Part shown: positions 1 to 48,668 of the stretch, piece by piece
Layout of the letters: the number at the start of each line of letters is the position of its first letter
How positions within the stretch are numbered: position 1 is the stretch's first letter
Assembly (NCBI GenBank): GCA_038046365.1
Contig: JBBSWF010000024.1
Coordinates: 1-48,668, forward strand
Direction: 5' to 3'
Length of the DNA stretch: 48,668 bases
Source: Nanobdellota archaeon
GTDB lineage: Archaea > Nanobdellota > Nanobdellia > Woesearchaeales > JAGWAF01
Notes under the pieces: model-generated
Seen by the model: the letters and a program-made list of their open reading frames with translations, nothing else
Database searches by the model: none
What the model was told of the DNA's origin: nothing
Position numbers and translations under genes: made by a program

Positions 1-55
1 TAAAACTAGGTATGACAATCAAGCCACTGGATGAATTATGCAAAGTTCTCTATAG

Positions 56-145
56 TAAAGGACACAAATAATTGCTAAAGATAGTTGTGTCCTTTAGATA
101 TAGTGGCGGAGATTAATATCTCAATTATTTTTGTCCGCCACTATA
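56..145. repeat. Two adjacent perfect 12-bp inverted repeats (stem-loops 56-67/85-96 and 99-110/134-145)
   Basis: TAAAGGACACAA...TTGTGTCCTTTA (17-nt loop) is followed 2 nt later by TATAGTGGCGGA...TCCGCCACTATA (23-nt loop). Both lie in an A/T-rich stretch directly 3' of the minus-strand gene that stops at 168. Confidence 0.6.
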
Positions 146-167
146 GAAAACGGTTGCTCTGAGCCCT

Positions 168-1322
168 TCATCTAACCATGGAAAGGATGGCCTTGAAAGA
201 ATCATCCGATAAGCTATCACTATACTCCTTGGCGAGTGAACCTGCCCTTTCTTCATCCAGCCTGATCCCCTTTGAAGCCAGTGAAAACCTAAGCAACCCT
301 GAAGAGAGGAACTGGCAGAACTGAGTCACATTGTGCGGCCGCTGCGTGAAGTGGGCGCGCTCAAAATCAATCATAACTGGCTTGTCGCCTTTAGCGATAA
401 GGATGTGCTTTATCGGGCGGGTCATCTCCTCTTTTGAGATGCCTATCTTGTCAAGCTTCCTGCATTGCTGGATCGCAGCCTTCAAGACTTTGAGGATCCT
501 TGGCTTAGATGATCTTTCGATAAAATCAAGAATCGGGATGCCATCTACGAACACATACGCGACGTATAAATCAGATGAATCAATGAACTTCGGGCCGATC
601 CCTTCTTTGCCGAGGCGCTTTAGCATCTCTGCCTCGTGGAGTATGGAAGCGATGGCCTGCGAGTCCGGGTTCTTGACCTTGATCGCGACTTTCTTGCCTT
701 TGAATCGGCTTGTGAAGACCATGCCTCTCTTGCCCTTGGCGAGGTAGGCTATGCTCTTGAATCCGTCACCTTCTAACCTCTTTCTTGCATCGGACATGAC
801 AAACCTGACGACAAGGAGATCCTCGAAGAAAACATGCTGGCGGTCCAGCTCCTTGAAATCGTATAAAAGCTGTCTTGCGCACTCTTCCACTTTCTCCGGT
901 CTAGTAAGGGATGAGTAGGACGCGATTATCTGGCCTTCCCTGGACAGGTGGTTGAGGGCTTGATGGAGGAACCTGCACATCGTCTCATAACCGTGCTTGC
1001 CTCCGACGAGCGCTTGATCGGTGAGGCCCTGCTCAGCTGGAAGGTAAGGCGGGTTGAAGATGATTGTGTCAAAGACACCTTTGACACTCGAGAAAAGATC
1101 GGAGACTTTGTAAGCGATCTTATCATGGGGATTGTTCTTCTTCGCATGATCTATAGCTTCTTTGTCGATGTCAGTAGCTAGGACGCTTGTGACTTTTGAA
1201 GAACCTGCTGCGGTGAATGCCTGGATTCCTGTCCCTGTGCCCATGTCAAGGACTTTGCCATACGCGAGAACCGCGACGTGCTTGGCAAGCAATGCAGAAT
1301 CCTCTTGGGGTTCGTAGACCAT
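168..1322 (-). CDS. Fusion protein: N-terminal SAM-dependent N-methyltransferase (HemK/PrmC/Mtq2-like, NPPY motif) plus C-terminal small protein-kinase-like domain
   Basis: 384-aa ORF. The N-half has LDMGTGTG (SAM motif I) and IFNPPY (amino/amide N-methyltransferase motif). The C-half has a kinase-like glycine loop plus Lys (AKGKRGMVF..GKKVAIKV) and VMIDFERA (DFG-like), but no HxD catalytic loop. Confidence 0.7.
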   Translation of the reverse strand: MVYEPQEDSALLAKHVAVLAYGKVLDMGTGTGIQAFTAAGSSKVTSVLATDIDKEAIDHAKKNNPHDKIAYKVSDLFSSVKGVFDTIIFNPPYLPAEQGLTDQALVGGKHGYETMCRFLHQALNHLSREGQIIASYSSLTRPEKVEECARQLLYDFKELDRQHVFFEDLLVVRFVMSDARKRLEGDGFKSIAYLAKGKRGMVFTSRFKGKKVAIKVKNPDSQAIASILHEAEMLKRLGKEGIGPKFIDSSDLYVAYVFVDGIPILDFIERSSKPRILKVLKAAIQQCRKLDKIGISKEEMTRPIKHILIAKGDKPVMIDFERAHFTQRPHNVTQFCQFLSSGLLRFSLASKGIRLDEERAGSLAKEYSDSLSDDSFKAILSMVR

Positions 1323-1387
1323 AAGAACTACCCAGAATACGGTCCTATAAATGATTGATGGAGCGACTGATGAACCTCAATCAAACA

Positions 1388-2701
1388 TCATCTCGGGCTA
1401 ACATACTTCTTCACAGCCATGACTTGGTGCTGCATGCCTCTGACGCTGAAGAGTCCCATGAACTCACGGACTACAGCCCAGACTGGCACTTCTCTTGGCC
1501 CCCTTCTCTCCGGGACACAAGCTAGGAAGAAAACGCTTGAGAACCTCAAGACCATAGAGATAGCAAAAACCAACGGAATGCCCGCCAATCCTATCAATGC
1601 GCCTTTGTCAGCGATGATACCTCCGATGATCGGACTGATGATGAGAGGGATAGCAGTAAGCGTCTGGTATTCTGCGACCTGGAACGGCCGGTCTTTGCGG
1701 TCGGTCATATCCAGCAGGAGATTGAAAGTCGTGAGCTCTACGCCTGCCCATACGATACCGGATATTATCTGGGCCGGGATTATCAGCCAGAGGTTCCCTG
1801 GGCCGATGAACAGGAACATGAGCGGGATTAGACCAGTGCCAAAGACGCAGAGCATCGCGATAGGCTTGTCACCATCGTGATCCGTCATTGGGCCGAATAT
1901 CGACTGAGAGAAGACCTTTGCTACGAACTGGATGGCGTTTGCAATTACATAAAGCGAGTAAGACATCGAGAGGTTGTTTAGCATGTATGCGGTGAAAAAC
2001 GGCGAAGAGATCATATAAGCGAAATTGAAAAATAAAGAGAACAAAAGCAGTTTGCCAAAATCCCCTTTCCAGCCTTTTGCGATGTCTTTGAGAGTATGCA
2101 CATCATGGCATTGATACGACGGCTCTTTGAGATTGCTCATGATCCAGGTAGCGAGAAGACCTAGGATGATCCCTAACGTGAATATTATCGCAAATCCCGC
2201 GTGCGAAGTCTTTGGGAATAAATCAAGAATAAACCCCCCAGTCAGGAAAGCTATCATCCCAAGCACTCCCACAAACACTAGGCGCTTGCTAAAGAAAGTC
2301 CCCCTATCCTTCTCTGGGACCACGTCTGCGGCAAGGCTTGTCCAGGCAGGATCAGAGAGGGACTCGCAGAACCGTGCAATAAAATAGAATACCATCACCC
2401 ATAACAGCGCATTCTCTTTGACTAGCAATGGCGCCCCAATTATCAGAAGCCACGTGAGCCTACCGATACTCGTGCTTGTGATATAGAGGACCCTCCTGCT
2501 AAACCTATGGATAAGAAGAACGCCAGGCATCTGAGACACGATCATACTGATATACGGTATCGCCCCAATAAGGCCAATAACGGTGTTTGACGCGCCAAGA
2601 TAAAGAGCGTAAGCTATCAGGAAGACCGTAGTGAGTCCATCATACATCGCCCAAAGGCCGCCATTGCCTAGCAGCACCTTCTGATTATGTGAGATGGCCA
2701 T
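1388..2701 (-). CDS. MFS-type transporter
   Basis: 437-aa ORF made almost entirely of hydrophobic helices arranged in two halves. A basic loop (HRFSRRVLY) follows the second helix, as in MFS motif A. ATG at 2701. Confidence 0.75.
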   Translation of the reverse strand: MAISHNQKVLLGNGGLWAMYDGLTTVFLIAYALYLGASNTVIGLIGAIPYISMIVSQMPGVLLIHRFSRRVLYITSTSIGRLTWLLIIGAPLLVKENALLWVMVFYFIARFCESLSDPAWTSLAADVVPEKDRGTFFSKRLVFVGVLGMIAFLTGGFILDLFPKTSHAGFAIIFTLGIILGLLATWIMSNLKEPSYQCHDVHTLKDIAKGWKGDFGKLLLFSLFFNFAYMISSPFFTAYMLNNLSMSYSLYVIANAIQFVAKVFSQSIFGPMTDHDGDKPIAMLCVFGTGLIPLMFLFIGPGNLWLIIPAQIISGIVWAGVELTTFNLLLDMTDRKDRPFQVAEYQTLTAIPLIISPIIGGIIADKGALIGLAGIPLVFAISMVLRFSSVFFLACVPERRGPREVPVWAVVREFMGLFSVRGMQHQVMAVKKYVSPR

Positions 2702-2766
2702 ATAACTCCTTTCTGTCTAGGAGGTTTTTAATGGTTTGCGAGAGGCGCGCGAAATCTTTCTGGGCA

Positions 2767-3846
2767 TCAATATAGGCCATTTGCCGCAAGCACAAACGCG
2801 ACTTTCGCGGCCTTTGGGATCTTGAGCTTGATCGCCGCAGCCAAAGTCGCGGCAGCGGCAGGATTGGCACCTATCCCCTCCTTCTCGGAGAGAGTCTTTC
2901 TCGCTCGAGCGATATCCATCTCGGAGACCGCTATCATACCCCCTTCACTTTCCTGGACAGACCTGATGGCAAGGTCGCCATCGATCGGGTAGCTGCATGA
3001 GATAGATTTTGGTGAATTCCTCGGGGTGACTCTCCTGATCGGTGAATCAGTGGCAAACGCCCTCACAATAGGGCAGCATCCCTCTGACTGGACACCTACA
3101 AGACGAGGCATATGATACAGAAGTCGCGCTGCGCAAAGATCCTTGCACCCCCTCCAGATCGAAGATATGAGCGAACCATCTCCCATAGGCGCGATGATGT
3201 AGTCAAGCTCGCCTAGCTGGTCGATGACCTCGAAAGCGACGCTCTTTTCGCCTTCACGACGGTAAGCGTAATTGCCTGCGAGGGGAATTTTCTCTTTGTT
3301 AGAGACTGCTTCAGCTTTGGCTGTGGCGGCTGAGCAATCGCCGCGCACGGTTTTGACGTCAGCGCCAAAACCCTCGATCTCACTGATAATCCCCTTTGCG
3401 GCAGTGATCGGGAGGATCACATCACAGTGGATGCCGACCCTGGCACAATAAGCGGCAAGAGACAGGCCTGAGTGACCGGAGCTTGCAATCACCACTCTCT
3501 TTGCATCTCGCTCTTTTAAGGCAGAGACTTCGATCGACGAGCCCCTGTCCTTGACGCTGCCTGTAGGATTGCTGCCTTCAATCTTGAAATGCCAGGATTG
3601 GCTTGAGACTGAATTGATAATCGGCGTGCCACCTTCTCCGAGGCTGACAATATCCTTGAATTGAGGGTAGAATTCTTTATACCTTAAGTGATTGAACGGT
3701 CTTTGGCGCAAAGACTTCCAACGGATGTTGAGACCTGGCCAATCGTATTGGACTAGGATGCTGCCACCGCAGCCGCACCTCTGCTGCGATGAATCCGGGC
3801 TATATCTGCAGCGACACCTTGAACATTGGAGATAAGATACTCGCAT
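2767..3846 (-). CDS. Threonine-synthase-family (fold-type II) PLP-dependent enzyme with N-terminal Cys4 zinc ribbon
   Basis: CSRCRCRY..CGCGG ribbon as in archaeal ThrC. NPTGSVKDRG matches the PLP-lysine motif (TGSFKDR), and ASSGHSG matches the phosphate-binding Gly loop. At 359 aa it is somewhat short for ThrC. Confidence 0.7.
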   Translation of the reverse strand: MRVSYLQCSRCRCRYSPDSSQQRCGCGGSILVQYDWPGLNIRWKSLRQRPFNHLRYKEFYPQFKDIVSLGEGGTPIINSVSSQSWHFKIEGSNPTGSVKDRGSSIEVSALKERDAKRVVIASSGHSGLSLAAYCARVGIHCDVILPITAAKGIISEIEGFGADVKTVRGDCSAATAKAEAVSNKEKIPLAGNYAYRREGEKSVAFEVIDQLGELDYIIAPMGDGSLISSIWRGCKDLCAARLLYHMPRLVGVQSEGCCPIVRAFATDSPIRRVTPRNSPKSISCSYPIDGDLAIRSVQESEGGMIAVSEMDIARARKTLSEKEGIGANPAAAATLAAAIKLKIPKAAKVAFVLAANGLY

Positions 3847-3915
3847 GGCTGATCTACCGTGGACCCTATTTATAAGATTTGCCCGGAGGCAAACTCCCCA
3901 CTATGCTCCGAGGCG

Positions 3916-4623
3916 TCATTGAGCCATAACATGATCCGCAATGAGAAATCCTAGACCGTGATGTATTCTACCGTCATAGACCCCATTGACGTAATCCTCA
4001 AAAATGCCCCAGGGTTTGTGGTAAAGATAAGCTACCCTTTCAAGATCAAACATCAAGGGGCACGCTCGAAGAAACGCGAACTCCTTGAGCAAGTACCAGA
4101 CGCCCTCTTGGACCGCTGGCCCAATCCCGCCCGAATCCTTTAATTTGGGTTCAAGCACAGACCGGGTCTCACGACGAGCACTTTCGGAAAAATGTGGATT
4201 GGACCAGTATAACTCCTTGATCTCCCGGATGGCTTGTCCATAGATCGGATTTCCCTCAACATCTTGAGTCCATTCTATCACCGAGAACCGATCCTTGACA
4301 TGATCTTCGAGAGATCCTATCGCTCTCTTGCAATGGTTTTGGAGAGTGTTCCCATTTAATCTAGCTTTTTGTCTCGCTTTGTTCCCGGAATAACCCAACG
4401 CCTTATAGGTATGTTCAGCCGGCACATCCGGAACCATTACGATAGCTTGAGAAAACACTCTTGATGAGAACTTGATGAGGTCGCTTATCCGATCCTTATT
4501 GAAGTAGCTATTTCCAGGGCTCATACCTATCACGCAGATTCCGCTGTCTCTTACGATCTCATAGCCGACCCGAGCTGCGTTGCCTGTCCTTCCCTGTCTT
4601 ATGCACAAAACCATCTCAACCAC
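3916..4623 (-). CDS. Cyclodipeptide synthase (CDPS), NYH-type
   Basis: 235-aa ORF (GTG at 4623, first ATG at 4614). VIGMSPGNSYF matches AlbC GISAGNSYF (catalytic Ser37/Asn40). WYLLKE matches AlbC YVLAE (Tyr178/Glu182). YLYH matches AlbC CYH (Tyr202/His203). Length and overall collinearity are typical of CDPSs. Confidence 0.8.
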   Translation of the reverse strand: MVEMVLCIRQGRTGNAARVGYEIVRDSGICVIGMSPGNSYFNKDRISDLIKFSSRVFSQAIVMVPDVPAEHTYKALGYSGNKARQKARLNGNTLQNHCKRAIGSLEDHVKDRFSVIEWTQDVEGNPIYGQAIREIKELYWSNPHFSESARRETRSVLEPKLKDSGGIGPAVQEGVWYLLKEFAFLRACPLMFDLERVAYLYHKPWGIFEDYVNGVYDGRIHHGLGFLIADHVMAQ

Positions 4624-4729
4624 TTGCTATTCTTCAATCCTAATAGCTGATATCATTATAATAACTTTAATGATAAAAACTTAGAATAATGATAATATTT
4701 ATATATCTATATCAATCATTACGCTAACC

Positions 4730-5764
4730 ATGGACTCTAAAGACCTGAAGATCCTCAATATCCTGGCACAAAACTGCAGAATCGCAAACACCACTATCGC
4801 GACGGCGCTCCACATCTCCAAAGACACCGTAACATACCGGATCAGGCAACTCCAGTCACAAGGATATCTTAGGCAGTACATGCTTTTTGTGGACGCCAGG
4901 CGGCTAGGATTCACAAGGTACCACATACTCATACGATTCGACCCTGCCATTGAAGACAAAAAGAAAATCATCGAAAGGACAGCAAGGCACCCATTTGTCA
5001 TGTGGATAAACACCTTCATAGGGCGCTATGACGCCCAAATAATAGTCGATGCATCAAACGGCTTTCACCTCAACTCAATTCGGGAAGAGTTATTTAGAAC
5101 AGCAAAACACGGAATCCAGGAATACACTGTACTCACACACCTGCTCGACTTGGAATTTACTCAGCTTAGCCCAATCATTGATGTTGAAACGAGTTTCACA
5201 AGAAAGGACGATTCCTCTTTTAGCAAAAGCCTAACCACACGAAATTTTCCTGTCGGTGCTGACTTCGACAGATACCTCCCTTTAAGGGTAGAGAATGAGA
5301 TCCTGCGTCTTCTGGCGGACGATCCATGCAGCTCGCTTGTCGATATAGCATCCAAAGTCGGCACAGATAGACAGACAGTGAAGAAACATATACAAACCCT
5401 CATAAACCACAAAGTCATCCTGAATTTCGGCGGCATCACAGACCATTCAAAGTTCGGATTCATCACTTACTACCTTCTTGTCCGAATAACACAGGACACT
5501 CCATTACAGACACTAAAACAACCATTTGCATCGCTACATAACATATTCTATGCCGGACGCATGCTTGGGGACTATGACATGATCATTTACCTAAATGCCC
5601 GAAATCCTCAAGAGTTGAATGAAAGCATCGAGTTATTCAAATCAAAACTTGGCAAGCATATCCTACACTACGACCTTCTAGTCCAAGACCGAGTCCATCA
5701 CTGGAGACAGTATAGCGCCGGGATCCATGACCATCTGGTAAAATCCAAAGAAAATCAAGCGTAG
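4730..5764 (+). CDS. Tandem (duplicated) Lrp/AsnC-family transcriptional regulator
   Basis: 344 aa with two HTH_AsnC-like segments (LDSKDLKILNILAQNCR..; ENEILRLLADDPCSS..DIASKVG), each followed by a RAM-like region. Divergent from the CDPS gene across a 106-nt A/T-rich gap. Confidence 0.7.
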   Translation: MDSKDLKILNILAQNCRIANTTIATALHISKDTVTYRIRQLQSQGYLRQYMLFVDARRLGFTRYHILIRFDPAIEDKKKIIERTARHPFVMWINTFIGRYDAQIIVDASNGFHLNSIREELFRTAKHGIQEYTVLTHLLDLEFTQLSPIIDVETSFTRKDDSSFSKSLTTRNFPVGADFDRYLPLRVENEILRLLADDPCSSLVDIASKVGTDRQTVKKHIQTLINHKVILNFGGITDHSKFGFITYYLLVRITQDTPLQTLKQPFASLHNIFYAGRMLGDYDMIIYLNARNPQELNESIELFKSKLGKHILHYDLLVQDRVHHWRQYSAGIHDHLVKSKENQA

Positions 5765-5795
5765 AAGCAGTTATTGTCTCATATCAAGATACCCC

Positions 5796-6827
5796 TCATC
5801 TCCAGTAGACTTCGATCTGGTCGGTGCGCAGATAAGGCTTGATGTCGATCTTGTCTAAGGTGAGGGATATCGGCTGAGCTTTGTATTGAAGGATGCCAAG
5901 CCACGCGATCATCGCAGCATTGTCGACTAGGAATTGATTCTCTGGGGAGGCGAACTTGGCATTTCTCTCCTTGCACATGATCCCGCACATCTCTTGGAGA
6001 CGTTTATTGCAGGCGACGCCTCCACCTAGCAGGAGCTCTGATTTCCCGCAGTGGGCCATCGCGCGTTCAGAGACTTCTACAAGCATCGCGAAGACGGTTT
6101 CCTGGACAGAGAAGGCGAGATCAAAATCGTTTAATGTTCCCCCTTCGGTGGAACTTAAACGATTTTGGGTGTTAGACGATTTCATTGAGACAATCTTCTG
6201 TTTAAGGTTAGTGAAGAGGCCACCGAAAGTGACGTCCATCCCCTTGACGCTGTAGGGGAGATGGATGAGGTTTGTTCCATTGAGGGCCAGCTGCTCGACT
6301 TTCGGACCGCCGGGGAATCCTAATCCTAATTCTCGCGCGAAGGAATCGATAAAGTTGCCCACTCCGCCGTCGATGGACTCGCCGAAGACCCGATATTTCC
6401 CGCCGTCATAGGCGATGATCTGAGTGTTGGCGCCGGATGCATAGAGCATGACTGGGTCTTGCATGCCAGTGCGGAGACGGCCAATCTCAAGGTGGGCGAC
6501 ACAATGGTTGACTCCGATGACCGGGATCTTGTGGAGAACGTGAATAGACCTTGCTACGTCGCATCCTACCTTGAGGGCGTTGCCGATGCCTGGAGATTGG
6601 GAGTAAGAGATGATGTCGATATCTTTGATCTTGAGACCTGCTTTGTTCAATGCCTGATTGAGGATCCTTCCACAGACATCGACGTGATGCTCGCCCAACT
6701 TGAACGGAATGAGTCCGCCTTCCTCGGTGGTGTAGAGATCCTTCTCGTTGGCAAGGACGTTGCCTTTGTCGTCCATGATGGCGATGCCGAATGTGTGGGC
6801 AGTGGATTCTATGCCTAGGGAGAGCAT
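5796..6827 (-). CDS. kae1: tRNA N6-adenosine threonylcarbamoyltransferase Kae1 (stand-alone, not fused to Bud32)
   Basis: LGIESTAHTFGIAI N-terminus, metal-binding NHCVAHLE motif, and GGGVACN near the C-terminus. 343 aa. Confidence 0.9.
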   Translation of the reverse strand: MLSLGIESTAHTFGIAIMDDKGNVLANEKDLYTTEEGGLIPFKLGEHHVDVCGRILNQALNKAGLKIKDIDIISYSQSPGIGNALKVGCDVARSIHVLHKIPVIGVNHCVAHLEIGRLRTGMQDPVMLYASGANTQIIAYDGGKYRVFGESIDGGVGNFIDSFARELGLGFPGGPKVEQLALNGTNLIHLPYSVKGMDVTFGGLFTNLKQKIVSMKSSNTQNRLSSTEGGTLNDFDLAFSVQETVFAMLVEVSERAMAHCGKSELLLGGGVACNKRLQEMCGIMCKERNAKFASPENQFLVDNAAMIAWLGILQYKAQPISLTLDKIDIKPYLRTDQIEVYWR

Positions 6828-6883
6828 GACGCTGAAAAATAGGGCTCTGGGTTAAAAAGACGACTCTTTGACGACTTCGTATT

Positions 6884-7156
6884 ATGAGGTCTCAACCCCA
6901 CGAGATCCAACGATTCGAAAAGCTATTAAATTCAACAGCTCTATCACGCGGTATGGACGTCGCTATCGCTGCTGACACTTCACAAGAAATAGTCAAGGCA
7001 TCCAGCCTACTGGGGATAGAGAAGGAAGAATTAGTAGACCGTGCTATCCAGGTCTATCTAGACGACATCAAGAAATTCTTGGAATTGAAACAAGAATTGA
7101 AAGTCTGGGATCAACTTAGCGATGAAGCTCTAGCAGAATTCGAGAGATCCTTCTGA
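6884..7156 (+). CDS. Small putative antitoxin preceding a MazF-like remnant
   Basis: 90-aa ORF (internal Met at 6953) immediately upstream of, and overlapping, the reading frame of the MazF-like sequence. No family recognised by eye. Confidence 0.4.
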   Translation: MRSQPHEIQRFEKLLNSTALSRGMDVAIAADTSQEIVKASSLLGIEKEELVDRAIQVYLDDIKKFLELKQELKVWDQLSDEALAEFERSF

Positions 7157-7482
7157 ATAAAGGAGAAGTCTGGATAGTGGACTTCCCGCTAGCTGTTGGA
7201 CATGAGCAGTCGGGATCGTGACCATCAATCGTCATCGCAGACACTCCCACGAACATCGCCATAATCCTTCCTTGCACATCCAATCTGCAAGCATTACGAT
7301 TCCCTTCCACTCTGGAGATAAAGCCCTCTAAGAGGAACGGCCTAACTGCGATATCTGTGGGCCTTGTCTTCCATATACGCGCAATAGACAAACGAAGGCT
7401 CAAGAATAAAATCGGCGATCTGGAACAACACCTCATCAATCAAATCGAAACCACATTAACCGAACTTCTTGCCATTAAGTGA
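7153..7482 (+). pseudogene. MazF/PemK-family toxin gene interrupted by an in-frame TGA (7219-7221); 5' boundary uncertain
   Basis: Frame 1 reads ..NKGEVWIVDFPLAVGHEQSGS*PSIVIADTPTNIAIILPCTS...LELIK-type C-terminus up to the TGA at 7480-7482. The stop sits where MazF proteins carry the conserved Arg of G-x-RP (CGA to TGA is one step). No ATG/GTG/TTG start lies upstream in frame. Confidence 0.7.
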
Positions 7483-7546
7483 GACGACTATCGGGTGAGG
7501 ATTGGTGTTATTGCAGACCACAACTTCTTGAGCGGGCATGTGCGCT

Positions 7547-8239
7547 TCATCTCTCTTCGAAGAGCATGAATGTGAACCTGTCACCCGCACACATATGCTC
7601 CTTCTGCTTTATCAGAGTGTACGGCTTGAAAAGTTCTTGATACTCCTCGGGCTTGCGAAGGAGGGTATACTTCGAGATTGGAAAATCTGGTCCCTCGTAT
7701 GTGTGTTCGCACAGGAACACTCTCTTGCTTAGGCTCTTCATCGCTTCAGCAGTCTTTCGCAGCTCTTGCTGGTCGAGGATGTGCAGGAGCACTATAGACT
7801 CGAATGCGAGATCGAATGATCCTGGCTCAATCTCCATCTCGTATATCTTTCCCTGGCGCAAGGTCACATTATCATATGGCTTGAGATTCTCAGCGGCCCT
7901 AGCAAGCATCTCGCTTGAGATGTCATTCCCATAGACTTCACTCGCACGTTTAGCGAGCTCTTGAGTCATCCGGCCTATACCGACTCCTAGCTCGTAGACT
8001 CTCCTGTTTTCTATGCACCCTTTCAGGAAATCAAACATATCCTCTTTGAGCAGGCGTGTGGCTTGCACGTTCTCATCAATCGAATGCCTTGCGCTCATCA
8101 CTGCCTGCAGGCCTGGTCTGGCTGCTCGGACGCTCCAATGCTCCCTGACATCCTTTTCAGACAGCGATCCCTTCGATTTGTCATCAATAGTCTCATAAGT
8201 GTCCTTCTCGTCTTTTGCCAATCCGTAAGGTTTGATCAT
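7547..8239 (-). CDS. Class I SAM-dependent methyltransferase
   Basis: 230 aa. VYELGVGIGRMT (motif I) and acidic YGNDIS (motif II) give the typical Methyltransf_11/25-like layout. Confidence 0.7.
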   Translation of the reverse strand: MIKPYGLAKDEKDTYETIDDKSKGSLSEKDVREHWSVRAARPGLQAVMSARHSIDENVQATRLLKEDMFDFLKGCIENRRVYELGVGIGRMTQELAKRASEVYGNDISSEMLARAAENLKPYDNVTLRQGKIYEMEIEPGSFDLAFESIVLLHILDQQELRKTAEAMKSLSKRVFLCEHTYEGPDFPISKYTLLRKPEEYQELFKPYTLIKQKEHMCAGDRFTFMLFEER

Positions 8240-8297
8240 GAGTTTTCACCCATTTATGTTACCATCATTGAGTGAATATTACTATATAAAATATCTC

Positions 8298-8340
8298 TTC
8301 CCTTAAGGGGGGAATAACTACTATCCCTTCAGGGGGGAAA
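8298..8340 (+). promoter_or_regulatory. Two direct copies of a partially palindromic site TCCCTT(A/C)AGGGGGGAA between a TATA-like box and the TrmB-family gene
   Basis: Copies at 8299-8314 and 8324-8340 follow ACTATATAAAAT (8281-8292) and precede the start at 8355/8373. CCCTTAAGGG is a perfect 10-nt palindrome. Confidence 0.4.
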
Positions 8341-8354
8341 TGTTTAAATAGACG

Positions 8355-9128
8355 GTGACCCCGGCCACAATTATGGACACGCGAGTGCTACAAGAGCTGG
8401 GACTCACTGATGGGGAGATCAAGGTGTACCTGGCGCTCGTAGGGTTGGGCGAGACGACCTCCGGACCGCTTGTAGAAGAGTCGGGTGTATCTGTGTCCAA
8501 GGTCTACACTATACTGAACAGATTGGCCAAGAAAGGTCTGGCGAGCCACACATTCAAGAGGGGGACGAAATACTTCCGGGCCGCCGATCCTAATCGACTG
8601 GTCGACTTCGCAGAGGACCAGGAAGAACAATTGAAGAAAAGGATTGCTGACCTGAAAAATCTGATACCTGAACTTGAGATCCGGCAGCAATCCATCCGCG
8701 TAGAAGAGACCGCGCAGGTATTCGACGGACTCCGAGGGATACAGACAGCGCGAGAACGGACATTAAAGATAATGAAACCTGGCGATGAGATGTGGATAGT
8801 CGGGATCGCGACGACGCCTTACGACCGGTTGACCCCTTATTTTCAAGAGTATCATAAGCGAAGATATGAGAAAGGGATCAAATGCAGATATCTCTACAAT
8901 GAATACGCACGCAAACCATTCGGTGAGGTGTCAAAGAAATATCCACTGAGCGAAGTAAAATTCATGCCAGAGGGTATGATCACACACGCTTGGATGGAGA
9001 TATATGCTGATACTGTGACGATCGGATTAAACTACAAGAAATCATTCTCTGTCGTGATCCAGAACCAGGAAGTCGCCGACTCGTTCCGGAATTATGCTTC
9101 CTTGATGTGGAGCATAGCCACTCCTTGA
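8355..9128 (+). CDS. TrmB-family transcriptional regulator
   Basis: N-terminal LGLTDGEIKVYLALVGLGETTSGPLVEESGVSVSKVYTILNRLAKKGL is a typical TrmB wHTH. 257 aa (GTG 8355, ATG 8373). Confidence 0.75.
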   Translation: MTPATIMDTRVLQELGLTDGEIKVYLALVGLGETTSGPLVEESGVSVSKVYTILNRLAKKGLASHTFKRGTKYFRAADPNRLVDFAEDQEEQLKKRIADLKNLIPELEIRQQSIRVEETAQVFDGLRGIQTARERTLKIMKPGDEMWIVGIATTPYDRLTPYFQEYHKRRYEKGIKCRYLYNEYARKPFGEVSKKYPLSEVKFMPEGMITHAWMEIYADTVTIGLNYKKSFSVVIQNQEVADSFRNYASLMWSIATP

Positions 9129-9179
9129 ACTTGTCTGCTCCATCTAGGCGTTCAGGAAGATATTTAAGCGTACCATCCC

Positions 9180-9392
9180 TTGCACCAATCTATGGAAATC
9201 AAAGTAATATTGGAACCTCAAGAAGAAGGCGGATTCACTGTATATGTCCCCTCTTTGCCGGGATGTGTCTCACAAGGAGAGACTAGAGCCGAAGCTCTGA
9301 AAAACATCAAAGAAGCCATCGAACTCCATCTGGAAGCCGATGATAACGAGCTTGTCCTTTACGAAGGCGAAGTCGCCAAGATAGCGGTATGA
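9180..9392 (+). CDS. hicB: HicB-family antitoxin (UPF0150-like)
   Basis: FTVYVPSLPGCVSQGETRAEALKNIKEAIELHLE motif. Probable ATG at 9192. Overlaps the next gene by ATGA. Confidence 0.8.
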   Translation: MHQSMEIKVILEPQEEGGFTVYVPSLPGCVSQGETRAEALKNIKEAIELHLEADDNELVLYEGEVAKIAV

Positions 9393-9607
9393 AACTCCCT
9401 CAGATCTCTGGAATCGACCTCATCAAGAAGCTGCGCGACCAGGGTTTTGTGGTCGTGAGACAGAAAGGGAGCCACATACGGCTAGAGAAAAACACTCCGG
9501 AAGGCGTGATAAAGATCACTGTGCCGAACCATCCTGTCTTGAAGAAAGGAACCCTTCACCACATACTCAAGGATGCGGGGGTAGATCCGGACACAATCTT
9601 CATGTGA
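9389..9607 (+). CDS. hicA: HicA-family toxin (mRNA interferase)
   Basis: 72 aa. The ISGIDLIKKLRDQGFVVVRQKGSHIRL core is typical of HicA/YcfA. Confidence 0.8.
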   Translation: MKLPQISGIDLIKKLRDQGFVVVRQKGSHIRLEKNTPEGVIKITVPNHPVLKKGTLHHILKDAGVDPDTIFM

Positions 9608-10075
9608 TTATTTTGTCTTCTGATCGGGCTTCTTGACCTCAGCGAGGTATTCTTTGACTCTATCGACTATAGTGCGGAGATAGAACTTCTCTATCTTCTC
9701 CTCGAAGATCTCGATCAGGGATGAGTTCTCAGTAACGCGGTAGCTGTTGTCTGCTTTCTCTATCAGGAACAACTCCTTCAGACGCCTGATCTGCCGACGT
9801 ATGTTTGAGCCGGCCACTCCTGACTGCGCGAGCTTGTACTTCGACCTGTTCTTGATCACCGCTTCGATTATATCCTCTGCAGTGAGCGGAGTCTTGGAAT
9901 CGAGGATCACCTGGAAGACATCAACTATGACATCCCTTGAGTCACCTGGCTGAAGAAGGCCTAGCGAGAGGCATATCTTCTTCACAAGTTCACGGCGCTC
10001 AAGATTGAACGGGCGCTCATATTTTCGCAGAGTGATCTCTGCCAACGGCGTGTCCTTTGAAGTCAGGTTTCCCAT
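9608..10075 (-). CDS. Predicted winged-helix DNA-binding protein (conserved archaeal hypothetical)
   Basis: 155 aa with a mid-region resembling a wHTH (LTAEDIIEAVIKNR...SNIRRQIRRLKELFLIEK). The assignment is weak. Confidence 0.4.
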   Translation of the reverse strand: MGNLTSKDTPLAEITLRKYERPFNLERRELVKKICLSLGLLQPGDSRDVIVDVFQVILDSKTPLTAEDIIEAVIKNRSKYKLAQSGVAGSNIRRQIRRLKELFLIEKADNSYRVTENSSLIEIFEEKIEKFYLRTIVDRVKEYLAEVKKPDQKTK

Positions 10076-10170
10076 GATTGCCGACGAGGATGGGCGCTGC
10101 CTTTTGAGGCTTTGCCTCTCAAGGACGGCGACTGCCTATCCCCATATTTCCCCCAATGTATTGATCGTGA

Positions 10171-10737
10171 TTACCAACCGAACCAGGAAAGGACACGCGA
10201 GACAAATGACGTCGTGCCGTACTTGACCTCTCCTGCGAATGTGACTGCCTCGTAACGGATCTCCCGATTGTCCAATGCCGCCTTCGCGGCCATAGCAGGG
10301 TCCTTAGAGGACATAAGCTTGCGGATGACCGATTCGTCAGTGTAGACTTTCAGCGTTGGGTTGTCGATCTCTCCTCTTTGGAATTGAATGACTTTGCCAT
10401 CCTTTGTGACCGCGCCAACGATAAGAGCGTCACCTGATGACAAGTAAATCGTGCCGATGATACGTTCGTTGCCGAACAATGATTTGAGGAATGAAGGAAC
10501 CTGATCATTGTACTTGTTGATCTCAGCCGATCCCTTATCAATGAATTGGAACAGTGAGTCCGGATCTGAAAAATCCACGTTTTGGGCGCCAGTGATGTTG
10601 TCCCCTAAGATCGCGATGACTCCTATCGAAGCGAAAATCAGAATCAATCCTACTGCAGAACCACAAAAAGAAAATTGTGGCTCCCCTGCCGATGCCTTTG
10701 GTTGACTTTTGTATGTGATCTTCGGCAAAAGAGCCAC
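10171..10737 (-). CDS. Membrane-anchored hypothetical protein (single N-terminal TM helix, extracytoplasmic domain)
   Basis: The ORF is open to 10872, but the first 45 codons are low-complexity. A GTG at 10737 gives a short basic N-terminus followed by the TM segment GSAVGLILIFASIGVIAILG. Confidence 0.45.
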   Translation of the reverse strand: MALLPKITYKSQPKASAGEPQFSFCGSAVGLILIFASIGVIAILGDNITGAQNVDFSDPDSLFQFIDKGSAEINKYNDQVPSFLKSLFGNERIIGTIYLSSGDALIVGAVTKDGKVIQFQRGEIDNPTLKVYTDESVIRKLMSSKDPAMAAKAALDNREIRYEAVTFAGEVKYGTTSFVSRVLSWFGW

Positions 10738-10890
10738 CCCCTTGGTCTTTTGTGTTAAAACTTTTAAGAAAAGACTAGTATTTAATGGTTTTGATGATAG
10801 GGGGCTGGAATTGTCAATCGGACTGCTGGAAAATATAAATCTGGCCTGGATACAAAGAATAAGTCGAAGCAAAAATGGGATGATCCTGGC

Positions 10891-11910
10891 TCACTTAGCC
10901 TTCCGATACTTCCAGATCGATGAGATACCATTGTTCTCTGCCGCCGGGCGGATAGCTTCGAGGAGGAAATTGTGGATATCTTTATTGGCTGAAGCTATGA
11001 GCGTGCCTGACTCCCTGGTGATCGGGTTTCCGAACTGGTCGCTGACCATGCCTCCGGCTTCTTTGACCAGGAGCAGACCTGGATAGATATCATTGATGTC
11101 CACGCCGATGATCATGTACGCTCCTAAGCGCCCTGATGCCAATGCGCAGAGGCCATAAGAAGCAGAGCCGATGCAAGGAGTGTAGTAGACACTTTTATCG
11201 TCTGCGAAACGGCTGATTATGTGCGTGAGCTTCTGGCCGCGATCGACGTAACCCAAGTCATATCCAACTTGGATCTTGGATTTCTTTTGCGTGGTCGACA
11301 ACTTCGAAGAGCTGCCGCCTACGCAAAACCTCCATTCTTCTAATGCCATCCCCACTGTCTGATCCGTGGTGGGGTAAAACGGATAGCCGACCTTCCATAC
11401 CAAATGATCGCGATCCACAACCTCCTGGAGGTCTATCAAAAAAGCGCCCTTGCCTTTCGCGGCGACGTAAACGACGTTCTCTGAAGGAATCGCGATAGCA
11501 TTGATGAGACACTCATCTCCCTCAAGATAAGCCACTGCCTTGCCCCACTGAGGAAGGCCGTCCTTGAAGTTAGGCGTGCCGTCGATGGCGTCCAAGATCC
11601 AGAGCTTATGCTGCTTCCTTGTCCATTGAGAATCATTGCGGTCCTTCGATTCCTCGGCGAACACGGTGATGCCTGGAGTCTTGGCTTGGAAGAGCTTGGT
11701 GGTGATCTCTTCAAGATGGTTGTCCCAGTAAGTGCAGGCATCGCAGCCACCCTTGTCCTCGAGGATCATAGGCTTGCCTGACGCTTCCTTGACTTCGAAG
11801 AAACCCTGGAGGGCGGCTTCGATGGCGACAGGGACGAGCTCTTCGATGGTGTGGATGGTGGACATGGAGGGTACCTCGCTTTGTTTTTCTACTCTTGTTT
11901 GGATCTTCAC
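10891..11910 (-). CDS. Inositol-monophosphatase / FBPase-family phosphatase (long form)
   Basis: WILDAIDGTPNF (DPIDGT motif), GSASYGLCALASG and LLVKEAGGMVSD motifs. At 339 aa it is longer than typical SuhB. Confidence 0.8.
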   Translation of the reverse strand: MKIQTRVEKQSEVPSMSTIHTIEELVPVAIEAALQGFFEVKEASGKPMILEDKGGCDACTYWDNHLEEITTKLFQAKTPGITVFAEESKDRNDSQWTRKQHKLWILDAIDGTPNFKDGLPQWGKAVAYLEGDECLINAIAIPSENVVYVAAKGKGAFLIDLQEVVDRDHLVWKVGYPFYPTTDQTVGMALEEWRFCVGGSSSKLSTTQKKSKIQVGYDLGYVDRGQKLTHIISRFADDKSVYYTPCIGSASYGLCALASGRLGAYMIIGVDINDIYPGLLLVKEAGGMVSDQFGNPITRESGTLIASANKDIHNFLLEAIRPAAENNGISSIWKYRKAK

Positions 11911-12968
11911 GCCGGGAATCTGTATTGCGGCTGATCAAGTATGTGCTTCAACGCATCCCTATCTTTTAAACCAACATAGACAAGGAGGCCTCCTCTTCCT
12001 AGTGGGACCATGTTATTGTTGATTGGCTTTGGCAGGGCGATAGCGCCACTTGGGTCGGCGAGGTCGAACGTCTTCTTCCCTGCGAGGACATCGACTAGAG
12101 TGCCAAAATCCACAGCGACGAATCCCTTGTGCTGGCCCTTGTCTGCTGCGGCGTAGAAACCATTTGTCTTGATGTGCTCAGCTGTGGCGTTGACCTTGGC
12201 CTGATAGTTGAGGTCGACAGAGCTGATACCATAAGTGACGCCGATGAGATCCATCTTTGCCACATCCTTCTCAGTGATACTGGCTTCCTGGATCATCTCC
12301 TGGAACATAGATTGCTTGAAGTGGGCCAAGGCTTTCTGTCCGTCGTCGGGAAGATCGAATAACTCATACTTAGGCTCGGTGAAACCGCCTATATTGTGCC
12401 AATAACCAGGATACAATGGGGAACGGCTAGACGAACGTTTTCCGATGACGATGAGGTTGTCAGAAGTCTCGACAACGACGTCGACAGCGACCGCATTGGC
12501 GAAATAAGCCATAGGATCATCGAAGTCCCTCTGACCGTTTAGCATCAGCCTTCCATGGAACACTGGATCATACAACGCACGGACATTGGTAGCTTCGTGC
12601 TCAGGGAAGTGGGTCGGTCCGAACTTCAACGTGAGGGAACCCTCCTTTCCAAAACTATGCCCATCAAAACGGAATTTCCGGTCATCGAACTTCTTGTTCT
12701 TGGGATCATGCACAAGACCTATCAACCCTTGTTCGCCGGCCCATAACACCCTCTCGCGGACGGCAGTGTCAAAACTTCTCGATACCGGGGACTGAATGCC
12801 TCCATAGAACTTGTATGTCGATAAATCACCAGCAGTGACTGCCCGGGCAAAGCCTTTCTTTATGATGATCGATGGAGCGTTGACAACTGCATCGATTCCA
12901 TCGACGCTCTCTGGAACTATGACATGCCCGTTTGGAATATTTATCATACCTACATCCTCCTGATTCAC
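11907..12968 (-). CDS. Hypothetical protein, possible degenerate Nudix fold in the C-terminal half
   Basis: 353 aa. GKRSSSRSPLYPGYWHNIGGFTEP...FQEMIQEASI loosely resembles a Nudix box (GG-x-x-E ... E-x-x-x-E). 4-nt overlap with the IMPase-family gene. Confidence 0.45.
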   Translation of the reverse strand: MNQEDVGMINIPNGHVIVPESVDGIDAVVNAPSIIIKKGFARAVTAGDLSTYKFYGGIQSPVSRSFDTAVRERVLWAGEQGLIGLVHDPKNKKFDDRKFRFDGHSFGKEGSLTLKFGPTHFPEHEATNVRALYDPVFHGRLMLNGQRDFDDPMAYFANAVAVDVVVETSDNLIVIGKRSSSRSPLYPGYWHNIGGFTEPKYELFDLPDDGQKALAHFKQSMFQEMIQEASITEKDVAKMDLIGVTYGISSVDLNYQAKVNATAEHIKTNGFYAAADKGQHKGFVAVDFGTLVDVLAGKKTFDLADPSGAIALPKPINNNMVPLGRGGLLVYVGLKDRDALKHILDQPQYRFPA

Positions 12969-13014
12969 CGACGGGAAACCCCGGACTATTTAAAAAGGTG
13001 CTGTTCATCAACTC

Positions 13015-13734
13015 GTGGATAAACCTCACTTTTTTATCCTTCAGGCCCCTTGGGATGACATGGACAACAGATCATCGCCAACAGCCCGGAACATCCTGTT
13101 CGTGATCCATCCGACAGCATCCTACGACGTGAGCAGGAGCGCGGAACAAGGGATAAGGCACCTCGCGAGTTCTCCGGATTTCCATGAAGTCAAAATCGTA
13201 GACTCAAAACAAGGAGATCCTGGGCATAGGTACCTATCAGATGGTCCCGACTACCTTTCTGATAATGGGTCCATCCCAAAGAAAAAGATACATCTGCCCC
13301 AGCAACCGGTGACCATCACAGTCGCCGGCGGCTTCTTCAACCAATGCTTCGAGAACGGAGCGAAATCAATACTGAGAGCGTGCCCTAACCTGGAGGAACT
13401 CGTGTTCCCTCTTGAAGGGATATACCTGGACGCCTTGGCGATCGGACGAGATCATTTCTATATGGGTATCCCTCTAAATCCGAGTGTATTGCGAAAGAGA
13501 GTGCCTCGCCCCCGCCTGGGTGAGGCAGATTACACTGTGACCCTCATGACACTCCTACAGGCCGCCCTAGACCCTACAGCGGCAGAGAATGAGCTACGCA
13601 ACCATGTGAATAAATACTACAATCTACCCTACCCTGTCGAAAGCTTCTTCACCGCGCGGCACGGGCAGAGATGTCTGGCGCATCGACCATCACGCGAACT
13701 CGAAGAAGGATATCATTCGACGATGGGATATTAA
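13015..13734 (+). CDS. Hypothetical protein
   Basis: 239-aa ORF (GTG 13015, about 20 nt after TATTTAAAAA; ATG at 13060). No recognisable motifs. Confidence 0.4.
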   Translation: MDKPHFFILQAPWDDMDNRSSPTARNILFVIHPTASYDVSRSAEQGIRHLASSPDFHEVKIVDSKQGDPGHRYLSDGPDYLSDNGSIPKKKIHLPQQPVTITVAGGFFNQCFENGAKSILRACPNLEELVFPLEGIYLDALAIGRDHFYMGIPLNPSVLRKRVPRPRLGEADYTVTLMTLLQAALDPTAAENELRNHVNKYYNLPYPVESFFTARHGQRCLAHRPSRELEEGYHSTMGY

Positions 13735-13789
13735 AAAGATATTCAAACAATAACCTGCCTATTTCTTAGGTTCAACCCAGAAAACTCTC

Positions 13790-14182
13790 TTACCACTTCT
13801 CGACTGATAGGCCCGGGACATGCTTGAAGTGATCGATGTTGCGGGTGACTATAGTCGCGCCATGGCTGACGCATATGCCTGCGATGATGGTGTCAAAAGC
13901 GCCGATAGGGGTGCCTTTCTTGCGCAGAAAATTGTCAATCTCGATCTCCTGATGGACGCTGTCAAGGTCATATCCTATCGGGTCTAGAGCGTCAAAGAAT
14001 CTAAGAGCGTCTTTGAACTGCTTGCGGTTCTCCCGCGCCTTCGCCCCAGCAAGGACTTCCTGGGCATTGATTACAGTGGTCGAGAGCCGTTCGTTGTCAG
14101 CGGACAGTTCTTTGAGCTTTTTCACAGCGTCTTGGTTGTTCTTTAATATCGCGATTATCAAATCGCTATCAATAACTTTCAT
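13790..14182 (-). CDS. vapC: PIN-domain toxin VapC
   Basis: 130 aa. MKVIDSDLIIAIL N-terminus (first acidic residue) and FDTIIAGICVSHGATIVTRNIDHFKHVPGL C-terminal PIN signature. Confidence 0.8.
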   Translation of the reverse strand: MKVIDSDLIIAILKNNQDAVKKLKELSADNERLSTTVINAQEVLAGAKARENRKQFKDALRFFDALDPIGYDLDSVHQEIEIDNFLRKKGTPIGAFDTIIAGICVSHGATIVTRNIDHFKHVPGLSVEKW

Positions 14183-14427
14183 TGAATAGGCCTCTTCCTG
14201 CGCTTCTCCCAGTCAGCATCAAAGCGGCGCCGGTATTCCTTCATCGACGATTCCAGGCCTTTCTCCTCCTCTTTACTCATCTTCCACGCGCCGGCGAACT
14301 CCATCAGGTCCGGTTTTTTCTCATGGAGCAGCCTGACGAACATATCGGAGAAGCTCTCGTCAGCCGGTTTGGCCTTTGAGAGCTCTTTGTATACTCTATG
14401 TTTGATAGTGATGGTCTTGAACGACAT
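14179..14427 (-). CDS. vapB: VapB-like antitoxin
   Basis: The 82-aa product from ATG 14427 (MSFKTITIKHRVYKELSK...) overlaps vapC by 4 nt. The longer ORF to 14556 is a low-complexity extension. Confidence 0.6.
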   Translation of the reverse strand: MSFKTITIKHRVYKELSKAKPADESFSDMFVRLLHEKKPDLMEFAGAWKMSKEEEKGLESSMKEYRRRFDADWEKRRKRPIQ

Positions 14428-14554
14428 GATTATGTTTATGTTCAACATATACTTAAACTTTTGCCCCGGCCTCTCCAGAGAATGTCTTGCTCGCGGAGAG
14501 GATCTCGAAAGATTATTAAATAAGCTAGCATTATTTGAACTAAGGAGAACTAAC

Positions 14555-14788
14555 ATGACTCAAGCGCTCGTGCAACTCAGTGAGAATTCGAACAGGGTAT
14601 TGAACATCGTCAAAGCAAAGTATAACCTCAAAGACAAGTCGCAGGCAATAGAAGCGGTCATCCATCACTATATCGACTGCCAGGATGAGCCGGAACTGAG
14701 GCCTGAATTCGTGGCGAGGATATCCAAGGCTGAATCAGGCAGATTCGTCAAGGTCGCTGACTTCAGGAAGCGATACGGTGGGGATTGA
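14555..14788 (+). CDS. Small antitoxin-like protein (DUF2683-like) upstream of a RelE-like remnant
   Basis: 77 aa from ATG 14555 (MTQALVQLSENSNRVLNIVKAKYNLKDKSQAIEAVI..), preceded by AAGGAG. Its stop overlaps the ATG of the RelE-like frame (TGATG). Confidence 0.55.
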   Translation: MTQALVQLSENSNRVLNIVKAKYNLKDKSQAIEAVIHHYIDCQDEPELRPEFVARISKAESGRFVKVADFRKRYGGD

Positions 14789-15051
14789 TGCCCCACATCC
14801 TTGAGGTCTCCGAAGAGCTGGACAAACGATTCCAGAAACTGCTAAAGAAAGACAAGATCACGTTCGAGGCGTTGTCCAAGAAGATCGATGAGATCCTGTA
14901 GAACCCTGAACACTTCAAGCCGCTCAGAGCGCCGATGCAGAACAAGAGGAGAGCGCACGTGGGACCTCTCGTGCTGATATACTCTTTCGATGGGGACACT
15001 GAGGTTATCAGGCTGCTTGAATTCGAGCATCACGACAAGGCATATGAATGA
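14788..15051 (+). pseudogene. RelE/ParE-family toxin gene interrupted by an in-frame TAG (14899-14901)
   Basis: Reads MPHILEVSEELDKRFQKLLKKDKITFEALSKKIDEIL*NPEHFKPLRAPMQNKRRAHVGPLVLIYSFDGDTEVIRLLEFEHHDKAYE. The L-x-NPxxFKPL and R-x-xVG..xLIY motifs are typical of archaeal RelE, and homology continues across the stop. Confidence 0.7.
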
Positions 15052-15064
15052 CCATCCTGGCTGT

Positions 15065-15298
15065 TCAAGCCACCGCGGCCGCCTTCGCCTTCTCTAGGAC
15101 AATACGGGCTTCCCCGGAGAATGCCTTGCTGGCGGAGAGGATCTCTATAGAGATGATAGACCCGTCCTTTGCGATGTCTATGTTCACGCCGTTCGGGAGC
15201 TCGACGGTCTTCCAATATTCTCCACGCTTGAGCTCGATGTCCAGGATATCCTCGTTTTTGTCATACCAAGCTTCTTCCATCCTTTTCACTCCATCCAA
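15065..15298 (-). CDS. DUF2283-family small protein (putative antitoxin partner of DUF4258)
   Basis: 77 aa. WYDKNEDILDIEL...DIAKDGSIISIEILSASK is the typical DUF2283 pattern. Confidence 0.65.
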   Translation of the reverse strand: MDGVKRMEEAWYDKNEDILDIELKRGEYWKTVELPNGVNIDIAKDGSIISIEILSASKAFSGEARIVLEKAKAAAVA

Positions 15299-15519
15299 TA
15301 TGCTGTTATCAAACGCACTTCTCCCTTCCCTGTACGTCTATAAACTACTTTAATCTTTCTCCCCGCAGGCGGGATCCTGCAGATAGCATTGAGCAGACCC
15401 TCATGATCCCTGTCGCTGAGCGGCGGTGAGTTCTCGATGGCAAAGGTGAGCACGTCATCGCTCAGTTCTCTGCGTAAACCACGCTTCCTCTCCCAGTGCT
15501 CAGAGTACCTGATTTTCAT
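15286..15519 (-). CDS. DUF4258-family protein (putative toxin)
   Basis: From ATG 15519: MKIRYSEHWERKRGLRRELSDDVL...KVVYRRTGKGEVRLITAYW. Overlaps the DUF2283 gene. Confidence 0.6.
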   Translation of the reverse strand: MKIRYSEHWERKRGLRRELSDDVLTFAIENSPPLSDRDHEGLLNAICRIPPAGRKIKVVYRRTGKGEVRLITAYWME

Positions 15520-15663
15520 CGATCCAAGAGACAGGCCTGGATTATTAGCGATTTCCGTCGACAAACCGGATGGCATACGGCGGTTCCGCAGGGGCTGCGG
15601 GTCCCACCGGAAGAAACCATGAAAAAAGGCCTAATCACCAAAAGATCTTCGCTTAATTCGGAT

Positions 15664-18600
15664 TCACTCACGATGCATGGCCAGCGTCAACGCCTTCCCC
15701 TTTATCTTCTCTTCAGAGGACCATTCAGGCTTCTTTGCCGGGTCTTTGTCGTCGATGGTTAGGGAGGCGACTCCGCACTTCTCCTTGATCGTGTCGAGCC
15801 AGGCCTTTAGCGGGTCGCTTGACTCCTTGCCTGCCTTGATGTGGAGCGTGACCCTGTCCTTCCTCTGCAGACCGGCGGTCCTTCGGAGAGCCTGGATGCG
15901 GCGCGTGACCTCGCGAGAGAACCCTTCTGCTTCAAGCTCCGGCGTGGTGGTGGTATCAAGATAGGCGAGGCCTCCCTGGAATGACGCCTCTTTGAGGTGC
16001 GCAGGGACGATGCGGTTGATGAATACATGCTCTGGAACGAGATTGACCTCCTGGCCATCTATCTTGATGACCATCCTGCGGTCCTTCTGCATATGGCGGA
16101 CCACATCTTCAACGGAGTGCGTCACAATAGCTGCAATTACCTTCGGAGTGAGCTTGCCGAAATCCGATCCGATCTTGCCGGTGTCTGCCTTGACATCGAA
16201 CTTGATGCCTGGCATGGACTCCTGGATGCGGATCTCCTTGACATTGGCCTGGCGCCTGATCAGGTCGCCCAGCTTCTCGCAAGACTCGACGACCTTCTTG
16301 TCACTGGTGACCAAAGTGAGAGTCTTTAGAGGCCACCTCGTGTTGATGTTGGCCTTCTCCCTGGCGAAACTAGACGCGCCGACAGCCTGCATCGCTGTGG
16401 CCATACCCGCTTCGAGCTCGGAGTCACAGTCCTTGTCGTCCCACTTTGGCCAGGCGCAATGGTGTATGGATTCTTCCTTTAGCCCGAACGCCTTCTTCAA
16501 GTCCTGATAGATAGCTTCAGTGATAAAAGGAGCGACTGGAGCGAAGAGCTTGAGCGAGTTCATCAGGACCTGGTAAGTGACTGACGCGACGACTCTCTTA
16601 TCCTCATCATCTCCCGTGGCCGCCTTGTCACGGACAAGCTGGATATACGTCCGTGATAAGTCGAGGAACAACGAATCCGCTGCTCCAGGCACATCATTGA
16701 GCTGGTAGTTGTCAAAAGACCTGGTCGCGTGGCGCGTGGCCGAGTGCATCCTGGATATGATGAACCTCTCCTCTTCACCATAAAGCTTCACGAGCGACTT
16801 GTCTTCGAGGTCCTTGAGCTTGAGGTCGTTGTTCTCGCACATGTCTATTAGGAACTTATGCAGGTTCCAGAGGACCCCCAGGTTCTTCATCTGGATCTTG
16901 GCCTCGTCAGGACTGTAGATGAAGTCGTCGCCAGGAGTCCCGCTTATGAAATAGTACCTCAGAGTGTCAGCGCCATACTCATTTATCACGTCGTCAGGCT
17001 TGATTATGTTGCCTAAGGATTTCGACATCTTCCTGCCGAGAGCATCCTGCGCCCAGGCATGCATATACACTGCCTTGAAGCACGGCTTGCCAAACGCGAG
17101 GTTGGACGCGATGTGCATGAGATTGAACCAGCCTCTAATCTGGTCCTTGGCCTCGAGGATGAATTGGGCAGGCCAGAGCTCCTCGAATAAGTCCTTGCGA
17201 TTAGGGTAATCAAGGCAAGTCCAGGAATTGGTGCCTGCGTCGACCCAGACATCTAGCACGTCAGGAATCCTGCGCTGCTCCTTGCCGCACGGACACTTGA
17301 ACACTACATCGTCGATCCATGGCTTGTGCAGCTCTGGGACTTTCTTGCCAGCTGTTTTCTCCAGCTCGGCGATGGAACCGATGACCGTGACTTTCTTGCA
17401 TGAATCGCAGCGCCAGACCGGGAGAGGCGTGCCCCAGAATCTCTGCTTCGTGACTGAGTTGTCCCGAAGGTTCTTGAGCCAGGAATCGAACGCGTTGAAC
17501 GCCGTCTGCGGAACCCACTTGATCTGCTCATTTTGCTTGATCAGCTCTGGCTTTATGTCCTCGACTTTGAAGAACCATTGAGTCGTCGTCCTGAAAACAA
17601 CAGGGTTGTGGCAGCGCTGGCAGTGCGCATACTCGTGCTCGACAGGCGTCTGTTCGATTAGGTTGCCGCTCTTCTTGAGCTCTTCGATGAAAAGCCGGTC
17701 ATCTATCTTCGCGCGCATGCCCGCGAACCTTCCAGTGGTCTTGTCAAAGACACCGTGCTCATCGATCGCGTTGTAAGGGGGAACGTTGTTCTTGTGACCA
17801 ACCTCATAATCCTCAGGACCGCATCCTGGAGCCATGTGGACAAGCCCGCTTCCGGCGCTTGTGTCGACATATTCTTCTGAAAGAAGGACCGTGTGTACTT
17901 TCGGATGCTTCTTCTTTAGCTCGGCATAAACCTTGATATCCTTGTGCCAGGGGTGCTCGTACTCGATGCCTTCGAGCTTCTCCCCTTTCATCTCTTCAAG
18001 AATTTTGAGATCCTTGCCGACCACCATCTGTATGAACGGGCCAGCGAGCGCCTTTGCCACTATCCACTTCTCATCATCAACTTGGCACTTCACATAGTCT
18101 AATTCCGGGTTGACCATGATCCCCAGGTTGAAAGCGATAGTCCACGGCGTCGTGGTCCAAATAACCAAGAATTCACCCTTCTTCCCTTTGATCGGGAACT
18201 TGAGGAAGATGCTGTTCTCGGTGACGGTCTGGTAGTCAAGCTCATGCTTTGCGATAGCCGTGGCGCAAGAGGCGCACCAAGTCATTGTGCGCTCGCCTTC
18301 ATACAGACGGCCTTTCTCGTACGCTTTCTTGACAAGGAACCAGACTCCCTCGATGAACACCGGCTTGATGCTCTGATACGCGTTCTCGTGATCCATCCAG
18401 ACGCCTAATCTGTCGAGGTCCTTGATCATGATGTTCATATTGTCGATGCAGAGCTTCTCGCATTCCTTGACATACTTGTCGACTCCAAACTTGAGTATGT
18501 CCGGCTTGCCTTTGAGGCCGAGCTTCTTCTCCACAGCGTGCTCAGTCGGGATTCCGTGCATGTCGAAGCCTGCCCTGTCCCAGACATCAAAACCCTGCAT

Positions 18601-18810
18601 CCGTTTGTACCTGATGAACAGGTCCTTGAGCGACTTGTTCCAGGCATGGCCTATGTGGATCCTTCCGCTGGTATACGGCGGGCCGTCGAGGAAATAGAAC
18701 TTCTTGGCTCCCCTGACCTTCTCTTTAGCCTTGGGATAACATCTGTGCTCCTTCCAGAACGACAAGACCTCTAATTCGTAGACTTTAGGGTCGAATTGCG
18801 CGACTTCCAT
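15664..18810 (-). CDS. ileS: Isoleucyl-tRNA synthetase
   Basis: HIGHAWN (HIGH) and KMSKS motifs, CP1 editing region and Zn-binding Cys pairs. True start is ATG 18810 (MEVAQFDPKVYE), about 20-30 nt after a TTTATAAA box. The ORF track extends it spuriously to 19197. Confidence 0.95.
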   Translation of the reverse strand: MEVAQFDPKVYELEVLSFWKEHRCYPKAKEKVRGAKKFYFLDGPPYTSGRIHIGHAWNKSLKDLFIRYKRMQGFDVWDRAGFDMHGIPTEHAVEKKLGLKGKPDILKFGVDKYVKECEKLCIDNMNIMIKDLDRLGVWMDHENAYQSIKPVFIEGVWFLVKKAYEKGRLYEGERTMTWCASCATAIAKHELDYQTVTENSIFLKFPIKGKKGEFLVIWTTTPWTIAFNLGIMVNPELDYVKCQVDDEKWIVAKALAGPFIQMVVGKDLKILEEMKGEKLEGIEYEHPWHKDIKVYAELKKKHPKVHTVLLSEEYVDTSAGSGLVHMAPGCGPEDYEVGHKNNVPPYNAIDEHGVFDKTTGRFAGMRAKIDDRLFIEELKKSGNLIEQTPVEHEYAHCQRCHNPVVFRTTTQWFFKVEDIKPELIKQNEQIKWVPQTAFNAFDSWLKNLRDNSVTKQRFWGTPLPVWRCDSCKKVTVIGSIAELEKTAGKKVPELHKPWIDDVVFKCPCGKEQRRIPDVLDVWVDAGTNSWTCLDYPNRKDLFEELWPAQFILEAKDQIRGWFNLMHIASNLAFGKPCFKAVYMHAWAQDALGRKMSKSLGNIIKPDDVINEYGADTLRYYFISGTPGDDFIYSPDEAKIQMKNLGVLWNLHKFLIDMCENNDLKLKDLEDKSLVKLYGEEERFIISRMHSATRHATRSFDNYQLNDVPGAADSLFLDLSRTYIQLVRDKAATGDDEDKRVVASVTYQVLMNSLKLFAPVAPFITEAIYQDLKKAFGLKEESIHHCAWPKWDDKDCDSELEAGMATAMQAVGASSFAREKANINTRWPLKTLTLVTSDKKVVESCEKLGDLIRRQANVKEIRIQESMPGIKFDVKADTGKIGSDFGKLTPKVIAAIVTHSVEDVVRHMQKDRRMVIKIDGQEVNLVPEHVFINRIVPAHLKEASFQGGLAYLDTTTTPELEAEGFSREVTRRIQALRRTAGLQRKDRVTLHIKAGKESSDPLKAWLDTIKEKCGVASLTIDDKDPAKKPEWSSEEKIKGKALTLAMHRE

Positions 18811-18991
18811 GACGAGATGAATCGGGAAACTGTTTATAAATGTTTGGCGTCGGCGTCTCGGCCGCTGATGCGGCCAATCCGGGCCAGGGCAAGGCCTTCG
18901 GCAGTGCGGGAGGGGAAACGGTCCTGGGTACAGTGTTTGGTTGAATCGGAGCTCCATAAGGATTATAAGATGGGGATGCGCAGAGGTCGAT

Positions 18992-19465
18992 ATGCCTGAA
19001 TCACTTAAGATGGGAACTCGTGCCTGGATCGCATTGATCGCATGCTTGTTGCTGAGCGCGCCGGCGGCAGAGGCAATATTGATACAGCCCGCCACTGCCA
19101 AAGGAATTGGCGGAGCTTTGACATCTTCGCTGCTCGCTGGATCAAAGAATATAAAGAAGGCCGCAAGCGAGATGAAACCAATCACGCCGGCAATCACTCA
19201 GAAGAAACCACTATATTATACGACGGCAAAGAACACCAACCCTCCTGGCTGGATATCAGGAAAACTGAAAATTGACGCCAAACCATCATCGGAACAGACA
19301 TTGACACAGGAACGGCTCACCAAGAGCAATATAAAGACACAGAATAAGATAGCCAAAGTCATCGCGAGAGAAAGACCGATCATCATTTCGACACGGGCCT
19401 CTTACGCATCGATTAGCGGGTCGTTCACTTCAGGCGGATTCGGCGGCAGCGTGAAGATGGGATAA
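18992..19465 (+). CDS. Small secreted/membrane-associated hypothetical protein
   Basis: Signal-peptide-like MGTRAWIALIACLLLSAPAAEA (ATG 18992 or 19010). Lys/Thr/Ser-rich mature part with a Gly-rich C-terminus. Confidence 0.4.
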   Translation: MPESLKMGTRAWIALIACLLLSAPAAEAILIQPATAKGIGGALTSSLLAGSKNIKKAASEMKPITPAITQKKPLYYTTAKNTNPPGWISGKLKIDAKPSSEQTLTQERLTKSNIKTQNKIAKVIARERPIIISTRASYASISGSFTSGGFGGSVKMG

Positions 19466-19527
19466 GCTTTCCTTCCCCTGAAGTCGAAATGGAATCCGTA
19501 TTTCTTCCCGATCAGCTCTTTTAAGGA

Positions 19528-21999
19528 TTAACCACCAAACGCGGCCAGGCTGCTCTGGGCGCCTTTCTTGGCGGACTTGATTGAGAGCGACTCGGTGTCG
19601 ATGCCAAGGACAGCGAAGATGCGCTCTACTGACGGGATGATCTGGTTCTCTATGTAATAGTTAGCATCGTACTCATCCTGTCTGGCTTCTGTGTCGAGTT
19701 TCACGCGGTCCCTGATCTTGCCTTTGCCTTTGATGACGACATATTTTATCATCGTCCCCGGCTTTACCTCCCTCCCCTGCGCCTTCAGGCGCTGGGCTGC
19801 TGCGACGTGCGGACCCACAGAATGGTAAGAATCGATGTTCTTTTGGATCTGCGTGAATATGACAACCTTGTCAAGCGGCACTTTGTTAGCACGCAAGTCA
19901 GCGATAACCTGCTTGACGTGGCTGTACGCCTTGTCAGGGTCATGGTCGCGAAGTATCATCTCAATGACCTCCTTTTGGATGTCTTTTGCGATGAAGCTCC
20001 AGTTGCGCCTGACAGTTTCGAAACCGCGGATCTTCAGGCGGCCTTTGTCATCAATTAGCGCGTACTTCTTCTTGGCGCCGCCCTCAGCCCCTTTAGTAGA
20101 GACAAAGATCCCCGCAGGATAGAACCCTTCATACTCAAGCTCCATGGACCTAGGCAATCCCTTGTTGATGGCCTCAACAAATGATCTGGCGTCATCCTTG
20201 GTCTTGCCCTCTAGTTGCAGGAATACACTGTCGGTGTCGCTGTACACCACCTTGAAGCCGCTGATCTTCGCCTTCTCGATAGAAGAGGTGATGTAATGCC
20301 TGCCCCATGCAGTGATCGCATGGACGCACTCGTGGCTGTACCATCGCGCGGGCGCAAAACCGAGGTAGCCATAGAATGAATTCGATAGAACTTTGATCCC
20401 CTCGCTCCTCGCGTTAAGAAGCGGGTCAGGGGCCTTTGCCGCACGGATCATCTCTTTGATTCGGGCCCTACGATTGATTAGATCCTCAAGCACTATTGGA
20501 ATGATTCCTCTCTTCTTCTCGCAGAACCAGATCCTCGGCCCATCTCCTGGGACCTCCTTTGCCGTGTTCTTGCAGCAGGAGCAATTGATCGTGTCAGGTG
20601 AGATATTGTGCGAGACTATCACTGTTGGGTAGAGGCTGCGGAAATCGACTACTGCGATGTCCCTGTATACACCGGGGGTGGGTTCGAACACGAAACCTCC
20701 CTTAGCGCGATCGTGTCCACGCTTCGCTGATTCCTGTGAACCCGGATGGTTAGGAACAAGCTCATCAAAAGCTGCGCATTGCCTTATGATGTGCCACTCA
20801 ACCATCTGGCTGAACGTCATGCGCGCGACGTCGAACGGAGGCAGTCCGATTATCTTGACCATCTCGATGATGTTTGGAAGGACAGTCATCGCCAGCTTAT
20901 GGGTTATCCTGGCATCATGGAGGTTATAGGCCGCGAAATCGGCTAGCAGCTTCGCATCATCTTCGTCCCAAGCTGGAGCGAGCTTCTCGATGTCCACTTT
21001 TGCCTTGCCCTCTCCGATGAGCTCAGCGGCGACAGCGTCCAGCGTGAAGATGTCGGTCTCCATCGAGCGGCCGATGATGCGACGGATGAACGGCAGTATA
21101 TCGAGGTGCGCGATGCCTGCTATGTCAGCGGTCGTCTGGCTCCTTCCGCTGACCCTTAGCTCGGAATAATCTAATCCCAACTCCAATGGAACCTTAAGCT
21201 TGCTTGCCCTAGTGCGGATGTAAGGGAGATCGAAGCCGTCGCTATAGTATCCTACTATCATGTCTGGCTTGTATTCATCTACAAGCTCCCTGAATCTTAG
21301 TAGCATCTCTGCTTCAGACGGCAGGGATTCAAGTCCTGGAAGACTACTGTCGAACCTCTTCCAAGTCAATACCTTCTCGAAACCATCGCCATAGAGCGCG
21401 ATCATAAGGATCGGATTGCGCTCGGCATCCATGTTCTTGCCTTCCGGGTTGTAAGTCTCGATGTCGATGGAGAGCAGTCTGGGCCTTGATATCGTCTGAA
21501 GGCCTGAAGCGTCGATACTCTTCGCTTTAAAGACAGGGACCTTGGAGCGCGCATGGATCTCCTCGCACTCTGCCTTGACCAACGTCATGGGCGTGATGTT
21601 CTTGTCGATGAGATAACGGTACACGAACTTTATGTCCGCCTCTAGAACCTTAGACACTTCTTTATCCCATGCGCTGGCGACTTCTCTGAGCGTTGGAATT
21701 GATTGTGGCTGGTCTGCGACAGCCTTGAGGGCGTTCACCTGTTTTGCGAGCAGCTTCTTTCGCATGGCAGTAACTGAGACGACCCGTCCTTCATCCTTGC
21801 CCTCGCCTGCTTTGAGCTTTGCTAGCTTCTCCGCTGCAAGGACCGGCTCTTTTGGGATAACCCAAAAGTAAGGCTCGAAATCATGGTCCTGCACGCAGAC
21901 TCTCCTGCCATCGATTGTGACTCCCCACATCACCACGATGGCCTTGCCATCGACCACGCGATAAGTTATGTCGATAGGATAGAACTCTATGGAAACCAT
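19528..21999 (-). CDS. polB: Family B DNA polymerase
   Basis: Exo I SIDIETY, Pol motifs DFRSLYPTVI, KVLSNSFYGYLG and YSDTDS. 823 aa. Confidence 0.95.
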   Translation of the reverse strand: MVSIEFYPIDITYRVVDGKAIVVMWGVTIDGRRVCVQDHDFEPYFWVIPKEPVLAAEKLAKLKAGEGKDEGRVVSVTAMRKKLLAKQVNALKAVADQPQSIPTLREVASAWDKEVSKVLEADIKFVYRYLIDKNITPMTLVKAECEEIHARSKVPVFKAKSIDASGLQTISRPRLLSIDIETYNPEGKNMDAERNPILMIALYGDGFEKVLTWKRFDSSLPGLESLPSEAEMLLRFRELVDEYKPDMIVGYYSDGFDLPYIRTRASKLKVPLELGLDYSELRVSGRSQTTADIAGIAHLDILPFIRRIIGRSMETDIFTLDAVAAELIGEGKAKVDIEKLAPAWDEDDAKLLADFAAYNLHDARITHKLAMTVLPNIIEMVKIIGLPPFDVARMTFSQMVEWHIIRQCAAFDELVPNHPGSQESAKRGHDRAKGGFVFEPTPGVYRDIAVVDFRSLYPTVIVSHNISPDTINCSCCKNTAKEVPGDGPRIWFCEKKRGIIPIVLEDLINRRARIKEMIRAAKAPDPLLNARSEGIKVLSNSFYGYLGFAPARWYSHECVHAITAWGRHYITSSIEKAKISGFKVVYSDTDSVFLQLEGKTKDDARSFVEAINKGLPRSMELEYEGFYPAGIFVSTKGAEGGAKKKYALIDDKGRLKIRGFETVRRNWSFIAKDIQKEVIEMILRDHDPDKAYSHVKQVIADLRANKVPLDKVVIFTQIQKNIDSYHSVGPHVAAAQRLKAQGREVKPGTMIKYVVIKGKGKIRDRVKLDTEARQDEYDANYYIENQIIPSVERIFAVLGIDTESLSIKSAKKGAQSSLAAFGG

Positions 22000-22373
22000 A
22001 TGGGCAGCCAGACCTCCGTCGATTAATATGTCCTAACTCTATATAAAACTACTGGGGGGCAGTTCGTCCCCGATAAAGGGACGAAACGACGGGCGCCGGA
22101 AAAACACCGACGATAACATACACTGCGCTCGAGAAAAATTTATATAGGGGTCGGGCCTTCCCGTCGATGATGGCACGAGAACAAAGCCTTCCACCGTCGG
22201 AAGGCTCGCATCGGCCAATAATCGGAAGAGCCGACGCGATATCGACGCCACAAATCAACACAGAGCAGTACGCTCAATGTTTCTTGACAATCGTTCTAAA
22301 CAATCAACAAACTCCATGCCGCGAGACATCATGCTTACCGACGACAAAACAAGAATCGCGGGGTGCTTTCTAG

Positions 22374-22583
22374 ATGGAAGACGCCCCCACGGACTCTAAT
22401 GTCTATGAGGAATGGAAGAAAGATATAACAAAGAAGCTGACCAACGTGGTCATATTCAAGAAGAATCTGACCACTGTGATGAAACGCTGCCCGAAATGCC
22501 TGGACCTTACACTGGAGTTCGACCCAAAGACATCCAGACTGCACTGCACCCAGTGCGGGTTCGAAGAACACTTCAATTTGTGA
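22374..22583 (+). CDS. Small zinc-ribbon protein
   Basis: 69 aa with CPKC...CTQC (RCPKCLDLTLEFDPKTSRLHCTQCGFEE). Confidence 0.5.
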   Translation: MEDAPTDSNVYEEWKKDITKKLTNVVIFKKNLTTVMKRCPKCLDLTLEFDPKTSRLHCTQCGFEEHFNL

Positions 22584-22630
22584 TCAATTGACAATCAGAC
22601 CAAAACAACACCAATAAAAAAGAGGAACAC

Positions 22631-23317
22631 ATGGCACCCAAACTCAAAGACCAGCGCATCGGCGTATTTGTCGACGCGCAAAACATCTATTACTCAGCGA
22701 GATTCCTGTTCAACCGCAAGGTAGACTTCCAGGCGATACTCAAGGAAGCAGTCCGCGGACGGCAGCTCATCCGGGCCATGGTGTACGTTATAAAAGCGGA
22801 GATGGTCGGCGAGCAAGCCTGGTTCGACAAACTAGATCAGATCGGATTTGAAGTGAAATCCAAAGACATCCAGATATTCCCAGGAGGGGCTAAGAAGGGC
22901 GATTGGGACCTAGGCATCGCGATGGACGCGATAGAGACCGCGCAGAAACTTGACACGATAGTGATTGTGTCAGGCGATGGCGACTTCGTCCCGTTAGTCC
23001 AGCACCTCCAGCGCGCGCTAGGATGCAGGGTAGAGGCCATGGCTTTTGGCAAGAGCGCATCATCGATGCTAGTTAGCGCAGTAGATGAATTCATCGATCT
23101 AGAACGCGACAAAGGACGATACTTGAGGAATGTAGAAGCAGAAAAGAGGCATGATAGATATGAACGAAGTGCTCCAGAAGGTGAAAATGTCAGAGGAATC
23201 CAACCTGCTCAAGCTCCGCGCCCCAGAAGTGGCGGCCCGGGCAGAACAAGGCCAATACGTGCTCCTCCAAGCAAACCCCAAGAGTCCACCGGCACCCTAC
23301 TTGATCTCGAACGCTGA
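22631..23317 (+). CDS. NYN-domain (LabA-like) protein with an out-of-frame-looking Pro/Arg-rich tail
   Basis: IGVFVDAQNIYYSARF... and VIVSGDGDFVPLV are typical NYN motifs. The last ~55 codons overlap the next gene in another frame. Confidence 0.7.
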   Translation: MAPKLKDQRIGVFVDAQNIYYSARFLFNRKVDFQAILKEAVRGRQLIRAMVYVIKAEMVGEQAWFDKLDQIGFEVKSKDIQIFPGGAKKGDWDLGIAMDAIETAQKLDTIVIVSGDGDFVPLVQHLQRALGCRVEAMAFGKSASSMLVSAVDEFIDLERDKGRYLRNVEAEKRHDRYERSAPEGENVRGIQPAQAPRPRSGGPGRTRPIRAPPSKPQESTGTLLDLER

Positions 23318-23972
23318 GAAAGACACCATCTCGCTGATGGTGCCTGCAAAAGGCGAGGAGGGAAGGAGGTTCGCAGCCGTACGAAAAGGGACTAAACTAT
23401 CCGTGAAAGGACCGCTAGGCAGGCACATCGTGCGGGCCGAATACGGCAACATCGCGATAGTCTGCGATGCCAAGACCGCAGGCGCGGCCTGCTGGATAGG
23501 ACAATCGCTTCGAGGCGGAGAGAACAAAGTATACTTGATCGTAGGGATAAAGGGCAAACCCACGAAACAGCTCAACGCGATGCTCGACGAGAGCGCTGAT
23601 AAAGTATTCGTCGTGTCAGACGCTCAATCCAAGATAGGATACCCCTCTGTCAACGAACTCCACAACCTGATGAGGAAGAAACACATCAGCTTGACGTTCA
23701 CTTTAGTGGACCTGCCATTGAGCTATCAGCTAGCGAGGATAACCCACCTGAGATCGAAGACGTTCTCTTTTCTGACCCCAATCCTCGATGATGGAGTTGG
23801 GATCTGCGCAGATTGCAGAGTCATGTATGACGGAGAGACGAAGCTCGCATGCATCGAAGGGCCAGCGCTTGACGCCCACAAGATAGAATGGGAGTCATTG
23901 CTAGGACGGCACGGACACGAGTTTGATGGCGAGAGGGCCACCCTTGACCTGTCCACAAAAAAAGGGAACTAA
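23151..23972 (+). CDS. NfnA/SudB-like (PyrK-like) ferredoxin-reductase-type electron-transfer subunit
   Basis: N-terminus LLKLRAPEVAARAEQGQYVLL and C-terminal GVGICADCRVMYDGETKLACIEGP, a [2Fe-2S]-type motif as in sulfide dehydrogenase/Nfn small subunits. Confidence 0.7.
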   Translation: MIDMNEVLQKVKMSEESNLLKLRAPEVAARAEQGQYVLLQANPKSPPAPYLISNAEKDTISLMVPAKGEEGRRFAAVRKGTKLSVKGPLGRHIVRAEYGNIAIVCDAKTAGAACWIGQSLRGGENKVYLIVGIKGKPTKQLNAMLDESADKVFVVSDAQSKIGYPSVNELHNLMRKKHISLTFTLVDLPLSYQLARITHLRSKTFSFLTPILDDGVGICADCRVMYDGETKLACIEGPALDAHKIEWESLLGRHGHEFDGERATLDLSTKKGN

Positions 23973-24059
23973 AAGAGAGGACGATCAAACATAGAAGACG
24001 ATAATCAAAGAAAGAACCTATCGTGACTGAACAGAAGGCCGTCGCGGCGGGAAAGAAAG

Positions 24060-25358
24060 GTGATAGACATGCTCAAAGAACTGCCAGTAGAGAAGAGAAA
24101 AGACTTCGATGAAGTCACACAAGGCCCATCCGCTGATGAAGTCGTATCATACGCGACATCATCGCTTGCGACATGCAAAGACGGATGCAAGGCATCGTGC
24201 CCATTAGGCGTGGACATCCATTCAGTGCTAGATCATGTGAAAAGAAAGGAGTTCCAACACGCGCGCGACCTGCTCGAAACCGCCAATCCACTGCCATCGA
24301 TCACATCCAGATTCTGTGGAGCGCACTGCAGCGGCACGTGCTCATGCGCCAAGCACTTCCACGCTGTCGAGCGGTTCCTTGGAGACCACTACAAGCCGAC
24401 ACAACAGAAAGTCAAGGCAGGAAAACAGAAAGTCGCAGTGATCGGGGCAGGAGTGGCCGGATTGACTGTCGCATCGCTTCTTCGAAAGCAAGGATTGAAC
24501 GTCAAATTGATTGAGGCAATGGAAAAGGCAGGTGGATCGCTGTCAAGGTCAACGCCTGAATTCAGACTGCCATCAAAAATCGCGCAACAAGAAGTCGCTG
24601 GCATCACATCATGCATAGAACTCCAGACTCATGCCATCGGCGGGGCGATGCACCCTCTAGATGAACTCGCGCACAAGTTTGACGCAGTGGTGATCGCAAC
24701 AGGCGCGAACAAGCCTGCTTTCCTTGGAATCGCCGGCGAGAATCTGCCCAATGTCTACACTGCAACCGACTACCTTCAAATGGCAAAGAAAAAGAGCAAA
24801 GAGAAGACTCTTGTGATCGGCGGATCTGACCCGGCGATGGATGCCGCTCGCACAGCCAAACGCCTTGGGGATGAAGTCACTGTGCTGTTCCATAAGGACT
24901 TGGATTACATGCCTGCGAGCGCGCTAAACATCAAACATGCGCTACAGGAAGGAGTCAAGTTCATGCTCCTGACCAAACCGACTAGGATATCCGGAATCGG
25001 CAAGGCGTCTCAAGTCGAGTGCATGCAGATGATGCTAGCCGAGTCAGACCTTGACGACACCAAAGTGGCGGTGCCTATGGAAAACAGCGAGTTCTCCATT
25101 GATTGCGACAAAGTGATAGTCGCCGTCGGGCTTGAACCGAATCCGACGATCGGGAGGTATACACCTCTTCGGACTGTTGGCAAAGGTCGGCTTTGGACCA
25201 ATGAATACCAACAGACCAACGTGCCTAATGTCTTTGCTGCAGGCGAGATCGCACTTGGATCTACATCCGTCGAGAAGACAATAGCGCAGGCGAAGAAATG
25301 CGCAGTGAATGTAGTCGCTTACTTAAACGGCGAGATAAAAGAAGAAGAGGAGATGTGA
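24060..25358 (+). CDS. NfnB/SudA/GltD-like NAD(P)H-dependent oxidoreductase (glutamate synthase small-subunit family)
   Basis: N-terminal Cys clusters (CKDGCKASCP.., RFCGAHCSGTCSC) and two dinucleotide folds (KVAVIGAGVAGL; TLVIGGSDPAMDAA). ATG at 24069. Confidence 0.8.
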   Translation: MIDMLKELPVEKRKDFDEVTQGPSADEVVSYATSSLATCKDGCKASCPLGVDIHSVLDHVKRKEFQHARDLLETANPLPSITSRFCGAHCSGTCSCAKHFHAVERFLGDHYKPTQQKVKAGKQKVAVIGAGVAGLTVASLLRKQGLNVKLIEAMEKAGGSLSRSTPEFRLPSKIAQQEVAGITSCIELQTHAIGGAMHPLDELAHKFDAVVIATGANKPAFLGIAGENLPNVYTATDYLQMAKKKSKEKTLVIGGSDPAMDAARTAKRLGDEVTVLFHKDLDYMPASALNIKHALQEGVKFMLLTKPTRISGIGKASQVECMQMMLAESDLDDTKVAVPMENSEFSIDCDKVIVAVGLEPNPTIGRYTPLRTVGKGRLWTNEYQQTNVPNVFAAGEIALGSTSVEKTIAQAKKCAVNVVAYLNGEIKEEEEM

Positions 25359-25367
25359 GGGCAAAAG

Positions 25368-26063
25368 GTGCAAATGATGGACGACTCACCGCGTATCTTG
25401 GACTACCAACGATCATGGTGCAAATTTGTAGATTCATTACGCGCGGACAGATTACGCACTCTCATCAAACGATATGAAGAACCAACCATCCCCCTTCCAA
25501 CAACGTATGAATACCTGTCGGATGGCCCGCGACACGTATCCTACTCCACTGGACTAGGTGCTCAACATCCCTTCATCGACCAACTCGAAGAGATGATCTA
25601 CGTGATCGAAAACATCGCTAAACAACGAAACGTCCAGGTCTGTGAGGGTTCCATATCGGATGTCGACGGCATGCTGACTCCGCCATATCATGAGATCCTA
25701 TTCTTCGCCGCTGATGACGTGACTGGTGAGCGCACACGGGACGCTTTTGAAGGGTGGATCAGAGAAGTCATGCGCCTGCCAGATGGAACACAAATTGATC
25801 ATAACCTCTCCGGCCTTAATTCCATCTTCGAGCCTCGAGGAGAAGCCGGGCCTCGGTGCCGTATCGCAGGGTTCTACGCTTTCGCTGCAGAGGGAAACGT
25901 GGCAGGATACACCTTCTTAGGAGCTATCAAGCCTACCTCACGACTCCTACTAGGTAAATGCCTTAGCATACCATTGGTCCCTGCCGATCGGGAAATACTT
26001 GAAGAACGGATCTTAGAAATGATCCGACCTCTAAATGAGAGGTATGAGACTGGGATCAAGTAA
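25368..26063 (+). CDS. Hypothetical protein
   Basis: 231-aa ORF with protein-like composition. No motif recognised. Confidence 0.4.
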   Translation: MQMMDDSPRILDYQRSWCKFVDSLRADRLRTLIKRYEEPTIPLPTTYEYLSDGPRHVSYSTGLGAQHPFIDQLEEMIYVIENIAKQRNVQVCEGSISDVDGMLTPPYHEILFFAADDVTGERTRDAFEGWIREVMRLPDGTQIDHNLSGLNSIFEPRGEAGPRCRIAGFYAFAAEGNVAGYTFLGAIKPTSRLLLGKCLSIPLVPADREILEERILEMIRPLNERYETGIK

Positions 26064-26119
26064 TACCTCTGATACGATCAGAGGGCAAACAATAATAATC
26101 CCTGACTGTTTCGGATATC

Positions 26120-26857
26120 GTGACATTAAACAGCATCGTCATCGCAGCAGGCGGCGTAGGGGCTCGGATGAGCAGCTCCTTGAATCCTCACAAAAGCAAG
26201 CCACTGATAGAATACGGCGGGAAGCCTCTGATCCACTATCTAATAACTTCTGCCAAAGACGCAGGCATCACTGAATTCTTTATCTCAGTCAATGAACACA
26301 ATCGGAAAAGGATAGAGGCCATCGCCGACTCGCTTGGAGTCCGGTATAAAACCCGGCTGACTGGAGAGAATTTCGCGCAAGTCCCTGCCTTATTCAAAGA
26401 CGAACTCGACTATAAATTCCTGGTCGTATGCGGCCATGATCCAGTGCCTACGGAACACATACTGGCGCTCATGGAGAAATCAATGACGCATGACACGGTT
26501 ACAACTGCGTATGATAACTTATACAATACGACCACCAATCGGAGACGTATAAGATTGCATGTCACCGAGGAAGTGCAACGCTTCGAGATGATCGACCTTG
26601 ACAAGGACGATGTCGCTGAAGACCATACCTATGTCCGGAATCCATATGTGATAAACCAATACATACTAGATCAAGTCATAAGATCCAATTTCTCAGTCAC
26701 TGCAGGGTATTTTGTCTATAAATCATGGATGGAAGGGGGCAAAGTGGCTTCTGTCAAAGCAGTCATGCCTGTAGAATTCGACACAGACACGGAATTTGAG
26801 CGGACAAGACAATACCTGGACACGCGGTTCGGACTCAACATCAGATCCAATCTCTAA
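26120..26857 (+). CDS. Nucleotidyltransferase (sugar-phosphate / MobA-like NTP-transferase fold)
   Basis: N-terminal IVIAAGGVGARMSS....KPLIEYGGKPLIHYLI is the NTP_transferase signature. Confidence 0.6.
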   Translation: MTLNSIVIAAGGVGARMSSSLNPHKSKPLIEYGGKPLIHYLITSAKDAGITEFFISVNEHNRKRIEAIADSLGVRYKTRLTGENFAQVPALFKDELDYKFLVVCGHDPVPTEHILALMEKSMTHDTVTTAYDNLYNTTTNRRRIRLHVTEEVQRFEMIDLDKDDVAEDHTYVRNPYVINQYILDQVIRSNFSVTAGYFVYKSWMEGGKVASVKAVMPVEFDTDTEFERTRQYLDTRFGLNIRSNL

Positions 26858-26874
26858 ACAGAAAAGACCTGCGC

Positions 26875-27345
26875 TCAATAAGGTTTCTTCTTTGAAGAGT
26901 CTTTCCAGGCAACAAACGGGGCGAGCTGGTCTGGAGAGCAGATCCTTTTCTTTGTGAACTTCCTCTTTGAAGGCAGGCCTTTAATTGCATCCAAGATGCC
27001 CATATCAGAGAAACCTGCCTTATCGGCTACTTTGCCGCTCGCGGCGAAAAAAACCACATTGATCCTTGCCCAAAGAATAGCTGATAGGCACATCGGGCAC
27101 GGCTCGCAAGAAGAATAGATAACACAATCTGCAAGATATGGGGATTTGAGCTTCTTTGACGCTTTCCTTATAGCATTAACCTCAGCATGGCAGGTGGGAT
27201 CGTTTCTCTTGAACACCTCATTGTGCGCTCTAGCGATGACCTTGCCTTTCCTGACGATCACTGCGCCAAACGGACCGCCATGAGCCTTCTTGACGCCACT
27301 AACTGCTTCCTTGATGGATTCTTCGATGAATGATTGGTGAGACAT
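26875..27345 (-). CDS. CMP/dCMP-type zinc deaminase (TadA / guanine-deaminase-like)
   Basis: HAEVNAI ... SCEPCPMCLSAI zinc-binding motifs. 156 aa. Confidence 0.8.
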   Translation of the reverse strand: MSHQSFIEESIKEAVSGVKKAHGGPFGAVIVRKGKVIARAHNEVFKRNDPTCHAEVNAIRKASKKLKSPYLADCVIYSSCEPCPMCLSAILWARINVVFFAASGKVADKAGFSDMGILDAIKGLPSKRKFTKKRICSPDQLAPFVAWKDSSKKKPY

Positions 27346-27461
27346 GGCATGATCTCCGGGATTTGGGATAATAAATGTTTGGGCGGGCGATATACTTTGC
27401 GGACCTGGCAGCGATCAATAGATATGTTTTAAAATGAATGTCTTTTGACGTCTGAAAAGAA

Positions 27462-27534
27462 GGGGCTATAGGGTAGCTTGGTATCCTTTGCGGTTCGGGA
27501 CCGCAAGACCCCGGTTCGAATCCGGGTAGCCCCA
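27462..27534 (+). tRNA. tRNA-Pro (anticodon CGG)
   Basis: Acceptor GGGGCTA/TAGCCCC, D arm GGGT..ATCC, anticodon stem TGCGG/CCGCA with loop TTCGGGA (U33, CGG, G37), and T arm CCCGG-TTCGAAT-CCGGG. No encoded CCA. Confidence 0.85.
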
Positions 27535-27543
27535 TCAAATCTA

Positions 27544-27578
27544 TTTTTCCGGGTCTTTATCTAGCATTTACGGAAAAA
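27544..27578 (+). terminator. Oligo-T tract plus 8-bp inverted repeat downstream of tRNA-Pro
   Basis: TTTTTCCG (27544-27551) pairs with CGGAAAAA (27571-27578). The T5 run begins 10 nt after the tRNA 3' end. Confidence 0.35.
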
Positions 27579-27635
27579 ATGATACAAATCGGATAGTCTC
27601 CACTTTAACCGTGGATGTTCCGATTGAATGTCGTG

Positions 27636-27693
27636 TTCTTCTGGTTTTCCTTCAGAAATCTTTCTTAAGACGTGAAACAAAGAAGAAAGCGGT
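27636..27693 (+). promoter_or_regulatory. Conserved upstream block (promoter plus leader), copy 1, of the tRNA-scaffold genes
   Basis: 56 of 65 positions (27636-27700) are identical, without gaps, to 30937-31001. Contains A/T-rich AAATCTTTCTTAAG about 20 nt before the GCGGT leader. Confidence 0.5.
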
Positions 27694-27856
27694 GCCGGCG
27701 TAGGATAACCCGGTAATCCGCAAGACTGAAACCCTTGTGACCTTCCAGATCTTCGGGCATAAAAATCCTGCGGATTTTATGGTTCGAACCGCTTCGCGGT
27801 TCAAACTTTCAAATGCCTTTCGGTGAATCGGAGGGTTGAATGTCCCCGCGCCGGCG
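27694..27856 (+). ncRNA. tRNA-scaffold RNA with a ~100-nt structured insertion in its 3' half (anticodon-loop reading GAA)
   Basis: GCCGGCG-TA-GGAT-AACCCGGTA-ATCC-G-CAAGA-CTGAAAC-CCTTG gives acceptor, D arm and anticodon arm (A31/C39 mismatch). The 3' end TCCCCG-CGCCGGC-G is identical to the gene at 30995. Between them are hairpins 27758-27781 and 27786-27802 and two GGTTCRAAC T-loop-like motifs. Confidence 0.5.
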
Positions 27857-27879
27857 CCGCCTCTCTATTGTGATGCAGG

Positions 27880-28098
27880 TCAGATTTCTACGGCGACTTC
27901 CTGTACTTCAACCATACGGATCGGGCCGTTCTCGTGCTGAGGTGAATCAAGGTAAAGTTCGATGGCCTCTTTGATATTCTTCAACGCTTCCTCCTTGGTC
28001 CTGCCCTGGGAGATGCAGCCTGGGAGGTCAAGAGCTTCGACGACAAAATATCCATCCTCTCCAGGGTACACGATTATCTTGAATGTTTTCATCGGCAT
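27880..28098 (-). CDS. hicB: HicB-family antitoxin (second copy)
   Basis: YFVVEALDLPGCISQGRTKEEALKNIKEAIELYLD is closely similar to the copy at 9180. Confidence 0.8.
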   Translation of the reverse strand: MPMKTFKIIVYPGEDGYFVVEALDLPGCISQGRTKEEALKNIKEAIELYLDSPQHENGPIRMVEVQEVAVEI

Positions 28099-28128
28099 TC
28101 CACCTCTGATCCTTTTTTCAATTTAAAT

Positions 28129-28347
28129 CTATCTCAAGCACCTATTGAATTCATCGACAGTCAAGCCAGCTGACCTGATTATCGCCCTGAGCGTGCCACG
28201 GTCAAGCTCCTTGTGAAGCGGGATAGTGAGCGACTCACTTCCTTCCTTTATCATCCTCACATGGCTCCCTCTTTGGCGGTCAGCAGTATAACCGAGCTGG
28301 GCCAACGTCTTGATCACTTCACTGCCTGAGACCCTAGGCAAAGCCAT
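28129..28347 (-). CDS. hicA: HicA-family toxin (second copy)
   Basis: From ATG 28347: MALPRVSGSEVIKTLAQLGYTADRQRGSHVRM.. The ORF track extends it to 28452. Confidence 0.75.
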   Translation of the reverse strand: MALPRVSGSEVIKTLAQLGYTADRQRGSHVRMIKEGSESLTIPLHKELDRGTLRAIIRSAGLTVDEFNRCLR

Positions 28348-28513
28348 CAAAAAATGAGAAGCTCTATGTTTAAAGTGCGTTTTGGCAAGAAAGCCGGAAG
28401 CTGTGACCTTTTCTAGGTATGTTTTCGGCTCGATCGGAGGAATTCTGGCCAAATCAACATTTGGCCGAATCTTTTTCGAAATTGTCGGAATTAGAGGATT
28501 AATGTAACGAGAT

Positions 28514-29632
28514 CTATGGGTTTATGGGTATGATCTTCCCATCATGGACGATCTTCATCTGGAAAGGCATCTGGACCATCGAATCCTGGTATCTGATGCC
28601 GCGGATCGCTTTGTTATGGTTGTTCACCTGGTCGATAAAATCCCCTTTGTCCAGAGCACCGGCCTTGATCGACTCGTAGAGCGCAGCGGAGAGTTCATAG
28701 CCAAGCGCATGGTAAAGATTCGGGGTCATGTTGTAGTCTTCCATGATACGCGCTGAGAACTCTGCATCATAATCGTCTTTGATCTGGCCGCCGGCATAAA
28801 CTCCTTCCATGATATCCTTGAATTGATTGGCATAACCTTCTTCCAGGTCCATGCCGAAAATGATCGTGATCCCCGGATCCTGCTCCTTGAGGATCTTGAT
28901 CATACTGGTGCTCACTTGGATGTCCGGTATGATGACGTAAACCACATCAGGCTTGGTGGATGTCACCTTTGTGGCATAGGTGTAGAGGACTTTATCACCT
29001 TTCAGATCTAGCTTGTCGATCCCGAGAATAGTCTGATTGTGTTCGGCAGCTGCTCGCTTGATATTATCTTCCATTTGCTGGCCTAGCGCTGACTGCTCGG
29101 TGATCAGGTAACCGGTGTGTCTCCCGATACTTTGCGCAAAGCTCACCTCCTGATCGGCTTGTTGAGACAGAGACGGATAGCTGCATACCACGTTCGTGTA
29201 ATTCCTGAACTCATCGGTGCATAAAGTGATTGCCGCGACAAATGAGGCGTTCTTATCTTCATCACTCATCGCCCCCTCAATCGCGATTGTGGCTGCCGGT
29301 CCTAGCGGTCCGACGAAAGCTCTGACACCATCGATATCACGCAACTTCCTGTAGGATGTAAGGGAGCCCTTAGAATCCCATCTATCATCCTCATAGATCA
29401 CTTTAACCTCGGGATGGGTCTTAGCAAAGACCTCCACTCCCTGCTTGATCTCCTCGCCCAATCTGCTCAGGTCGCCGGAAAGCGGCCCGATGAAACCAAT
29501 AGTGACGCCGGCATGGGCAGACTGCGTTGCTTTGCCATCGATACCGGGGCTGCTGCATGAAGACAACAACAGCGTGATGATTAAAATCGCGGCCACGACG
29601 TCTTTTGCCTTAACTTGGGTGTGCAGTTCCAT
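28514..29632 (-). CDS. Type-1 periplasmic-binding-protein-fold solute-binding protein (LivJ/branched-chain amino-acid-like), lipobox-like signal
   Basis: Signal sequence with AAILIITLLLSSCSS, then GFIGPLSGDLSRLGEE, typical of Leu/Ile/Val-binding SBPs. No ABC permease or ATPase gene is nearby. Start 29632 or 29659. Confidence 0.7.
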   Translation of the reverse strand: MELHTQVKAKDVVAAILIITLLLSSCSSPGIDGKATQSAHAGVTIGFIGPLSGDLSRLGEEIKQGVEVFAKTHPEVKVIYEDDRWDSKGSLTSYRKLRDIDGVRAFVGPLGPAATIAIEGAMSDEDKNASFVAAITLCTDEFRNYTNVVCSYPSLSQQADQEVSFAQSIGRHTGYLITEQSALGQQMEDNIKRAAAEHNQTILGIDKLDLKGDKVLYTYATKVTSTKPDVVYVIIPDIQVSTSMIKILKEQDPGITIIFGMDLEEGYANQFKDIMEGVYAGGQIKDDYDAEFSARIMEDYNMTPNLYHALGYELSAALYESIKAGALDKGDFIDQVNNHNKAIRGIRYQDSMVQMPFQMKIVHDGKIIPINP

Positions 29633-29728
29633 CTTGAATACACAAATCGATGCCTTCATAAGAAACAACGCTTCACTTTTTCGAATAAACACGCCAACTT
29701 TTTAAATAAATGACTACTTTGTTCGGTC

Positions 29729-30820
29729 ATGTCTGAAAACTCCGATGATGGATGGACTATCTTCCTGCCGAAGGAAAGGAGAGAGGTGGAGCTCGATAAG
29801 AAAGACCTCCTGATCATGCAGACCCTGAGCGAGAATTGCAGGACAACCTTGCCTGTGATGAGGCGTATAGTGGGCTTATCAAAGAGCAGCATACTCAACC
29901 GGATAGAAAGACTTGAACGGATAGGGGTCATAAGAGGATATTCAACGATCGTCAACATACATCGACTCGGTCTGAGGATGTTCAGCGTGTTGATCTCATC
30001 TAATATGACTTTGAATGAGAAGATTGAGTTCGGCAGATCATGCGAAAAGATTCCATCCCTGAACCAAGTCCTGACCTTCCAGACCGGGCCATGGGATCTC
30101 ATGCTCCGACTCTATGCGAAGGACAATCGGTATCTTGATCACATCCTGACCCAGATCACGGCGAAGGGAAAAATAGCAGACCTGGAGATACTTGAACTCG
30201 ATGACTGGTTCTTCCTTCCTATAAATTATCTGCAGGTAGAGACGCATCTGGACAATCACTGCACAAAATCTGACACTTCTTTCCAGCATATACTGCGCAA
30301 GAGGAAACCGGTGCTTGATCCGCGCCATGACATAAAAGACATCCGGATCCTGGGCGTATTGGCCAAGAATCCGAGGATCAGCCTCAGCCATCTGGGAGAG
30401 AAGGCTGGAATGTCCGCAGACGCGGTCAAGGATCGCATCGCCAGGCTCGCAGACCAAGGGATCATAGGCCACTTCTTCGCAAACCTGGACCCCTATATGC
30501 TCGGACTGAGCGGATATGTCTTGTTCGTGCAAGTCTTTGATAGGTCACGGATGAAACAGATGATCGAATTCCTGATGCGGCAGCCTCAAATGCAAGGTGG
30601 CGTGCTGAAATATACTGGAGCCTGGAACCTACAGGCTTTCCTTGTAGTAAAAGACGTCATGGACCTTCGGGCTTTTGAGGAGAATTTCATCTCGCATTTT
30701 GGTGGTAGCATCCATAAGTATCTCATCGCACAGCTGGCTGAGCAGACGTACTACTCACTATTCCCGGCTGAGATACAGAAAGTGGCGGAAGAGTCAATCT
30801 CTGAGCATGCTCCTCGATGA
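29729..30820 (+). CDS. Tandem (duplicated) Lrp/AsnC-family transcriptional regulator, paralogue of 4730..5764
   Basis: 363 aa with two HTH_AsnC-like segments (LDKKDLLIMQTLSENCR..; DIKDIRILGVLAKNPRISLSHLGEKAG), each followed by a RAM-like region. Confidence 0.7.
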   Translation: MSENSDDGWTIFLPKERREVELDKKDLLIMQTLSENCRTTLPVMRRIVGLSKSSILNRIERLERIGVIRGYSTIVNIHRLGLRMFSVLISSNMTLNEKIEFGRSCEKIPSLNQVLTFQTGPWDLMLRLYAKDNRYLDHILTQITAKGKIADLEILELDDWFFLPINYLQVETHLDNHCTKSDTSFQHILRKRKPVLDPRHDIKDIRILGVLAKNPRISLSHLGEKAGMSADAVKDRIARLADQGIIGHFFANLDPYMLGLSGYVLFVQVFDRSRMKQMIEFLMRQPQMQGGVLKYTGAWNLQAFLVVKDVMDLRAFEENFISHFGGSIHKYLIAQLAEQTYYSLFPAEIQKVAEESISEHAPR

Positions 30821-30936
30821 TGCGTCTCTGCTTTCATCGGGTTTTCTTCCGACTAATCACCAACAACTTCCGGAAAATCTGACTAAACTCCGTATAATCC
30901 TCATCTGTGCTGATGTTTTTCTGACCAACTGCAGCA

Positions 30937-30994
30937 TTCTTGCGGTTTTTCATCAGAAATCTTTCTTAAGGCGAAGAATAAAGAAGAAAGCGGT
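30937..30994 (+). promoter_or_regulatory. Conserved upstream block (promoter plus leader), copy 2, of the tRNA-scaffold genes
   Basis: See 27636..27693. Same register relative to the GCGGT leader and the GCCGGCG acceptor strand. Confidence 0.5.
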
Positions 30995-31107
30995 GCCGGC
31001 GTTGGCGAACCAGGTACGCCGCTAGGTTGAGCTCCTAGTGTCTGAAAGGACTTCGGGGTTCAAATATCTTGCGGTTTACCGTAGGATTGGAAATCCCCGC
31101 GCCGGCG
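30995..31107 (+). tRNA. Class II tRNA (anticodon GAG, Leu-like) with a 29-nt BHB intron at position 59/60 (31065-31093)
   Basis: Acceptor GCCGGCG/CGCCGGC, D arm GGCG-AACCAGGTA-CGCC, anticodon arm CTAGG-TTGAGCT-CCTAG, long variable arm T-GTCT-GAAA-GGAC-TT, and T stem CGGGG/CCCCG. BHB: TTCA/TGGA 4-bp helix flanked by two AAT bulges, with a 9-bp inner helix. Splicing restores the T loop TTCAAAT. Confidence 0.7.
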
Positions 31108-31181
31108 CCGCCTCACTTTCTCTGAACAATCACTCACTTACCCTCACAAACATTATTATACCATTCTTTTTCCATCAGGCC

Positions 31182-32111
31182 ATGATGGCAACAGATAGAA
31201 TCCTCGTGACGAGCTACGTCGATCCTGACATAGATGGAATATCCTGCATGGTGGCTTATTCAGAGCTGTTGCGCGCCGAGGGGAATGATGTTATCCCTGT
31301 GATATTTGGCGAGCCACAGCAGGAAGTCGAATTTGTTATCAAGCGATTCGGCATAAGACTCCCTCCGCTGGGCGGAGACAATCTAACGTATGATAAAATC
31401 ATCCTGCTAGACGCAAGTGAGCCAAGACACATGGCATCTGGACTTGATGCCGACAAGGTCATCGAAATAATAGATCACCGGAAATCAAACGACGCGCATC
31501 TCTTCAAGAACGCCAGGACTCAGATCGAGCTGGTAGGGGCAGCGGCGACACTTGTGGCAGAGAGGCTGCGCGAGAGATGCGTGACTCCATCGAAAGAAGC
31601 GGCGATACTGTTGTACAGCGCTATAGTCTCGAACACGCTAAACTTCAAGGCAAGCGTGACAACACTCCGCGATCGGGATATGGCTCATTGGGTGAACCAG
31701 ACCGCCAAACTAGGCCCTGAGTTTCCAACTGAATTCTTCAAAGCGAAATCCGACCTCACAGGCGAACGGCTGCGCATACAGATAGATCGCGATTTTGCGA
31801 TATCTGAGAAAAACGGAAAGATCCTGGGAATCTCCCAGATCGAGATGGTAGGGGCAAGAGAATTAGTGAAGACAAGAGCTGCTGAGATCATGGTTATACT
31901 GGATGAGCTGGCCCGGCGGGAAAGCACGGGGATAACGTTCCTCACAATCGCGGATGTAGGCGAGGGGATAAACGTGCTAGTCACTCCTTTCCCAGACACA
32001 CTCTCTCTGCTTGAGAAAGCGCTAGGGGTGAGGTTCGAAGACGGAATCGCTGTTCTCAACAAACTGCTATTGAGAAAAGAGATCGCGCCGATGGTGAAAG
32101 ATCTGCTCTAA
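31182..32111 (+). CDS. DHH-family phosphoesterase (family II pyrophosphatase / DHHA2-like)
   Basis: ILVTSYVDPDIDGISCMVAYSELL (DxD motif) and IIDHRKS (DHH-type motif). ATG 31182 lies about 25 nt after CATTATTATA. The ORF-track start at 31038 runs through the tRNA gene. Confidence 0.7.
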   Translation: MMATDRILVTSYVDPDIDGISCMVAYSELLRAEGNDVIPVIFGEPQQEVEFVIKRFGIRLPPLGGDNLTYDKIILLDASEPRHMASGLDADKVIEIIDHRKSNDAHLFKNARTQIELVGAAATLVAERLRERCVTPSKEAAILLYSAIVSNTLNFKASVTTLRDRDMAHWVNQTAKLGPEFPTEFFKAKSDLTGERLRIQIDRDFAISEKNGKILGISQIEMVGARELVKTRAAEIMVILDELARRESTGITFLTIADVGEGINVLVTPFPDTLSLLEKALGVRFEDGIAVLNKLLLRKEIAPMVKDLL

Positions 32112-32160
32112 ATGTTTTCTATGAGCACACCTTTTTATTGAGGATCGACTCCACTCTGGG

Positions 32161-34083
32161 ATGGTTGACGGTGAGGACTGGTGGGCGAGATACTGCTTGG
32201 CTGGGATGAATGAATGGGACTATCCTGTCGATTCACGCAAGCTCCTGAATAAGCTCTTCAAGGATGACTATCGGAAATTCTCAAAGCGAATCTCCTTGCG
32301 CTCAATGGAGGAGATGATCAGGCGCACCACACATAACTTCGTCTGGATGCCTCGTGAGTTCCACGACGCAGCAAAGATGGATGTGGGATTCCCGCCTGTA
32401 ATCGATGGATCCAGAAATCGTATCCGAGAATTGACCAAATACCTCTCATTTGTTGAAGACCTTGACCTGACCACCTGTGAAGGCAGGAACATATACCTCC
32501 CTTACTCCTCGGACTGCCTATACCTCGCCCGGGGCGAGATGTTCCACTTCCTGTTGAGCGAACTCGATTACTGGAGGCTGCGCGGGGTGAATCAACTGGC
32601 TTATCTCGGATTATACCATTCCATACGCGAGGGTCTTATGCTCAATGATCCTAATCCCAAAGATGCCCTTGCCCACACGCGATTCCAGCATTGCACGCTA
32701 GCCGCTGCGATGATCGAGACGGTGATGACTAGGGGAAGTTTTGGAGATGAAGAGATCGGGGAAGCCACCCTCGCGACTTTCATGCACGACTACGCTACTC
32801 CGGGGCTTGGCGACACGATGAAAACACTCGATCGCAAAGGGCTTGATGAAGAGACGCATTTCCTTGACAGCTTATCTCCAGAGAGACAAGAACTGCTCTT
32901 GAAACGGCTGAAGATCGACATCCGGAGGGTAGACGGCATCATCAACGGAGCCATCAACACACCTGCCACTTCCCTACTTCACTCAAATGGAATAGACATC
33001 GATAAGATATCCTACGTAGCGATAGACTGCTTCAACTTCCTGCAGATGTGCCAGGACAACAAGGAATTGCCTGAATGGAATGGGCCATGGAGAGACCGCG
33101 AGGACGGATTAGCGGTCTTGCCTGGCAATATAGGCGTCAGATCGCGCGACGACCAGTTCGGGCTGTGGCAACAATACAATCATTGGAGACCTCCAGCGCT
33201 AAAACATCACCTTGAATCTATACTACAGAAAGATCCAGACCTCTTCGAGATCCACAAAGATATCGAAGTCCATCGCGAGAACGGCAGCGGAGAGTTCAAA
33301 GCCGTGTTCTCCAATCCCCGGAGGGCGCTCGCTTTCATCAGGATGAGGGCCTACCTGTGCTCGATGCTCTATTGCTCTGACGAAAGCCGAGGAAAAGAAG
33401 CTGGATACTTCCATCATCTCTTCGGCCGGCTCTACGGACGAGGCCTCCTGAAAGCTGAACACCTCCGGCGCATGACTGATCGGGAAGCGGCATTCACGCT
33501 TCTCGCCACGCTCGCTGAGCTTGAAGGCGTGCCTGTAGGATATGGGATCAAGAAGAATGGGGACATCAGGCCATATGTCTCTTATTCAGATGATACCTAC
33601 GTCGTGCATTACGGGCACGACCGGGGCCTGATGGACTACTTCATTCCACTCATCATCGGAAGCAGGCCTTACATCATCAAACGATTTGACAATCATCAAG
33701 AACTCTACAAGGAGACCCCTCCCTCTGTGCTGAACAACCACGGGACGATGATCAAGAGGTTCAAAGGATTCAAGACCGGGATAGAGACATTGGTGAAGAC
33801 TAAGGAGGGGATCGTGCCGTTATACACCACGCTGAAGGCTAAACATCTTCAAGAGCTTGATAGATTGAGAGCAAGTGCATCGGGAGTCTACCTGTTCCAG
33901 CCAAATCCAGAATACCGGGAGATCTTCAAACGGATAGAAGGACTTCATCGGAAGGCTGCTCAGAATCCCCGCGGGGAAGAGTATCCCCTGAGTCCGGAGT
34001 TCATCCATGCTCACGGATTGGATAATACCTCTTCTGAGGCAACGTCTGCGGCAGAAAATGATCCTATACTAGACATAATCTGA
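32161..34083 (+). CDS. HD-domain phosphohydrolase, SAMHD1/dGTPase-like (COG1078-type) with long N- and C-terminal extensions
   Basis: WRLRGVNQLAY (FQRL..QLG-like), AHTRFQHCTLAAA (HTRFEHSLGV-like), TFMHDYATPGLGD (HD motif) and GIDIDKISYVAIDC (D-x-D-K-x-DY-like). 640 aa. Confidence 0.65.
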   Translation: MVDGEDWWARYCLAGMNEWDYPVDSRKLLNKLFKDDYRKFSKRISLRSMEEMIRRTTHNFVWMPREFHDAAKMDVGFPPVIDGSRNRIRELTKYLSFVEDLDLTTCEGRNIYLPYSSDCLYLARGEMFHFLLSELDYWRLRGVNQLAYLGLYHSIREGLMLNDPNPKDALAHTRFQHCTLAAAMIETVMTRGSFGDEEIGEATLATFMHDYATPGLGDTMKTLDRKGLDEETHFLDSLSPERQELLLKRLKIDIRRVDGIINGAINTPATSLLHSNGIDIDKISYVAIDCFNFLQMCQDNKELPEWNGPWRDREDGLAVLPGNIGVRSRDDQFGLWQQYNHWRPPALKHHLESILQKDPDLFEIHKDIEVHRENGSGEFKAVFSNPRRALAFIRMRAYLCSMLYCSDESRGKEAGYFHHLFGRLYGRGLLKAEHLRRMTDREAAFTLLATLAELEGVPVGYGIKKNGDIRPYVSYSDDTYVVHYGHDRGLMDYFIPLIIGSRPYIIKRFDNHQELYKETPPSVLNNHGTMIKRFKGFKTGIETLVKTKEGIVPLYTTLKAKHLQELDRLRASASGVYLFQPNPEYREIFKRIEGLHRKAAQNPRGEEYPLSPEFIHAHGLDNTSSEATSAAENDPILDII

Positions 34084-34183
34084 TGGAACACATCCTGGAC
34101 ATCTTAACAGGATCCCTCGCCAATCGAAACGCTTAAATCTTCCTATAAAACCAGTATGAAGAAAATCTCAATAAACGATAGAA

Positions 34184-34885
34184 GTGATTATGATGTGGAA
34201 CTACTTCCCAAAAGCAGCGCCTCGACCTAAACCAGTCCAGGGCAAGGAACGCATGAAATTCGGGACGACCTGGTGGGGCAAGAAGTGGGTCGAAGCTGTC
34301 GAGGGGATAGGAGATCAACAGCGCATGTCACGCGGCAGAGCGTACGCACGGGCGAACCGGGCCTTCAACATAGATATAAAAGAAGGGAATGTGACCGCAA
34401 AGGTGGAAGGGTCGCATGGGGACTACAAGGTGTCGATGCGATTCTCGAAGATCGACGGGGACGATAAGGATAGACTATTATCCTCGCTTGTCGCCCAGCC
34501 AGAACTTCTCGGCGCGATTCTCAATAATGAAGTGCCTGATAATCTCGAAGACGCATCAAAGGTGGACTTGATACCGACGGAATTCGACTCGAAATGTTCA
34601 TGCCCAGACTACGAGAACCCCTGCAAACATATCGCCGCGGTTTTCTATGCCCTAGCAGCCGAGATTGATGCGGCTCCGCAAATACTCCTCAAGATCCGTG
34701 GAGTGGATAAGAATGACATCTTGAACGTAGCGACAGGGACGCTCGAGGCCGGTATCGATCATCCGAGCACCGTGAAAAAAGCGCGCAAATCCAAACAGAG
34801 CCGGCCAGCCAAACCGACTAAGAAAAGACCTATTAAGAAGGCGGCCACCTCACTAAAGAAGCCGGGAAAAACCAGACGAGAATAG
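34184..34885 (+). CDS. SWIM zinc-finger protein (partner of SNF2 helicase)
   Basis: FGTTWWGKKWVEAV..RMSRGRAYAR N-terminus and CSCPDYENPCKHIAAVFY (CxCxnCxH SWIM motif). Basic C-terminal tail. Confidence 0.8.
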   Translation: MIMMWNYFPKAAPRPKPVQGKERMKFGTTWWGKKWVEAVEGIGDQQRMSRGRAYARANRAFNIDIKEGNVTAKVEGSHGDYKVSMRFSKIDGDDKDRLLSSLVAQPELLGAILNNEVPDNLEDASKVDLIPTEFDSKCSCPDYENPCKHIAAVFYALAAEIDAAPQILLKIRGVDKNDILNVATGTLEAGIDHPSTVKKARKSKQSRPAKPTKKRPIKKAATSLKKPGKTRRE

Positions 34886-34888
34886 ATT

Positions 34889-37123
34889 ATGGCAGCGCGT
34901 CGGAGCGTATTTATATCAGGAAAGGACAGCATAATTGACGACTACAAGTTCTCTTTCGAAGGAAGATACAACCTGCTGTTTCGCCTCATCGCGCCATCTG
35001 ACGGAGAAGACCACTGGACGATTGAATACCTTATACAATCTGAAACCGATCTAAGCCTCACGTACCCTCTTGAGAAGGTGAGAAACCGGGACTCGGTACC
35101 GCTTCAAGCATCTCTTGTCGCGATCCAAAAGATGACGGCCGCATCAAAAATGACAAGGTTCGCCACAGCGGCCGCCACAAAACCACGGACCCTAACCAAT
35201 GAAGAGGCTTATGAGTTCATCAAGCATGAATCTTTCAAACTCAAAGAAGCCGGCTTCGCAGTACAGATACCAAAAAAACTTGAACCCGAACAGCAATCGG
35301 TAAAGCTCAACATCGATATCAAGGACTGGTCTCAATATGCAATCGGAAAAACCATCGGAGACAGCATTCTAAAGTTCGATTATACCGCCTCAATCGCCGG
35401 GCAGACCCTATCCCCTGAAGAATTCCAGCGCATCGTCGAGACAAAATCGCACTTGGCATATGTCAAGGATAAATGGGTCGAAATAAATCCAGAGGACGCC
35501 GAACGGCTCGCGAGAATGCTTGGCAAAAAACGAGGCAATAGTCTCCAAGCCGCTATGACTGACAGCTTGATCCTGGCTGAAACCGGAATAGAGACAAACG
35601 TCACCCGCGACGGGCGGGTATTCGAATCTATTATACATGCGATCAGCGATAAGGGACTTGCACTAAATCATTCAATTCCAGACGGTTTCAAAGGAAAACT
35701 CCGACCATACCAAGAACGAGGACTGACATGGCTGGATCTCATGTCCCGGATCGGACTGGGAGCGCTGCTGGCCGATGATATGGGCCTTGGAAAGACCGTG
35801 CAGGTGATCGCGCACACCTTGAGCCATCTTGATGATAAATCATCACCAGCGCTAATCGTATGCCCCACCTCAGTGATAGGAAACTGGGCTTTTGAGCTCC
35901 AAAGGTTCGCTCCATCGCTTCGGACAAGGATACACCATGGATCGTCTCGCAGCGAGGGCGACAGCTTCATCGCTGAGACAAAAAAACACGACGTCATAAT
36001 AACAAGTTATGCCCTATCAAGACGAGACCAGGATGAGCTATTATCGGTCAGATGGGGCCTTGTGGTCCTTGATGAAGCCCAGAACATCAAGAACCCGATC
36101 GCGAAACAGACCGAGATACTAAATAACATAAACACGAAGTCGCGAATAGCTCTGACTGGAACCCCAATCGAGAACAGGATATCCGACATATGGTCGATAA
36201 TGGAATTCCTCAATCCAGGGTACCTCCCGGAATGGGAGAAATTCAAAGAGATATTCGCCAGACCGATAGAATCTGACAATGACGCCCAGAAAAGAACAGC
36301 GCTCAAGACAGCACTCGCGCCTTTTATACTGCGCAGGCTCAAGACAGACAAATCCATCATTACAGACCTCCCTGACAAGATCGAGAAAAAGGAATGGTGC
36401 TATCTCACAAATGAACAGGCGACGCTGTATCAGGCAACCGTCGACGCCTCACTCAAAGATATCAAAGAGCAGGAAGCGCCGCAACAGAAACTGGCAATCT
36501 TCGCGGCGATAACAAAGCTCAAGCAGATATGTAACCATCCCTCCAACTTCCTCAAGGACTCGCACGAACTAGGCAACAGATCAGGAAAGATAGAACGCCT
36601 AAGAGATCTGCTCGGTCAGATCACAGCCGCCGGAGAATCCTGCCTGATCTTCTCCCAATACGCGGAGATGGGGGCGCTTCTCCATCAAAACCTCAAAAAG
36701 GAGATAGATGCTCCTGTACTGTTTATCCATGGCGGGGTTCCAAGAAAAACAAGGGAAGAATTGGTCGCTGAGTTCCAACAAGACGACGGAAAACCAAGAA
36801 TAATGATCCTCTCCCTAAAAGCCGGAGGCACAGGCTTGAACCTGACTCGCGCGACCCAGGTCATCCACTTCGACCGATGGTGGAACCCCGCAGTAGAAAA
36901 CCAGGCCACTGACCGGGCATACCGCATCGGGCAGAAAAAAAACGTGATAGTCCACAAGTTTGTGACCAAGGGCACCATCGAGGAAAGAATCGAGGACGTA
37001 CTTCAACGAAAATCAAAACTATCTGATTCAATGCTCACCTCAGGCGAGAGCGCACTCTCGGGAATGAGCGTCGAGAGCCTCAGAGAGCTATTCACATTAA
37101 AGGATTGGGAAGAGAGTAGGTGA
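34889..37123 (+). CDS. SNF2-family helicase/ATPase with N-terminal SNF2-associated domain
   Basis: LADDMGLGKT (motif I), VVLDEAQNIKN (DEAQ box), LTGTPIEN, and helicase-C motifs SLKAGGTGLNLT and QATDRAYRIGQ. Starts 3 nt after the SWIM gene. Confidence 0.9.
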   Translation: MAARRSVFISGKDSIIDDYKFSFEGRYNLLFRLIAPSDGEDHWTIEYLIQSETDLSLTYPLEKVRNRDSVPLQASLVAIQKMTAASKMTRFATAAATKPRTLTNEEAYEFIKHESFKLKEAGFAVQIPKKLEPEQQSVKLNIDIKDWSQYAIGKTIGDSILKFDYTASIAGQTLSPEEFQRIVETKSHLAYVKDKWVEINPEDAERLARMLGKKRGNSLQAAMTDSLILAETGIETNVTRDGRVFESIIHAISDKGLALNHSIPDGFKGKLRPYQERGLTWLDLMSRIGLGALLADDMGLGKTVQVIAHTLSHLDDKSSPALIVCPTSVIGNWAFELQRFAPSLRTRIHHGSSRSEGDSFIAETKKHDVIITSYALSRRDQDELLSVRWGLVVLDEAQNIKNPIAKQTEILNNINTKSRIALTGTPIENRISDIWSIMEFLNPGYLPEWEKFKEIFARPIESDNDAQKRTALKTALAPFILRRLKTDKSIITDLPDKIEKKEWCYLTNEQATLYQATVDASLKDIKEQEAPQQKLAIFAAITKLKQICNHPSNFLKDSHELGNRSGKIERLRDLLGQITAAGESCLIFSQYAEMGALLHQNLKKEIDAPVLFIHGGVPRKTREELVAEFQQDDGKPRIMILSLKAGGTGLNLTRATQVIHFDRWWNPAVENQATDRAYRIGQKKNVIVHKFVTKGTIEERIEDVLQRKSKLSDSMLTSGESALSGMSVESLRELFTLKDWEESR

Positions 37124-37175
37124 CCAGAGATCAGCTCGACTCGATATGACTTATGGAAAAACTGATCGGATAGTC

Positions 37176-37586
37176 TCAGATGATCATGCGCCCGCTCTGC
37201 TTGCGCCTATAATCCAATCCCTGCTGCTGCTTCGGATACCAGGCCGGGCCTGTGGCAGAGAAGATCTCCATCTTAGGGCTCGGGTCGAAATAGAAAGGTG
37301 TGTTTTTCGGGATGAAGGCGACGGCGTCCTTCTCCAAATCCATCCTCAATTCCTTGCCGCCGATGATCACCACGACAGCGCCCTTTCCTTTAAGCAGAAG
37401 GACCGCTTCATCCACTTTCTTGCTGATGATGTATCCTTGCCTCGGAAACCTTGAATTATGGACGCCTATGCCAACGGCGAGATCCTTGTTCTCACGCCAG
37501 CTGATATACTCGAGGAACTCGCCGCTTGAAGTCCTTATCCGGTTAGTCTCGGATCGGCGGATAAGCATAGGCTTTATCGTTGCCAT
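37176..37586 (-). CDS. Cupin-fold protein
   Basis: 136 aa. The beta-rich core (..VVVIIGGKELRMDLEKDAVAFIPKNTPFYF..) resembles cupin_2. Weak assignment. Confidence 0.45.
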   Translation of the reverse strand: MATIKPMLIRRSETNRIRTSSGEFLEYISWRENKDLAVGIGVHNSRFPRQGYIISKKVDEAVLLLKGKGAVVVIIGGKELRMDLEKDAVAFIPKNTPFYFDPSPKMEIFSATGPAWYPKQQQGLDYRRKQSGRMII

Positions 37587-37681
37587 ATGTCACGCGGATC
37601 ATCGCTTGATATAAAATGATTTATGACGACCGACCGGTGAACTCCTCGGACTTAAAAGCGAGGCAGCTCACTAGACGGTGA

Positions 37682-37913
37682 TCACGACTTTCGATAGGAC
37701 TCAACGCGAAGGCCTGGAACTCGCTTGAACTCGTCGACATTCCTCGTTAGCACCGCTTCGTTATGCTGGATAGCGATACCTGCAATCCGTCGTCTTTTCA
37801 AGCCTCTCGTCGATATCCTTGCGGACGTCTTTGACGGCTTTTCTCAAACCAGCGACTTCTTTCTTCTCGAGAATCCCAGCAAGTTCCAAGAGAGAGCTCT
37901 TGTCTACTATCAT
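37682..37913 (-). pseudogene. Decayed VapBC locus: antitoxin-like ORF (37761-37913) plus only the last ~34 codons of a PIN-domain toxin (37682-37786) in another frame
   Basis: MIVDKSSLLELAGILEKKEVAGLRKAVKDVRKDIDERL.. is followed, out of frame, by IAGIAIQHNEAVLTRNVDEFKRVPGLRVESY*, a typical VapC C-terminus. No PIN N-terminal part is present. Confidence 0.55.
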
Positions 37914-38848
37914 TTTCCCCAATCCTTGCCGCTTGTCTTGCCGCCAGTAAGATACCTGTGGCACTCTAATGCCGCGATGGCTCCCTGACCGGCAGCGATG
38001 ACGCTCTGTTTAAAAGGAGTGGGAGTGCAGTCTCCTGCGGCGAAGATGCCTTTCACGCTTGTGTTCTGGCGATCGTCGACGATGACTTCGCCGTGCTCGT
38101 TCATATCAACGAGACCTTTGACCATGGATGAGTCGATCATGTGACCGATCTCGACGAACACACCGTCGAGCGTGATGTCGGTCTCTTTTCCGGTCTTGAT
38201 GTTCTTGACAAGCAGCGACTTGACTATCTTGTCGCCTCTGATCTCCTGGGGGGTGGAGTCAAGGACCAATTCGACGTTCTTTAAGGCCTTGACCTTCTCT
38301 ACAGTGATCTCGTCAGCGCGGAACGCGTCCCTGCGGTGGACAAGATAGACTTTCTTGCATAATGGAGCGAGCTCAAGCGCTGCTTCTACGGCTGCGTTGC
38401 CGCCGCCGATGACTGAGGTCGTCTTGTTCTTGAAGAAGGGGGCGTCGCATGTCGCGCATGTAGAGACACCTCGTCCGAAAAATTTCTTTTCACCCGGGAT
38501 GTTCAATGGTTTAGGAAGGACACCGAACGCCAGGATGACAGATCTTGCTGATTCTTTGGAGCCGTCTTCTAATGCGAGTTCGAATGTCTTGTCGTTCTTC
38601 TGCTCAATCTTCATGACCCGATTCGTGACGATCTTCGCGCCGAACCCTTCCGCCTGCTCCCTCATTATCTCCATCAGTTTCGGGCCTGGCAAAGCTTTGA
38701 CACCGGGATAGTTCTCGATATCATTCGTGAGATTTGTCTGGCCGCCCACTTCTGGCGAGATGATCAGAGTCTTGAACTGCTTTCTAGTCGTGTAGATAGC
38801 CGCTGACAAGCCGGCAGAGCCGGCACCGATGATGATGACGTCGTGCAT
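37910..38848 (-). CDS. trxB: Thioredoxin reductase
   Basis: DVIIIGAGSAGLSAAIY, redox-active CATCD, second dinucleotide fold VIGGGNAAVEAA, and GIFAAGDC. Confidence 0.9.
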   Translation of the reverse strand: MHDVIIIGAGSAGLSAAIYTTRKQFKTLIISPEVGGQTNLTNDIENYPGVKALPGPKLMEIMREQAEGFGAKIVTNRVMKIEQKNDKTFELALEDGSKESARSVILAFGVLPKPLNIPGEKKFFGRGVSTCATCDAPFFKNKTTSVIGGGNAAVEAALELAPLCKKVYLVHRRDAFRADEITVEKVKALKNVELVLDSTPQEIRGDKIVKSLLVKNIKTGKETDITLDGVFVEIGHMIDSSMVKGLVDMNEHGEVIVDDRQNTSVKGIFAAGDCTPTPFKQSVIAAGQGAIAALECHRYLTGGKTSGKDWGK

Positions 38849-38991
38849 GAGGCGCTGTGAACTGTGCTAATATTTAAAACGTATTTGTTTAACTCCTTCA
38901 AATCGTAGTCTTGAGGATGACAGATAAATACTTTCGAACCCATTGATGGAATCTTGTGAATCTTCTTAAAGGATAAGCCATAGAAGAACGG

Positions 38992-40050
38992 ATGAGCCTT
39001 GGGCAAGAACTAATTGGCGAAGCATCCAAGATACATATCGCCACAAAAGGCATATGCAACTTCTTTGGGGGTCTTGGCAAGTTCATATCCCAAAGCAGAG
39101 GATTCCCCTCCTACTTCACAGTGAGGGGCAAAGAGATCGAAGAGATCCCTGACAACCTTCTTCTCGAGCAGAGGGTATACCCGGTCATAAACAAGAGTCC
39201 GAAAGACCTCTCCCTGGCCATAAAATCCTGTGAAAAACTGGGCCGGAAGGTGTTCAGGCTGAGCAAAGATAAAATTGCCGTAGTGAGATCCCGAGAGTTC
39301 ATGATATGCGGAAGCACGCTTCCTATCCTGATCCAATACGATATCCTAGACAAAAGAAAACCAGACGAGCGGGCCGGTGAAGGGGCGCTATACGTCAAGC
39401 AGATGAATCTCCATCGGCTCTTTATGGGCACATTGTATTACCTAGCTATCGGGGAGGATTATCCATTATTTCTTAGCGAAGAATCGATATTCGAACCCGG
39501 AATCAACGGTTCGACACTCAATGAGGCTTACCGAAAAGACCAACAACTCCTTAGCAGTCCTGAACTACTGCGTGAGATAGTGAAACTGAGCGTTGTCTCC
39601 TACCTCTTATCGTTATATGACATGGACAACGACATGAACATATTAGTGCAAGGAAACCGATTGAAAGTGGTAGACTTCGACAAGGCATTCTGGGAGAGGA
39701 TCCCCTCTCCGAGGGAAACGCTCATCAATCCATTCACCTACGAGACAACAGGGTCGGATGGCAAGACAAAGCTATGCGACCTCCCTGATGAGAAACTGAT
39801 GAGAAGATACGGACATGACCTTGATGACTTGGTATCCTGTGAGATGAGCAATGCGCATCGGAATATCTCCGCTAACATAGGCTTATTTCACGCGGTAATA
39901 GAGGAGATGAGCCATGTCGATTATTACAACATCGCAGCCCAGCACCTGTATGGCATGAAAGACATAGGACGCTACTTCACCTCAAGACTTGAAGAGTTCC
40001 GCGCAGCGTTGAACCAGCCAAAAAACGGTATGATCCGAAGGCTTTTGTGA
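38992..40050 (+). CDS. Hypothetical protein with a PI3/4-kinase-like catalytic/activation-loop signature
   Basis: LLSLYDMDNDMNILVQGNRLKVVDFDKAF is collinear with the G-D-R-H-x-x-N..(I/V)DFG..F pattern (Asp, Asn and DF-Asp retained). The rest is unrecognised. Confidence 0.35.
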   Translation: MSLGQELIGEASKIHIATKGICNFFGGLGKFISQSRGFPSYFTVRGKEIEEIPDNLLLEQRVYPVINKSPKDLSLAIKSCEKLGRKVFRLSKDKIAVVRSREFMICGSTLPILIQYDILDKRKPDERAGEGALYVKQMNLHRLFMGTLYYLAIGEDYPLFLSEESIFEPGINGSTLNEAYRKDQQLLSSPELLREIVKLSVVSYLLSLYDMDNDMNILVQGNRLKVVDFDKAFWERIPSPRETLINPFTYETTGSDGKTKLCDLPDEKLMRRYGHDLDDLVSCEMSNAHRNISANIGLFHAVIEEMSHVDYYNIAAQHLYGMKDIGRYFTSRLEEFRAALNQPKNGMIRRLL

Positions 40051-40060
40051 AGTCTCACTC

Positions 40061-40633
40061 TCAAGAGCCATCGCCGCAATCACAACTCTTGGCAAAGTTG
40101 GGATTATCAATCCTGAATCCTTCTCCCTGGGGGGACTTCACATAATCGATGTTCGACCCTTTGAGCATGCCAAACGAGGATTGGTCGATAAACAGCCTGA
40201 CCCCCTCCTGCTCGATGACTTTGTCGTCTTTTTTTGGCTCTTTCTCGAAATCGAACTCGTACATAAAATCCGAACAGCCGCCTGGCGAAGCGGTGATGCG
40301 GAGGCCGTATCCATCTTTTTTCTGCTCGGCAAAGATGCTCTTGATCATCTCGATCGCTTTCGGGGAGAGAGTAATAGATGTTGAATCTTGGCTGCCATTG
40401 GCTGTCTTGGAGACCGCTTCGTTTAGCTCCTCGACCATCTTGGCGACCTCTTCATCAGACATGCCATGCGCCTTGGCGCCCTCTTCGATTGTCTCGGAAT
40501 GAGCTACATGGCAGCCGACGCAGTGCAAACCGTAGCTCAACATCGTCTCGACGCATTCGGGATGGTCGGACACTACTTCTCCTAATGTCATCTCTTTGGT
40601 GATCGAAGATCCTGAATCCTTGTCTTTCGCCAT
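40061..40633 (-). CDS. Fusion of a DUF1858 (hybrid-cluster-associated redox disulfide) domain and an IscA/HesB A-type Fe-S carrier domain
   Basis: From ATG 40633 (GGAGG 8 nt upstream): TLGEVVSDHPECVETMLSYGLHCVGCH.., then LRITASPGGCSDFMYEF and C-terminal CDCG, as in IscA/SufA. Confidence 0.7.
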   Translation of the reverse strand: MAKDKDSGSSITKEMTLGEVVSDHPECVETMLSYGLHCVGCHVAHSETIEEGAKAHGMSDEEVAKMVEELNEAVSKTANGSQDSTSITLSPKAIEMIKSIFAEQKKDGYGLRITASPGGCSDFMYEFDFEKEPKKDDKVIEQEGVRLFIDQSSFGMLKGSNIDYVKSPQGEGFRIDNPNFAKSCDCGDGS

Positions 40634-40718
40634 GGGTTTCCTCCACTCTTTGAACTGCGAAATCTGTGGATGGTTAATAAAGAATTCGTTTGCTGCATTG
40701 AGACAACAGAAGGCCTGA

Positions 40719-40949
40719 CTACTTGGGGGGCTCATCCTCTTCATCTTCCTTGCCGCAGCAGCCGCATCCCTTTAGCTCCATAGGCGGCGTGCCATTATAG
40801 TATCCGTCGAGGATATCCATCGCCTTGTCAAGAGGGTTAGGCTCTTTCTTTGAGGATTTTGAAGCTTTTTTCTTCTTGGCATCAGTCTTGACAGCGAATG
40901 GACGCAGCTTGTCCGGACCTTGCGAATCCGGCATCTTCAATGATCTCAT
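40719..40949 (-). CDS. Lys-rich microprotein with C-terminal CGCCG motif and acidic tail
   Basis: 76 aa. ATGA overlap with the upstream regulator gene suggests translational coupling. Ends ..MELKGCGCCGKEDEEDEPPK. Confidence 0.4.
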   Translation of the reverse strand: MRSLKMPDSQGPDKLRPFAVKTDAKKKKASKSSKKEPNPLDKAMDILDGYYNGTPPMELKGCGCCGKEDEEDEPPK

Positions 40950-41356
40950 GTCTTCACCTTCACGTTAGGTTTATCCTGTGACGGATCGTCGAAACAGATC
41001 GCGCAGCCTGCCGGCACTGTGCCGCAGACCTTCCTGTGGAGCTTGCAGGTGAAATTGCGGTCCATCACGAGTCTTAGGATCTTCTGCAGGATGTTCCTCA
41101 TTGGGACTCCATCCATGAGGGCCTTAGCCTCACGCTCGAACTCCGGCGCCATGTCTTTTGGGAAATCGATTTCTGCCTGGCCTCTCTTGTCGCTTAAGTA
41201 TTGGGAGATCGCAGCATCGGTGACACCGAGCTTCTTGGCGATCTCTTTTTGCTCGACACCCCTCTTCTTGAGGCACCTCGACAGCTCACGTCGGATAGCC
41301 GGAAGGACAATGTAGACCTCGACTTCCTGAGGGTGGACCATCTTGTGATTAACCAT
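40946..41356 (-). CDS. HTH transcriptional regulator with C-terminal Cys4 motif (candidate Fe-S-sensing regulator of the suf locus)
   Basis: IVLPAIRRELSRCLKKRGVEQKEIAKKLGVTDAAISQYLSDKRG (HTH) and C-x6-C-x6-C-x2-C (CKLHRKVCGTVPAGCAIC). Start 41356 or 41341; the ORF is open to 41389. Confidence 0.6.
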   Translation of the reverse strand: MVNHKMVHPQEVEVYIVLPAIRRELSRCLKKRGVEQKEIAKKLGVTDAAISQYLSDKRGQAEIDFPKDMAPEFEREAKALMDGVPMRNILQKILRLVMDRNFTCKLHRKVCGTVPAGCAICFDDPSQDKPNVKVKT

Positions 41357-41537
41357 GGTTAATACATGGGCGCGACCGTATAAAAACATTTGCTTGAATC
41401 AGTATTCTCGAACTCGCCCGCCTGTTTGAGGCTGCGGCCTCTAACACATCTCGGCTGCACCTTCGATGTGAGGGCGGGGCTCACTCAGGGTATACTGTTG
41501 TCCTCGAAAGCTTTATATAGGGCATAGATTTAACTAT

Positions 41538-41549
41538 CGTTAATTAACG
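41538..41549 (+). promoter_or_regulatory. Perfect 12-nt palindrome CGTTAATTAACG between the TATA-like box (41513-41520) and the sufC start
   Basis: Positioned about 18 nt downstream of CTTTATATAG and 34 nt upstream of ATG 41583, the position expected for an operator. Confidence 0.35.
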
Positions 41550-41582
41550 TTGTTTAAACACGCTTTGGAACAGGTGAAAAAC

Positions 41583-42359
41583 ATGGAACAAAACCCGCCC
41601 ACACTCGAGATCAAGGACCTCAAAGTAAGCGTAGCCGGCAAATCCATACTCGATGGGGTCACACTCACTATCAAATCAGACGAAGTGCACGCGCTCATGG
41701 GCCCGAATGGATCGGGGAAAAGCACATTGTCGTATGCGCTCGCTGGACATCCGCGGTACAAGATCGATGGTGGTACTGCCCGGCTGGATGGCAAAGATAT
41801 ACTCTCACTTCCTCCTCATGAGAGGGCTATAGCCGGGATGTTCCTAGCATTCCAGCACCCCCAAGAGATACAAGGCCTCAACATGGGCCACTTCCTATTC
41901 TCTATCGCCAAAGCCAGGGACACATCGCTGTCTCCAGTGAAGTTCAAACAGAGGATCGATTCAGCTCTGCGGACGCTTGGGATAGACAAGAAGTTCCTAG
42001 AGCGGCAACTCAACGTCGGATTCTCGGGAGGGGAGAAGAAACGGGCTGAAGTGCTTCAACTGATACTGTCAGAGCCATCGCTTGCCATACTCGACGAGAC
42101 AGATTCCGGGCTTGACGTGGACTCACTGCGCGTGGTGTCCACTGCGGTGAACAGCATGAGGAGCCCGAAGTTCTGCGCGCTTGTCATCACCCACTATCCT
42201 CATATCCTGCAACACCTGAAACCTGACGTGGTGCACGTCTTAGTGAAAGGCAAGATCGCCGCGACAGGGGGCTCTGAGCTCGCCAACAAGATCGAGAAAG
42301 AAGGTTACGCTGCATTCGGCGGAACAGATGCCCGAGACGACGTCTTCAAGATTGTCTGA
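41583..42359 (+). CDS. sufC: Fe-S cluster assembly ATPase SufC
   Basis: Walker A GPNGSGKST, ABC signature FSGGEKKR, Walker B ILDETDSGLD and H-loop ITHY. Confidence 0.9.
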   Translation: MEQNPPTLEIKDLKVSVAGKSILDGVTLTIKSDEVHALMGPNGSGKSTLSYALAGHPRYKIDGGTARLDGKDILSLPPHERAIAGMFLAFQHPQEIQGLNMGHFLFSIAKARDTSLSPVKFKQRIDSALRTLGIDKKFLERQLNVGFSGGEKKRAEVLQLILSEPSLAILDETDSGLDVDSLRVVSTAVNSMRSPKFCALVITHYPHILQHLKPDVVHVLVKGKIAATGGSELANKIEKEGYAAFGGTDARDDVFKIV

Positions 42360-42368
42360 GGAATCAAG

Positions 42369-44981
42369 ATGGGCGACGATCAAAAGGGGGATTCGAGCGA
42401 GCGCACTACTCCAGATTTCAAAGAGCTCGCGAAGACTGAATACGAGCAAAAATACGGCTTCCATGACCCTGAAGAATCAGTGATGAGAATACCCAAAGGA
42501 TTGAGCCATGACGTGGTCAAGGCGATCTCTGCCGCAAAAAGAGAGCCCAAATGGATGCTTGACATACGACTGGCTGCATTCGAGATATTCCTCGCGAAGA
42601 AGATGCCAACATGGGGCGGGGATCTCTCAAAGATAGACTTCGACAACATTACATATTATCTGAAACCGTCAGAGAACACTGGACGCGACTGGAAAGACGT
42701 GCCGGATCGTATAAAGAAGACGTTCGAGAGGCTCGGCATCCCTGAAGCAGAGCAGAAGTTCTTAGGCGGCGTCGGAGCGCAATACGAGTCCGAATCAGTG
42801 TATCATTCTCTACGGGATGACCTGTCGAAACAAGGGGTGATCTTCTGTGACATGGACACGGCCCTGCGCGAACATCCAGAGGTCGTCAAGAAATTCTTTG
42901 GCACTATTGTGCCTTCGGGCGACAACAAGTTCGCCGCTTTAAACACCGCGGTCTGGTCAGGAGGCAGCTTCGTATACGTTCCCAAAGGGGTGGCAGTGAA
43001 ATTACCTCTGCAGGCGTACTTTCGCATCAACGCGAAGAACATGGGACAGTTCGAGCGAACGTTGATAATAGCTGACGAAGGCGCTTCGGTTCATTACATC
43101 GAAGGATGCTTTGTCAAAAGAACACTGATCAAGACCCTCGGTGGATTGAAACCCATCGAAAGCATCAACGTAGGGGATCATGTCTTGACCCATACTGGAG
43201 AGTTCAGGCCAGTATACGATCTGCAGCGCAGGAAACATAACGGAATACTTTGCACACTACGCTATTTCGGGGATTCGAGGCAGACAATCAAGATCACTGG
43301 GGGCCATCCGGTCTTTGCTGTCCGCAGGACTAACAAGGATGCCAAGAATTCAACATGGAATCCTCAATGGATTGAAGCAGGCCAGCTCAATAAAGGGGAC
43401 TACATCGCTATCCCAATAGACCGCACAGTCATCTCCCACAAGGACAGGTTCTTCCCGATTGAGATGGGCAGTAAAAGCCACCCTCTCCCAACGATCCAAT
43501 ACAGATTCGAGATGAACGGCAGTTTCTTCAGGCTCGCAGGCTACTACCTGGCTGAAGGAAGTGTAATCAACGACCATCACCTCACATTCACCTTCAACAA
43601 GAACGAACGCGATTATATCGATGATACCAAATCATTGCTGGAGGAGCATTTTGGCAAAGAGCCGATCGAAGGGAAAGAATATAACGGGGGAGTCACGCTG
43701 ACCCTTTGCAGCACCCCTGCGGCTCGATTCTTCGCAAAAGAGTTTGGAAAAGGCGCAGCCAACAAGTCATTACCTCCATGGTTCATGGCAGAGGATCCTA
43801 AAAAACAGGCAGAGTTCATCAAAGGCTATTGGCGCGGCGATGGAAACTACTTCTTCAAAAAGTATCCGTGGGGAACCAAGCGCATGTTCAGAATAAATAC
43901 TATCTCTGAAAAGCTCGCAGAACAAACAAGGGACATCCTGCTCAGGTTAGACATCTTCGCTTCGATAAACGTATGGAATAATATCCCTCCAAGAAAAACA
44001 GGATATGCGGTCTATGTCGGGGGCTCATTCATTCAAGAATTCTCGCACATTGTTGGATCAGAGAGCTCTGGAGAGGTTGCGACTCCGGTCGAAACTGGAG
44101 GGACACAAACCCTCCTGCAAAAGACCGCCGTCTCCTACGCGCACATCACAGAAAAGCACGCTTTTGTCCCGATCCGGCAGATCATCAAAGAAGCGGTATC
44201 TGGTCTTGACGTCTACAACTTCAGCGTCTTAGAGAATGAATCTTATGTCGCTGGGGGCATTGTCGTACATAACTGCACAGCGCCTGTCTACTCATCAGAC
44301 TCGCTGCATGCCGCGGTCGTCGAAGTCATCGCGCACAAAGACGCGAAGATACGCTACACAACAATACAGAACTGGTCAGGCGACGTCTACAACCTGGTCA
44401 CAAAAAGAGCGATGGCACGCGAGGGCGCGACTGTCGAGTGGATTGACGGCAACCTGGGATCGAAGCTCACGATGAAGTATCCATCTGTGATACTCGCTGG
44501 AAAAGGGGCTCGGGCGGACATATTATCCGTCGCTTACGCAGGCGAAGGACAGCACCAGGACGCTGGAGCGAAAGTGATACACCTAGCGCCAGAGACCACG
44601 TCGCGGATAATCTCCAAATCCGTGAGCAAAGATGGGGGTCGGTCGAGCTATAGGGGTATGGTCCGAATCGCGAAAGGGGCTATCGGGGCCGCATCTTCTG
44701 TGCGATGCGACGCGCTGATCCTGGATGATCGGTCCAGGTCAGACACATATCCAACAGTGAAGGCAGAAGAAGAGCAATCCACTATCGCGCACGAGGCGTA
44801 TGTAGGCCGCATCGGAGAGGACCAGCTGTTCTACCTCATGTCCAGAGGACTGCCTGAGGCAGAGGCGCTCGCATTGATCGTGCTGGGATTCATCAACGAG
44901 TTCACAAAAGAGCTGCCGATGGAATACTCCATCGAGATGAACAAACTGATACGCCTCGAGATGGAAGGGAGCGTCGGGTGA
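42369..44981 (+). CDS. sufB: Fe-S cluster assembly protein SufB, interrupted by an in-frame intein
   Basis: SufB N- and C-exteins (..ASVHYIEG | CTAPVYSSDSLHAAVVE..AKIRYTTIQNW..) total 481 aa around a 389-aa insertion. Confidence 0.9.
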   Translation: MGDDQKGDSSERTTPDFKELAKTEYEQKYGFHDPEESVMRIPKGLSHDVVKAISAAKREPKWMLDIRLAAFEIFLAKKMPTWGGDLSKIDFDNITYYLKPSENTGRDWKDVPDRIKKTFERLGIPEAEQKFLGGVGAQYESESVYHSLRDDLSKQGVIFCDMDTALREHPEVVKKFFGTIVPSGDNKFAALNTAVWSGGSFVYVPKGVAVKLPLQAYFRINAKNMGQFERTLIIADEGASVHYIEGCFVKRTLIKTLGGLKPIESINVGDHVLTHTGEFRPVYDLQRRKHNGILCTLRYFGDSRQTIKITGGHPVFAVRRTNKDAKNSTWNPQWIEAGQLNKGDYIAIPIDRTVISHKDRFFPIEMGSKSHPLPTIQYRFEMNGSFFRLAGYYLAEGSVINDHHLTFTFNKNERDYIDDTKSLLEEHFGKEPIEGKEYNGGVTLTLCSTPAARFFAKEFGKGAANKSLPPWFMAEDPKKQAEFIKGYWRGDGNYFFKKYPWGTKRMFRINTISEKLAEQTRDILLRLDIFASINVWNNIPPRKTGYAVYVGGSFIQEFSHIVGSESSGEVATPVETGGTQTLLQKTAVSYAHITEKHAFVPIRQIIKEAVSGLDVYNFSVLENESYVAGGIVVHNCTAPVYSSDSLHAAVVEVIAHKDAKIRYTTIQNWSGDVYNLVTKRAMAREGATVEWIDGNLGSKLTMKYPSVILAGKGARADILSVAYAGEGQHQDAGAKVIHLAPETTSRIISKSVSKDGGRSSYRGMVRIAKGAIGAASSVRCDALILDDRSRSDTYPTVKAEEEQSTIAHEAYVGRIGEDQLFYLMSRGLPEAEALALIVLGFINEFTKELPMEYSIEMNKLIRLEMEGSVG
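43107..44273 (+). mobile_element. SufB intein with LAGLIDADG homing-endonuclease domain (389 aa)
   Basis: Begins with Cys (CFVKRTLIKT), ends VVHN, followed by +1 Cys (CTAP). LAGLIDADG blocks LAGYYLAEGS and IKGYWRGDGN. The frame is continuous with both exteins. Confidence 0.85.
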
Positions 44982-44985
44982 GATC

Positions 44986-47379
44986 ATGAAAAAACCCGGG
45001 AAAGAAATCCTGCCGACAGGCGATAGCGGGAGTCTAGCCAAGAAAAACCTGGATTCATCAGACATGACCATGCTAGTCGAATCCCAAGAAATCAATCAAC
45101 ATAAGATAGAGCGATTCTGCAACACAGACAACACAATTGTCCAGAGCGGAAAGACTTCAATCTCACGGATCGGGAACAATACCGCCGGCATAAGATTCAT
45201 GACAATAAATGATGCCCTAAAGATCGACGCCGCACTAAAGGACCGACTCTCAAAAAATACCTTGTTCCCGATATCTCCACAGGCTGAAGCGAACATGGCT
45301 TGCTTTGAAGCAGGGATATTTCTTGATGCACCCGAGAGAGCAGCAGGGACATTCCGGCACATACTATTGTCTGACGCCAACCTCGCAGACCGCAGCATAG
45401 TGGCTTGCGGAACCGGGTCCGACGTGACACTAATAATAGACCAGAGGTCAGCGACAGACGCAGCCGCGAGAAGGAACGGATACCTCTCTTGCAGGCTAAG
45501 CGAGAGATCCACACTAATGATAATCGAGCTCCAAAGATTCAACAGCAAAGTCTCGCAAGCCACTACGATCAACGCTGAAGTGGGCAAGATGGCCAAGCTG
45601 ATACACATAGTAGCAACGATCGGCGGGGGAGAATCAGACAACCAGAACAACTTCATCATCACAGGACACGGCGGAGAAATCACCCAAAGGCATGTGACAC
45701 TAGCATCAGGAAAAGAAGACCACAAGACCCACACGCAGATCATCCACCGGTCACAATGCGGAAAATCGGACGTCGCAGTCAGATCCGTGGCTGATGGCAA
45801 CGCGAAAGTCGTATCGCACTCGACTGTCAAGATAGAAAGCTCCGGGCAGAAGACCGCCTCGCGAGTGACTGATCATTCGATGATGATATCGCCTGGAGCC
45901 AGATGCGAGTCGATACCATCGATGGAGATACTCGCAAATGACGTGCAGGCCGGGCACAGCGCGTCCACTAGCCAACTCGATCCAGAGAACATATTCTACC
46001 TACAAGCGCGCGGATTGGATGAATCAGAAGCCAAGAAGCAGATTGTCACAGGGTTCCTCAAAGGAATATTCGATGAAGAGAACCTGCCATCTTCGAGCGG
46101 AGTCGTATGCCTCAATGAATTGGTCGAGCACAGGTTCGAGACACTGCACCACGATCCATTGACAAGCGGGATGAACCGAGGCGACTTCCCGATACTCAAC
46201 TCGAAGATCAATGGAAAACCTCTTGTCTATCTCGACAATGCGGCGACGACACAGAAACCAAGGATGGTGCTCGACGCGATGGAGTCATTCTATCTCAAGG
46301 ACAACGCCAACATCCATCGGGGAATACACACGCTCGGCGAGCGGGCGACCAATCACTACGAAGCTGCGCGCAAGAAAGCCGCGAATTTCATCAACGCGAA
46401 GCCAAGCGAGATAGTGTTCGTTCGAAACGCCACAGAGGCCTTGAACCTTGTCGCCTATACTTTGGCGCGACAGAAGATGCGCGTAAGCGACAGGATACTA
46501 CTGACTGCGATGGAACACCACTCCAACATCGTTCCATGGCAGTTGGCGTGCGCAGAGACAAAGGCGATGATCGACGTGGTTGAAGTGACTCCTGATGGGG
46601 TGCTTGATTCTGAGTCCTTGCGACGAGGACTGGCGCAGAGCCCGAAGATATTCTCATTCACCCATGTGTCCAACGTGCTAGGCACGATCAATGACGCCAA
46701 GGAATTGACAAGGCGAGGGCACCAAGCAGGAGCGATCGTGGTCGTGGATGGAGCGCAGTCAGCTCCGCACATGCTTGTCGATGTCAAGGATATAGACTGC
46801 GACGTGTTTGTGTTCTCAGGGCACAAGATGCTGGGGCCCACAGGAATAGGAGTGCTTTACATGAAACAAGGATTGCTAAACGAACTGCCTCCTTTCCTAG
46901 GGGGCGGCGGGATGATAAAAGAAGTATCGTTTGAGAAAGTGTCGTTTAAGAGCGGACCTGAGAGGTTTGAAGCAGGCACGCCAGACATCGCAGGAGCGGT
47001 GGGACTAGGCGCTGCCATCGATTACCTCGAGACGATCGGGATGGAGAGAGTCAAGACGCATAACGACTCGCTTGTGGCATATGCCTGGGAAAGACTATCT
47101 TCTCTCAAGCAGGTGAAACTGTATGGGCCTGCCGCCCTGTCTATGAGGGCCGGAGCGATATCATTCAACCTCGGCGACATACACGCGCACGACGTCAGCA
47201 GCGTGCTAGACGAAGAAGGCGTCGAAATACGGGCAGGGAACCACTGCGCGATGCCATTGCTTGATCGGCTGGGTGTCGTAGCTACCTGCCGCGCGTCATT
47301 TTACGTCTACAATTCCAAAAATGATATCGACCAGCTGATCGAGGCGCTCAAGAAAGCGATAAAGGTGTTTAGGTTATGA
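44986..47379 (+). CDS. sufD-sufS: SufD-SufS fusion protein (SufD scaffold domain plus type II cysteine desulfurase)
   Basis: aa 1-395 are SufD-like (..FYLQARGLDESEAKKQIVTGFL..). From Met396 (ATG 46171) comes a full SufS: FPILNSKINGKPLVYLDNAATTQKP, PLP-Lys FSGHKMLGPTGIGVLY and catalytic Cys RAGNHCAMP. Confidence 0.85.
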   Translation: MKKPGKEILPTGDSGSLAKKNLDSSDMTMLVESQEINQHKIERFCNTDNTIVQSGKTSISRIGNNTAGIRFMTINDALKIDAALKDRLSKNTLFPISPQAEANMACFEAGIFLDAPERAAGTFRHILLSDANLADRSIVACGTGSDVTLIIDQRSATDAAARRNGYLSCRLSERSTLMIIELQRFNSKVSQATTINAEVGKMAKLIHIVATIGGGESDNQNNFIITGHGGEITQRHVTLASGKEDHKTHTQIIHRSQCGKSDVAVRSVADGNAKVVSHSTVKIESSGQKTASRVTDHSMMISPGARCESIPSMEILANDVQAGHSASTSQLDPENIFYLQARGLDESEAKKQIVTGFLKGIFDEENLPSSSGVVCLNELVEHRFETLHHDPLTSGMNRGDFPILNSKINGKPLVYLDNAATTQKPRMVLDAMESFYLKDNANIHRGIHTLGERATNHYEAARKKAANFINAKPSEIVFVRNATEALNLVAYTLARQKMRVSDRILLTAMEHHSNIVPWQLACAETKAMIDVVEVTPDGVLDSESLRRGLAQSPKIFSFTHVSNVLGTINDAKELTRRGHQAGAIVVVDGAQSAPHMLVDVKDIDCDVFVFSGHKMLGPTGIGVLYMKQGLLNELPPFLGGGGMIKEVSFEKVSFKSGPERFEAGTPDIAGAVGLGAAIDYLETIGMERVKTHNDSLVAYAWERLSSLKQVKLYGPAALSMRAGAISFNLGDIHAHDVSSVLDEEGVEIRAGNHCAMPLLDRLGVVATCRASFYVYNSKNDIDQLIEALKKAIKVFRL

Positions 47380-47861
47380 ACGATAATACTGGGGTGGATG
47401 AGGATAAAACCGGGAATCAATCGCCGCCTGCCGAGGACAGCTTCCCAGACGGAGTCCCTTTCGAGAACAGGCTGATGTACACAGAGATACTCCTCGATTA
47501 TTACCGCAATCCTCGCTGCTTCGGCACAATCGAGAATTACCATGTGCACGCACGGGACACGAACCCCTCTTGCGGGGATGTCATCGAATTCTTCGCACGC
47601 GTGAACCGCGACAAGGTCATCACTGAGATAAAATTCACTGGAAAGGGATGCGCCATATCACAAGCAGCGGCATCCATGCTGGCAGAGGCGATGATGGGCA
47701 AGAATATAAATGAAATCGTCAAACTCGACAAGAAACAGATGCTTGAGATGGTAGGCATCCCGATCTCCATGATGCGGATGAAGTGCGCATTGCTTGGGAT
47801 GAAGGTGCTCAAGGTCGGAGTGTACCAGTATCTTGGGAAGGAGATGGAAGAGGGAGACTGA
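47376..47861 (+). CDS. sufU: SufU (IscU/NifU-N-like sulfur acceptor)
   Basis: LDYYRNPRCFG, NPSCGDVIE, GKGCAISQAAASM and KCALLG motifs. 4-nt overlap with sufD-sufS. Confidence 0.85.
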   Translation: MNDNTGVDEDKTGNQSPPAEDSFPDGVPFENRLMYTEILLDYYRNPRCFGTIENYHVHARDTNPSCGDVIEFFARVNRDKVITEIKFTGKGCAISQAAASMLAEAMMGKNINEIVKLDKKQMLEMVGIPISMMRMKCALLGMKVLKVGVYQYLGKEMEEGD

Positions 47862-47907
47862 TCTGTTCTGTATAAACATTATTATACCAAATGAATTTCC
47901 TATTTTT

Positions 47908-48636
47908 ATGGGACTGAAAACAGTATTCATATTAGTCTTAATGTTCGTCGCTATTCATTCTTCAGCTTTCGCAATTAACACCACTATCCCGGGGAATGTA
48001 TCGACTTGTAATCATAATTTCGATATCGAGTATAGGCTTTCATCTTTTCTTCCTCATCCTTCTTCAAACATGAGCAAATATCAATACCCCTACTTCAGAG
48101 AGGACGATACCTTACGTTTATCTTACCTTCAAGTGAGTAACTCGGCTAAATGCCCATCTTCAAGCCAGCGGTTGAGTTTATATTTAGTTGGCCCGGATCA
48201 AATAACTCGTCCTTCTTGCTTAGAGAACGTCAATATCCCTCCTTTAGGAATTGCAGAATCCTATCGTGTCTTCCTTAATCAGTCTTTAAACACAAACCTA
48301 AACTTAGCATATTCTGATTATTCTAACCGAACAGTGTCATTTTGTGGTGTTAGATTGGATTCTATAGGAACTTGGAGAATTAAGATCGAAATGGGGGCCG
48401 TATACACCAATGAAAGTACTGCCGGCGGGTTTGGTTATAATGAGCAAGATTGGTTTAAGGTTAGATCTATCGGAGAGATAAACTCGGATGAGCTTCAGAT
48501 CAGCTCGCTGAAGTCATCTTACCTTAATATTCTTATTGCCATATTTGCCGTATGGATAACAGTTATAATCGAGCTTGGTGCTCAAATAAGCAAATCAATT
48601 GAGAAATACAATCTTCGTATTTGTATAGCTCTTTAG
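47908..48636 (+). CDS. Secreted, C-terminally membrane-anchored hypothetical protein, rich in N-glycosylation sequons
   Basis: From ATG 47908: signal peptide MGLKTVFILVLMFVAIHSSAFA, six N-x-S/T sequons (NTT, NVS, NMS, NQS, NRT, NES) and C-terminal TM YLNILIAIFAVWITVIIELGA. The gene is markedly more A/T-rich than its neighbours. Confidence 0.5.
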   Translation: MGLKTVFILVLMFVAIHSSAFAINTTIPGNVSTCNHNFDIEYRLSSFLPHPSSNMSKYQYPYFREDDTLRLSYLQVSNSAKCPSSSQRLSLYLVGPDQITRPSCLENVNIPPLGIAESYRVFLNQSLNTNLNLAYSDYSNRTVSFCGVRLDSIGTWRIKIEMGAVYTNESTAGGFGYNEQDWFKVRSIGEINSDELQISSLKSSYLNILIAIFAVWITVIIELGAQISKSIEKYNLRICIAL

Positions 48637-48668
48637 CATAGGTTTGTGGTGAGCATGCGTTGGAGTTC

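Follow-up and report, generated by a model that had tools for sequence, protein, structure and literature searches.

We found that the cyclodipeptide synthase (CDPS) gene of this Nanobdellota archaeon and the divergently transcribed tandem Lrp/AsnC-family regulator next to it (Lrp2) make a conserved pair, and that the other genes following CDPS on its strand keep company with each other in relatives that carry no CDPS among them. The arrangement seen in the window (the whole 48,668-nt stretch of DNA that was analysed) is thus probably that of two unrelated units lying side by side, a CDPS–Lrp2 module and a string of housekeeping genes, the module being inserted in the spacer between the genes for Kae1 and a PLP enzyme. 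Unit 1 (3916–5764) would be a self-contained DPANN module, with an NYH-type CDPS and a tandem Lrp/AsnC regulator in divergent orientation. Unit 2, presumably older at this place, would comprise Kae1, a ThrC-like PLP enzyme, an MFS transporter and an Mtq2-like/ArkI-like fusion (MT-kinase).

ORF calling in the window recovered five ORFs at the coordinates, strands and spacings given by an earlier reading made from the DNA alone (the sequence-only reading): 168–1322(−), 1388–2701(−), 2767–3846(−), 3916–4623(−) and 4730–5764(+), with gaps between consecutive ORFs of 65, 65, 69 and 106 nt, in that order. The identities which that reading assigned to all five genes agree with Pfam/NCBIfam, profile and fold matches. 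Among 30 genes of the window, Lrp2 has the lowest GC content and CDPS the lowest GC3.

The CDPS gene (3916..4614, minus strand, 232 aa) encodes a member of the NYH subfamily, matching PF16715 (3e-31, 109 bits versus a cut-off of 27) and TIGR04539 (128 bits versus 45). The ORF reaches further 5′, to a GTG at 4623, which gives the 235-aa numbering used below. The ATG at 4614 (MVLC...) matches the start of a 77%-identical orthologue (P0002) and is preceded by the SD-like sequence GTGGTTGAG; it is most likely the true start. S35 is the catalytic Ser of G-x-S-x-x-N-S, and Y177 and E181 form the Tyr/Glu pair; by the numbering offset these would correspond to S37, Y178 and E182 of AlbC. The NYH triad, defined in PMC11610984 (AlbC positions 40, 202 and 203), is present as N38, Y201 and H202. 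None of these residues (S35, N38, Y177, E181, Y201, H202) varies among 29 homologues. The nearest solved CDPSs by sequence are YvmC, BtCDPS and AlbC, the closest being YvmC, a cLL synthase.

Lrp2 (4730..5764, plus strand, 344 aa) has two HTH units and RAM domains: two HTH_24/HTH_AsnC stretches (2e-21 and 2e-18) were found together with a RAM (AsnC_trans_reg) match. In profile searches each half matches the archaeal FFRP regulators PH1519, PH0061 and LrpA, the matches to FFRP structures spanning residues 2–137 and 186–305. Its identity across loci is 55–64%. A second tandem Lrp is encoded in the window, adjoining a gene for an amino-acid-type binding protein.

The CDPS and Lrp2 genes are separated by a bidirectional promoter region (4615..4729), a conserved spacer of ∼115 nt with two TATA boxes, one per gene. 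The sequence-only reading described this region as 106 nt long and A/T-rich; the composition holds (24% GC), while the length becomes 115 nt once CDPS starts at 4614. Two blocks in it are conserved: block A (4652–4665), with the TATA-like TTATTATA read on the CDPS strand, and block B (4683–4705), which includes TTTATATA at 4698–4705, 32 nt 5′ of the regulator ATG. In 24 distinct intergenic sequences both blocks are located at a constant distance from the regulator start. The blocks are candidate regulator sites. An inverted repeat (4651–4668/4677–4694) did not score above shuffled controls.

At 20 non-redundant CDPS loci of DPANN archaea (Woesearchaeota/Nanoarchaeia), the divergent tandem Lrp/AsnC gene of ∼340 aa is the sole conserved gene accompanying CDPS, and contigs of distinct samples show the two side by side; the link between regulator and synthase proposed in the sequence-only reading is borne out. 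All five GTDB loci with more than ∼500 nt of upstream DNA and a CDPS at least 40% identical to that of the window have the divergent tandem Lrp. When the search was anchored on the regulator, CDPS was adjacent in 11 of 14 GTDB loci and in 16 of 17 informative metagenome loci. At the three remaining GTDB loci (L163, L168 and L169) Lrp2 keeps these promoter blocks but faces a divergent partner other than CDPS. Adjacency was thus retained in ∼27 of 31 informative loci, with complete turnover of all other neighbours; in ORF clustering of 19 loci, CDPS and Lrp2 were the only recurring families. Pairwise identities of the two proteins co-vary (Mantel r 0.76, p 0.0005, 20 non-redundant pairs), the regulator being the more conserved (mean identity 68% versus 47% for the synthase; higher in 190/190 comparisons). 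A cluster-situated regulator, as sought in a CDPS biosynthetic gene cluster, is therefore found at these loci; tailoring and transport genes co-conserved with CDPS across genomes are not.

The genes for the PLP enzyme, the MFS transporter and the MT-kinase were found near CDPS solely in close relatives of the window. None of the three lay within 8 kb of CDPS at 63 GTDB CDPS loci or near CDPS at the 18 other non-redundant Lrp2–CDPS loci, and Lrp2-anchored loci lacked them except in near-identical relatives. In a close relative (L250, L008 and L010; 76–92% amino acid identity) the order Kae1-Lrp2-CDPS-PLP-MFS is kept, so the arrangement is stable inside the lineage. The four-gene diketopiperazine cluster of the sequence-only reading thus fails the check which that reading had itself named, conservation of the neighbourhood: outside close relatives, three of its genes are absent from these CDPS loci, and they are syntenic with Kae1 where CDPS is missing.

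The PLP enzyme (2767..3846, minus strand, 359 aa) is a ThrC-family protein of fold-type II with an N-terminal Zn ribbon (PALP 6e-57). The public gene call (314 aa) omits the ribbon; homologues support the 359-aa ORF, and the four Cys (C8, C11, C24 and C26) are conserved in the family. Threonine synthase models are its best NCBIfam matches, with scores under every ThrC cut-off (PRK08197, the best, 204 bits versus 303; TIGR00260, 113 versus 167). Compared with structures, the family profile matches ThrC at 5e-84 and the next family at 4e-31. No other threonine-pathway gene was found anywhere else in the window, which extends what the sequence-only reading had said of the adjacent genes. The PLP-binding Lys is present (K99 in S-V-KDRG). 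Several motifs are changed in the window protein: ASTGN to ASSGH, GNGT to GDGS (GDGSL) and TGHGLK to AANGLY, ASTGN being retained by 23 of 25 family members and by 2zsj. Two of the four motif changes already occur in P0049, where the 349 nt upstream are free of CDPS. The enzyme of the window lineage is still constrained, with 82% identity, similar to its neighbours. Its alteration at otherwise invariant motifs counts against the two-unit explanation. The enzyme does not belong to the module that is conserved around CDPS.

The next gene encodes an MFS transporter (1388..2701, minus strand, 437 aa; MFS_1 4e-34), whose synteny with the PLP gene and the MT-kinase does not depend on CDPS: the order PLP-then-MFS is present in L155, L010 and L250, and MFS-then-MT-kinase in L269.

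The last gene (168..1322, minus strand) is a fusion of a HemK2/Mtq2-type methyltransferase (∼residues 1–180, NPPY at 90–93) and an RNA kinase of the ArkI/Ark1 type (COG2112, AQ578; ∼residues 190–384, DFE at 319–321), identified by TIGR00537, structure and fold matches. Its N-terminal half carries the MTS/HemK2-MTQ2 domain (TIGR00537, 103 bits versus 87), with N90-P91-P92-Y93 invariant in the family; the C-terminal half matches 8yv4 at 1e-15 and TkArkI (7vnx) at 8e-11. In Foldseek searches, the AlphaFold model (pLDDT 88.7) aligned with G. acetivorans Ark1 and TkArkI (TM 0.76–0.83, probability 1.0) and with HemK2-TRMT112 and Mtq2-Trm112 (TM ∼0.7–0.77). TkArkI has the non-canonical motifs HGQ, DFE and a C-terminal YKR (PMC9095486). 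In the fusion DFE is invariant (D319, F320, E321), HGQ is reduced to H306, and the YKR site reads YK in the family consensus and YS in the window protein. We found 1775 homologues; the best 120 are of ∼385 aa and come from Woesearchaeota/Nanoarchaeia, where more than 100 full-length relatives exist. CDPS, Lrp2, PLP or Kae1 genes were found within 9 kb of the MT-kinase at none of 18 GTDB loci. Judged by sequence and model, the protein appears to be an Mtq2-like/ArkI-like fusion with a housekeeping role, widespread and, in 18 of 18 genomes, without linkage to CDPS, rather than the diketopiperazine-tailoring methyltransferase that its NPPY motif had suggested.

On the other side of Lrp2 lies Kae1, a tRNA t6A synthase subunit (5796..6827, minus strand; TIGR03722, 401 bits versus 375) and a flanking housekeeping gene, at which the proposed insertion would have its other border. 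PLP relatives at ∼50% identity adjoin Kae1, MFS and MT-kinase genes with CDPS absent. On two contigs of more distant relatives, known from gene calls and Pfam labels alone, neither Lrp2 nor CDPS separates Kae1 from the PLP gene: P0050 has the order Kae1-PALP-MFS-MTS (385 aa), Kae1 being immediately upstream of PLP, and P0052 has Kae1, PALP, MTS (384 aa) and MFS, with Kae1 one gene from PLP. Together with two short contigs (L155 and L269), these are the basis for the CDPS-free synteny of Unit 2; in L155 PLP and MFS are again consecutive, and the 349 nt preceding the PLP gene hold no CDPS. No linkage of Kae1, PLP and MFS genes to the MT-kinase was found in genomes more distant still, which marks Unit 2 as a neighbourhood conserved at family level, not as a deep operon. 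Since the regulator–CDPS pair is conserved alone and the order Kae1-PLP-MFS-MT-kinase exists without it, the pair looks as though it entered the Kae1–PLP spacer by insertion in the window lineage. The order of CDPS, PLP, MFS and MT-kinase genes is then probably a juxtaposition by insertion and does not speak for a shared pathway.

In every gap of 65–69 nt a TATA-like element is located ∼28–31 nt 5′ of the next start codon; genuine operon junctions elsewhere in the window have gaps of at most 18 nt and no such elements. The PLP gene has a candidate promoter of its own (TATA-like element at 3867–3876), in which the island GCAA[AG]TCTTATAAAT is invariant, L155 included. The elements of the MFS gene (ATTAAAAA, 2725–2732) and of the MT-kinase (TTTATAGG, 1344–1351) are matches with two mismatches each; the gap motif 5′ of the MFS gene, CTCGCAAA[CG]CATTAAAAAC, is conserved, and both the PLP and the MFS elements are kept in L155. 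No clear terminators were seen between the four minus-strand genes. In the gap 3′ of CDPS no strong oligo-T terminator was found, so read-through to the PLP gene is possible. PLP, MFS and MT-kinase genes may well be transcribed independently.

Under the two-unit explanation, the synthase is predicted to use two aminoacyl-tRNAs through a Ser35 acyl-enzyme and to release the cyclodipeptide unmodified, as no tailoring enzyme is conserved with CDPS; the identity of the product is itself an inferred part of the proposal. Lrp2 would be a pseudo-dimer formed within one chain, its HTH and RAM domains each being present twice. It most likely binds the spacer, and would set transcription of CDPS and its own in response to a small ligand, an amino acid or a cyclodipeptide.

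That the genes form one diketopiperazine pathway, with tailoring by the PLP enzyme and the NPPY methyltransferase, export by the MFS protein and control by Lrp, appears quite improbable to us. Transporter, tailoring enzymes and regulator are the typical set of CDPS clusters (PMC11610984), and such a pathway would suit the co-directional genes with short gaps, the order kept in L250, the missing terminator after CDPS, and PLP motifs (ASSGH, AANGLY) remodelled in this lineage alone in an enzyme still constrained. Against it are the absence of the three genes from the 63 GTDB and 18 further CDPS loci, their synteny with Kae1 in CDPS-free relatives, the ubiquity of the Mtq2/ArkI-type fusion and the TATA-like element owned by each gene, those of the PLP and MFS genes being kept in L155, where CDPS is missing from the 349 nt upstream of PLP. 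Two of the four PLP changes are already seen in P0049, likewise with CDPS missing from the 349 nt upstream.

The other two alternatives concern what Lrp2 does. The untailored cyclodipeptide could be the ligand of the RAM domains of its own tandem Lrp, an autoinducing synthase/receptor pair driving both divergent promoters, with logic like that of LuxI/LuxR, by which a host-dependent archaeon senses density or contact. We regard this as unlikely, even if the strict and co-evolving pairing, the lack of tailoring and export genes, a receptor-like partner whose identity is above that of the synthase in all comparisons and a shared bidirectional promoter permitting feedback all point its way; haloarchaeal diketopiperazines that activate quorum-sensing reporters are also cited in a passage of PMC4609331. 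However, each Lrp2 half resembles amino-acid-binding FFRPs, the same regulator and promoter serve non-CDPS partners at three loci, and the second tandem Lrp of the window stands beside an amino-acid-type binding protein, so the tandem format may be the ordinary amino-acid sensor of the lineage. If true, the pair would be a self-contained chemical communication module for genome-reduced, host-dependent archaea, moving between genomes as a ∼1.9 kb cassette. Lrp-family proteins are often global regulators, and Lrp2 might be a general feast/famine regulator adjacent to CDPS by shared inheritance only, CDPS being constitutive or controlled elsewhere; L163, L168 and L169, with the promoter blocks but no CDPS, would fit. 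We hold this to be very improbable indeed, given adjacency that outlasts full turnover of other neighbours, fixed divergent arrangement and spacing, and co-variation of CDPS and Lrp2. With the two-unit explanation, a small archaeon would have a CDPS coupled to a dedicated, duplicated regulator of the amino-acid-sensing kind, in a two-gene unit and not a four-gene antibiotic-style cluster.

Among known systems, ThrC of the short bacterial/archaeal type (2zsj, 1uim), whose structures are by far the best matches of the PLP enzyme, has in common with it fold-type II, the S-x-KDRG Lys and the conserved YRxEG Arg. The PLP enzyme differs in belonging to a Zn-ribbon clade of DPANN proteins ∼365 aa long, in its motif changes, shorter C-terminus and scores below NCBIfam ThrC cut-offs, and in lacking the remaining threonine-pathway genes around it. 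The fusion shares, in its N-terminal half, the Mtq2 fold and NPPY with HemK2/Mtq2-Trm112, the methyltransferase of the release-factor GGQ glutamine, and in its C-terminal half the Ark1 fold, with DFE replacing DFG, with the ArkI/Ark1 tRNA U47 2′-kinase (Ohira 2022, PMC9095486). Unlike these, it joins both in one protein; HGQ and YKR of TkArkI are only partly kept. ArkI homologues are mostly from thermophilic archaea (PMC9095486), whereas the sample behind the window (contig name Hain_H52_02um) was groundwater.

The FFRPs FL11/PH1519, LrpA, LysM and Grp resemble each Lrp2 half (HTH plus RAM), and the Lrp2 gene is likewise divergent from its likely target across an A/T-rich control region. Yet Lrp2 has two complete units in one 344-aa chain, and its likely target lies outside the amino-acid pathways, being a tRNA-dependent peptide synthase. 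The Bacillus pulcherrimin locus (yvmC-cypX, MarR-type YvmB, MFS exporter YvmA) also combines an NYH-type CDPS, YvmC, the closest solved one, with a dedicated cluster-situated winged-helix regulator and an MFS gene nearby (PMC11610984). In contrast, the archaeal CDPS has no conserved P450 or other tailoring gene, it is paired with a tandem Lrp/AsnC in place of a MarR-type regulator, its MFS neighbour is not co-conserved, and the host is a DPANN archaeon.

Four minus-strand genes open the interval: a methyltransferase/kinase fusion (168–1322), an MFS transporter (1388–2701, by profile search), a fold-type II PLP enzyme (2767–3846) and a cyclodipeptide synthase (CDPS; ORF at 3916–4623). A plus-strand regulator gene (4730–5764), in which profile search found two Lrp/AsnC units, comes next, and Kae1 (5796–6827) lies beyond it. 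The ORF scan gave minus-strand gaps of 65, 65 and 69 nt and a 106-nt spacer between the CDPS and regulator ORFs; together with the profile searches it confirmed the five genes, strands and spacings described in the sequence-only reading. The CDPS is identified by PF16715 (3e-31) and TIGR04539 (128 bits versus a cut-off of 45). The fusion belongs to the HemK2/MTQ2 family (TIGR00537, 103 versus a cut-off of 87), with no Pfam match in its C-terminal half. Threonine synthase models were the best matches of the PLP enzyme, which stayed under every one of their cut-offs (best 204 versus 303). Its public gene call is too short, as it lacks the four-Cys ribbon that the family conserves. The CDPS start is most likely the ATG at 4614, used in the closest orthologue and preceded by the SD-like GTGGTTGAG; the divergent spacer would then measure 115 nt. 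The window comes from groundwater, as a contig in ENA, and several of its genes have homologues from metagenome-assembled genomes of Woesearchaeota/Nanoarchaeia (DPANN).

We consider it probable that the interval combines a conserved two-gene cyclodipeptide module with housekeeping genes beside which it was inserted. The CDPS has 46 detectable relatives in a large protein collection. On contigs carrying relatives of 44–49% identity, a divergent tandem Lrp protein of ∼340 aa adjoins the CDPS in all cases, and no PLP enzyme, MFS transporter or methyltransferase follows it. GTDB genomes yielded no matches when scanned with the CDPS as a single-protein query; an alignment-based scan, with one genome per GTDB species, produced 63 loci with flanks of up to 8 kb, which were searched by tblastn with six window proteins. 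The regulator, at 60–63% identity, was detected beside every CDPS of the archaeal clade that had upstream DNA, and was absent from the bacterial CDPS loci of this set (mostly Patescibacteria, Melainabacteria and Bdellovibrionota). The PLP enzyme, MFS transporter, methyltransferase/kinase fusion and Kae1 were found in none of the 63 loci.

Alignment searches anchored on the regulator gave the same picture, with a CDPS in 11 of 14 GTDB loci and in 16 of the 17 informative ones among 19 metagenome loci; ORF clustering over 19 loci returned two recurrent families only, the regulator and the CDPS. Pairwise identities of the two proteins are correlated (Mantel r 0.76, p 0.0005; 20 non-redundant pairs), the regulator being the more conserved in 190 of 190 comparisons (mean 68% versus 47%). 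The suggested link between the tandem Lrp protein and the CDPS is therefore borne out by conserved adjacency and co-varying identities. The proposed four-gene CDPS cluster is not, since the PLP, MFS and fusion genes stand beside a CDPS only in near-identical relatives; around the archaeal CDPS homologues the regulator alone recurs.

In three loci a different small gene lies opposite the regulator in place of the CDPS (L163, 5500–5892; L169, 5543–5905; L168, 5444–5881), with the promoter blocks kept; the partner is a small membrane protein (two loci, 50% mutual identity) or a lipoprotein-like protein. The regulator cassette seems able to carry more than one kind of cargo. The regulator–CDPS pair also occurs in some bins labelled Methanosarcinales or Bdellovibrionota (L012/L157, L156, L164), labels that may reflect mis-binning or transfer.

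Alignment of 24 distinct spacers on the regulator ATG revealed two blocks at fixed positions. One, ACAATATAATAAAC (4652–4665 in the window), reads as a TATA-like box on the CDPS strand; the other, AGAAWAATG-N-GTAATATTTATATA (4683–4705), contains a canonical TTTATATA located 32 nt 5′ of the regulator start. An 18-nt inverted repeat runs across both blocks in the window and was considered as a conserved operator dyad. The best spacer dyads did not exceed those of shuffled versions of this A/T-rich DNA, and where they were centred varied between loci; for these reasons the dyad is taken as unproven and the blocks as conserved. Weak matches of the regulator to AhbA/AhbB raised the possibility of an Lrp-like siroheme decarboxylase; this identity was dropped because a profile search against solved structures returned bona fide FFRP regulators only. 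Region 28514–30820 encodes another tandem Lrp/AsnC protein, of 363 aa and with 26% identity to the first. Its gene is transcribed divergently to that of a Peripla_BP_6 solute-binding protein, 36 nt away, and a perfect TTTAAATA stands at −28; this genome seems to favour duplicated Lrp proteins.

Each gap between the minus-strand genes has a TATA-like element starting 28–31 nt 5′ of the next start codon: CTTATAAATA upstream of the PLP gene (3867–3876), ATTAAAAA upstream of the MFS gene (2725–2732) and TTTATAGG upstream of the fusion gene (1344–1351). In front of several unrelated genes of the window a perfect TTTAAATA or TTTATATA is placed likewise, between −26 and −38, and the operon-like tight junctions of the window, whose gaps range from −4 to 18 nt, lack any TATA-like element. 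The element of the PLP gene lies within an invariant island, GCAA[AG]TCTTATAAAT, found at equal distance from the ATG in L155, the locus of a 64%-identical PLP-enzyme relative, where the remaining upstream sequence does not align with the window; the MFS element is likewise conserved. On this pattern, the uniform ∼65-nt gaps in this genome are probably promoter-sized spacers rather than operon junctions, a point to heed when gene order is interpreted in compact genomes of archaea. Read-through from the CDPS is possible, as no clear oligo-T terminator was seen after it.

Some other arrangements in the window deserve mention. The SufB gene (42369–44981) is split by an intein, whose Hint and LAGLIDADG domains follow the SufBD N-terminal region and precede the core. 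A 797-aa ORF (44986–47379) joins a SufD-like SufBD core to a class-V aminotransferase (SufS-like cysteine desulfurase) and is followed, with a 4-nt overlap, by a NifU-like scaffold gene. At 34184–37123 a SWIM zinc-finger protein gene is followed after 3 nt by a SNF2-family helicase gene with DUF3670. Public gene calls at 9128–14182 include toxin–antitoxin genes, namely HicA as well as PIN/VapC and its VapB-like antitoxin, close to a gene for inositol monophosphatase.

The genes on either side of the regulator–CDPS pair form a neighbourhood of their own. In an alignment-based scan with the PLP enzyme, ordinary ThrC genes (best 36% identity) dominated the output and no DPANN-subclade locus was obtained, so contexts came from exact-protein look-ups. 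The closest relatives of the PLP enzyme are ∼365-aa proteins of DPANN archaea. On the contig of P0050 (50% identity to the PLP enzyme) Kae1, PALP, MFS and MTS (385 aa) genes are co-directional, with neither regulator nor CDPS. The contig of P0052 (49%) has Kae1, a small kinase, PALP, a 384-aa MTS protein (a 60%-identical orthologue of the window fusion) and MFS, with a VapBC pair between the last two genes. In L155 an MFS gene lies downstream of the PLP gene, and the 349 nt on the 5′ side of the latter show no trace of CDPS, regulator or Kae1. On a further contig an MFS gene lies upstream of a fusion gene whose product is 74% identical to that of the window. The full order of the window is common only to near-identical relatives (L008, L009, L010 and L250; identities of 86% for Kae1, 92% for the regulator, 76% for CDPS, 82% for PLP and 83% for MFS). 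An apparent lack of the PLP gene in L008 was due to a spurious opposite-strand gene call after the CDPS; BLASTN finds the gene.

The simplest reading is that the regulator–CDPS pair would have been inserted into the Kae1–PLP spacer in the ancestor of this narrow lineage. In agreement with insertion, the regulator has the lowest GC of 30 window genes (0.448 versus 0.506 ± 0.023) and the CDPS the lowest GC3; many homologous loci have 28–40% GC. A search for insertion-site repeats flanking the regulator–CDPS segment saw none. On the P0050 and P0052 contigs (ENA ERZ27297570) a ThrC-family gene is located near Kae1, directly adjoining it in P0050. Kae1 builds t6A, a threonine-containing tRNA modification, and the adjacency may be either functional or coincidental.

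The fusion protein has 1775 relatives, the top 120 of which are all ∼385 aa long, 45–85% identical over the full length and from Woesearchaeota/Nanoarchaeia, several being annotated as HemK2/MTQ2. Within 9 kb of the fusion gene in 18 GTDB loci, CDPS, regulator, PLP enzyme and Kae1 were absent. In its AlphaFold model (pLDDT 88.7) the N-terminal half superposes on HemK2/Mtq2–Trm112 complexes. For the C-terminal half the matches are Geoglobus Ark1, an RNA kinase (8yv4, 1e-15), and TkArkI (7vnx, 8e-11), with TM scores of 0.76–0.83 to Ark1/TkArkI structures. In ArkI, which phosphorylates the 2′-OH of tRNA residue U47, DFE replaces DFG (PMC9095486); the DFE and the catalytic-loop His are kept in the fusion. 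The fusion is a predicted translation-related housekeeping protein and no diketopiperazine N-methyltransferase; that role, proposed from its NPPY motif, finds no backing in the Mtq2/Ark1 matches or, for lack of CDPS linkage, in the 18 loci. As Kae1 is unfused, the C-terminal half had also been considered as its otherwise missing Bud32 partner, an idea set aside given the match to Ark1/ArkI-type RNA kinases. The fusion is present in >100 protein clusters of Woesearchaeota/Nanoarchaeia. In some genomes its two halves are separate genes, as in locus L177, and elsewhere only one of them was seen. That the two activities may be functionally linked is hinted at by their fusion. ArkI homologues were reported mainly from thermophilic archaea (PMC9095486), whereas the host of the fusion comes from a groundwater sample.

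A profile of the DPANN clade of the PLP enzyme matched solved threonine synthases at 5e-84 and the next family at 4e-31, which identifies a ThrC-family protein. In the window enzyme and its 82% orthologue, otherwise family-invariant motifs are replaced: ASTGN by ASSGH, GNGT by GDGS, SFKDRG by SVKDRG and TGHGLK by AANGLY, with a shorter C-terminus. ASTGN is retained in the orthologue type of P0050. The window gene differs from that of the close relative as much as its neighbours do, so it is under constraint. P0049, the relative at 64% identity, already carries two of the four changes, and the 349 nt upstream of its gene contain no CDPS. The altered motifs could possibly mean a change of chemistry and, alone among the observations, would leave a small opening for a new CDPS-linked function. 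As literature searches brought up nothing usable on the roles of ThrC active-site residues, the changes are described without mechanism. The tempting claim that this fold-type II PLP enzyme is the first of its type to tailor a CDPS product is unsupported; a cleaner, testable two-gene cyclodipeptide module recurring in DPANN archaea takes its place.

In the CDPS, residues S35, N38, Y177, E181, Y201 and H202 are invariant among 29 homologues; S35, Y177 and E181 we take to be the catalytic Ser/Tyr/Glu set. An N-Y-H triad defines the NYH subfamily of CDPSs (PMC11610984); N38, Y201 and H202 of the window enzyme correspond to it. The nearest solved enzymes, YvmC (a cLL synthase), BtCDPS and AlbC, are all too distant for a product prediction.

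DPANN archaea are thought to be host-dependent and almost without secondary metabolism, and a CDPS drains aminoacyl-tRNAs. Such a synthase, placed under a sensor of amino-acid type that is highly conserved, offers a plausible way into how these cells signal or compete. Archaea are unmentioned in the CDPS family overviews searched, and no account of CDPSs in DPANN or of Lrp–CDPS pairing was found in the literature searched, a single library in which absence is not proof. Diketopiperazines of a haloarchaeon have been reported to act on quorum-sensing reporters, with no biosynthetic gene given (cited in PMC4609331). CDPS loci with a dedicated regulator and transporter are known, e.g. the Bacillus pulcherrimin locus (PMC11610984). 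Unlike these, the locus described here has an archaeal (DPANN) host, no tailoring gene conserved with the archaeal CDPS, a tandem Lrp regulator more conserved than the synthase itself, and a cassette-like distribution of the archaeal pair.

Follow-up and report, generated by a model that had tools for sequence, protein, structure and literature searches.

The 48,668-nucleotide stretch of archaeal DNA analysed here, referred to as the window, contains on its minus strand a gene (3916..4614) whose product had been proposed to be a cyclodipeptide synthase (CDPS). Work on CDPSs has to date been conducted almost wholly on Actinobacteria, Firmicutes and Proteobacteria, and the locus raises the question of whether a DPANN archaeon possesses an intact enzyme of this family and, if so, in what genetic context it would act. 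The interpretation that is considered likely is that 3916..4614 encodes a catalytically competent CDPS of the NYH subfamily, which, together with a presumed regulator encoded at 4730..5764, forms a conserved two-gene module.

The open reading frame of the putative CDPS spans positions 3916..4623 of the minus strand and, when read from a GTG start codon at 4623, encodes 235 amino acids (residue numbers of the window protein refer to this 235-residue form). Because its homologue P0002 (77% identical) opens with MVLCIT, similar to MVLCIR in the window protein, translation probably begins at the ATG at 4614, which would yield a product of 232 amino acids (3916..4614, minus strand); gene callers had placed the start at a TTG codon at 4608 (P0001, 230 amino acids). 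The three CDPS motifs quoted in the preliminary description of this gene are all present upon direct translation of the DNA, i.e., G-M-S-P-G-N-S-Y-F (residues 33-41; 4501..4527, minus strand), which incorporates Ser35 and Asn38, the latter representing the ‘N’ of NYH; Y-L-L-K-E (residues 177-181; 4081..4095, minus strand), which incorporates Tyr177 and Glu181; and Y-H (4018..4023, minus strand), consisting of Tyr201 and His202, the ‘YH’ of NYH. A HMMER alignment to AlbC (PDB 3oqv), in which the corresponding segments read GISAGNSYF, YVLAE and YH, pairs these six residues with Ser37, Asn40, Tyr178, Glu182, Tyr202 and His203 of AlbC, respectively, and the AlbC residues named in that description were thereby found to be correct.

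Profile searches returned scores far above the curated cut-offs of both the Pfam CDPS family PF16715 (109.2 bits versus a cut-off of 27, E = 3e-31, covering profile positions 15-216 of 220) and the NCBIfam family TIGR04539 (127.8 bits versus 45, E = 4e-37), and sequence matches in the PDB include, among others, YvmC (8e-11) and AlbC (5e-9). The AlphaFold (AF2) model of the protein (pLDDT 97.1, pTM 0.92) comprises one Rossmann-type domain, whose fold matches that of the solved CDPSs and is related to the catalytic domains of class-Ic aminoacyl-tRNA synthetases (aaRSs). A Foldseek search with this model returned exclusively CDPSs at ranks 1-49, with the first aaRS appearing at rank 50, the top matches being YvmC, BtCDPS, AlbC and Rv2275 (TM 0.77-0.86, with the maximum to YvmC). 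The catalytic serine is embedded in a G-x-S-x-x-N-S signature and is accompanied by the equivalents of AlbC Tyr178, Glu182 and Tyr202; furthermore, S35, N38, Y177, E181, Y201 and H202 are present without exception in 37 relatives, and the catalytic set reads SNYEYH in 47 of the 48 sequences of a wider set. The NYH subfamily is defined by Asn, Tyr and His at AlbC positions 40, 202 and 203, respectively (PMC11610984), and the presence of N38, Y201 and H202 therefore assigns the window protein to this subfamily. The CDPS identity and NYH placement that had initially been proposed are thus borne out by the profile matches, by the ranking of solved CDPSs ahead of their aaRS relatives, and by the alignment of all six catalytic residues with their AlbC counterparts, and membership of the CDPS family and its NYH subfamily is regarded as virtually certain. 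The protein is also likely to be an active enzyme that produces a cyclodipeptide.

The reaction would be expected to proceed as described for AlbC, Rv2275 and YvmC. Ser35 would accept the aminoacyl moiety of a first aminoacyl-tRNA, whose side chain would be accommodated in the so-called P1 pocket, after which a second aminoacyl-tRNA would contribute its aminoacyl moiety via the P2 pocket to generate a dipeptidyl-enzyme; intramolecular cyclisation, aided by Tyr201, would then release a 2,5-diketopiperazine. The best solved matches, YvmC (the cyclo-Leu-Leu synthase of Bacillus, PDB 3oqh) and BtCDPS (6ztu), exhibit the same fold (TM 0.79-0.86) and the same NYH catalytic residues, and also have in common with the window CDPS a Y-H-[K/R]-P-W sequence continuing from the catalytic Tyr-His, yet they are only about 19-25% identical to it and the Bacillus host is bacterial. 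According to sequence alignment, YvmC possesses L, A and T-or-F at P1 positions 65, 67 and 119, where the window CDPS possesses M, P and W. CDPS genes of Bacillus adjoin a P450 gene (CypX) for pulcherriminic acid, whereas the window locus is without a P450 partner. AlbC of Streptomyces noursei, the family reference (cyclo-Phe-Leu; PDB 3oqv/4q24), is likewise of the NYH type (TM 0.78, about 20% identity), but its P1 motif, derived from sequence alignment, reads LGVVLLFL as opposed to VGMPWFLY in the window CDPS, and the cyclodipeptide oxidase genes (AlbA/B) of the AlbC system do not accompany the latter.

The P1 pocket of the window CDPS is represented by V31, G33, M63, P65, W118, F184, L185 and Y199 (motif VGMPWFLY) and the P2 pocket by E152, S155, V156, P159, K203, W205 and G206 (motif ESVPKWG), while P1 is conserved throughout the clade, with the consensus [IV]G[MLF][AP]WF[LMI]Y. 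Archaeal homologues such as that of L002 are of the IGMAWFLY/TAVGDWE type. The extraction procedure employed recovers the published motifs of same-clade members from bacteria of the Candidate Phyla Radiation (CPR), e.g., VGLAWFLY/TAVGKWT. Several relatives carry the JGI label ‘cyclo(L-tyrosyl-L-tyrosyl) synthase’, which corresponds to the Rv2275 group; this identity was rejected for the window protein based on its score against NF052540 (58.9 bits versus a cut-off of 300) and on pocket motifs that differ from the published cYY motifs VG[IV]TMLFN and L..[FY]..QLP. None of the specificity groups of Gondry 2018 was found to fit, the nearest characterized motifs being identical at five of eight P1 positions and belonging to enzymes with differing products, i.e., the xGxPWxxx enzymes CDPS 84 (LGLPWFLF, cFI), CDPS 83 (VGLPWFFF, cPR) and CDPS 100 (CGHPWLLY, cPP). 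In the P2 pocket, E152, V156 and W205 are shared with Nvec-CDPS2 (LGFPWYIF/ERVKRWP), an NYH enzyme that makes cWL and cWF. The products of these four enzymes differ despite their similar motifs, and none of the four is closely related to the window CDPS; the source paper itself cautions that motif-based predictions are unreliable without phylogenetic proximity. A product call from the P1 and P2 motifs was discarded, as Pro-, Phe/Ile- and Trp-accepting enzymes are resembled equally well (five of eight positions), and specificity is not transferable because identity to any characterized CDPS amounts to only about 20-25%. Judged from the P1 motif, a hydrophobic residue, an aromatic residue or proline is the most likely constituent of the product, while the assignment of any one specific product would be doubtful. 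Since no tailoring gene is conserved beside the CDPS gene, the cyclodipeptide probably remains unmodified.

The presumed regulator, encoded at 4730..5764 on the plus strand, is a protein of 344 amino acids in which two Lrp/AsnC-family units, each composed of an HTH and a RAM domain, are fused in tandem via a conserved linker. Pfam searches identified the HTH_AsnC-type domain twice together with AsnC_trans_reg, both HTH and RAM domains being present in duplicate, and comparison to PDB sequences returned PH1519, PH0061 and LrpA. In the AF2 model (pLDDT 95.6), each half resembles archaeal Lrp/FFRP structures (TM about 0.8, 20-24% identity). Both HTH motifs are conserved, and the first RAM domain and the 40-residue inter-repeat linker (pLDDT above 90) contain 45 invariant positions, of which many are polar. 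The archaeal feast/famine regulators FL11/PH1519, PH0061, LrpA and PH0140, which exhibit the same HTH and RAM fold as each half of the window protein, bind amino acids as well as DNA, and PDB entries with bound Lys, Ile, Leu and Gln are available; unlike these regulators, the window protein combines two full units in a single chain by means of a conserved, ordered linker.

Homologues of this tandem protein (60-63% identical) are encoded divergently adjacent to the CDPS gene in all five archaeal CDPS loci that could be tested (L002, L003, L005, L006 and L007), and represent the only conserved neighbour of the archaeal CDPS. In the reverse analysis, starting from the partner, a CDPS gene was found upstream of seven of ten tandem Lrp/AsnC homologues, which had been selected by the length of their contigs alone. 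The remaining three face other genes, i.e., one encoding an MFS transporter and two encoding hydrophobic proteins of 120-130 amino acids (L065 and L074) that are 50% identical to each other and have no counterpart within the window, and the tandem protein is therefore not exclusive to CDPSs. It is nonetheless considered reasonably probable that the tandem Lrp/AsnC protein acts as a transcriptional regulator of the CDPS. In that capacity it would bind the region shared by the two genes and gate transcription of both the CDPS and itself, conceivably triggered by an amino acid or by a small ligand related to one.

This shared region is an AT-rich divergent promoter region of 115 bp (4615..4729), in which conserved blocks were detected upon alignment of the intergenic regions of 11 archaeal loci. 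A putative promoter element of the CDPS gene, the TATA-like box TTATTATAAT (4655..4664, minus strand; clade consensus TTTATTATA[A/T]TGT), is located about 40 bp upstream of its ATG, while a second TATA-like box with a similarly presumed role, ATTTATATA (4697..4705, plus strand), precedes the ATG of the Lrp/AsnC gene by 25 bp. In most loci the latter box precedes the start codon by 21-24 bp, a spacing which suggests that the Lrp/AsnC mRNA may be leaderless, and the distance between the two boxes is 41-44 bp in eight of the 11 loci. Autoregulated Lrp-type regulators typically exhibit such a divergent layout around a conserved promoter. No palindromic operator consistent across the loci was found in the interval separating the boxes; an inverted repeat in the window, TATCATTAAA-N5-TATAATGATA, overlaps the CDPS TATA box and is not a conserved feature elsewhere. 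Promoter elements alone would be expected to account in part for conserved blocks in AT-rich intergenic DNA.

The archaeal genome context that had been suggested for this locus was confirmed by the presence of Kae1, Mtq2, PolB and TrmB genes on the contig, including matches to arch_KAE1 (401 bits versus a cut-off of 375) and hemK_rel_arch. The nearest named relatives belong to the Woesearchaeota and Nanoarchaeota, and the host is a tiny, groundwater-derived, Woesearchaeota-like DPANN archaeon. The CDPS gene is not a one-off: it is common in Woesearchaeota-type DPANN genomes and is linked to a single type of tandem Lrp/AsnC gene, which is strongly conserved. Archaeal CDPSs had been described as rare and uncharacterized, of which the first part does not hold within this lineage while the second is consistent with the searchable literature. 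Neither this clade nor the pairing was found to be described in literature on CDPSs in archaea, DPANN, the Candidate Phyla Radiation or Woesearchaeota, or in combination with AsnC, and CDPSs are not mentioned in Mukai 2017, to which a review refers for their numbers. A census of the family published in 2018 (PMC5816076) attributes 72% of NYH enzymes to Actinobacteria, 19% to Firmicutes and 8.5% to Proteobacteria, its main text being silent on archaea, and its supplementary list includes a single ‘uncultured archaeon’ entry that belongs to a different group than the window CDPS. The enzyme family is already known, while the presumed regulatory pairing with a tandem Lrp/AsnC protein is previously undescribed.

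Outside the archaea, the window CDPS is most closely related to enzymes of CPR bacteria that share its habitats (35-42% identity to CPR loci). Of the 38 CDPSs in this CPR/bacterial sister clade, 26 carry a fused, cytoplasmic SBP_bac_3 domain of the amino-acid-binding type; the CPR proteins, e.g., that of L016, are mostly fusions of 450-510 amino acids with SBP_bac_3 at the C-terminus, whereas the window CDPS is a stand-alone enzyme. The tandem Lrp/AsnC gene is absent from the bacterial CDPS loci of the clade, in which no other conserved neighbour was detected. Two members of the clade, from Kerfeldbacteria (OGY85379.1) and Moranbacteria (OGI43181.1), are listed among unassigned NYH CDPSs without recorded activity (Gondry et al. 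2018, PMC5816076, Data Sheet 4), and the same paper refers to the fused domain of CPR CDPSs as an ‘ABC transporter-domain’; their pocket motifs, VGLAWFLY/TAVGKWT and IGFAWFLY/TGVGKWE, respectively, closely resemble VGMPWFLY/ESVPKWG in the window CDPS.

This relationship to CPR bacteria of the same habitats, together with one ‘Woesearchaeota’ MAG (L055) that carries the bacterial fusion type and groups among CPR sequences, could indicate that the window CDPS gene came from CPR bacteria as a passenger, recently transferred or decaying, that serves no purpose in the archaeon, and its GC3 (0.50), like that of the tandem Lrp/AsnC gene (0.52), lies below that of the other sampled genes (0.56-0.70). 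Such an origin is nevertheless highly improbable, given that the frame is intact, the catalytic residues are invariant, an identical protein is found on five contigs, and many genomes have retained both an archaeal-type regulator as its partner and TATA-like promoters of the archaeal kind. Furthermore, archaeal CDPSs linked to the tandem gene are deeply diverged from one another (45-77% identity) and are placed apart from the bacterial cluster in a midpoint-rooted neighbour-joining tree, a sketch without support values which conveys coarse grouping only. The genes downstream of the CDPS, on the same minus strand, encode a ThrC-like PLP enzyme (2767..3846) and an MFS transporter (1388..2701), and the close spacing (69 bp from the CDPS gene to the PLP enzyme gene, 65 bp from there to the MFS gene) would suit a small biosynthetic cluster with the CDPS at its core, in which the PLP enzyme serves in substrate or diketopiperazine supply or modification and the MFS protein in export. 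Transporters are common in CDPS clusters, and the PLP enzyme need not be a housekeeping ThrC because its score (204 bits versus 303) falls short of all NCBIfam cut-offs for threonine synthase. However, tblastn searches of both proteins against 75 related loci returned no homologue beside any other CDPS or tandem Lrp/AsnC gene of the clade, which rules out a conserved cluster, and the genes found in neighbouring positions at other loci have unrelated housekeeping functions (e.g., pseudouridine synthase, thioredoxin, G3P dehydrogenase and a hydrolase), making the cluster interpretation distinctly unlikely.

Two further alternatives concern the function of the two proteins rather than the origin or extent of the locus. 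The best full-length structural match of the tandem protein is the enzyme NirDL (4ch7, E = 6e-15), the sole fused tandem of the Lrp/AsnC fold solved in the PDB, and the protein might accordingly be a ligand-binding or enzymatic partner that acts on or sequesters the cyclodipeptide, in analogy to the NirDL/AhbAB siroheme decarboxylases, instead of a transcription factor. Its unusually high conservation (60-63% identity where the CDPSs exhibit about 45%) and the many polar residues among the 45 invariant positions of the first RAM domain and linker would be in keeping with such a role. Against this, the match to NirDL is limited to a TM of 0.57-0.62 (rmsd 9.5 A, 12% identity), the two halves fitting DNA-binding FFRPs much better (about 0.8), while both HTH motifs and the divergent arrangement with its promoter are conserved; this alternative is therefore thought rather improbable. 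Assignment as an AhbAB/NirDL-type siroheme decarboxylase in particular is not supported by the NCBIfam AhbA (36.3 bits versus 140) and AhbB (39.5 bits versus 125) profiles. For the CDPS itself, a non-canonical task may be envisaged, such as aminoacyl transfer to another acceptor, or the draining or sensing of aminoacyl-tRNAs in a feast/famine response, with the diketopiperazine as a by-product. Secondary metabolism is unexpected in a reduced-genome host, tailoring and export genes are not conserved, and both lineages feature an amino-acid-sensor-type module (Lrp/AsnC in archaea, the fused SBP_bac_3 in CPR). Yet the residues required for the ping-pong and cyclisation steps, including Tyr201 and His202, are invariant, both pockets are present, and no feature of the sequence sets the protein apart from active CDPSs, so that a non-canonical task is deemed unlikely compared to a canonical CDPS under the control of its divergent partner.

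A broader and decidedly speculative extension of this canonical reading is that this NYH clade, across both lineages, serves ultra-small, host-dependent microbes as a signal generator under the control of amino-acid status, by means of a fused double Lrp/AsnC switch in DPANN and an allosteric SBP-type domain in CPR, with the unmodified cyclodipeptide diffusing as a message to host or community and not serving as an antibiotic precursor. If this proved true, it would be the first pathway established in Archaea that makes a peptide natural product in a tRNA-dependent manner, whereas an ordinary cyclodipeptide without a signalling role would make the locus a routine extension of a known family. 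A characterized CDPS from another ultra-small, uncultured lineage is ParcuCDPS of Parcubacteria RAAC4_OD1_1 (cyclo-His-Pro; PDB 7qb8), which differs from the window CDPS in belonging to the XYP subfamily, in its P1 motif (GAYAWELY) and in its weaker structural likeness (TM 0.56-0.61).

The gene at 3916..4623 (-), read from a GTG start as an open reading frame of 235 aa, encodes a cyclodipeptide synthase (CDPS) of the NYH subfamily, as proposed in the preliminary description, and thereby adds a new member to an established enzyme family. Its product matches the Pfam CDPS profile PF16715 with 109.2 bits (E = 3e-31, profile positions 15-216 of 220; cut-off 27 bits) and the NCBIfam model TIGR04539 with 127.8 bits (cut-off 45), while a sequence search of the PDB returned CDPSs only, i.e., YvmC (8e-11), Shae-CDPS (2e-10), BtCDPS (1e-9), AlbC (5e-9) and Rv2275 (3e-7). 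The three motifs that had been quoted are present in the DNA in the order claimed, with G-M-S-P-G-N-S-Y-F at 4501..4527 (-), Y-L-L-K-E at 4081..4095 (-) and Y-H at 4018..4023 (-), and the AlbC residues align as described there: S35, N38, Y177, E181, Y201 and H202 (numbered, as are all residues here, from the 235-aa form) correspond to AlbC S37, N40, Y178, E182, Y202 and H203. The NYH subfamily is named for its N-Y-H triad (PMC11610984), represented here by N38, Y201 and H202. All six residues are invariant in an alignment of 37 sequences, and in a wider set SNYEYH occupies the catalytic positions in 47 of 48, the exception being the divergent sequence from related locus L073. The true start is likely the ATG at 4614 (232 aa), since P0002, a homologue with 77% identity, begins MVLCIT, similar to MVLCIR in the window; gene callers picked the TTG at 4608 (230 aa).

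The structure predicted by AlphaFold2 from 37 homologues (pLDDT 97.1, pTM 0.92) has the CDPS fold according to Foldseek, with TM scores of 0.79-0.86 to YvmC, 0.82 to BtCDPS and 0.78 to AlbC (4q24); ranks 1-49 against the PDB are all CDPSs, and the first aminoacyl-tRNA synthetase appears at rank 50. According to sequence and model, the helix formed by residues 80-103 carries six Lys/Arg residues, and we take it to sit at the position of the tRNA-binding basic helix of AlbC. The enzyme is predicted to form a cyclodipeptide from two aminoacyl-tRNAs, and any further function is likewise a prediction.

Beyond the preliminary description, the present analysis adds a placement within the Woesearchaeota-like DPANN archaea, the commonness of the gene there, a two-gene module, the lack of conserved tailoring or export genes, and a P1 substrate pocket conserved throughout the clade. 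The archaeal genome context was upheld by a stand-alone Kae1 (5796..6827; arch_KAE1 equivalog, 401 bits against a cut-off of 375), an archaeal-type HemK2/Mtq2, a family-B DNA polymerase, and TrmB and Lrp-type regulators. Because the best named matches of both Kae1 (~63% identity) and the tandem Lrp/AsnC protein encoded next to the CDPS (57-63%) are labelled 'Candidatus Woesearchaeota', 'Nanoarchaeia', 'Nanoarchaeota' or 'Nanoarchaeales', we infer from these best hits, rather than from a phylogeny, that the window belongs to Woesearchaeota-type DPANN archaea.

At E thresholds of 1e-3, 1e-10 and 1e-30, a HMMER scan of 1.84 billion representatives with the window CDPS returned 511, 280 and 58 clusters, respectively. 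When loci from species-representative genomes are ranked by similarity, archaeal MAGs come first at 40-46% identity (labelled Woesearchaeota, Micrarchaeota or 'archaeon', and a single one Methanosarcinales), followed by many Candidate Phyla Radiation (CPR)/Patescibacteria (Saccharibacteria, Paceibacteria, Kerfeldbacteria and others), and then by Obscuribacterales and Bdellovibrionota at 35-42% identity. Archaeal CDPSs had been described as rare; within Woesearchaeota-like DPANN the gene is instead common. In the 2018 family census, NYH enzymes are distributed among Actinobacteria, Firmicutes and Proteobacteria, and archaea are absent from the main text; the supplementary list names four CPR proteins of the present clade, for which it records no activity, and places one 'uncultured archaeon' entry in another group (PMC5816076). 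The clade is already visible to automated annotation, yet uncharacterised.

The CDPS is followed on the same strand by a ThrC-like PLP enzyme directly downstream (2767..3846 (-)), then by an MFS transporter (1388..2701 (-)) and by a methyltransferase fusion (168..1322 (-)). In the loci compared, these three genes do not recur near any related CDPS, and no conserved tailoring or export genes surround the CDPS. The PLP enzyme bears an N-terminal Cys4 zinc-ribbon and falls under every NCBIfam threonine-synthase cut-off (best 204 bits versus 303). The sole conserved neighbour is the divergent tandem Lrp/AsnC gene (4730..5764 (+), 344 aa), with two AsnC-type HTH and two RAM domains according to Pfam. 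A homologue lies divergent from the CDPS in all five archaeal loci with the upstream side available (L002, L003, L005, L006 and L007), and at 60-63% identity, versus 40-46% for the CDPS, the partner is the more conserved of the two. In the reverse direction, ten tandem Lrp/AsnC homologues selected solely for sitting on long contigs were inspected; for seven of them (L066, L068, L071, L072, L073, L075 and L076), the divergent upstream gene matches the Pfam CDPS family. In two of the exceptions, both Woesearchaeota loci without a CDPS, the slot is filled by a hydrophobic protein of 120-130 aa (L065, 3543..3905 (-); L074, 2000..2392 (-)), 50% identical between both and not found in the window or any other locus, and in the third (L070, a 1.26-Mb contig) by an MFS transporter. 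The presumed regulator seems to be the constant element, its target gene being exchangeable. The genes flanking the pair vary between loci and are mostly housekeeping; CDPS and regulator form a two-gene module with a putative conserved divergent promoter region, of which no description was found in the searchable literature. Among 14 window genes sampled, these two have the lowest third-position GC (0.50 for the CDPS and 0.52 for its partner; the rest 0.56-0.70).

Alignment of the 78-115-bp regions between the two genes from 11 loci identified two conserved blocks: TATATAAAT, at a distance of 21-24 bp from the regulator ATG (4697..4705 in the window), and TTTATTATA[A/T]TGT, 34-50 bp from the CDPS start (4655..4664), spaced 41-44 bp apart in eight loci. 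These blocks may represent two back-to-back archaeal TATA boxes, the regulator mRNA then being leaderless. No palindromic operator was consistent across the 11 regions.

The AlphaFold2 model of the partner (pLDDT 95.6) comprises two HTH+RAM units joined by a strongly conserved, confidently modelled 40-residue linker. Taken singly, both halves fit Lrp/FFRP regulators of archaea and bacteria (TM ~0.8, 20-24% identity), among them structures determined in complex with DNA or with Lys, Leu, Ile or Gln. Over its full length the protein matches only NirDL, a fused tandem enzyme (TM 0.57-0.62, 12% identity); AhbA/AhbB profiles score far under their cut-offs. A second, distant tandem Lrp/AsnC paralogue in the window (29729..30820 (+), 363 aa, 26% identical to the product of 4730..5764) is divergent from a Peripla_BP_6 (Leu/Ile/Val-type) binding protein (28514..29692 (-)), such that a tandem Lrp facing an amino-acid-related gene is present twice, an arrangement that fits an amino-acid-related regulon.

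The bacterial-type set comprises 38 loci, including L055, a MAG labelled Woesearchaeota, which a rough NJ tree groups with CPR sequences. In 26 of these, from CPR, Obscuribacterales and other bacteria, the CDPS protein is 450-510 aa long and its C-terminal half is an SBP_bac_3 domain (e.g., L016, 5019..6458; L055, 3081..4517; L011, 5971..7404; and ~23 others), previously listed as 'ABC transporter-domain' by Gondry 2018 (PMC5816076). Neither a signal peptide nor a membrane segment can be seen in the fusions, and the domain is predicted to be cytoplasmic; its closest solved relatives are ancestral amino-acid-binding proteins (AncCDT-1), cyclohexadienyl dehydratase and amino-acid SBPs. This suggests that, in bacteria as in archaea, the clade is linked to a module of the amino-acid-binding type, through fusion in the former and through a dedicated Lrp-type neighbour in the latter. 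The regulatory hypothesis is based on this parallel, which is suggestive rather than proof.

The P1 (AlbC 33-35-65-67-119-185-186-200) and P2 (152-155-156-159-204-206-207) pocket positions (PMC5816076), mapped through the AlbC alignment, read VGMPWFLY and ESVPKWG in the window CDPS; the same mapping recovered published CPR motifs from relatives (e.g., VGLAWFLY/TAVGKWT) and is thereby validated. Across the archaeal and CPR clade P1 is kept as [IV]G[MLF][AP]WF[LMI]Y, while conservation of P2 is limited to V156 and W205, so that all members of the clade probably use a common first substrate, whereas the second may vary. Among characterised enzymes, those with the nearest P1 motifs each share five of eight positions with the window CDPS, and their products differ: cFI for CDPS 84 (LGLPWFLF), cPR for CDPS 83 (VGLPWFFF) and cPP for CDPS 100 (CGHPWLLY). 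Nvec-CDPS2 (LGFPWYIF/ERVKRWP; cWL, cWF) has E, V and W of P2 in common. Since similar motifs give different products, and since the source paper itself warns against predictions from pocket motifs unless the enzymes are phylogenetically close (PMC5816076), we commit only to a hydrophobic, aromatic or prolyl residue as the predicted first substrate and assign no specific product. The JGI label 'cyclo(Tyr-Tyr) synthase' on several relatives is contradicted by NF052540 (59 bits versus a cut-off of 300) and by differing motifs.

Elsewhere in the window, the 384-aa product of 168..1322 (-) joins an N-terminal archaeal HemK2/Mtq2-type methyltransferase (TIGR00537, 103 bits) to ~200 C-terminal residues with a kinase-like glycine loop and Lys motif (KGKRGMVF...VAIKV), and may be an Mtq2-Bud32 fusion, given that Kae1 is stand-alone. 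Two toxin-antitoxin pairs, HicB/HicA and VapB/VapC (PIN), lie at 9180..9607 (+) and 13790..14556 (-). The isoleucyl-tRNA synthetase (15664..19197 (-), 1177 aa) has an N-terminal extension of ~130 aa ahead of its catalytic domain, the profile match starting at residue 133, and 34184..37123 (+) encodes a SWIM zinc-finger protein and, immediately after it, an SNF2-family helicase with DUF3670. SufB (42369..44981 (+), 870 aa) is split by an intein that carries a LAGLIDADG homing-endonuclease domain (Hint_2, LAGLIDADG_3, Intein_splicing). In the 797-aa product of 44986..47379 (+), a SUFBD core of the SufD type is fused to a class-V aminotransferase (SufS-like cysteine desulfurase); the next gene, at 47376..47861, encodes a NifU-like scaffold.

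What the first reader, a model, noticed from the sequence alone, without database searches (positions are those of the whole stretch)
27694..27856. Second tRNA-scaffold gene carrying a ~100-nt highly structured insertion that does not resolve into BHB introns
The 5' 44 nt form a convincing acceptor strand, D arm (A14, GG, A21 in place) and anticodon arm (loop CTGAAAC, anticodon GAA, closing A/C mismatch). The last 14 nt are the same T-stem and acceptor strands as in the gene at 30995. In between lie about 106 nt containing a 10-bp hairpin with one bulged A (27758-27781), a GAACCG-CTTCG-CGGTTC hairpin (27786-27802) and two T-loop-like motifs (GGTTCGAAC, GGTTCAAAC). I tested every TT(C/T)(A/G) tetramer as the 5' strand of a BHB against the 3' TGAA-TGT-CCCCG. 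Only CGCGG-TTCA-AAC (27795-27806) comes close, and it needs a C/C mismatch in the T stem and a non-canonical bulge. I found no BHB that removes the remaining ~57 nt. This could be a multi-intron tRNA processed through relaxed motifs, a decaying pseudogene, or a distinct structured RNA built on a tRNA scaffold.
Basis: seen in the sequence. Interest (0 to 1): 0.7.

Follow-up and report, generated by a model that had tools for sequence, protein, structure and literature searches.

The report
Expanded serine-type tRNA-like gene, Phe anticodon
The locus is a real, conserved tRNA-derived gene from a family I found no description of: archaeal serine-type tRNA bodies carrying non-serine anticodons and a T-loop intron, here with an extra conserved ~50-base insert that ordinary tRNA splicing cannot remove.

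Summary
One thing was missed. TTCA-AAT (27808-14), a 9-bp hairpin and TGAA-TGT (27837-43) form a textbook bulge-helix-bulge core, the same 29-nt intron at tRNA position 59/60 as in the paralogue at 30995.

That intron and the tRNA body define a family of at least 10 distinct genes in uncultured archaea. Shared features are a long variable arm, G73, a D arm GGNN-AACCNGGTA-NNCC and the T loop TTCAAAT. Covariation is strong. The body scores like canonical tRNA-Ser of related organisms, not tRNA-Leu, yet the anticodons are GAA, GAG, CAG, ACG, GTC, TTC and GCA.

A sister species (about 78-80% protein identity in neighbours) keeps both window genes in synteny. Their anticodons are unchanged and their stems have compensatory changes.

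The remaining ~50 nt of this locus (hairpin 27758-81 plus a tripled T-arm 5' half) has no BHB. A 34-nt block within it is 100% identical in the sister species, against 41% for the flanking intergenic DNA. So it is not a decaying pseudogene, and it is probably not an ordinary multi-intron tRNA.

TTY and CTY codons still mean Phe and Leu in the window's IleRS. I read it as an accessory, expanded tRNA-like RNA. Its function is not shown.

The parts
27652..27669 (+). Promoter-like element TCAGAAATCTTTCTTAAG (TATA-like box about 25 nt upstream of the RNA 5' end)
   Evidence: Identical upstream of paralogue B (30943-60) and of both sister-species orthologues. The upstream 60 nt is 87-88% identical, against 41% for adjacent intergenic DNA. 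Function as a promoter is inferred.
27689..27693 (+). Leader GCGGT, complementary to the trailer at 27856-27860; extends the acceptor helix to 12 bp
   Evidence: Read from the sequence. Also present in B, B' and, with 4 bp, in A'.
27694..27737 (+). tRNA positions 1-43: acceptor 5' strand, D arm (A14, G18 G19, A21), anticodon arm with loop CTGAAAC (anticodon GAA at 27728-30)
   Evidence: D-stem and anticodon-stem pairs change on both sides relative to B and to orthologue A'.
27738..27753 (+). Variable-arm region: T, GACC-TTCCA-GATC (one C/A mismatch), TT
   Evidence: Homologous to the 3-4 bp variable arm of the family (alignment A2). 50% identical to A' but still pairable there as GCTT/GGGC.
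27754..27757 (+). CGGG: first four bases of the family's T-stem 5' strand (CGGGG), cut off from the rest by the insert
   Evidence: Alignment with B. Same break point in A'.
27758..27781 (+). Hairpin 1 (10 bp, one bulged A, loop TGC)
   Evidence: Present at the same site in A' with changed loop and register (84% identity including the CTTCGGG flank).
27781..27814 (+). 34-nt block GGTTCGAACCGCTTCGCGGTTCAAACTTTCAAAT. It holds three T-loop-like copies, reads as a tandem triplication of the T-arm 5' half CTTCGGGGTTCAAAY, and contains hairpin 2 (27786-27802)
   Evidence: 34/34 identical in the sister species (L146 98-131). Absent from viral contigs. The triplication is my reading of the sequence.
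27808..27843 (+). BHB core: H2 TTCA 27808-11 / TGAA 27837-40; bulges AAT 27812-14 and TGT 27841-43; inner helix 27815-23 / 27828-36, loop TGAA. Predicted intron 27814-27842 (29 nt, tRNA position 59/60)
   Evidence: BHB scan. Homologous to B's intron 31065-31093, which has all three helices. Compensatory changes occur in the inner helix across the family and in A'.
27844..27856 (+). T-stem 3' strand CCCCG, acceptor 3' strand CGCCGGC, discriminator G73
   Evidence: Identical in B, A' and B'.
30995..31107 (+). Paralogue B: same body, anticodon loop TTGAGCT (GAG), canonical hBHBh' intron 31065-31093
   Evidence: After in-silico splicing ARAGORN calls it an 84-nt class II tRNA(gag). 125 bits with model R1, of whose training set it is part.

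Best explanation
The locus is a functional, transcribed, tRNA-derived gene. It is an expanded member of a family of archaeal class II, serine-type tRNA genes whose anticodons are not serine anticodons; here the anticodon is GAA. Shown: the 5' two thirds are an intact tRNA body. The 3' end carries the family's 29-nt bulge-helix-bulge intron at position 59/60. Between them lies a lineage-specific expansion of about 50 nt: a hairpin inserted after C49-G52 of the T stem, plus a tripled copy of the T-arm 5' half. That expansion is conserved in a sister species and offers no BHB. Inferred mechanism: transcription starts about 25 nt downstream of a conserved TATA-like box. The splicing endonuclease cuts in the two 3-nt bulges (after 27813 and after 27842) and the ends are ligated. 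The expansion stays in the mature RNA of about 134 nt. It folds either as a three-way junction in the T stem, or as a long extra arm in the variable region with CGCGG(27795-99)/CCCCG as a substitute T stem. With G73, G1-C72 and a variable arm, the RNA carries the features that seryl-tRNA synthetase uses. With its abnormal T region it is unlikely to be an efficient ribosomal decoder. I therefore read it as an accessory tRNA-like RNA whose anticodon and acceptor end are under selection. It could be a low-level mistranslator, a substrate for a tRNA-dependent enzyme, or a regulator. It is not the cell's ordinary tRNA-Phe.
For: Paralogy and shared flanks. BHB core in A and full hBHBh' in B and C. 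Family retrieved from genomes and metagenomes. Covariation of cloverleaf, variable arm and BHB: 96.7% of cells paired, 17 pairs changed on both sides, 0 of 500 shuffles as high, slid controls 40-54% paired. After in-silico splicing ARAGORN calls six members as class II tRNAs with the expected anticodons. Serine-type body: model R1 gives canonical tRNA-Ser (TGA, GGA) 53-65 bits even though they lack the intron. It gives a canonical tRNA-Leu(TAG) of the same contig as one member 24 bits, tRNA-Ala 28 and tRNA-Pro 19. Orthologues in a sister species keep synteny and the anticodons GAA and GAG, with compensatory stem changes. Segment identities: 34-nt block 100%, 3' end 100%, promoter 87%, intron 83%, positions 1-44 80%, intergenic 41%, canonical tRNA-Pro 100%. 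Standard meaning of TTY and CTY in the window's IleRS. No BHB removes the expansion.
Against: There are no expression, end-mapping or aminoacylation data. The scan covered only BHBs with 3-nt bulges and a 4-bp central helix carrying at most one mismatch. Splicing endonucleases of Nanoarchaeota- and ARMAN-type lineages cut relaxed motifs, so full removal cannot be excluded. Three hypothetical excision schemes do yield an ARAGORN-detectable 85-nt tRNA(gaa). Serine identity is inferred from body similarity, G73 and the variable arm, not tested. Only one orthologue exists, and it is split over two contigs with an unsequenced gap. There the same site holds at least 250 nt of extra sequence, which may point to a mobile insertion. 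Thermodynamic folding does not favour either fold of the T region, and the unconstrained minimum-energy fold is not a cloverleaf.
Confidence: 0.5

Rival explanations
1. It is an ordinary multi-intron tRNA. Besides the 59/60 intron, the hairpin and the duplicated T-loop copies are removed through relaxed (bulge-helix-loop) motifs by a broad-specificity endonuclease. The product is a normal 85-nt class II tRNA with anticodon GAA.
For: Removing 27758-81 + 27783-807 + 27814-42, or 27758-81 + 27789-842, or 27758-98 + 27806-42, each gives a sequence that ARAGORN calls tRNA(gaa). Other family members carry several or long introns: L138 and L139 in the D loop, L139 with a long insert at 59/60. The nearest named relatives are DPANN archaea, and Nanoarchaeota are rich in non-canonical introns (PMC4090602). 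TTCG(27783-86) or TTCA(27800-03) can each pair with TGAA(27837-40).
Against: No BHB with at least 3 of 4 central pairs and flanking helices spans these segments, before or after removing the first intron, and none is shared with the orthologue. The 34-nt block that would have to be intronic is 100% conserved, whereas the undoubted intron is 83% conserved. No scheme for hairpin 1 places its ends in bulges.
Confidence: 0.2
2. It marks a mobile-element insertion site. An element or large ORF-bearing intron inserted into the T arm and is still present in the sister species. The window copy is the deletion remnant, and the repeated T-loop copies are duplicated target sequence.
For: At exactly this site the sister species has at least 250 nt of extra, highly structured sequence. 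It contains two similar CGGGTTGAG...CGAAACCCG modules, a possible ORF start (ATGAGCGC at the contig end) and a possible ORF end. The three tandem copies resemble target duplications. HicAB lies directly downstream in the window but not in the sister species.
Against: No integrase, transposase or homing-endonuclease gene is visible. No inverted repeats or BHB were found at the ends. A scar would not stay 34/34 identical while flanks diverge. The block itself also lies outside the variable part in the sister species.
Confidence: 0.12
3. It is a decaying pseudogene of a B-type gene.
For: The T stem is interrupted, the variable arm has a mismatch, the anticodon stem has an A/C mismatch, and standard tRNA finders fail.
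Against: The orthologue keeps the anticodon, the same A31/C39 mismatch, the promoter, hairpin 1, the block and an intact BHB, with compensatory changes. Neutral DNA nearby is 41% identical.
Confidence: 0.06
4. It is a dedicated substrate or adaptor for a tRNA-dependent enzyme. Together with B it would supply Phe- and Leu-type aminoacyl-tRNA to the cyclodipeptide synthase encoded in the same window.
For: ORF 3916-4623(-) is a cyclodipeptide synthase (Pfam CDPS, 109 bits). Its closest solved relatives make cyclo(Leu-Leu) and cyclo(Leu-Phe). The two odd tRNA genes in the window carry exactly Phe (GAA) and Leu (GAG) anticodons.
Against: The synthase lies 23 kb away, separated by housekeeping genes. 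Family members elsewhere have Asp, Glu, Cys and Arg anticodons, and no synthase is present in their (short) loci. The body suggests charging with Ser, not Phe or Leu. This is a post hoc coincidence.
Confidence: 0.07

Closest known systems
allo-tRNAs (Mukai et al. 2017, Nucleic Acids Res 45:2776, PMC5389517)
   Same: Both have serine-identity features (long variable arm, G73) combined with highly diverse non-serine anticodons. Some allo-tRNA members have extra stems ('five-stem-junction') and disrupted pairs and are thought not to translate. [quoted passage not shown]
   Different: Allo-tRNAs are bacterial and are defined by an 8/4 or 9/3 acceptor/T-stem split. This family is archaeal, has the normal 7/5 split, and carries a BHB intron in the T loop. 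Translation activity was tested for allo-tRNAs and not here.
Archaeal tRNA genes with non-canonical BHB introns, including position 59/60 (Marck & Grosjean 2003; Sugahara 2008; review PMC4090602)
   Same: A 4-bp helix flanked by two 3-nt bulges. Position 59/60 is a listed non-canonical site. Multiple introns per gene and similar introns in different tRNA bodies are known.
   Different: In locus A the outer helix is displaced by about 50 nt that has no BHB of its own. In this family the similar introns sit in one shared body with different anticodons, rather than in different bodies.
Canonical archaeal tRNA-Ser
   Same: Same D arm pattern, variable-arm geometry, G73 and T loop as tRNA-Ser(TGA/GGA) found with the same search (L123, L128, L130, L131).
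   Different: Anticodons are GAA, GAG, CAG, ACG, GTC, TTC and GCA. The genes evolve fast (78-80% identity between the two species, against 100% for tRNA-Pro).
Natural anticodon-shifted tRNA-Ser (tRNA-Ser(CAG) of CUG-clade yeasts)
   Same: A serine body reads a leucine codon. Two family members carry CAG and three carry GAG.
   Different: In yeasts the codon is reassigned or ambiguous. In the window's IleRS, CTY and TTY codons sit at conserved Leu and Phe positions.
Split tRNA genes of Nanoarchaeum equitans
   Same: DPANN-type context, and leader/trailer complementarity next to the tRNA ends.
   Different: Both parts of A are contiguous in the window. The leader-trailer helix has no bulges.

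Membership tests
tRNA (Rfam RF00005 / ARAGORN) | Four-arm cloverleaf detectable by a tRNA model at the curated threshold | tested here: not met
   Unspliced A scores 17.5 bits against a gathering score of 29, on the 5' part only. ARAGORN finds nothing. It is detected only after hypothetical removal of 78 nt.
tRNA (Rfam RF00005 / ARAGORN) | Acceptor, D and anticodon arms with conserved A14, G18 G19, A21, U33 | tested here: met
   Stems covary with B and A'.
Archaeal BHB intron | 4-bp helix flanked by two 3-nt bulges on opposite strands | tested here: met
   TTCA 27808-11 / TGAA 27837-40, with bulges AAT and TGT. Definition taken from PMC4090602.
Archaeal BHB intron | Flanking helices on both sides (strict hBHBh') | tested here: inconclusive
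   The inner helix of 9-10 bp is present. The outer helix is not contiguous (H1 = 0). CCCCG can pair only with CGGG+G82 or CGCGG 27795-99, across 8-50 unpaired or structured nucleotides. B and C have all helices.
Archaeal BHB intron | Actual excision in vivo | not testable with these tools
   No RNA data are available.
Serine-type class II tRNA | Long variable arm plus discriminator G73 | tested here: met
   All members have G73. The variable stem of 3-4 bp covaries. A's variable stem has one mismatch.
Serine-type class II tRNA | Body closer to tRNA-Ser than to the other class II type (Leu) | tested here: met
   Model R1 gives tRNA-Ser 53-65 bits and canonical tRNA-Leu(TAG, A73, 3-bp D stem) 24 bits.
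Serine-type class II tRNA | Serine anticodon | tested here: not met
   GAA in A and A'; GAG in B and B'.
Serine-type class II tRNA | Charged by SerRS | not testable with these tools
   Inferred only.
allo-tRNA | 8/4 or 9/3 acceptor/T-stem configuration | tested here: not met
   The family has a 7-bp acceptor and 5-bp T stem (alignment A2).
allo-tRNA | Serine-type body with non-serine anticodons | tested here: met
Reassigned genetic code | Codons read by the odd tRNA align with the new amino acid in conserved proteins | tested here: not met
   In IleRS aligned with 59 homologues, TTY sits at conserved F in 11 of 15 columns (the rest Y or W). CTY sits at conserved L in 11 of 12. None sits at S.

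The most novel reading that the evidence does not exclude
Some uncultured DPANN-like archaea maintain a set of accessory serine-bodied tRNAs that cover many sense codons (Phe, Leu, Arg, Asp, Glu, Cys). These would be an archaeal counterpart of bacterial allo-tRNAs, kept under selection for anticodon and acceptor end and gated by a T-loop intron. They would serve regulated mistranslation, or supply tRNA-dependent enzymes such as the cyclodipeptide synthase in this window. Locus A would be a derivative whose T region has become a new structured module with three tandem T-loop motifs.
Probability: 0.3. Interest if true: 0.85.

Novelty: new variant of a known kind. Interest (0 to 1): 0.68.

Why it matters
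Serine-bodied tRNAs with non-serine anticodons are the natural route to codon reassignment and deliberate mistranslation. Known cases are bacterial allo-tRNAs and the yeast tRNA-Ser(CAG). An archaeal family would add a third, independent case. Its anticodons are conserved between species, it evolves fast, it shares a T-loop intron, and it sits in genomes that still use the standard code. Such a family would give a tractable system for asking what these tRNAs are for. Locus A also shows that the tRNA T arm can carry a conserved ~50-nt expansion. That is relevant to how tRNA scaffolds give rise to new RNAs, and to annotation, since standard finders miss every intron-bearing member.

Tried and rejected
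- The first genome scan used the GC-rich 3' motif and returned only chance matches in high-GC bacteria, so it was wasted.
- Rfam at permissive threshold gave nothing beyond weak tRNA hits on the locus, and nothing on the sister-species insert.
- Viral contigs hold neither the family pattern nor the 34-nt block.
- A protein-anchored search for relatives in reference genomes found only a distant Thermoplasmatales hit. Homologue searches with the Lrp-like and binding-protein neighbours found just one related species, so only one orthologue pair is available.
- One BHB candidate enclosing hairpin 1 was rejected: TTCGGGC/GTTCGAA as outer helix, ATAA/TTTT as central helix, 16-nt intron. It does not restore a T arm and is not kept in the orthologue.
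- The BHB search across the sister-species gap gave only weak candidates.
- Constrained folding of four T-region models gave -43.8 to -49.5 kcal/mol, too close to choose between them. Unconstrained minimum-energy folds are not cloverleaves.
- Neighbour-gene comparison across family loci showed no common partner protein.
- The nearby deaminase looked at first like a tRNA adenosine deaminase. It resembles guanine deaminase (my sequence comparison from memory, plus source names) and is probably irrelevant.
- Literature searches found no description of archaeal serine-bodied tRNAs with non-serine anticodons. The library is incomplete, so this is absence of evidence only.

Full report
**1. The observation**

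- The acceptor 5' strand is GCCGGCG.
- The D arm has four base pairs, with A14, G18 G19 and A21 in place.
- The anticodon arm is CAAGA-CTGAAAC-CCTTG, with anticodon GAA at 27728-30 and a closing A/C mismatch.
- There is a 10-bp hairpin with one bulged A (27758-81) and the hairpin GAACCG-CTTCG-CGGTTC (27786-802).
- T-loop-like copies are GGTTCGAAC, GGTTCAAAC and a third copy, TTTCAAAT.
- The 3' sequence CCCCGCGCCGGCG is shared with the gene at 30995.

ARAGORN and Rfam at gathering threshold report only a normal tRNA-Pro(CGG) at 27462-27534. The Rfam tRNA model touches the 5' part of the locus at 17.5 bits.

The two loci, A at 27694 and B at 30995, share several flanking features.
- A promoter-like element, TCAGAAATCTTTCTTAAG.
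- The leader AAAGAAGAAAGCGGT.
- A trailer, GCCGC, that pairs with the leader.

D-stem and anticodon-stem pairs differ between A and B on both sides.

**2. One part of the insert is a standard intron**

I wrote a scan for bulge-helix-bulge (BHB) motifs: a 4-bp helix between two 3-nt bulges on opposite strands, as defined in PMC4090602.

In B it finds a perfect hBHBh': CGGGG / TTCA / AAT / 9-10 bp hairpin / TGGA / AAT / CCCCG. This predicts a 29-nt intron (31065-31093) at tRNA position 59/60 and a mature T loop TTCAAAT.

Locus A has the same core.
- The central helix is TTCA 27808-11 with TGAA 27837-40.
- The bulges are AAT and TGT.
- The inner helix has 9-10 bp.
- The predicted intron is 27814-27842.

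A has no contiguous outer helix. The T-stem strand CGGG(G) lies about 50 nt upstream.

**3. The family**

DNA patterns built from the conserved D arm and T loop retrieved relatives.
- Two tandem genes in a MAG labelled Methanosarcinales (L121).
- One gene in a Nanoarchaeia MAG (L122).
- Several genes in sediment and groundwater metagenomes.
- One more found with a covariance model (L133 7033-7150).

All share the following.
- A 7-bp acceptor stem, mostly GCCGGCG.
- A D arm GGNN-AACCNGGTA-NNCC.
- A 3-4 bp variable arm.
- A T stem with loop TTCAAAT, and G73.
- In the non-serine members, a 29-36 nt BHB intron at 59/60.

On eight intron-bearing members the structure of cloverleaf, variable arm and BHB is 96.7% paired. 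It has 17 pairs changed on both sides. No shuffle out of 500 reaches that, and slid controls are 40-54% paired. After in-silico splicing ARAGORN recognises six of them as class II tRNAs.

Their anticodons are:
- GAA: A, A' and L133b.
- GAG: B, B' and L137.
- CAG: L122 and L138.
- ACG: the two L121 genes.
- GTC: L133.
- TTC: L135.
- GCA: L136.

The same search also returned genes with the same body and genuine serine anticodons (TGA, GGA), mostly without the intron (L123, L128, L130, L131, L139).

The covariance model built from the non-serine members scores other tRNAs as follows.

| tRNA | Score (bits) |
|---|---|
| Canonical tRNA-Ser, despite the missing intron | 53-65 |
| Canonical tRNA-Leu(TAG), A73, 3-bp D stem, on the same contig as L136 | 24 |
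| tRNA-Ala | 28 |
| tRNA-Pro | 19 |

The body is therefore of the serine type.

**4. Orthologues**

Protein neighbours led to a sister species in JGI sample 3300029959, with 76-80% amino-acid identity in the deaminase, the Lrp-like regulator and the binding protein. Synteny is kept: deaminase, tRNA-Pro, A', then (next contig) the A' 3' end, binding protein, Lrp, B', DHH.

- **B'** keeps GAG and the unusual C37, while the D stem, anticodon stem and variable arm change in a compensatory way. B and B' are 78% identical overall.
- **A'** keeps GAA, the A31/C39 mismatch, the break after CTTCGGG and hairpin 1.
- **The 3' contig of A'** shows GGTTCGAACCGCTTCGCGGTTCAAACTTTCAAAT 34/34 identical to A. 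It is followed by the intron hairpin with compensatory changes and an identical 3' end.

| Segment, window vs sister species | Identity |
|---|---|
| tRNA-Pro | 100% |
| Intergenic DNA | 41% |
| A promoter and leader | 87% |
| A positions 1-44 | 80% |
| Variable arm | 50% |
| CTTCGGG + hairpin 1 | 84% |
| 34-nt block | 100% |
| Intron | 83% |

The locus is therefore under selection, and the pseudogene reading fails. These genes also evolve much faster than a core tRNA does.

In A', at least 250 nt of additional structured sequence lies between hairpin 1 and the block. It is interrupted by the contig gap. It could be a mobile insertion or an ORF-bearing element.

**5. The remaining ~50 nt of A**

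By sequence it reads as a hairpin inserted after C49-G52, followed by a tandem triplication of the T-arm 5' half CTTCGGGGTTCAAAY.
- Copy 1: 27751-57 plus 27782-89.
- Copy 2: 27792-806.
- Copy 3, partial: 27807-14.

No BHB with at least 3 of 4 central pairs removes any of it. This holds in the primary sequence, after removing the 59/60 intron, and in the composite orthologue.

The covariance model aligns A with CGCGG 27795-99 as T-stem strand (one C/C mismatch). It pushes 52 nt, including a possible 16-bp irregular hairpin at 27752-88, into the variable region. The alternative is CGGG+G82 as the T-stem strand, with hairpin 1 as a three-way junction. This alternative is equally stable: -49.5 against -46.1 to -48.5 kcal/mol.

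I cannot decide between these folds. Either way the mature RNA would have an abnormal T region, unless relaxed motifs are cut. Relaxed cutting remains possible, because the nearest named relatives are DPANN archaea. IleRS is 44% identical to a Woesearchaeota protein, and L122 is labelled Nanoarchaeia. Nanoarchaeota are rich in non-canonical introns, and broad-specificity endonuclease types are described for DPANN lineages (abstracts listed).

**6. The genetic code**

I aligned the window's IleRS with 59 homologues. TTY codons sit at conserved Phe in 11 of 15 columns, and the rest are Tyr or Trp. CTY codons sit at conserved Leu in 11 of 12. None sits at Ser.

The code is standard, at least in this one gene. 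A serine-charged GAA or GAG tRNA would therefore mistranslate rather than implement a reassignment.

**7. Interpretation**

Shown:
- It is a real, conserved gene.
- It belongs to a serine-type, anticodon-shifted, intron-bearing family.
- One BHB intron is present.
- It carries a conserved expansion that is not BHB-removable.

Inferred:
- Transcription from the TATA-like box.
- Excision of 27814-27842.
- Retention of the expansion in the mature RNA.
- Recognition by SerRS.
- Poor or no use in ordinary decoding.

The closest known analogue is the bacterial allo-tRNA group. Allo-tRNAs also combine serine identity with non-serine anticodons, have structurally aberrant members, and lie near toxin-antitoxin genes. 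This family fails the defining 8/4 or 9/3 criterion, is archaeal, and carries a T-loop intron.

**8. Context and side observations**

The window is chromosomal: IleRS, PolB, Kae1, a SufB with intein signature, and SufD/S. HicAB lies directly 3' of A but not in the sister species.

A cyclodipeptide synthase is encoded at 3916-4623(-). It sits in a small cluster with a threonine-synthase-like PLP enzyme, an MFS transporter and a methyltransferase. Its nearest solved relatives make cyclo(Leu-Leu) and cyclo(Leu-Phe). The two odd tRNA genes carry Leu and Phe anticodons. This is a striking coincidence, but nothing else supports a link.

**9. Verdict**

I file the locus as a new variant of known kinds: anticodon-shifted serine-type tRNAs combined with archaeal BHB introns. 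Function is unproven and the structure of the T region is unresolved.

Noticed in passing
window 3916-4623 (-), with neighbours 168-3846 (-): Cyclodipeptide synthase (Pfam CDPS, 109 bits; nearest solved relatives YvmC, cyclo(Leu-Leu) synthase and AlbC). It sits in a small cluster with a threonine-synthase-like PLP enzyme, an MFS transporter and a HemK-like methyltransferase. This is a tRNA-dependent enzyme in the same window as two odd tRNA genes with Phe and Leu anticodons.
   Followed up: partly
window 27462-27534 (+): Normal tRNA-Pro(CGG), 58 bits. It is 100% identical in two related species (L141, L143), in contrast to the fast-evolving loci A and B.
   Followed up: yes
window 27880-28452 (-): HicB/HicA toxin-antitoxin pair immediately downstream of locus A. 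It is absent from the corresponding place in the sister species, where the A' 3' end abuts the binding-protein gene (L146).
   Followed up: partly
L143 (minus strand) 140-1 and L146 1-97: The sister-species orthologue carries at least 250 nt extra at the insertion site. It contains two similar modules, CTGCGGGTTGAG-TAGAAC-GAAACCCGCAG and CCACGGGTTGAG-CCCGAAAGGC-GAAACCCGTGG (a helix with tandem G/A pairs), and a possible ORF start and end at the contig ends. Rfam finds nothing.
   Followed up: partly
L133 3320-3439 (+) and 7033-7150 (-); same as L140: Two family members lie 3.6 kb apart, with anticodons GTC and GAA. The GTC gene sits between a GatCAB operon and a 593-aa ORF that I take to be aspartyl-tRNA synthetase from its N-terminal sequence only.
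   Followed up: no
L138 about 1111-1220 (-) and L139 2057-2248 (+): A CAG member and a genuine tRNA-Ser(TGA) of the same body type carry an additional long insert in the D loop. L139 also has a roughly 90-nt insert at 59/60. Multi-intron genes therefore exist in this body type.
   Followed up: no
L135 about 5835-5862, L136 upstream of 1282 (-), L122 upstream of 377 (-): A small GC-rich hairpin (GCCGA-GTAAAA-TCGGC, GCCG-GTAAAA-CGGC, GCGCC-GTGA-GGCGC) sits 3-5 nt upstream of the tRNA 5' end and changes in a compensatory way. In all members the base at -1 can pair with G73. It may be a processing signal.
   Followed up: no
B 31031, B' (L146), L137, L138, L133b anticodon loops: Position 37 is C in the GAG members, one CAG member and one GAA member (TTGAGCT, CTGAGCA, TTGAGCA, CTCAGCA, CTGAACA). 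A pyrimidine at 37 is very unusual for decoding tRNAs.
   Followed up: no
window 42369-44981 (+): SufB of 870 aa whose match to the SufB model is split in two, with an intein C-terminal splicing-region match at 614-636. This suggests an intein-containing SufB.
   Followed up: no
window 34184-37123 (+) and 32161-34083 (+): A SWIM zinc-finger protein followed by an SNF2-family helicase with DUF3670, preceded by a 640-aa ORF with no Pfam match.
   Followed up: no
window 15664-19197 (-): The IleRS ORF as listed is about 130 residues longer at the N terminus than its homologues, whose matches start at residues 131-141. The real start is probably internal.
   Followed up: no
L121 and L123 record titles: The MAGs holding near-identical or related genes are labelled Methanosarcinales. 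The window's IleRS and deaminase have their nearest named relatives in DPANN archaea (Woesearchaeota, Nanoarchaeia). The taxonomic label of the clade is uncertain.
   Followed up: partly

Follow-up and report, generated by a model that had tools for sequence, protein, structure and literature searches.

Canonical archaeal tRNA-Leu carries A73, a long variable arm and usually G37. Leucine identity has A73 among its determinants in all three domains, in Haloferax volcanii G73 acts as an antideterminant for LeuRS, and A73-to-G73 changes switch the identity from leucine to serine in several systems (PMC9976931). Variable-arm tRNAs with anticodons for amino acids other than Leu and Ser are described in reviews for nematodes (nev-tRNAs; PMC3333845, PMC4033280) and for bacteria (allo-tRNAs; PMC7609411). 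The nev-tRNAs are class II tRNAs with Gly or Ile anticodons that are charged with leucine (PMC3333845), and the allo-tRNAs have serine identity, an acceptor/T geometry of 8/4 or 9/3 and a great diversity of anticodons (PMC7609411). Our literature search found no case of an archaeal variable-arm tRNA with a non-Leu/Ser anticodon.

Archaeal tRNA genes can be interrupted or divided. Introns with a bulge-helix-bulge (BHB) motif occur in Thermoproteales, Nanoarchaeota, ARMAN and other DPANN archaea (PMC4090602, PMC5829648), and 59/60 is a known non-canonical intron position in archaeal tRNAs (PMC4090602). DPANN genomes, those of Woesearchaeota included, contain disrupted tRNA genes and have incomplete predicted tRNA sets (PMC5829648). 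In Nanoarchaeum equitans and Caldivirga maquilingensis, split and tri-split tRNAs combine shared halves with different anticodon pieces (PMC4033280).

Here we describe a tRNA gene at positions 30995-31107 of a 48,668-nt stretch of archaeal DNA (the window), its 29-nt intron and the family to which it belongs. The gene is almost certainly functional, and its interest lies more in the family than in the intron. The intron is a new member of the known class of non-canonical archaeal BHB introns. It has the same hBHBh' arrangement with a central helix made of exon and intron and the same kind of site in the T loop, related introns are found across many tRNA genes, and it escapes the standard finders. 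It differs in its host, a mesophilic groundwater Woesearchaeon, and in travelling with an identical acceptor and T arm across different anticodons. With canonical archaeal tRNA-Leu the window tRNA shares the long variable arm, a Leu anticodon and CUY codons that mean leucine, but it has G73 instead of A73, C37 instead of G37, a 9-nt D loop on a 4-bp stem where the canonical form has an 11-nt loop on a 3-bp stem, TTCAAAT in place of TTCGAAT as T loop, and a variable-arm loop that is not conserved in its family.

The family appears to be an archaeal variant not described before, in which one acceptor/T-arm scaffold carries many anticodons. Members with GAA, GAC, GAU, UAU, ACG and UUC stand beside members with Leu anticodons, and in its variable arm and its non-Leu/Ser anticodons the family resembles the nev-tRNAs, UAU being found in both. 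The nev-tRNAs, however, are eukaryotic, have an A73-type leucine identity and mostly read rare codons, whereas the family is archaeal, has G73 and has its window member on the commonest Leu codon. G73, the long arm, diverse sense anticodons, an origin from metagenomes and the anticodon UAU are shared with allo-tRNAs. Unlike these, the family is archaeal, has a T-loop intron and concentrates its anticodons on NAN, especially NAG, and its acceptor/T geometry, in the window tRNA as well, is 7/5 instead of the 12-bp acceptor domain (8/4 or 9/3) of allo-tRNAs. It also resembles split tRNAs, as differing anticodon/variable-arm modules stand between 5' (positions 1-27) and 3' (49-73) modules that are identical; the window gene, unlike split tRNAs, is contiguous.

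With at least ten anticodons on one scaffold with one T-loop intron, the family breaks the textbook tie that the long variable arm and the discriminator base have to Leu/Ser identity. Either these tRNAs are charged against their anticodon, or Woesearchaeal synthetases obey identity rules unlike those measured in Haloferax, E. coli, yeast and human, and either answer bears on tRNA identity and on the evolution of the genetic code in reduced genomes. The window gene was missed by standard annotation and probably decodes the organism's commonest Leu codons; it is a concrete example of why DPANN tRNA sets look incomplete (PMC5829648).

Host and genomic context

The window encodes an archaeal Kae1, a family B DNA polymerase, IleRS and a Suf cluster. 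The best named relatives of the IleRS (~55% identity) belong to Candidatus Woesearchaeota and Nanoarchaeota, and the stretch was matched in groundwater metagenome runs. On the basis of the IleRS and of the family matches described below, the host belongs to the Woesearchaeota (DPANN) and is an uncultured archaeon from groundwater. The immediate surroundings of the tRNA gene are as follows:

29729-30820: tandem AsnC-type regulator, upstream of the tRNA gene
30937..30994 (+): upstream promoter-like region, near-identical in the loci L004/L005/L006
31182-32111: DHH/DHHA2 pyrophosphatase, downstream of the tRNA gene

A TATA-like element, TTTCTTAAG, lies at 30962-30970, ~26-33 nt before +1, and a TTAA core was found at -30 to -25 in 9 of the 13 family members that have upstream sequence. 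The region 30937-30994 is also ~85% identical to that upstream of a second family member in the window (member B, see below). These features suggest that 30937-30994 acts as a promoter.

A T-loop intron with a bulge-helix-bulge motif

A preliminary description of the locus had read a class II cloverleaf with all arms, including the long variable arm GTCT-GAAA-GGAC, with anticodon GAG and a T loop interrupted in the order TTCA, AAT, hairpin, TGGA, AAT, CCCCG. Every one of these elements was present in the sequence where it had been placed. The parts of the gene are as follows:

30995..31064 (+): 5' exon, tRNA positions 1-59, from the ARAGORN cloverleaf after splicing, covariation and the family model
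30995-31001 / 31100-31106 (+): acceptor stem GCCGGCG / CGCCGGC, read from the sequence; TT follows the 5' strand
31004-31020 (+): D arm GGCG-AACCAGGTA-CGCC, 4-bp stem and 9-nt loop with GG; G26 is next
31022-31038 (+): anticodon arm CTAGG-TTGAGCT-CCTAG, with U33 at 31028
31029-31031 (+): anticodon GAG, which reads CUC/CUU, from ARAGORN and orthologues
31032 (+): C37, directly 3' of the anticodon
31039-31053 (+): variable arm T-GTCT-GAAA-GGAC-TT, 15 nt, 4-bp stem
31054-58 / 31095-99 (+): T stem CGGGG / CCCCG
31059-31064 (+): 5' part of the T loop, T54-A59
31065..31093 (+): intron at 59/60, 29 nt, sole strict hBHBh' in the gene
T31065, 31066-74/31079-87, 31088-91 and 31092-93 (+): parts of the intron, namely nucleotide 3 of the 5' bulge, the hairpin, TGGA and AA
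31094..31107 (+): 3' exon, with T60 at 31094, the 3' strands of the T and acceptor stems, and G73 at 31107
31108..31111 (+): trailer CCGC, which occurs also in L004, L006 and member B

TTCA (31059-62) pairs with TGGA (31088-91), forming a 4-bp central helix between the AAT bulges at 31063-65 and 31092-94, and the intron hairpin has 9 bp (ATCTTGCGG-TTTA-CCGTAGGAT, loop TTTA). A strict search for the motif (helix / 4-bp helix / two 3-nt bulges / helix) found exactly one instance in the gene, with h5 GGG, H5 TTCA, bulge AAT, h' ATC...GAT, H3 TGGA, bulge AAT and h3 CCC. This single strict hBHBh' has the splice sites that had been proposed and bears out the BHB reading. A 7-bp acceptor stem, G18G19, a 5-bp anticodon stem, U33, a 5-bp T stem and T54-T55-C56-R57-A58 are found together solely after removal of 31065-31093. 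Position 37 of the resulting tRNA is C (31032) instead of the purine of canonical tRNA. CCA is not encoded, and GCCG follows.

ARAGORN did not call the gene in the unspliced window and found only a tRNA-Pro(CGG) at 27462-27534. Rfam (RF00005) at the gathering threshold likewise missed it and found the same single tRNA-Pro, and a permissive Rfam scan of 30900-31200 gave only a weak tRNA-like (mascRNA) match bracketing 30995-31106. When 31065-31093 was removed in silico, ARAGORN called a tRNA-Leu(gag) of 84 nt that has every arm and the T loop TTCAAAT. The check with ARAGORN thus failed for the unspliced gene and succeeded for the spliced form, and the prediction that excision of the 29 nt recreates TTCAAAT proved correct.

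Strict BHB motifs by themselves are common by chance: the window contains 668 of them, compared with 576-645 in five dinucleotide shuffles. Among the motifs of the window, only removal of 31065-31093 creates a new tRNA; one other removal that yielded a tRNA was an artefact overlapping the intact tRNA-Pro. No BHB removal yielded a tRNA in the five dinucleotide shuffles. The fold of the pre-tRNA had z = -4.4 compared with shuffles, and the intron hairpin can be seen in its centroid structure along with the D, anticodon and variable arms.

Both junctions contain the repeat AAAT, and cuts from 57/58 to 60/61 give an identical mature RNA in this gene. We placed the intron at 59/60 because of the BHB geometry and because the 3' bulge differs in relatives (TCT, ACT, CGT and others); 60/61 is indistinguishable from it by sequence. 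The earlier statement that 59/60 is an archaeal intron site agrees with published lists of non-canonical positions (PMC4090602). The variable arm was also considered as a second intron and rejected, as the sequence there allows no BHB and the hairpin shows the covariation of a structural arm.

We infer transcription, splicing, ligation and charging as follows. The primary transcript would be unable to form the T loop with the 29-nt intron between positions 59 and 60. T54-A57 would pair with TGGA of the intron, giving a 4-bp helix with 3-nt bulges that lies between the T stem and the intron hairpin. Cleavage by the archaeal splicing endonuclease would follow the second nucleotide of either bulge, the exons would be joined by an RtcB-type ligase to give TTCAAAT again, and CCA would be added after ligation. 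The mature 84-nt RNA would read CUC/CUU, the organism's most used Leu codon pair, and would most likely deliver leucine despite G73 and C37, which are fixed family traits rather than damage. A gene for the splicing endonuclease (EndA) was not found within the window. In the RNA runs searched for the stretch, no match covered the gene, and one metatranscriptome spans only 31261-31490 in the neighbouring gene.

Conservation and covariation

Contigs of three related species were recovered via the pyrophosphatase (82, 79 and 73% identity); a genome scan with a 640-aa neighbour protein gave no matches. Where these contigs reach, the orthologues have the same gene between the AsnC-type regulator and the DHH pyrophosphatase. 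L004/L005 and L006 keep GAG, C37, G73 and the trailer CCGC. Compared with the window, pair 28:42 is changed in them from T-A to C-G, 31:39 from G-C to A-T, 12:23 from C-G to T-A and a variable-arm pair from T-G to T-A, the intron hairpin differs in several pairs as well, and in L006 the central helix has T-A in place of T-G. The ~55 nt upstream of the gene are nearly unchanged among the orthologues. GAG together with C37 is kept in the window, L004/5/40, L006 and L078, while positions 32 and 38 and stem pairs vary.

Further relatives were sought with a pattern that joined the T arm to the 3' acceptor strand and left a gap of 0-30 free. In GTDB, this search returned eight loci, all of which had a gap of 28-30 nt. 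Taken as given, the record titles name Candidatus Woesearchaeota, Candidatus Nanoarchaeia, Nanoarchaeota and, in three cases, 'uncultured Methanosarcinales'. The search of metagenomes, with the discriminator left free, returned 98 loci; the 13 with an intron all have G73, and the intron-less matches were unrelated class I tRNA-Thr/Lys genes. About 20 relatives in MAGs of Woesearchaeota/Nanoarchaeia and in metagenomes keep the cloverleaf, the 59/60 intron and the hairpin.

We aligned 17 distinct homologues and found that 95.9% of cells were paired across cloverleaf and BHB. Fifteen of the 38 pairs had changed on both sides, and none of 500 shuffles was as good; in controls with slid partners, pairing fell to 39-51%. 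Acceptor and T stems are uninformative here because they were fixed by the search pattern, and the informative helices are those of the D, anticodon and variable arms and of the intron. Within the intron, five pairs of the hairpin had changed on both sides, and the central helix was 100% paired, with alternation between U-G and U-A. Minimum free energy folds of the T-arm region gave the T stem and the intron hairpin in all 17 homologues, TTCA can pair with TGRA in each of them, and a cut after the second bulge nucleotide restores a tRNA T loop in every case. U33 and the 7-nt anticodon loop are equally unchanged in the 17 sequences. With the family covariance model, the window gene scored 126.6 bits. 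Taken together, the synteny, the compensatory changes, the conserved promoter-like region and the null result with shuffles argue against a decayed or chance sequence, and the gene very probably gives rise to a real spliced tRNA.

Many anticodons on one scaffold

The anticodons found on the common scaffold are listed below with the members that carry them, given by our locus numbers:

GAG: window, L004/5/40, L006, L011, L036, L069/89, L078
CAG: L013/112, L018/93, L055
UAG: L015
AAG: L016/49/79
GAA: L014, L066, member B of the window; L069b by the model only
GAC: L014b; L018b by the model only
GAU: L017
UAU: L017b, which has the acceptor GCCGGGG and a 7-bp variable arm
ACG: L012, where a truncated copy is also present
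UUC: L072

L069b and L018b were not accepted by ARAGORN. Members with different anticodons occur together: the window carries a GAG member and, 3.3 kb upstream, a GAA member, L069 has GAG and GAA members, SMAG_U8127 has AAG, GAA and GAC members, and the GAU and UAU members of L017 are 100 nt apart. The first 27 nt are identical in the window, L072 (UUC) and L078, and in its D arm, which has a 9-nt loop on a 4-bp stem, the family conforms to class I.

The GAA member of the window, member B, is interrupted twice in its T arm:

27636-27693: promoter-like region of member B
27694..27856 (+): member B, anticodon GAA, A37, with the same acceptor and 3' end, G73 and a variable arm
27757/8-27797/8: 41-nt insert in the T arm of member B
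27806-27842: second interruption of the T arm, 37 nt

ARAGORN gave a tRNA(gaa) cloverleaf for member B only under the two-excision solution. A search for a strict BHB for the extra 41-nt insert found none, and the family model matched member B in two parts (38.1 + 20.7 bits). Its orthologue L066 has one ordinary 59/60 intron, and L004 has the 3' part of member B with no recognisable 5' exon in the 100 nt upstream.

Other tRNA genes of conventional type were found alongside the family. The L072 genome has a canonical class II tRNA-Leu(UAG) with acceptor GCGGCGG, A73, TTCGAAT and its own non-canonical 29-nt intron. L014, which has a GAC member, also encodes a tRNA-Val(UAC) of class I that carries A73 and is interrupted at 37/38 by an intron of ~90 nt, and ordinary tRNA-Pro genes are present in the same lineages. 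Comparison of the sample contigs with canonical tRNA-Leu revealed canonical CAA, UAA and UAG tRNAs in the community, which are not assignable to this genome.

Position 37 and the discriminator

C37 and G73 had been noted as oddities in the preliminary description. Both are real, but as conserved traits of the clade and the family they are not defects. C37 is fixed in the clade of the window and occurs also in L078 (GAG), L015 (UAG) and, tentatively, L018b (GAC); A37 is found in nearly all the remaining family members, and the sole G37 is that of the Ser-like L017b. The canonical tRNA-Leu(UAG) of the related genome (L072) has A37, and the other canonical Leu tRNAs in the samples have G37. G73 (31107) is unchanged in every complete family member, even when the discriminator was left free in the pattern. 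Since C37 is fixed in the clade and G73 across the family, we do not regard either of them as a sign of decay.

The G at 31107 stands in place of the A73 of archaeal tRNA-Leu, and together with the long variable arm it is a feature of tRNA-Ser. The variable-arm stem has only 3-5 bp, compared with 6-7 bp in L017b, and no family member carries a Ser anticodon (GCU or NGA). The variable-arm loop is GAAA in the window and differs widely among members; the A47c/G47d loop rule is known only from Haloferax volcanii. By the established rules, the identity marks at the acceptor end of the window tRNA look serine-like, and delivery of leucine by a body with G73 conflicts with the measured identity rules (PMC9976931). 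The anticodon, GAG, belongs to a box that means leucine in this organism (see below). Of the leucine identity first assigned to the gene, the anticodon is the part that stands, and it is the only part of the molecule from which 'Leu' can be read.

A deaminase encoded at 26875-27345, next to the tRNA-Pro gene, was considered as TadA, acting on A34 anticodons or editing C37, and rejected; it is a homologue of guanine deaminase (1TIY, E = 1e-41), the match to TadA being only 1e-21 and under the NCBIfam cut-off.

Codon meaning and charging

In the codon use of the organism, CTC (25.7 per 1000) is the commonest Leu codon, and CTT occurs at 16.6 per 1000. We aligned IleRS, PolB and the DHH pyrophosphatase each with 119-150 homologues and examined the alignment columns of individual codons. 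Columns of CTC/CTT had L > I, F, V, M and no Ser, and were indistinguishable from those of CTA/CTG/TTA/TTG; columns of TTC/TTT had an F/Y profile. The homologues of the pyrophosphatase are mostly bacterial, so this part of the result is independent of the lineage's own code. We conclude from these profiles that the genetic code is standard. Recoding of CUY to serine was rejected because the CTC/CTT columns are Leu-like and the amino-acid composition is normal under the standard code.

The standard code, the conservation of the gene, U33 and the promoter-like element at its fixed distance argue for a tRNA that decodes CUY and delivers leucine, which is our best reading. We consider it likely that the gene as a whole is functional, independently transcribed, spliced and engaged in delivering leucine. 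Charging with leucine, taken as a separate step, is the outcome we favour with less assurance. Against it, a canonical A73 tRNA-Leu(UAG) is present in a related genome and canonical Leu tRNAs in the same samples, G73 counters the LeuRS rules and the variable-arm loop is not conserved.

The leucine reading may need refinement rather than replacement if one body (GCCGGCG, G73, variable arm, T-loop intron) serves several identities, each member being charged by its cognate synthetase via the anticodon. The window tRNA would remain a tRNA-Leu, and neither the variable arm nor G73 would then serve as an identity mark. Such a scaffold is a serious possibility, although we would stop short of calling it probable. 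It is supported by the near-identical bodies on which the ten anticodons are found, including the 27 identical first nucleotides of the window, the UUC member and L078, by the recurrence of GAA in four lineages and of GAC in two, by the members with different anticodons on one contig or MAG, and by the D arm of class I type. The anticodon loops also look cognate, with CTTTCAC for UUC and CTACGAA for ACG, as in the tRNA-Glu and tRNA-Arg loops of E. coli, and with A37 after U36 or C36. However, we know of no long-variable-arm tRNA for Phe, Val, Ile, Glu or Arg in any domain, so that members of this kind would be without precedent, and G73 is at odds with the A73 that is usual for Phe, Val, Ile and Leu. 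The class I tRNA-Val(UAC) with A73 coexists with a GAC member, and the family may therefore be an extra set. Rejection of L069b and L018b by ARAGORN also counts against this reading.

In a bolder form, the family would be an archaeal counterpart of nev- and allo-tRNAs, with one synthetase (SerRS by the known rules) charging all members whatever their anticodon. Decoding would in that case be ambiguous at Leu, Phe, Val and Ile codons, or the charged tRNAs would be diverted to non-ribosomal use. We think this improbable. The milder form, in which the same scaffold is the normal tRNA for several amino acids, is likelier, if still short of an even prospect, and would be the first case in which Phe, Val, Ile, Arg or Glu has a tRNA with a long arm.

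For the window tRNA itself, charging by SerRS without regard to the anticodon would place serine at CUY as regulated mistranslation, or supply a non-ribosomal process. The unchanged G73 and the variable arm, which is always present, are consistent with this, as G73 blocks LeuRS in H. volcanii and A73-to-G73 changes turn Leu into Ser identity (PMC9976931); allo-tRNAs (PMC7609411) and nev-tRNAs (PMC3333845) are precedents. TTCAAAT and the 59/60 intron are common to the Ser-like L017b and are not those of canonical tRNA-Leu (TTCGAAT). A tRNA-dependent cyclodipeptide synthase, a possible non-ribosomal user, is encoded in the window:

3916-4614: tRNA-dependent cyclodipeptide synthase

A link between the family and this enzyme was unsupported, however, since no family tRNA was found near three homologues of the synthase. 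There is no Ser signal at CUC/CUU or UUC/UUU, and with CUC as the commonest Leu codon, serine insertion would cause proteome-wide damage. The family is old and conserved, and U33 and the recurring anticodons argue for ordinary decoding. The variable-arm stem of 3-5 bp is also shorter than that of the Ser-like L017b (6-7 bp). We therefore regard SerRS charging of the window tRNA as unlikely and retain the reading as a CUY decoder that delivers leucine.

Finally, a pseudogene or a tRNA-like sequence arisen by chance (for instance a decayed copy or what is left of an integration site), unspliced and unused, would accord with the failure of standard tRNA finders, the pyrimidine at position 37, the further disruption of the sister member B and the truncated copy in L012, but is very unlikely given the perfect cloverleaf after splicing, the synteny, the compensatory changes in every variable helix including the intron hairpin, the conserved promoter-like region, the lack of such candidates in shuffled sequence and the lack of copies in viral contigs (IMG/VR). 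For the family as a whole, a reading as decaying copies or as copies without a part in translation is countered by the covariation and the unchanged U33. A viral or mobile origin of the locus was rejected as well, as IMG/VR gave no matches and the locus is syntenic in related species.

One further observation concerns the ends of the precursor. Pairing is possible there between the leader GCGGT (30990-30994) and G73 plus the trailer CCGC, which would lengthen the acceptor helix to 12 bp, and both leader and trailer recur in L004, L006 and member B.

A second member of the tRNA family in the window

The window carries a second intron-bearing, long-armed tRNA gene of the family to which the tRNA(GAG) gene belongs. 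We refer to it as member B (27694-27856, +). The features of this region and of its counterpart in L004, a relative with 82% identity, are:

27636-27856 (+), member B with a promoter-like region, 160 nt 3' of tRNA-Pro(CGG)
27880-28452 (-), HicAB toxin-antitoxin pair, flanked by member B and a periplasmic binding protein gene
L004 1-181, 3' part of member B, comprising the hairpin, T loop, intron and 3' exon, with the sequence ahead of it up to the contig end

Member B has the anticodon GAA, a variable arm, G73 and the same acceptor stem as the tRNA(GAG) gene, and the promoter-like regions of the two genes are ~85% identical. Its cloverleaf requires two excisions from the T arm (41 nt and 37 nt), which leave a micro-exon of 7-8 nt, GTTCAAA, between the excised pieces. 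We searched the extra insert of member B for a strict bulge-helix-bulge (BHB) motif and found none.

A 34-nt block, GGTTCGAACCGCTTCGCGGTTCAAACTTTCAAAT, is unchanged in L004. There, another structured sequence and the TATA-like ATTATATG stand in front of the 3' part of member B, and no 5' exon was found within 100 nt upstream, up to the contig end. The L004 gene would either have a much longer intron or be a split gene of which this is the 3' half. HicAB is absent from the corresponding place in L004.

Upstream elements and predicted transcription start

Nine of 13 family members, the tRNA(GAG) gene among them, have a TATA-like element at -30 to -25 from +1 whose core is TTAA:

30962-30970, TATA-like element of the tRNA(GAG) gene

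The distance from this element to the mature 5' end is almost fixed across those members, which would put their transcription start no more than a few nucleotides from +1. The predicted start resembles the situation in Nanoarchaeum equitans, whose tRNA transcripts are reportedly leaderless. The three members of the MAG SMAG_U8127 have in common an upstream hairpin, GGCGCGAAGAGCGCC, instead of the TATA-like element.

Other tRNA genes on family-bearing contigs

Four other contigs with family members carry further tRNA genes:

L072 about 6448-6562 (-), canonical class II tRNA-Leu(UAG)
L014 about 4250-4450 (-) and 2107-2217 (+), canonical class I tRNA-Val(UAC) and family members
L017 98-427 (-), two G73 tRNAs, both with a long variable arm and an Ile-type anticodon, 100 nt apart
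L012 34-149 (-), second, tandem copy of the ACG member

The tRNA-Leu(UAG) of L072 (acceptor GCGGCGG, A73, T loop TTCGAAT, loop TTTAGAC) is interrupted by a 29-nt BHB intron near 30/31-31/32, and a single 875-kb contig holds both this gene and the UUC family member. On the 5.3-kb contig of L014, tRNA-Val(UAC), with A73 and an intron of ~90 nt at 37/38, occurs together with GAA and GAC family members. The first tRNA of L017 combines a GAU anticodon with the family scaffold; the second carries UAU, and its body is Ser-like, with G37, a variable arm of 7 bp and a 22-nt intron at 59/60. Between them lie a run of N and a partial duplicate of the variable arm of the UAU gene. The tandem ACG copy in L012 consists of the 5' exon plus the first part of the intron and lacks a 3' exon; it would be a 5' half or else a truncated pseudogene.

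Protein-coding genes in the window

Cyclodipeptide synthases, which are tRNA-dependent, appear to be uncommon in archaea. One is encoded in the window beside a regulator gene:

3916-4614 (-), tRNA-dependent cyclodipeptide synthase (TIGR04539, 128 bits; Pfam CDPS, 109 bits)
4730-5764 (+), tandem AsnC-type regulator, adjoining the synthase gene

The nearest solved structures to the synthase are YvmC/cyclo-Leu-Leu synthase and AlbC. The pair is kept in the locus L117, and a paralogue of the regulator (26% identity) lies immediately 5' of the tRNA(GAG) gene.

Four further loci were annotated:

13790-14556 (-), VapBC toxin-antitoxin pair (PIN domain and VapB antitoxin)
31182-32111 (+), DHH/DHHA2 pyrophosphatase
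42369-44981 (+), SufB, 870 aa
44986-47379 (+), SufD-SufS fusion, 797 aa, the next gene after SufB

Since the SufB model matches in two separate stretches (26-248 and 620-870), the protein carries roughly 370 aa of inserted sequence, which may be an intein. Matches in two stretches were also obtained for several PolB homologues, about 1250 aa in length. Three close relatives aside, the best similarity of the DHH/DHHA2 pyrophosphatase (about 45-50%) was to proteins of Patescibacteria (CPR), which suggests that groundwater DPANN and CPR exchanged genes.
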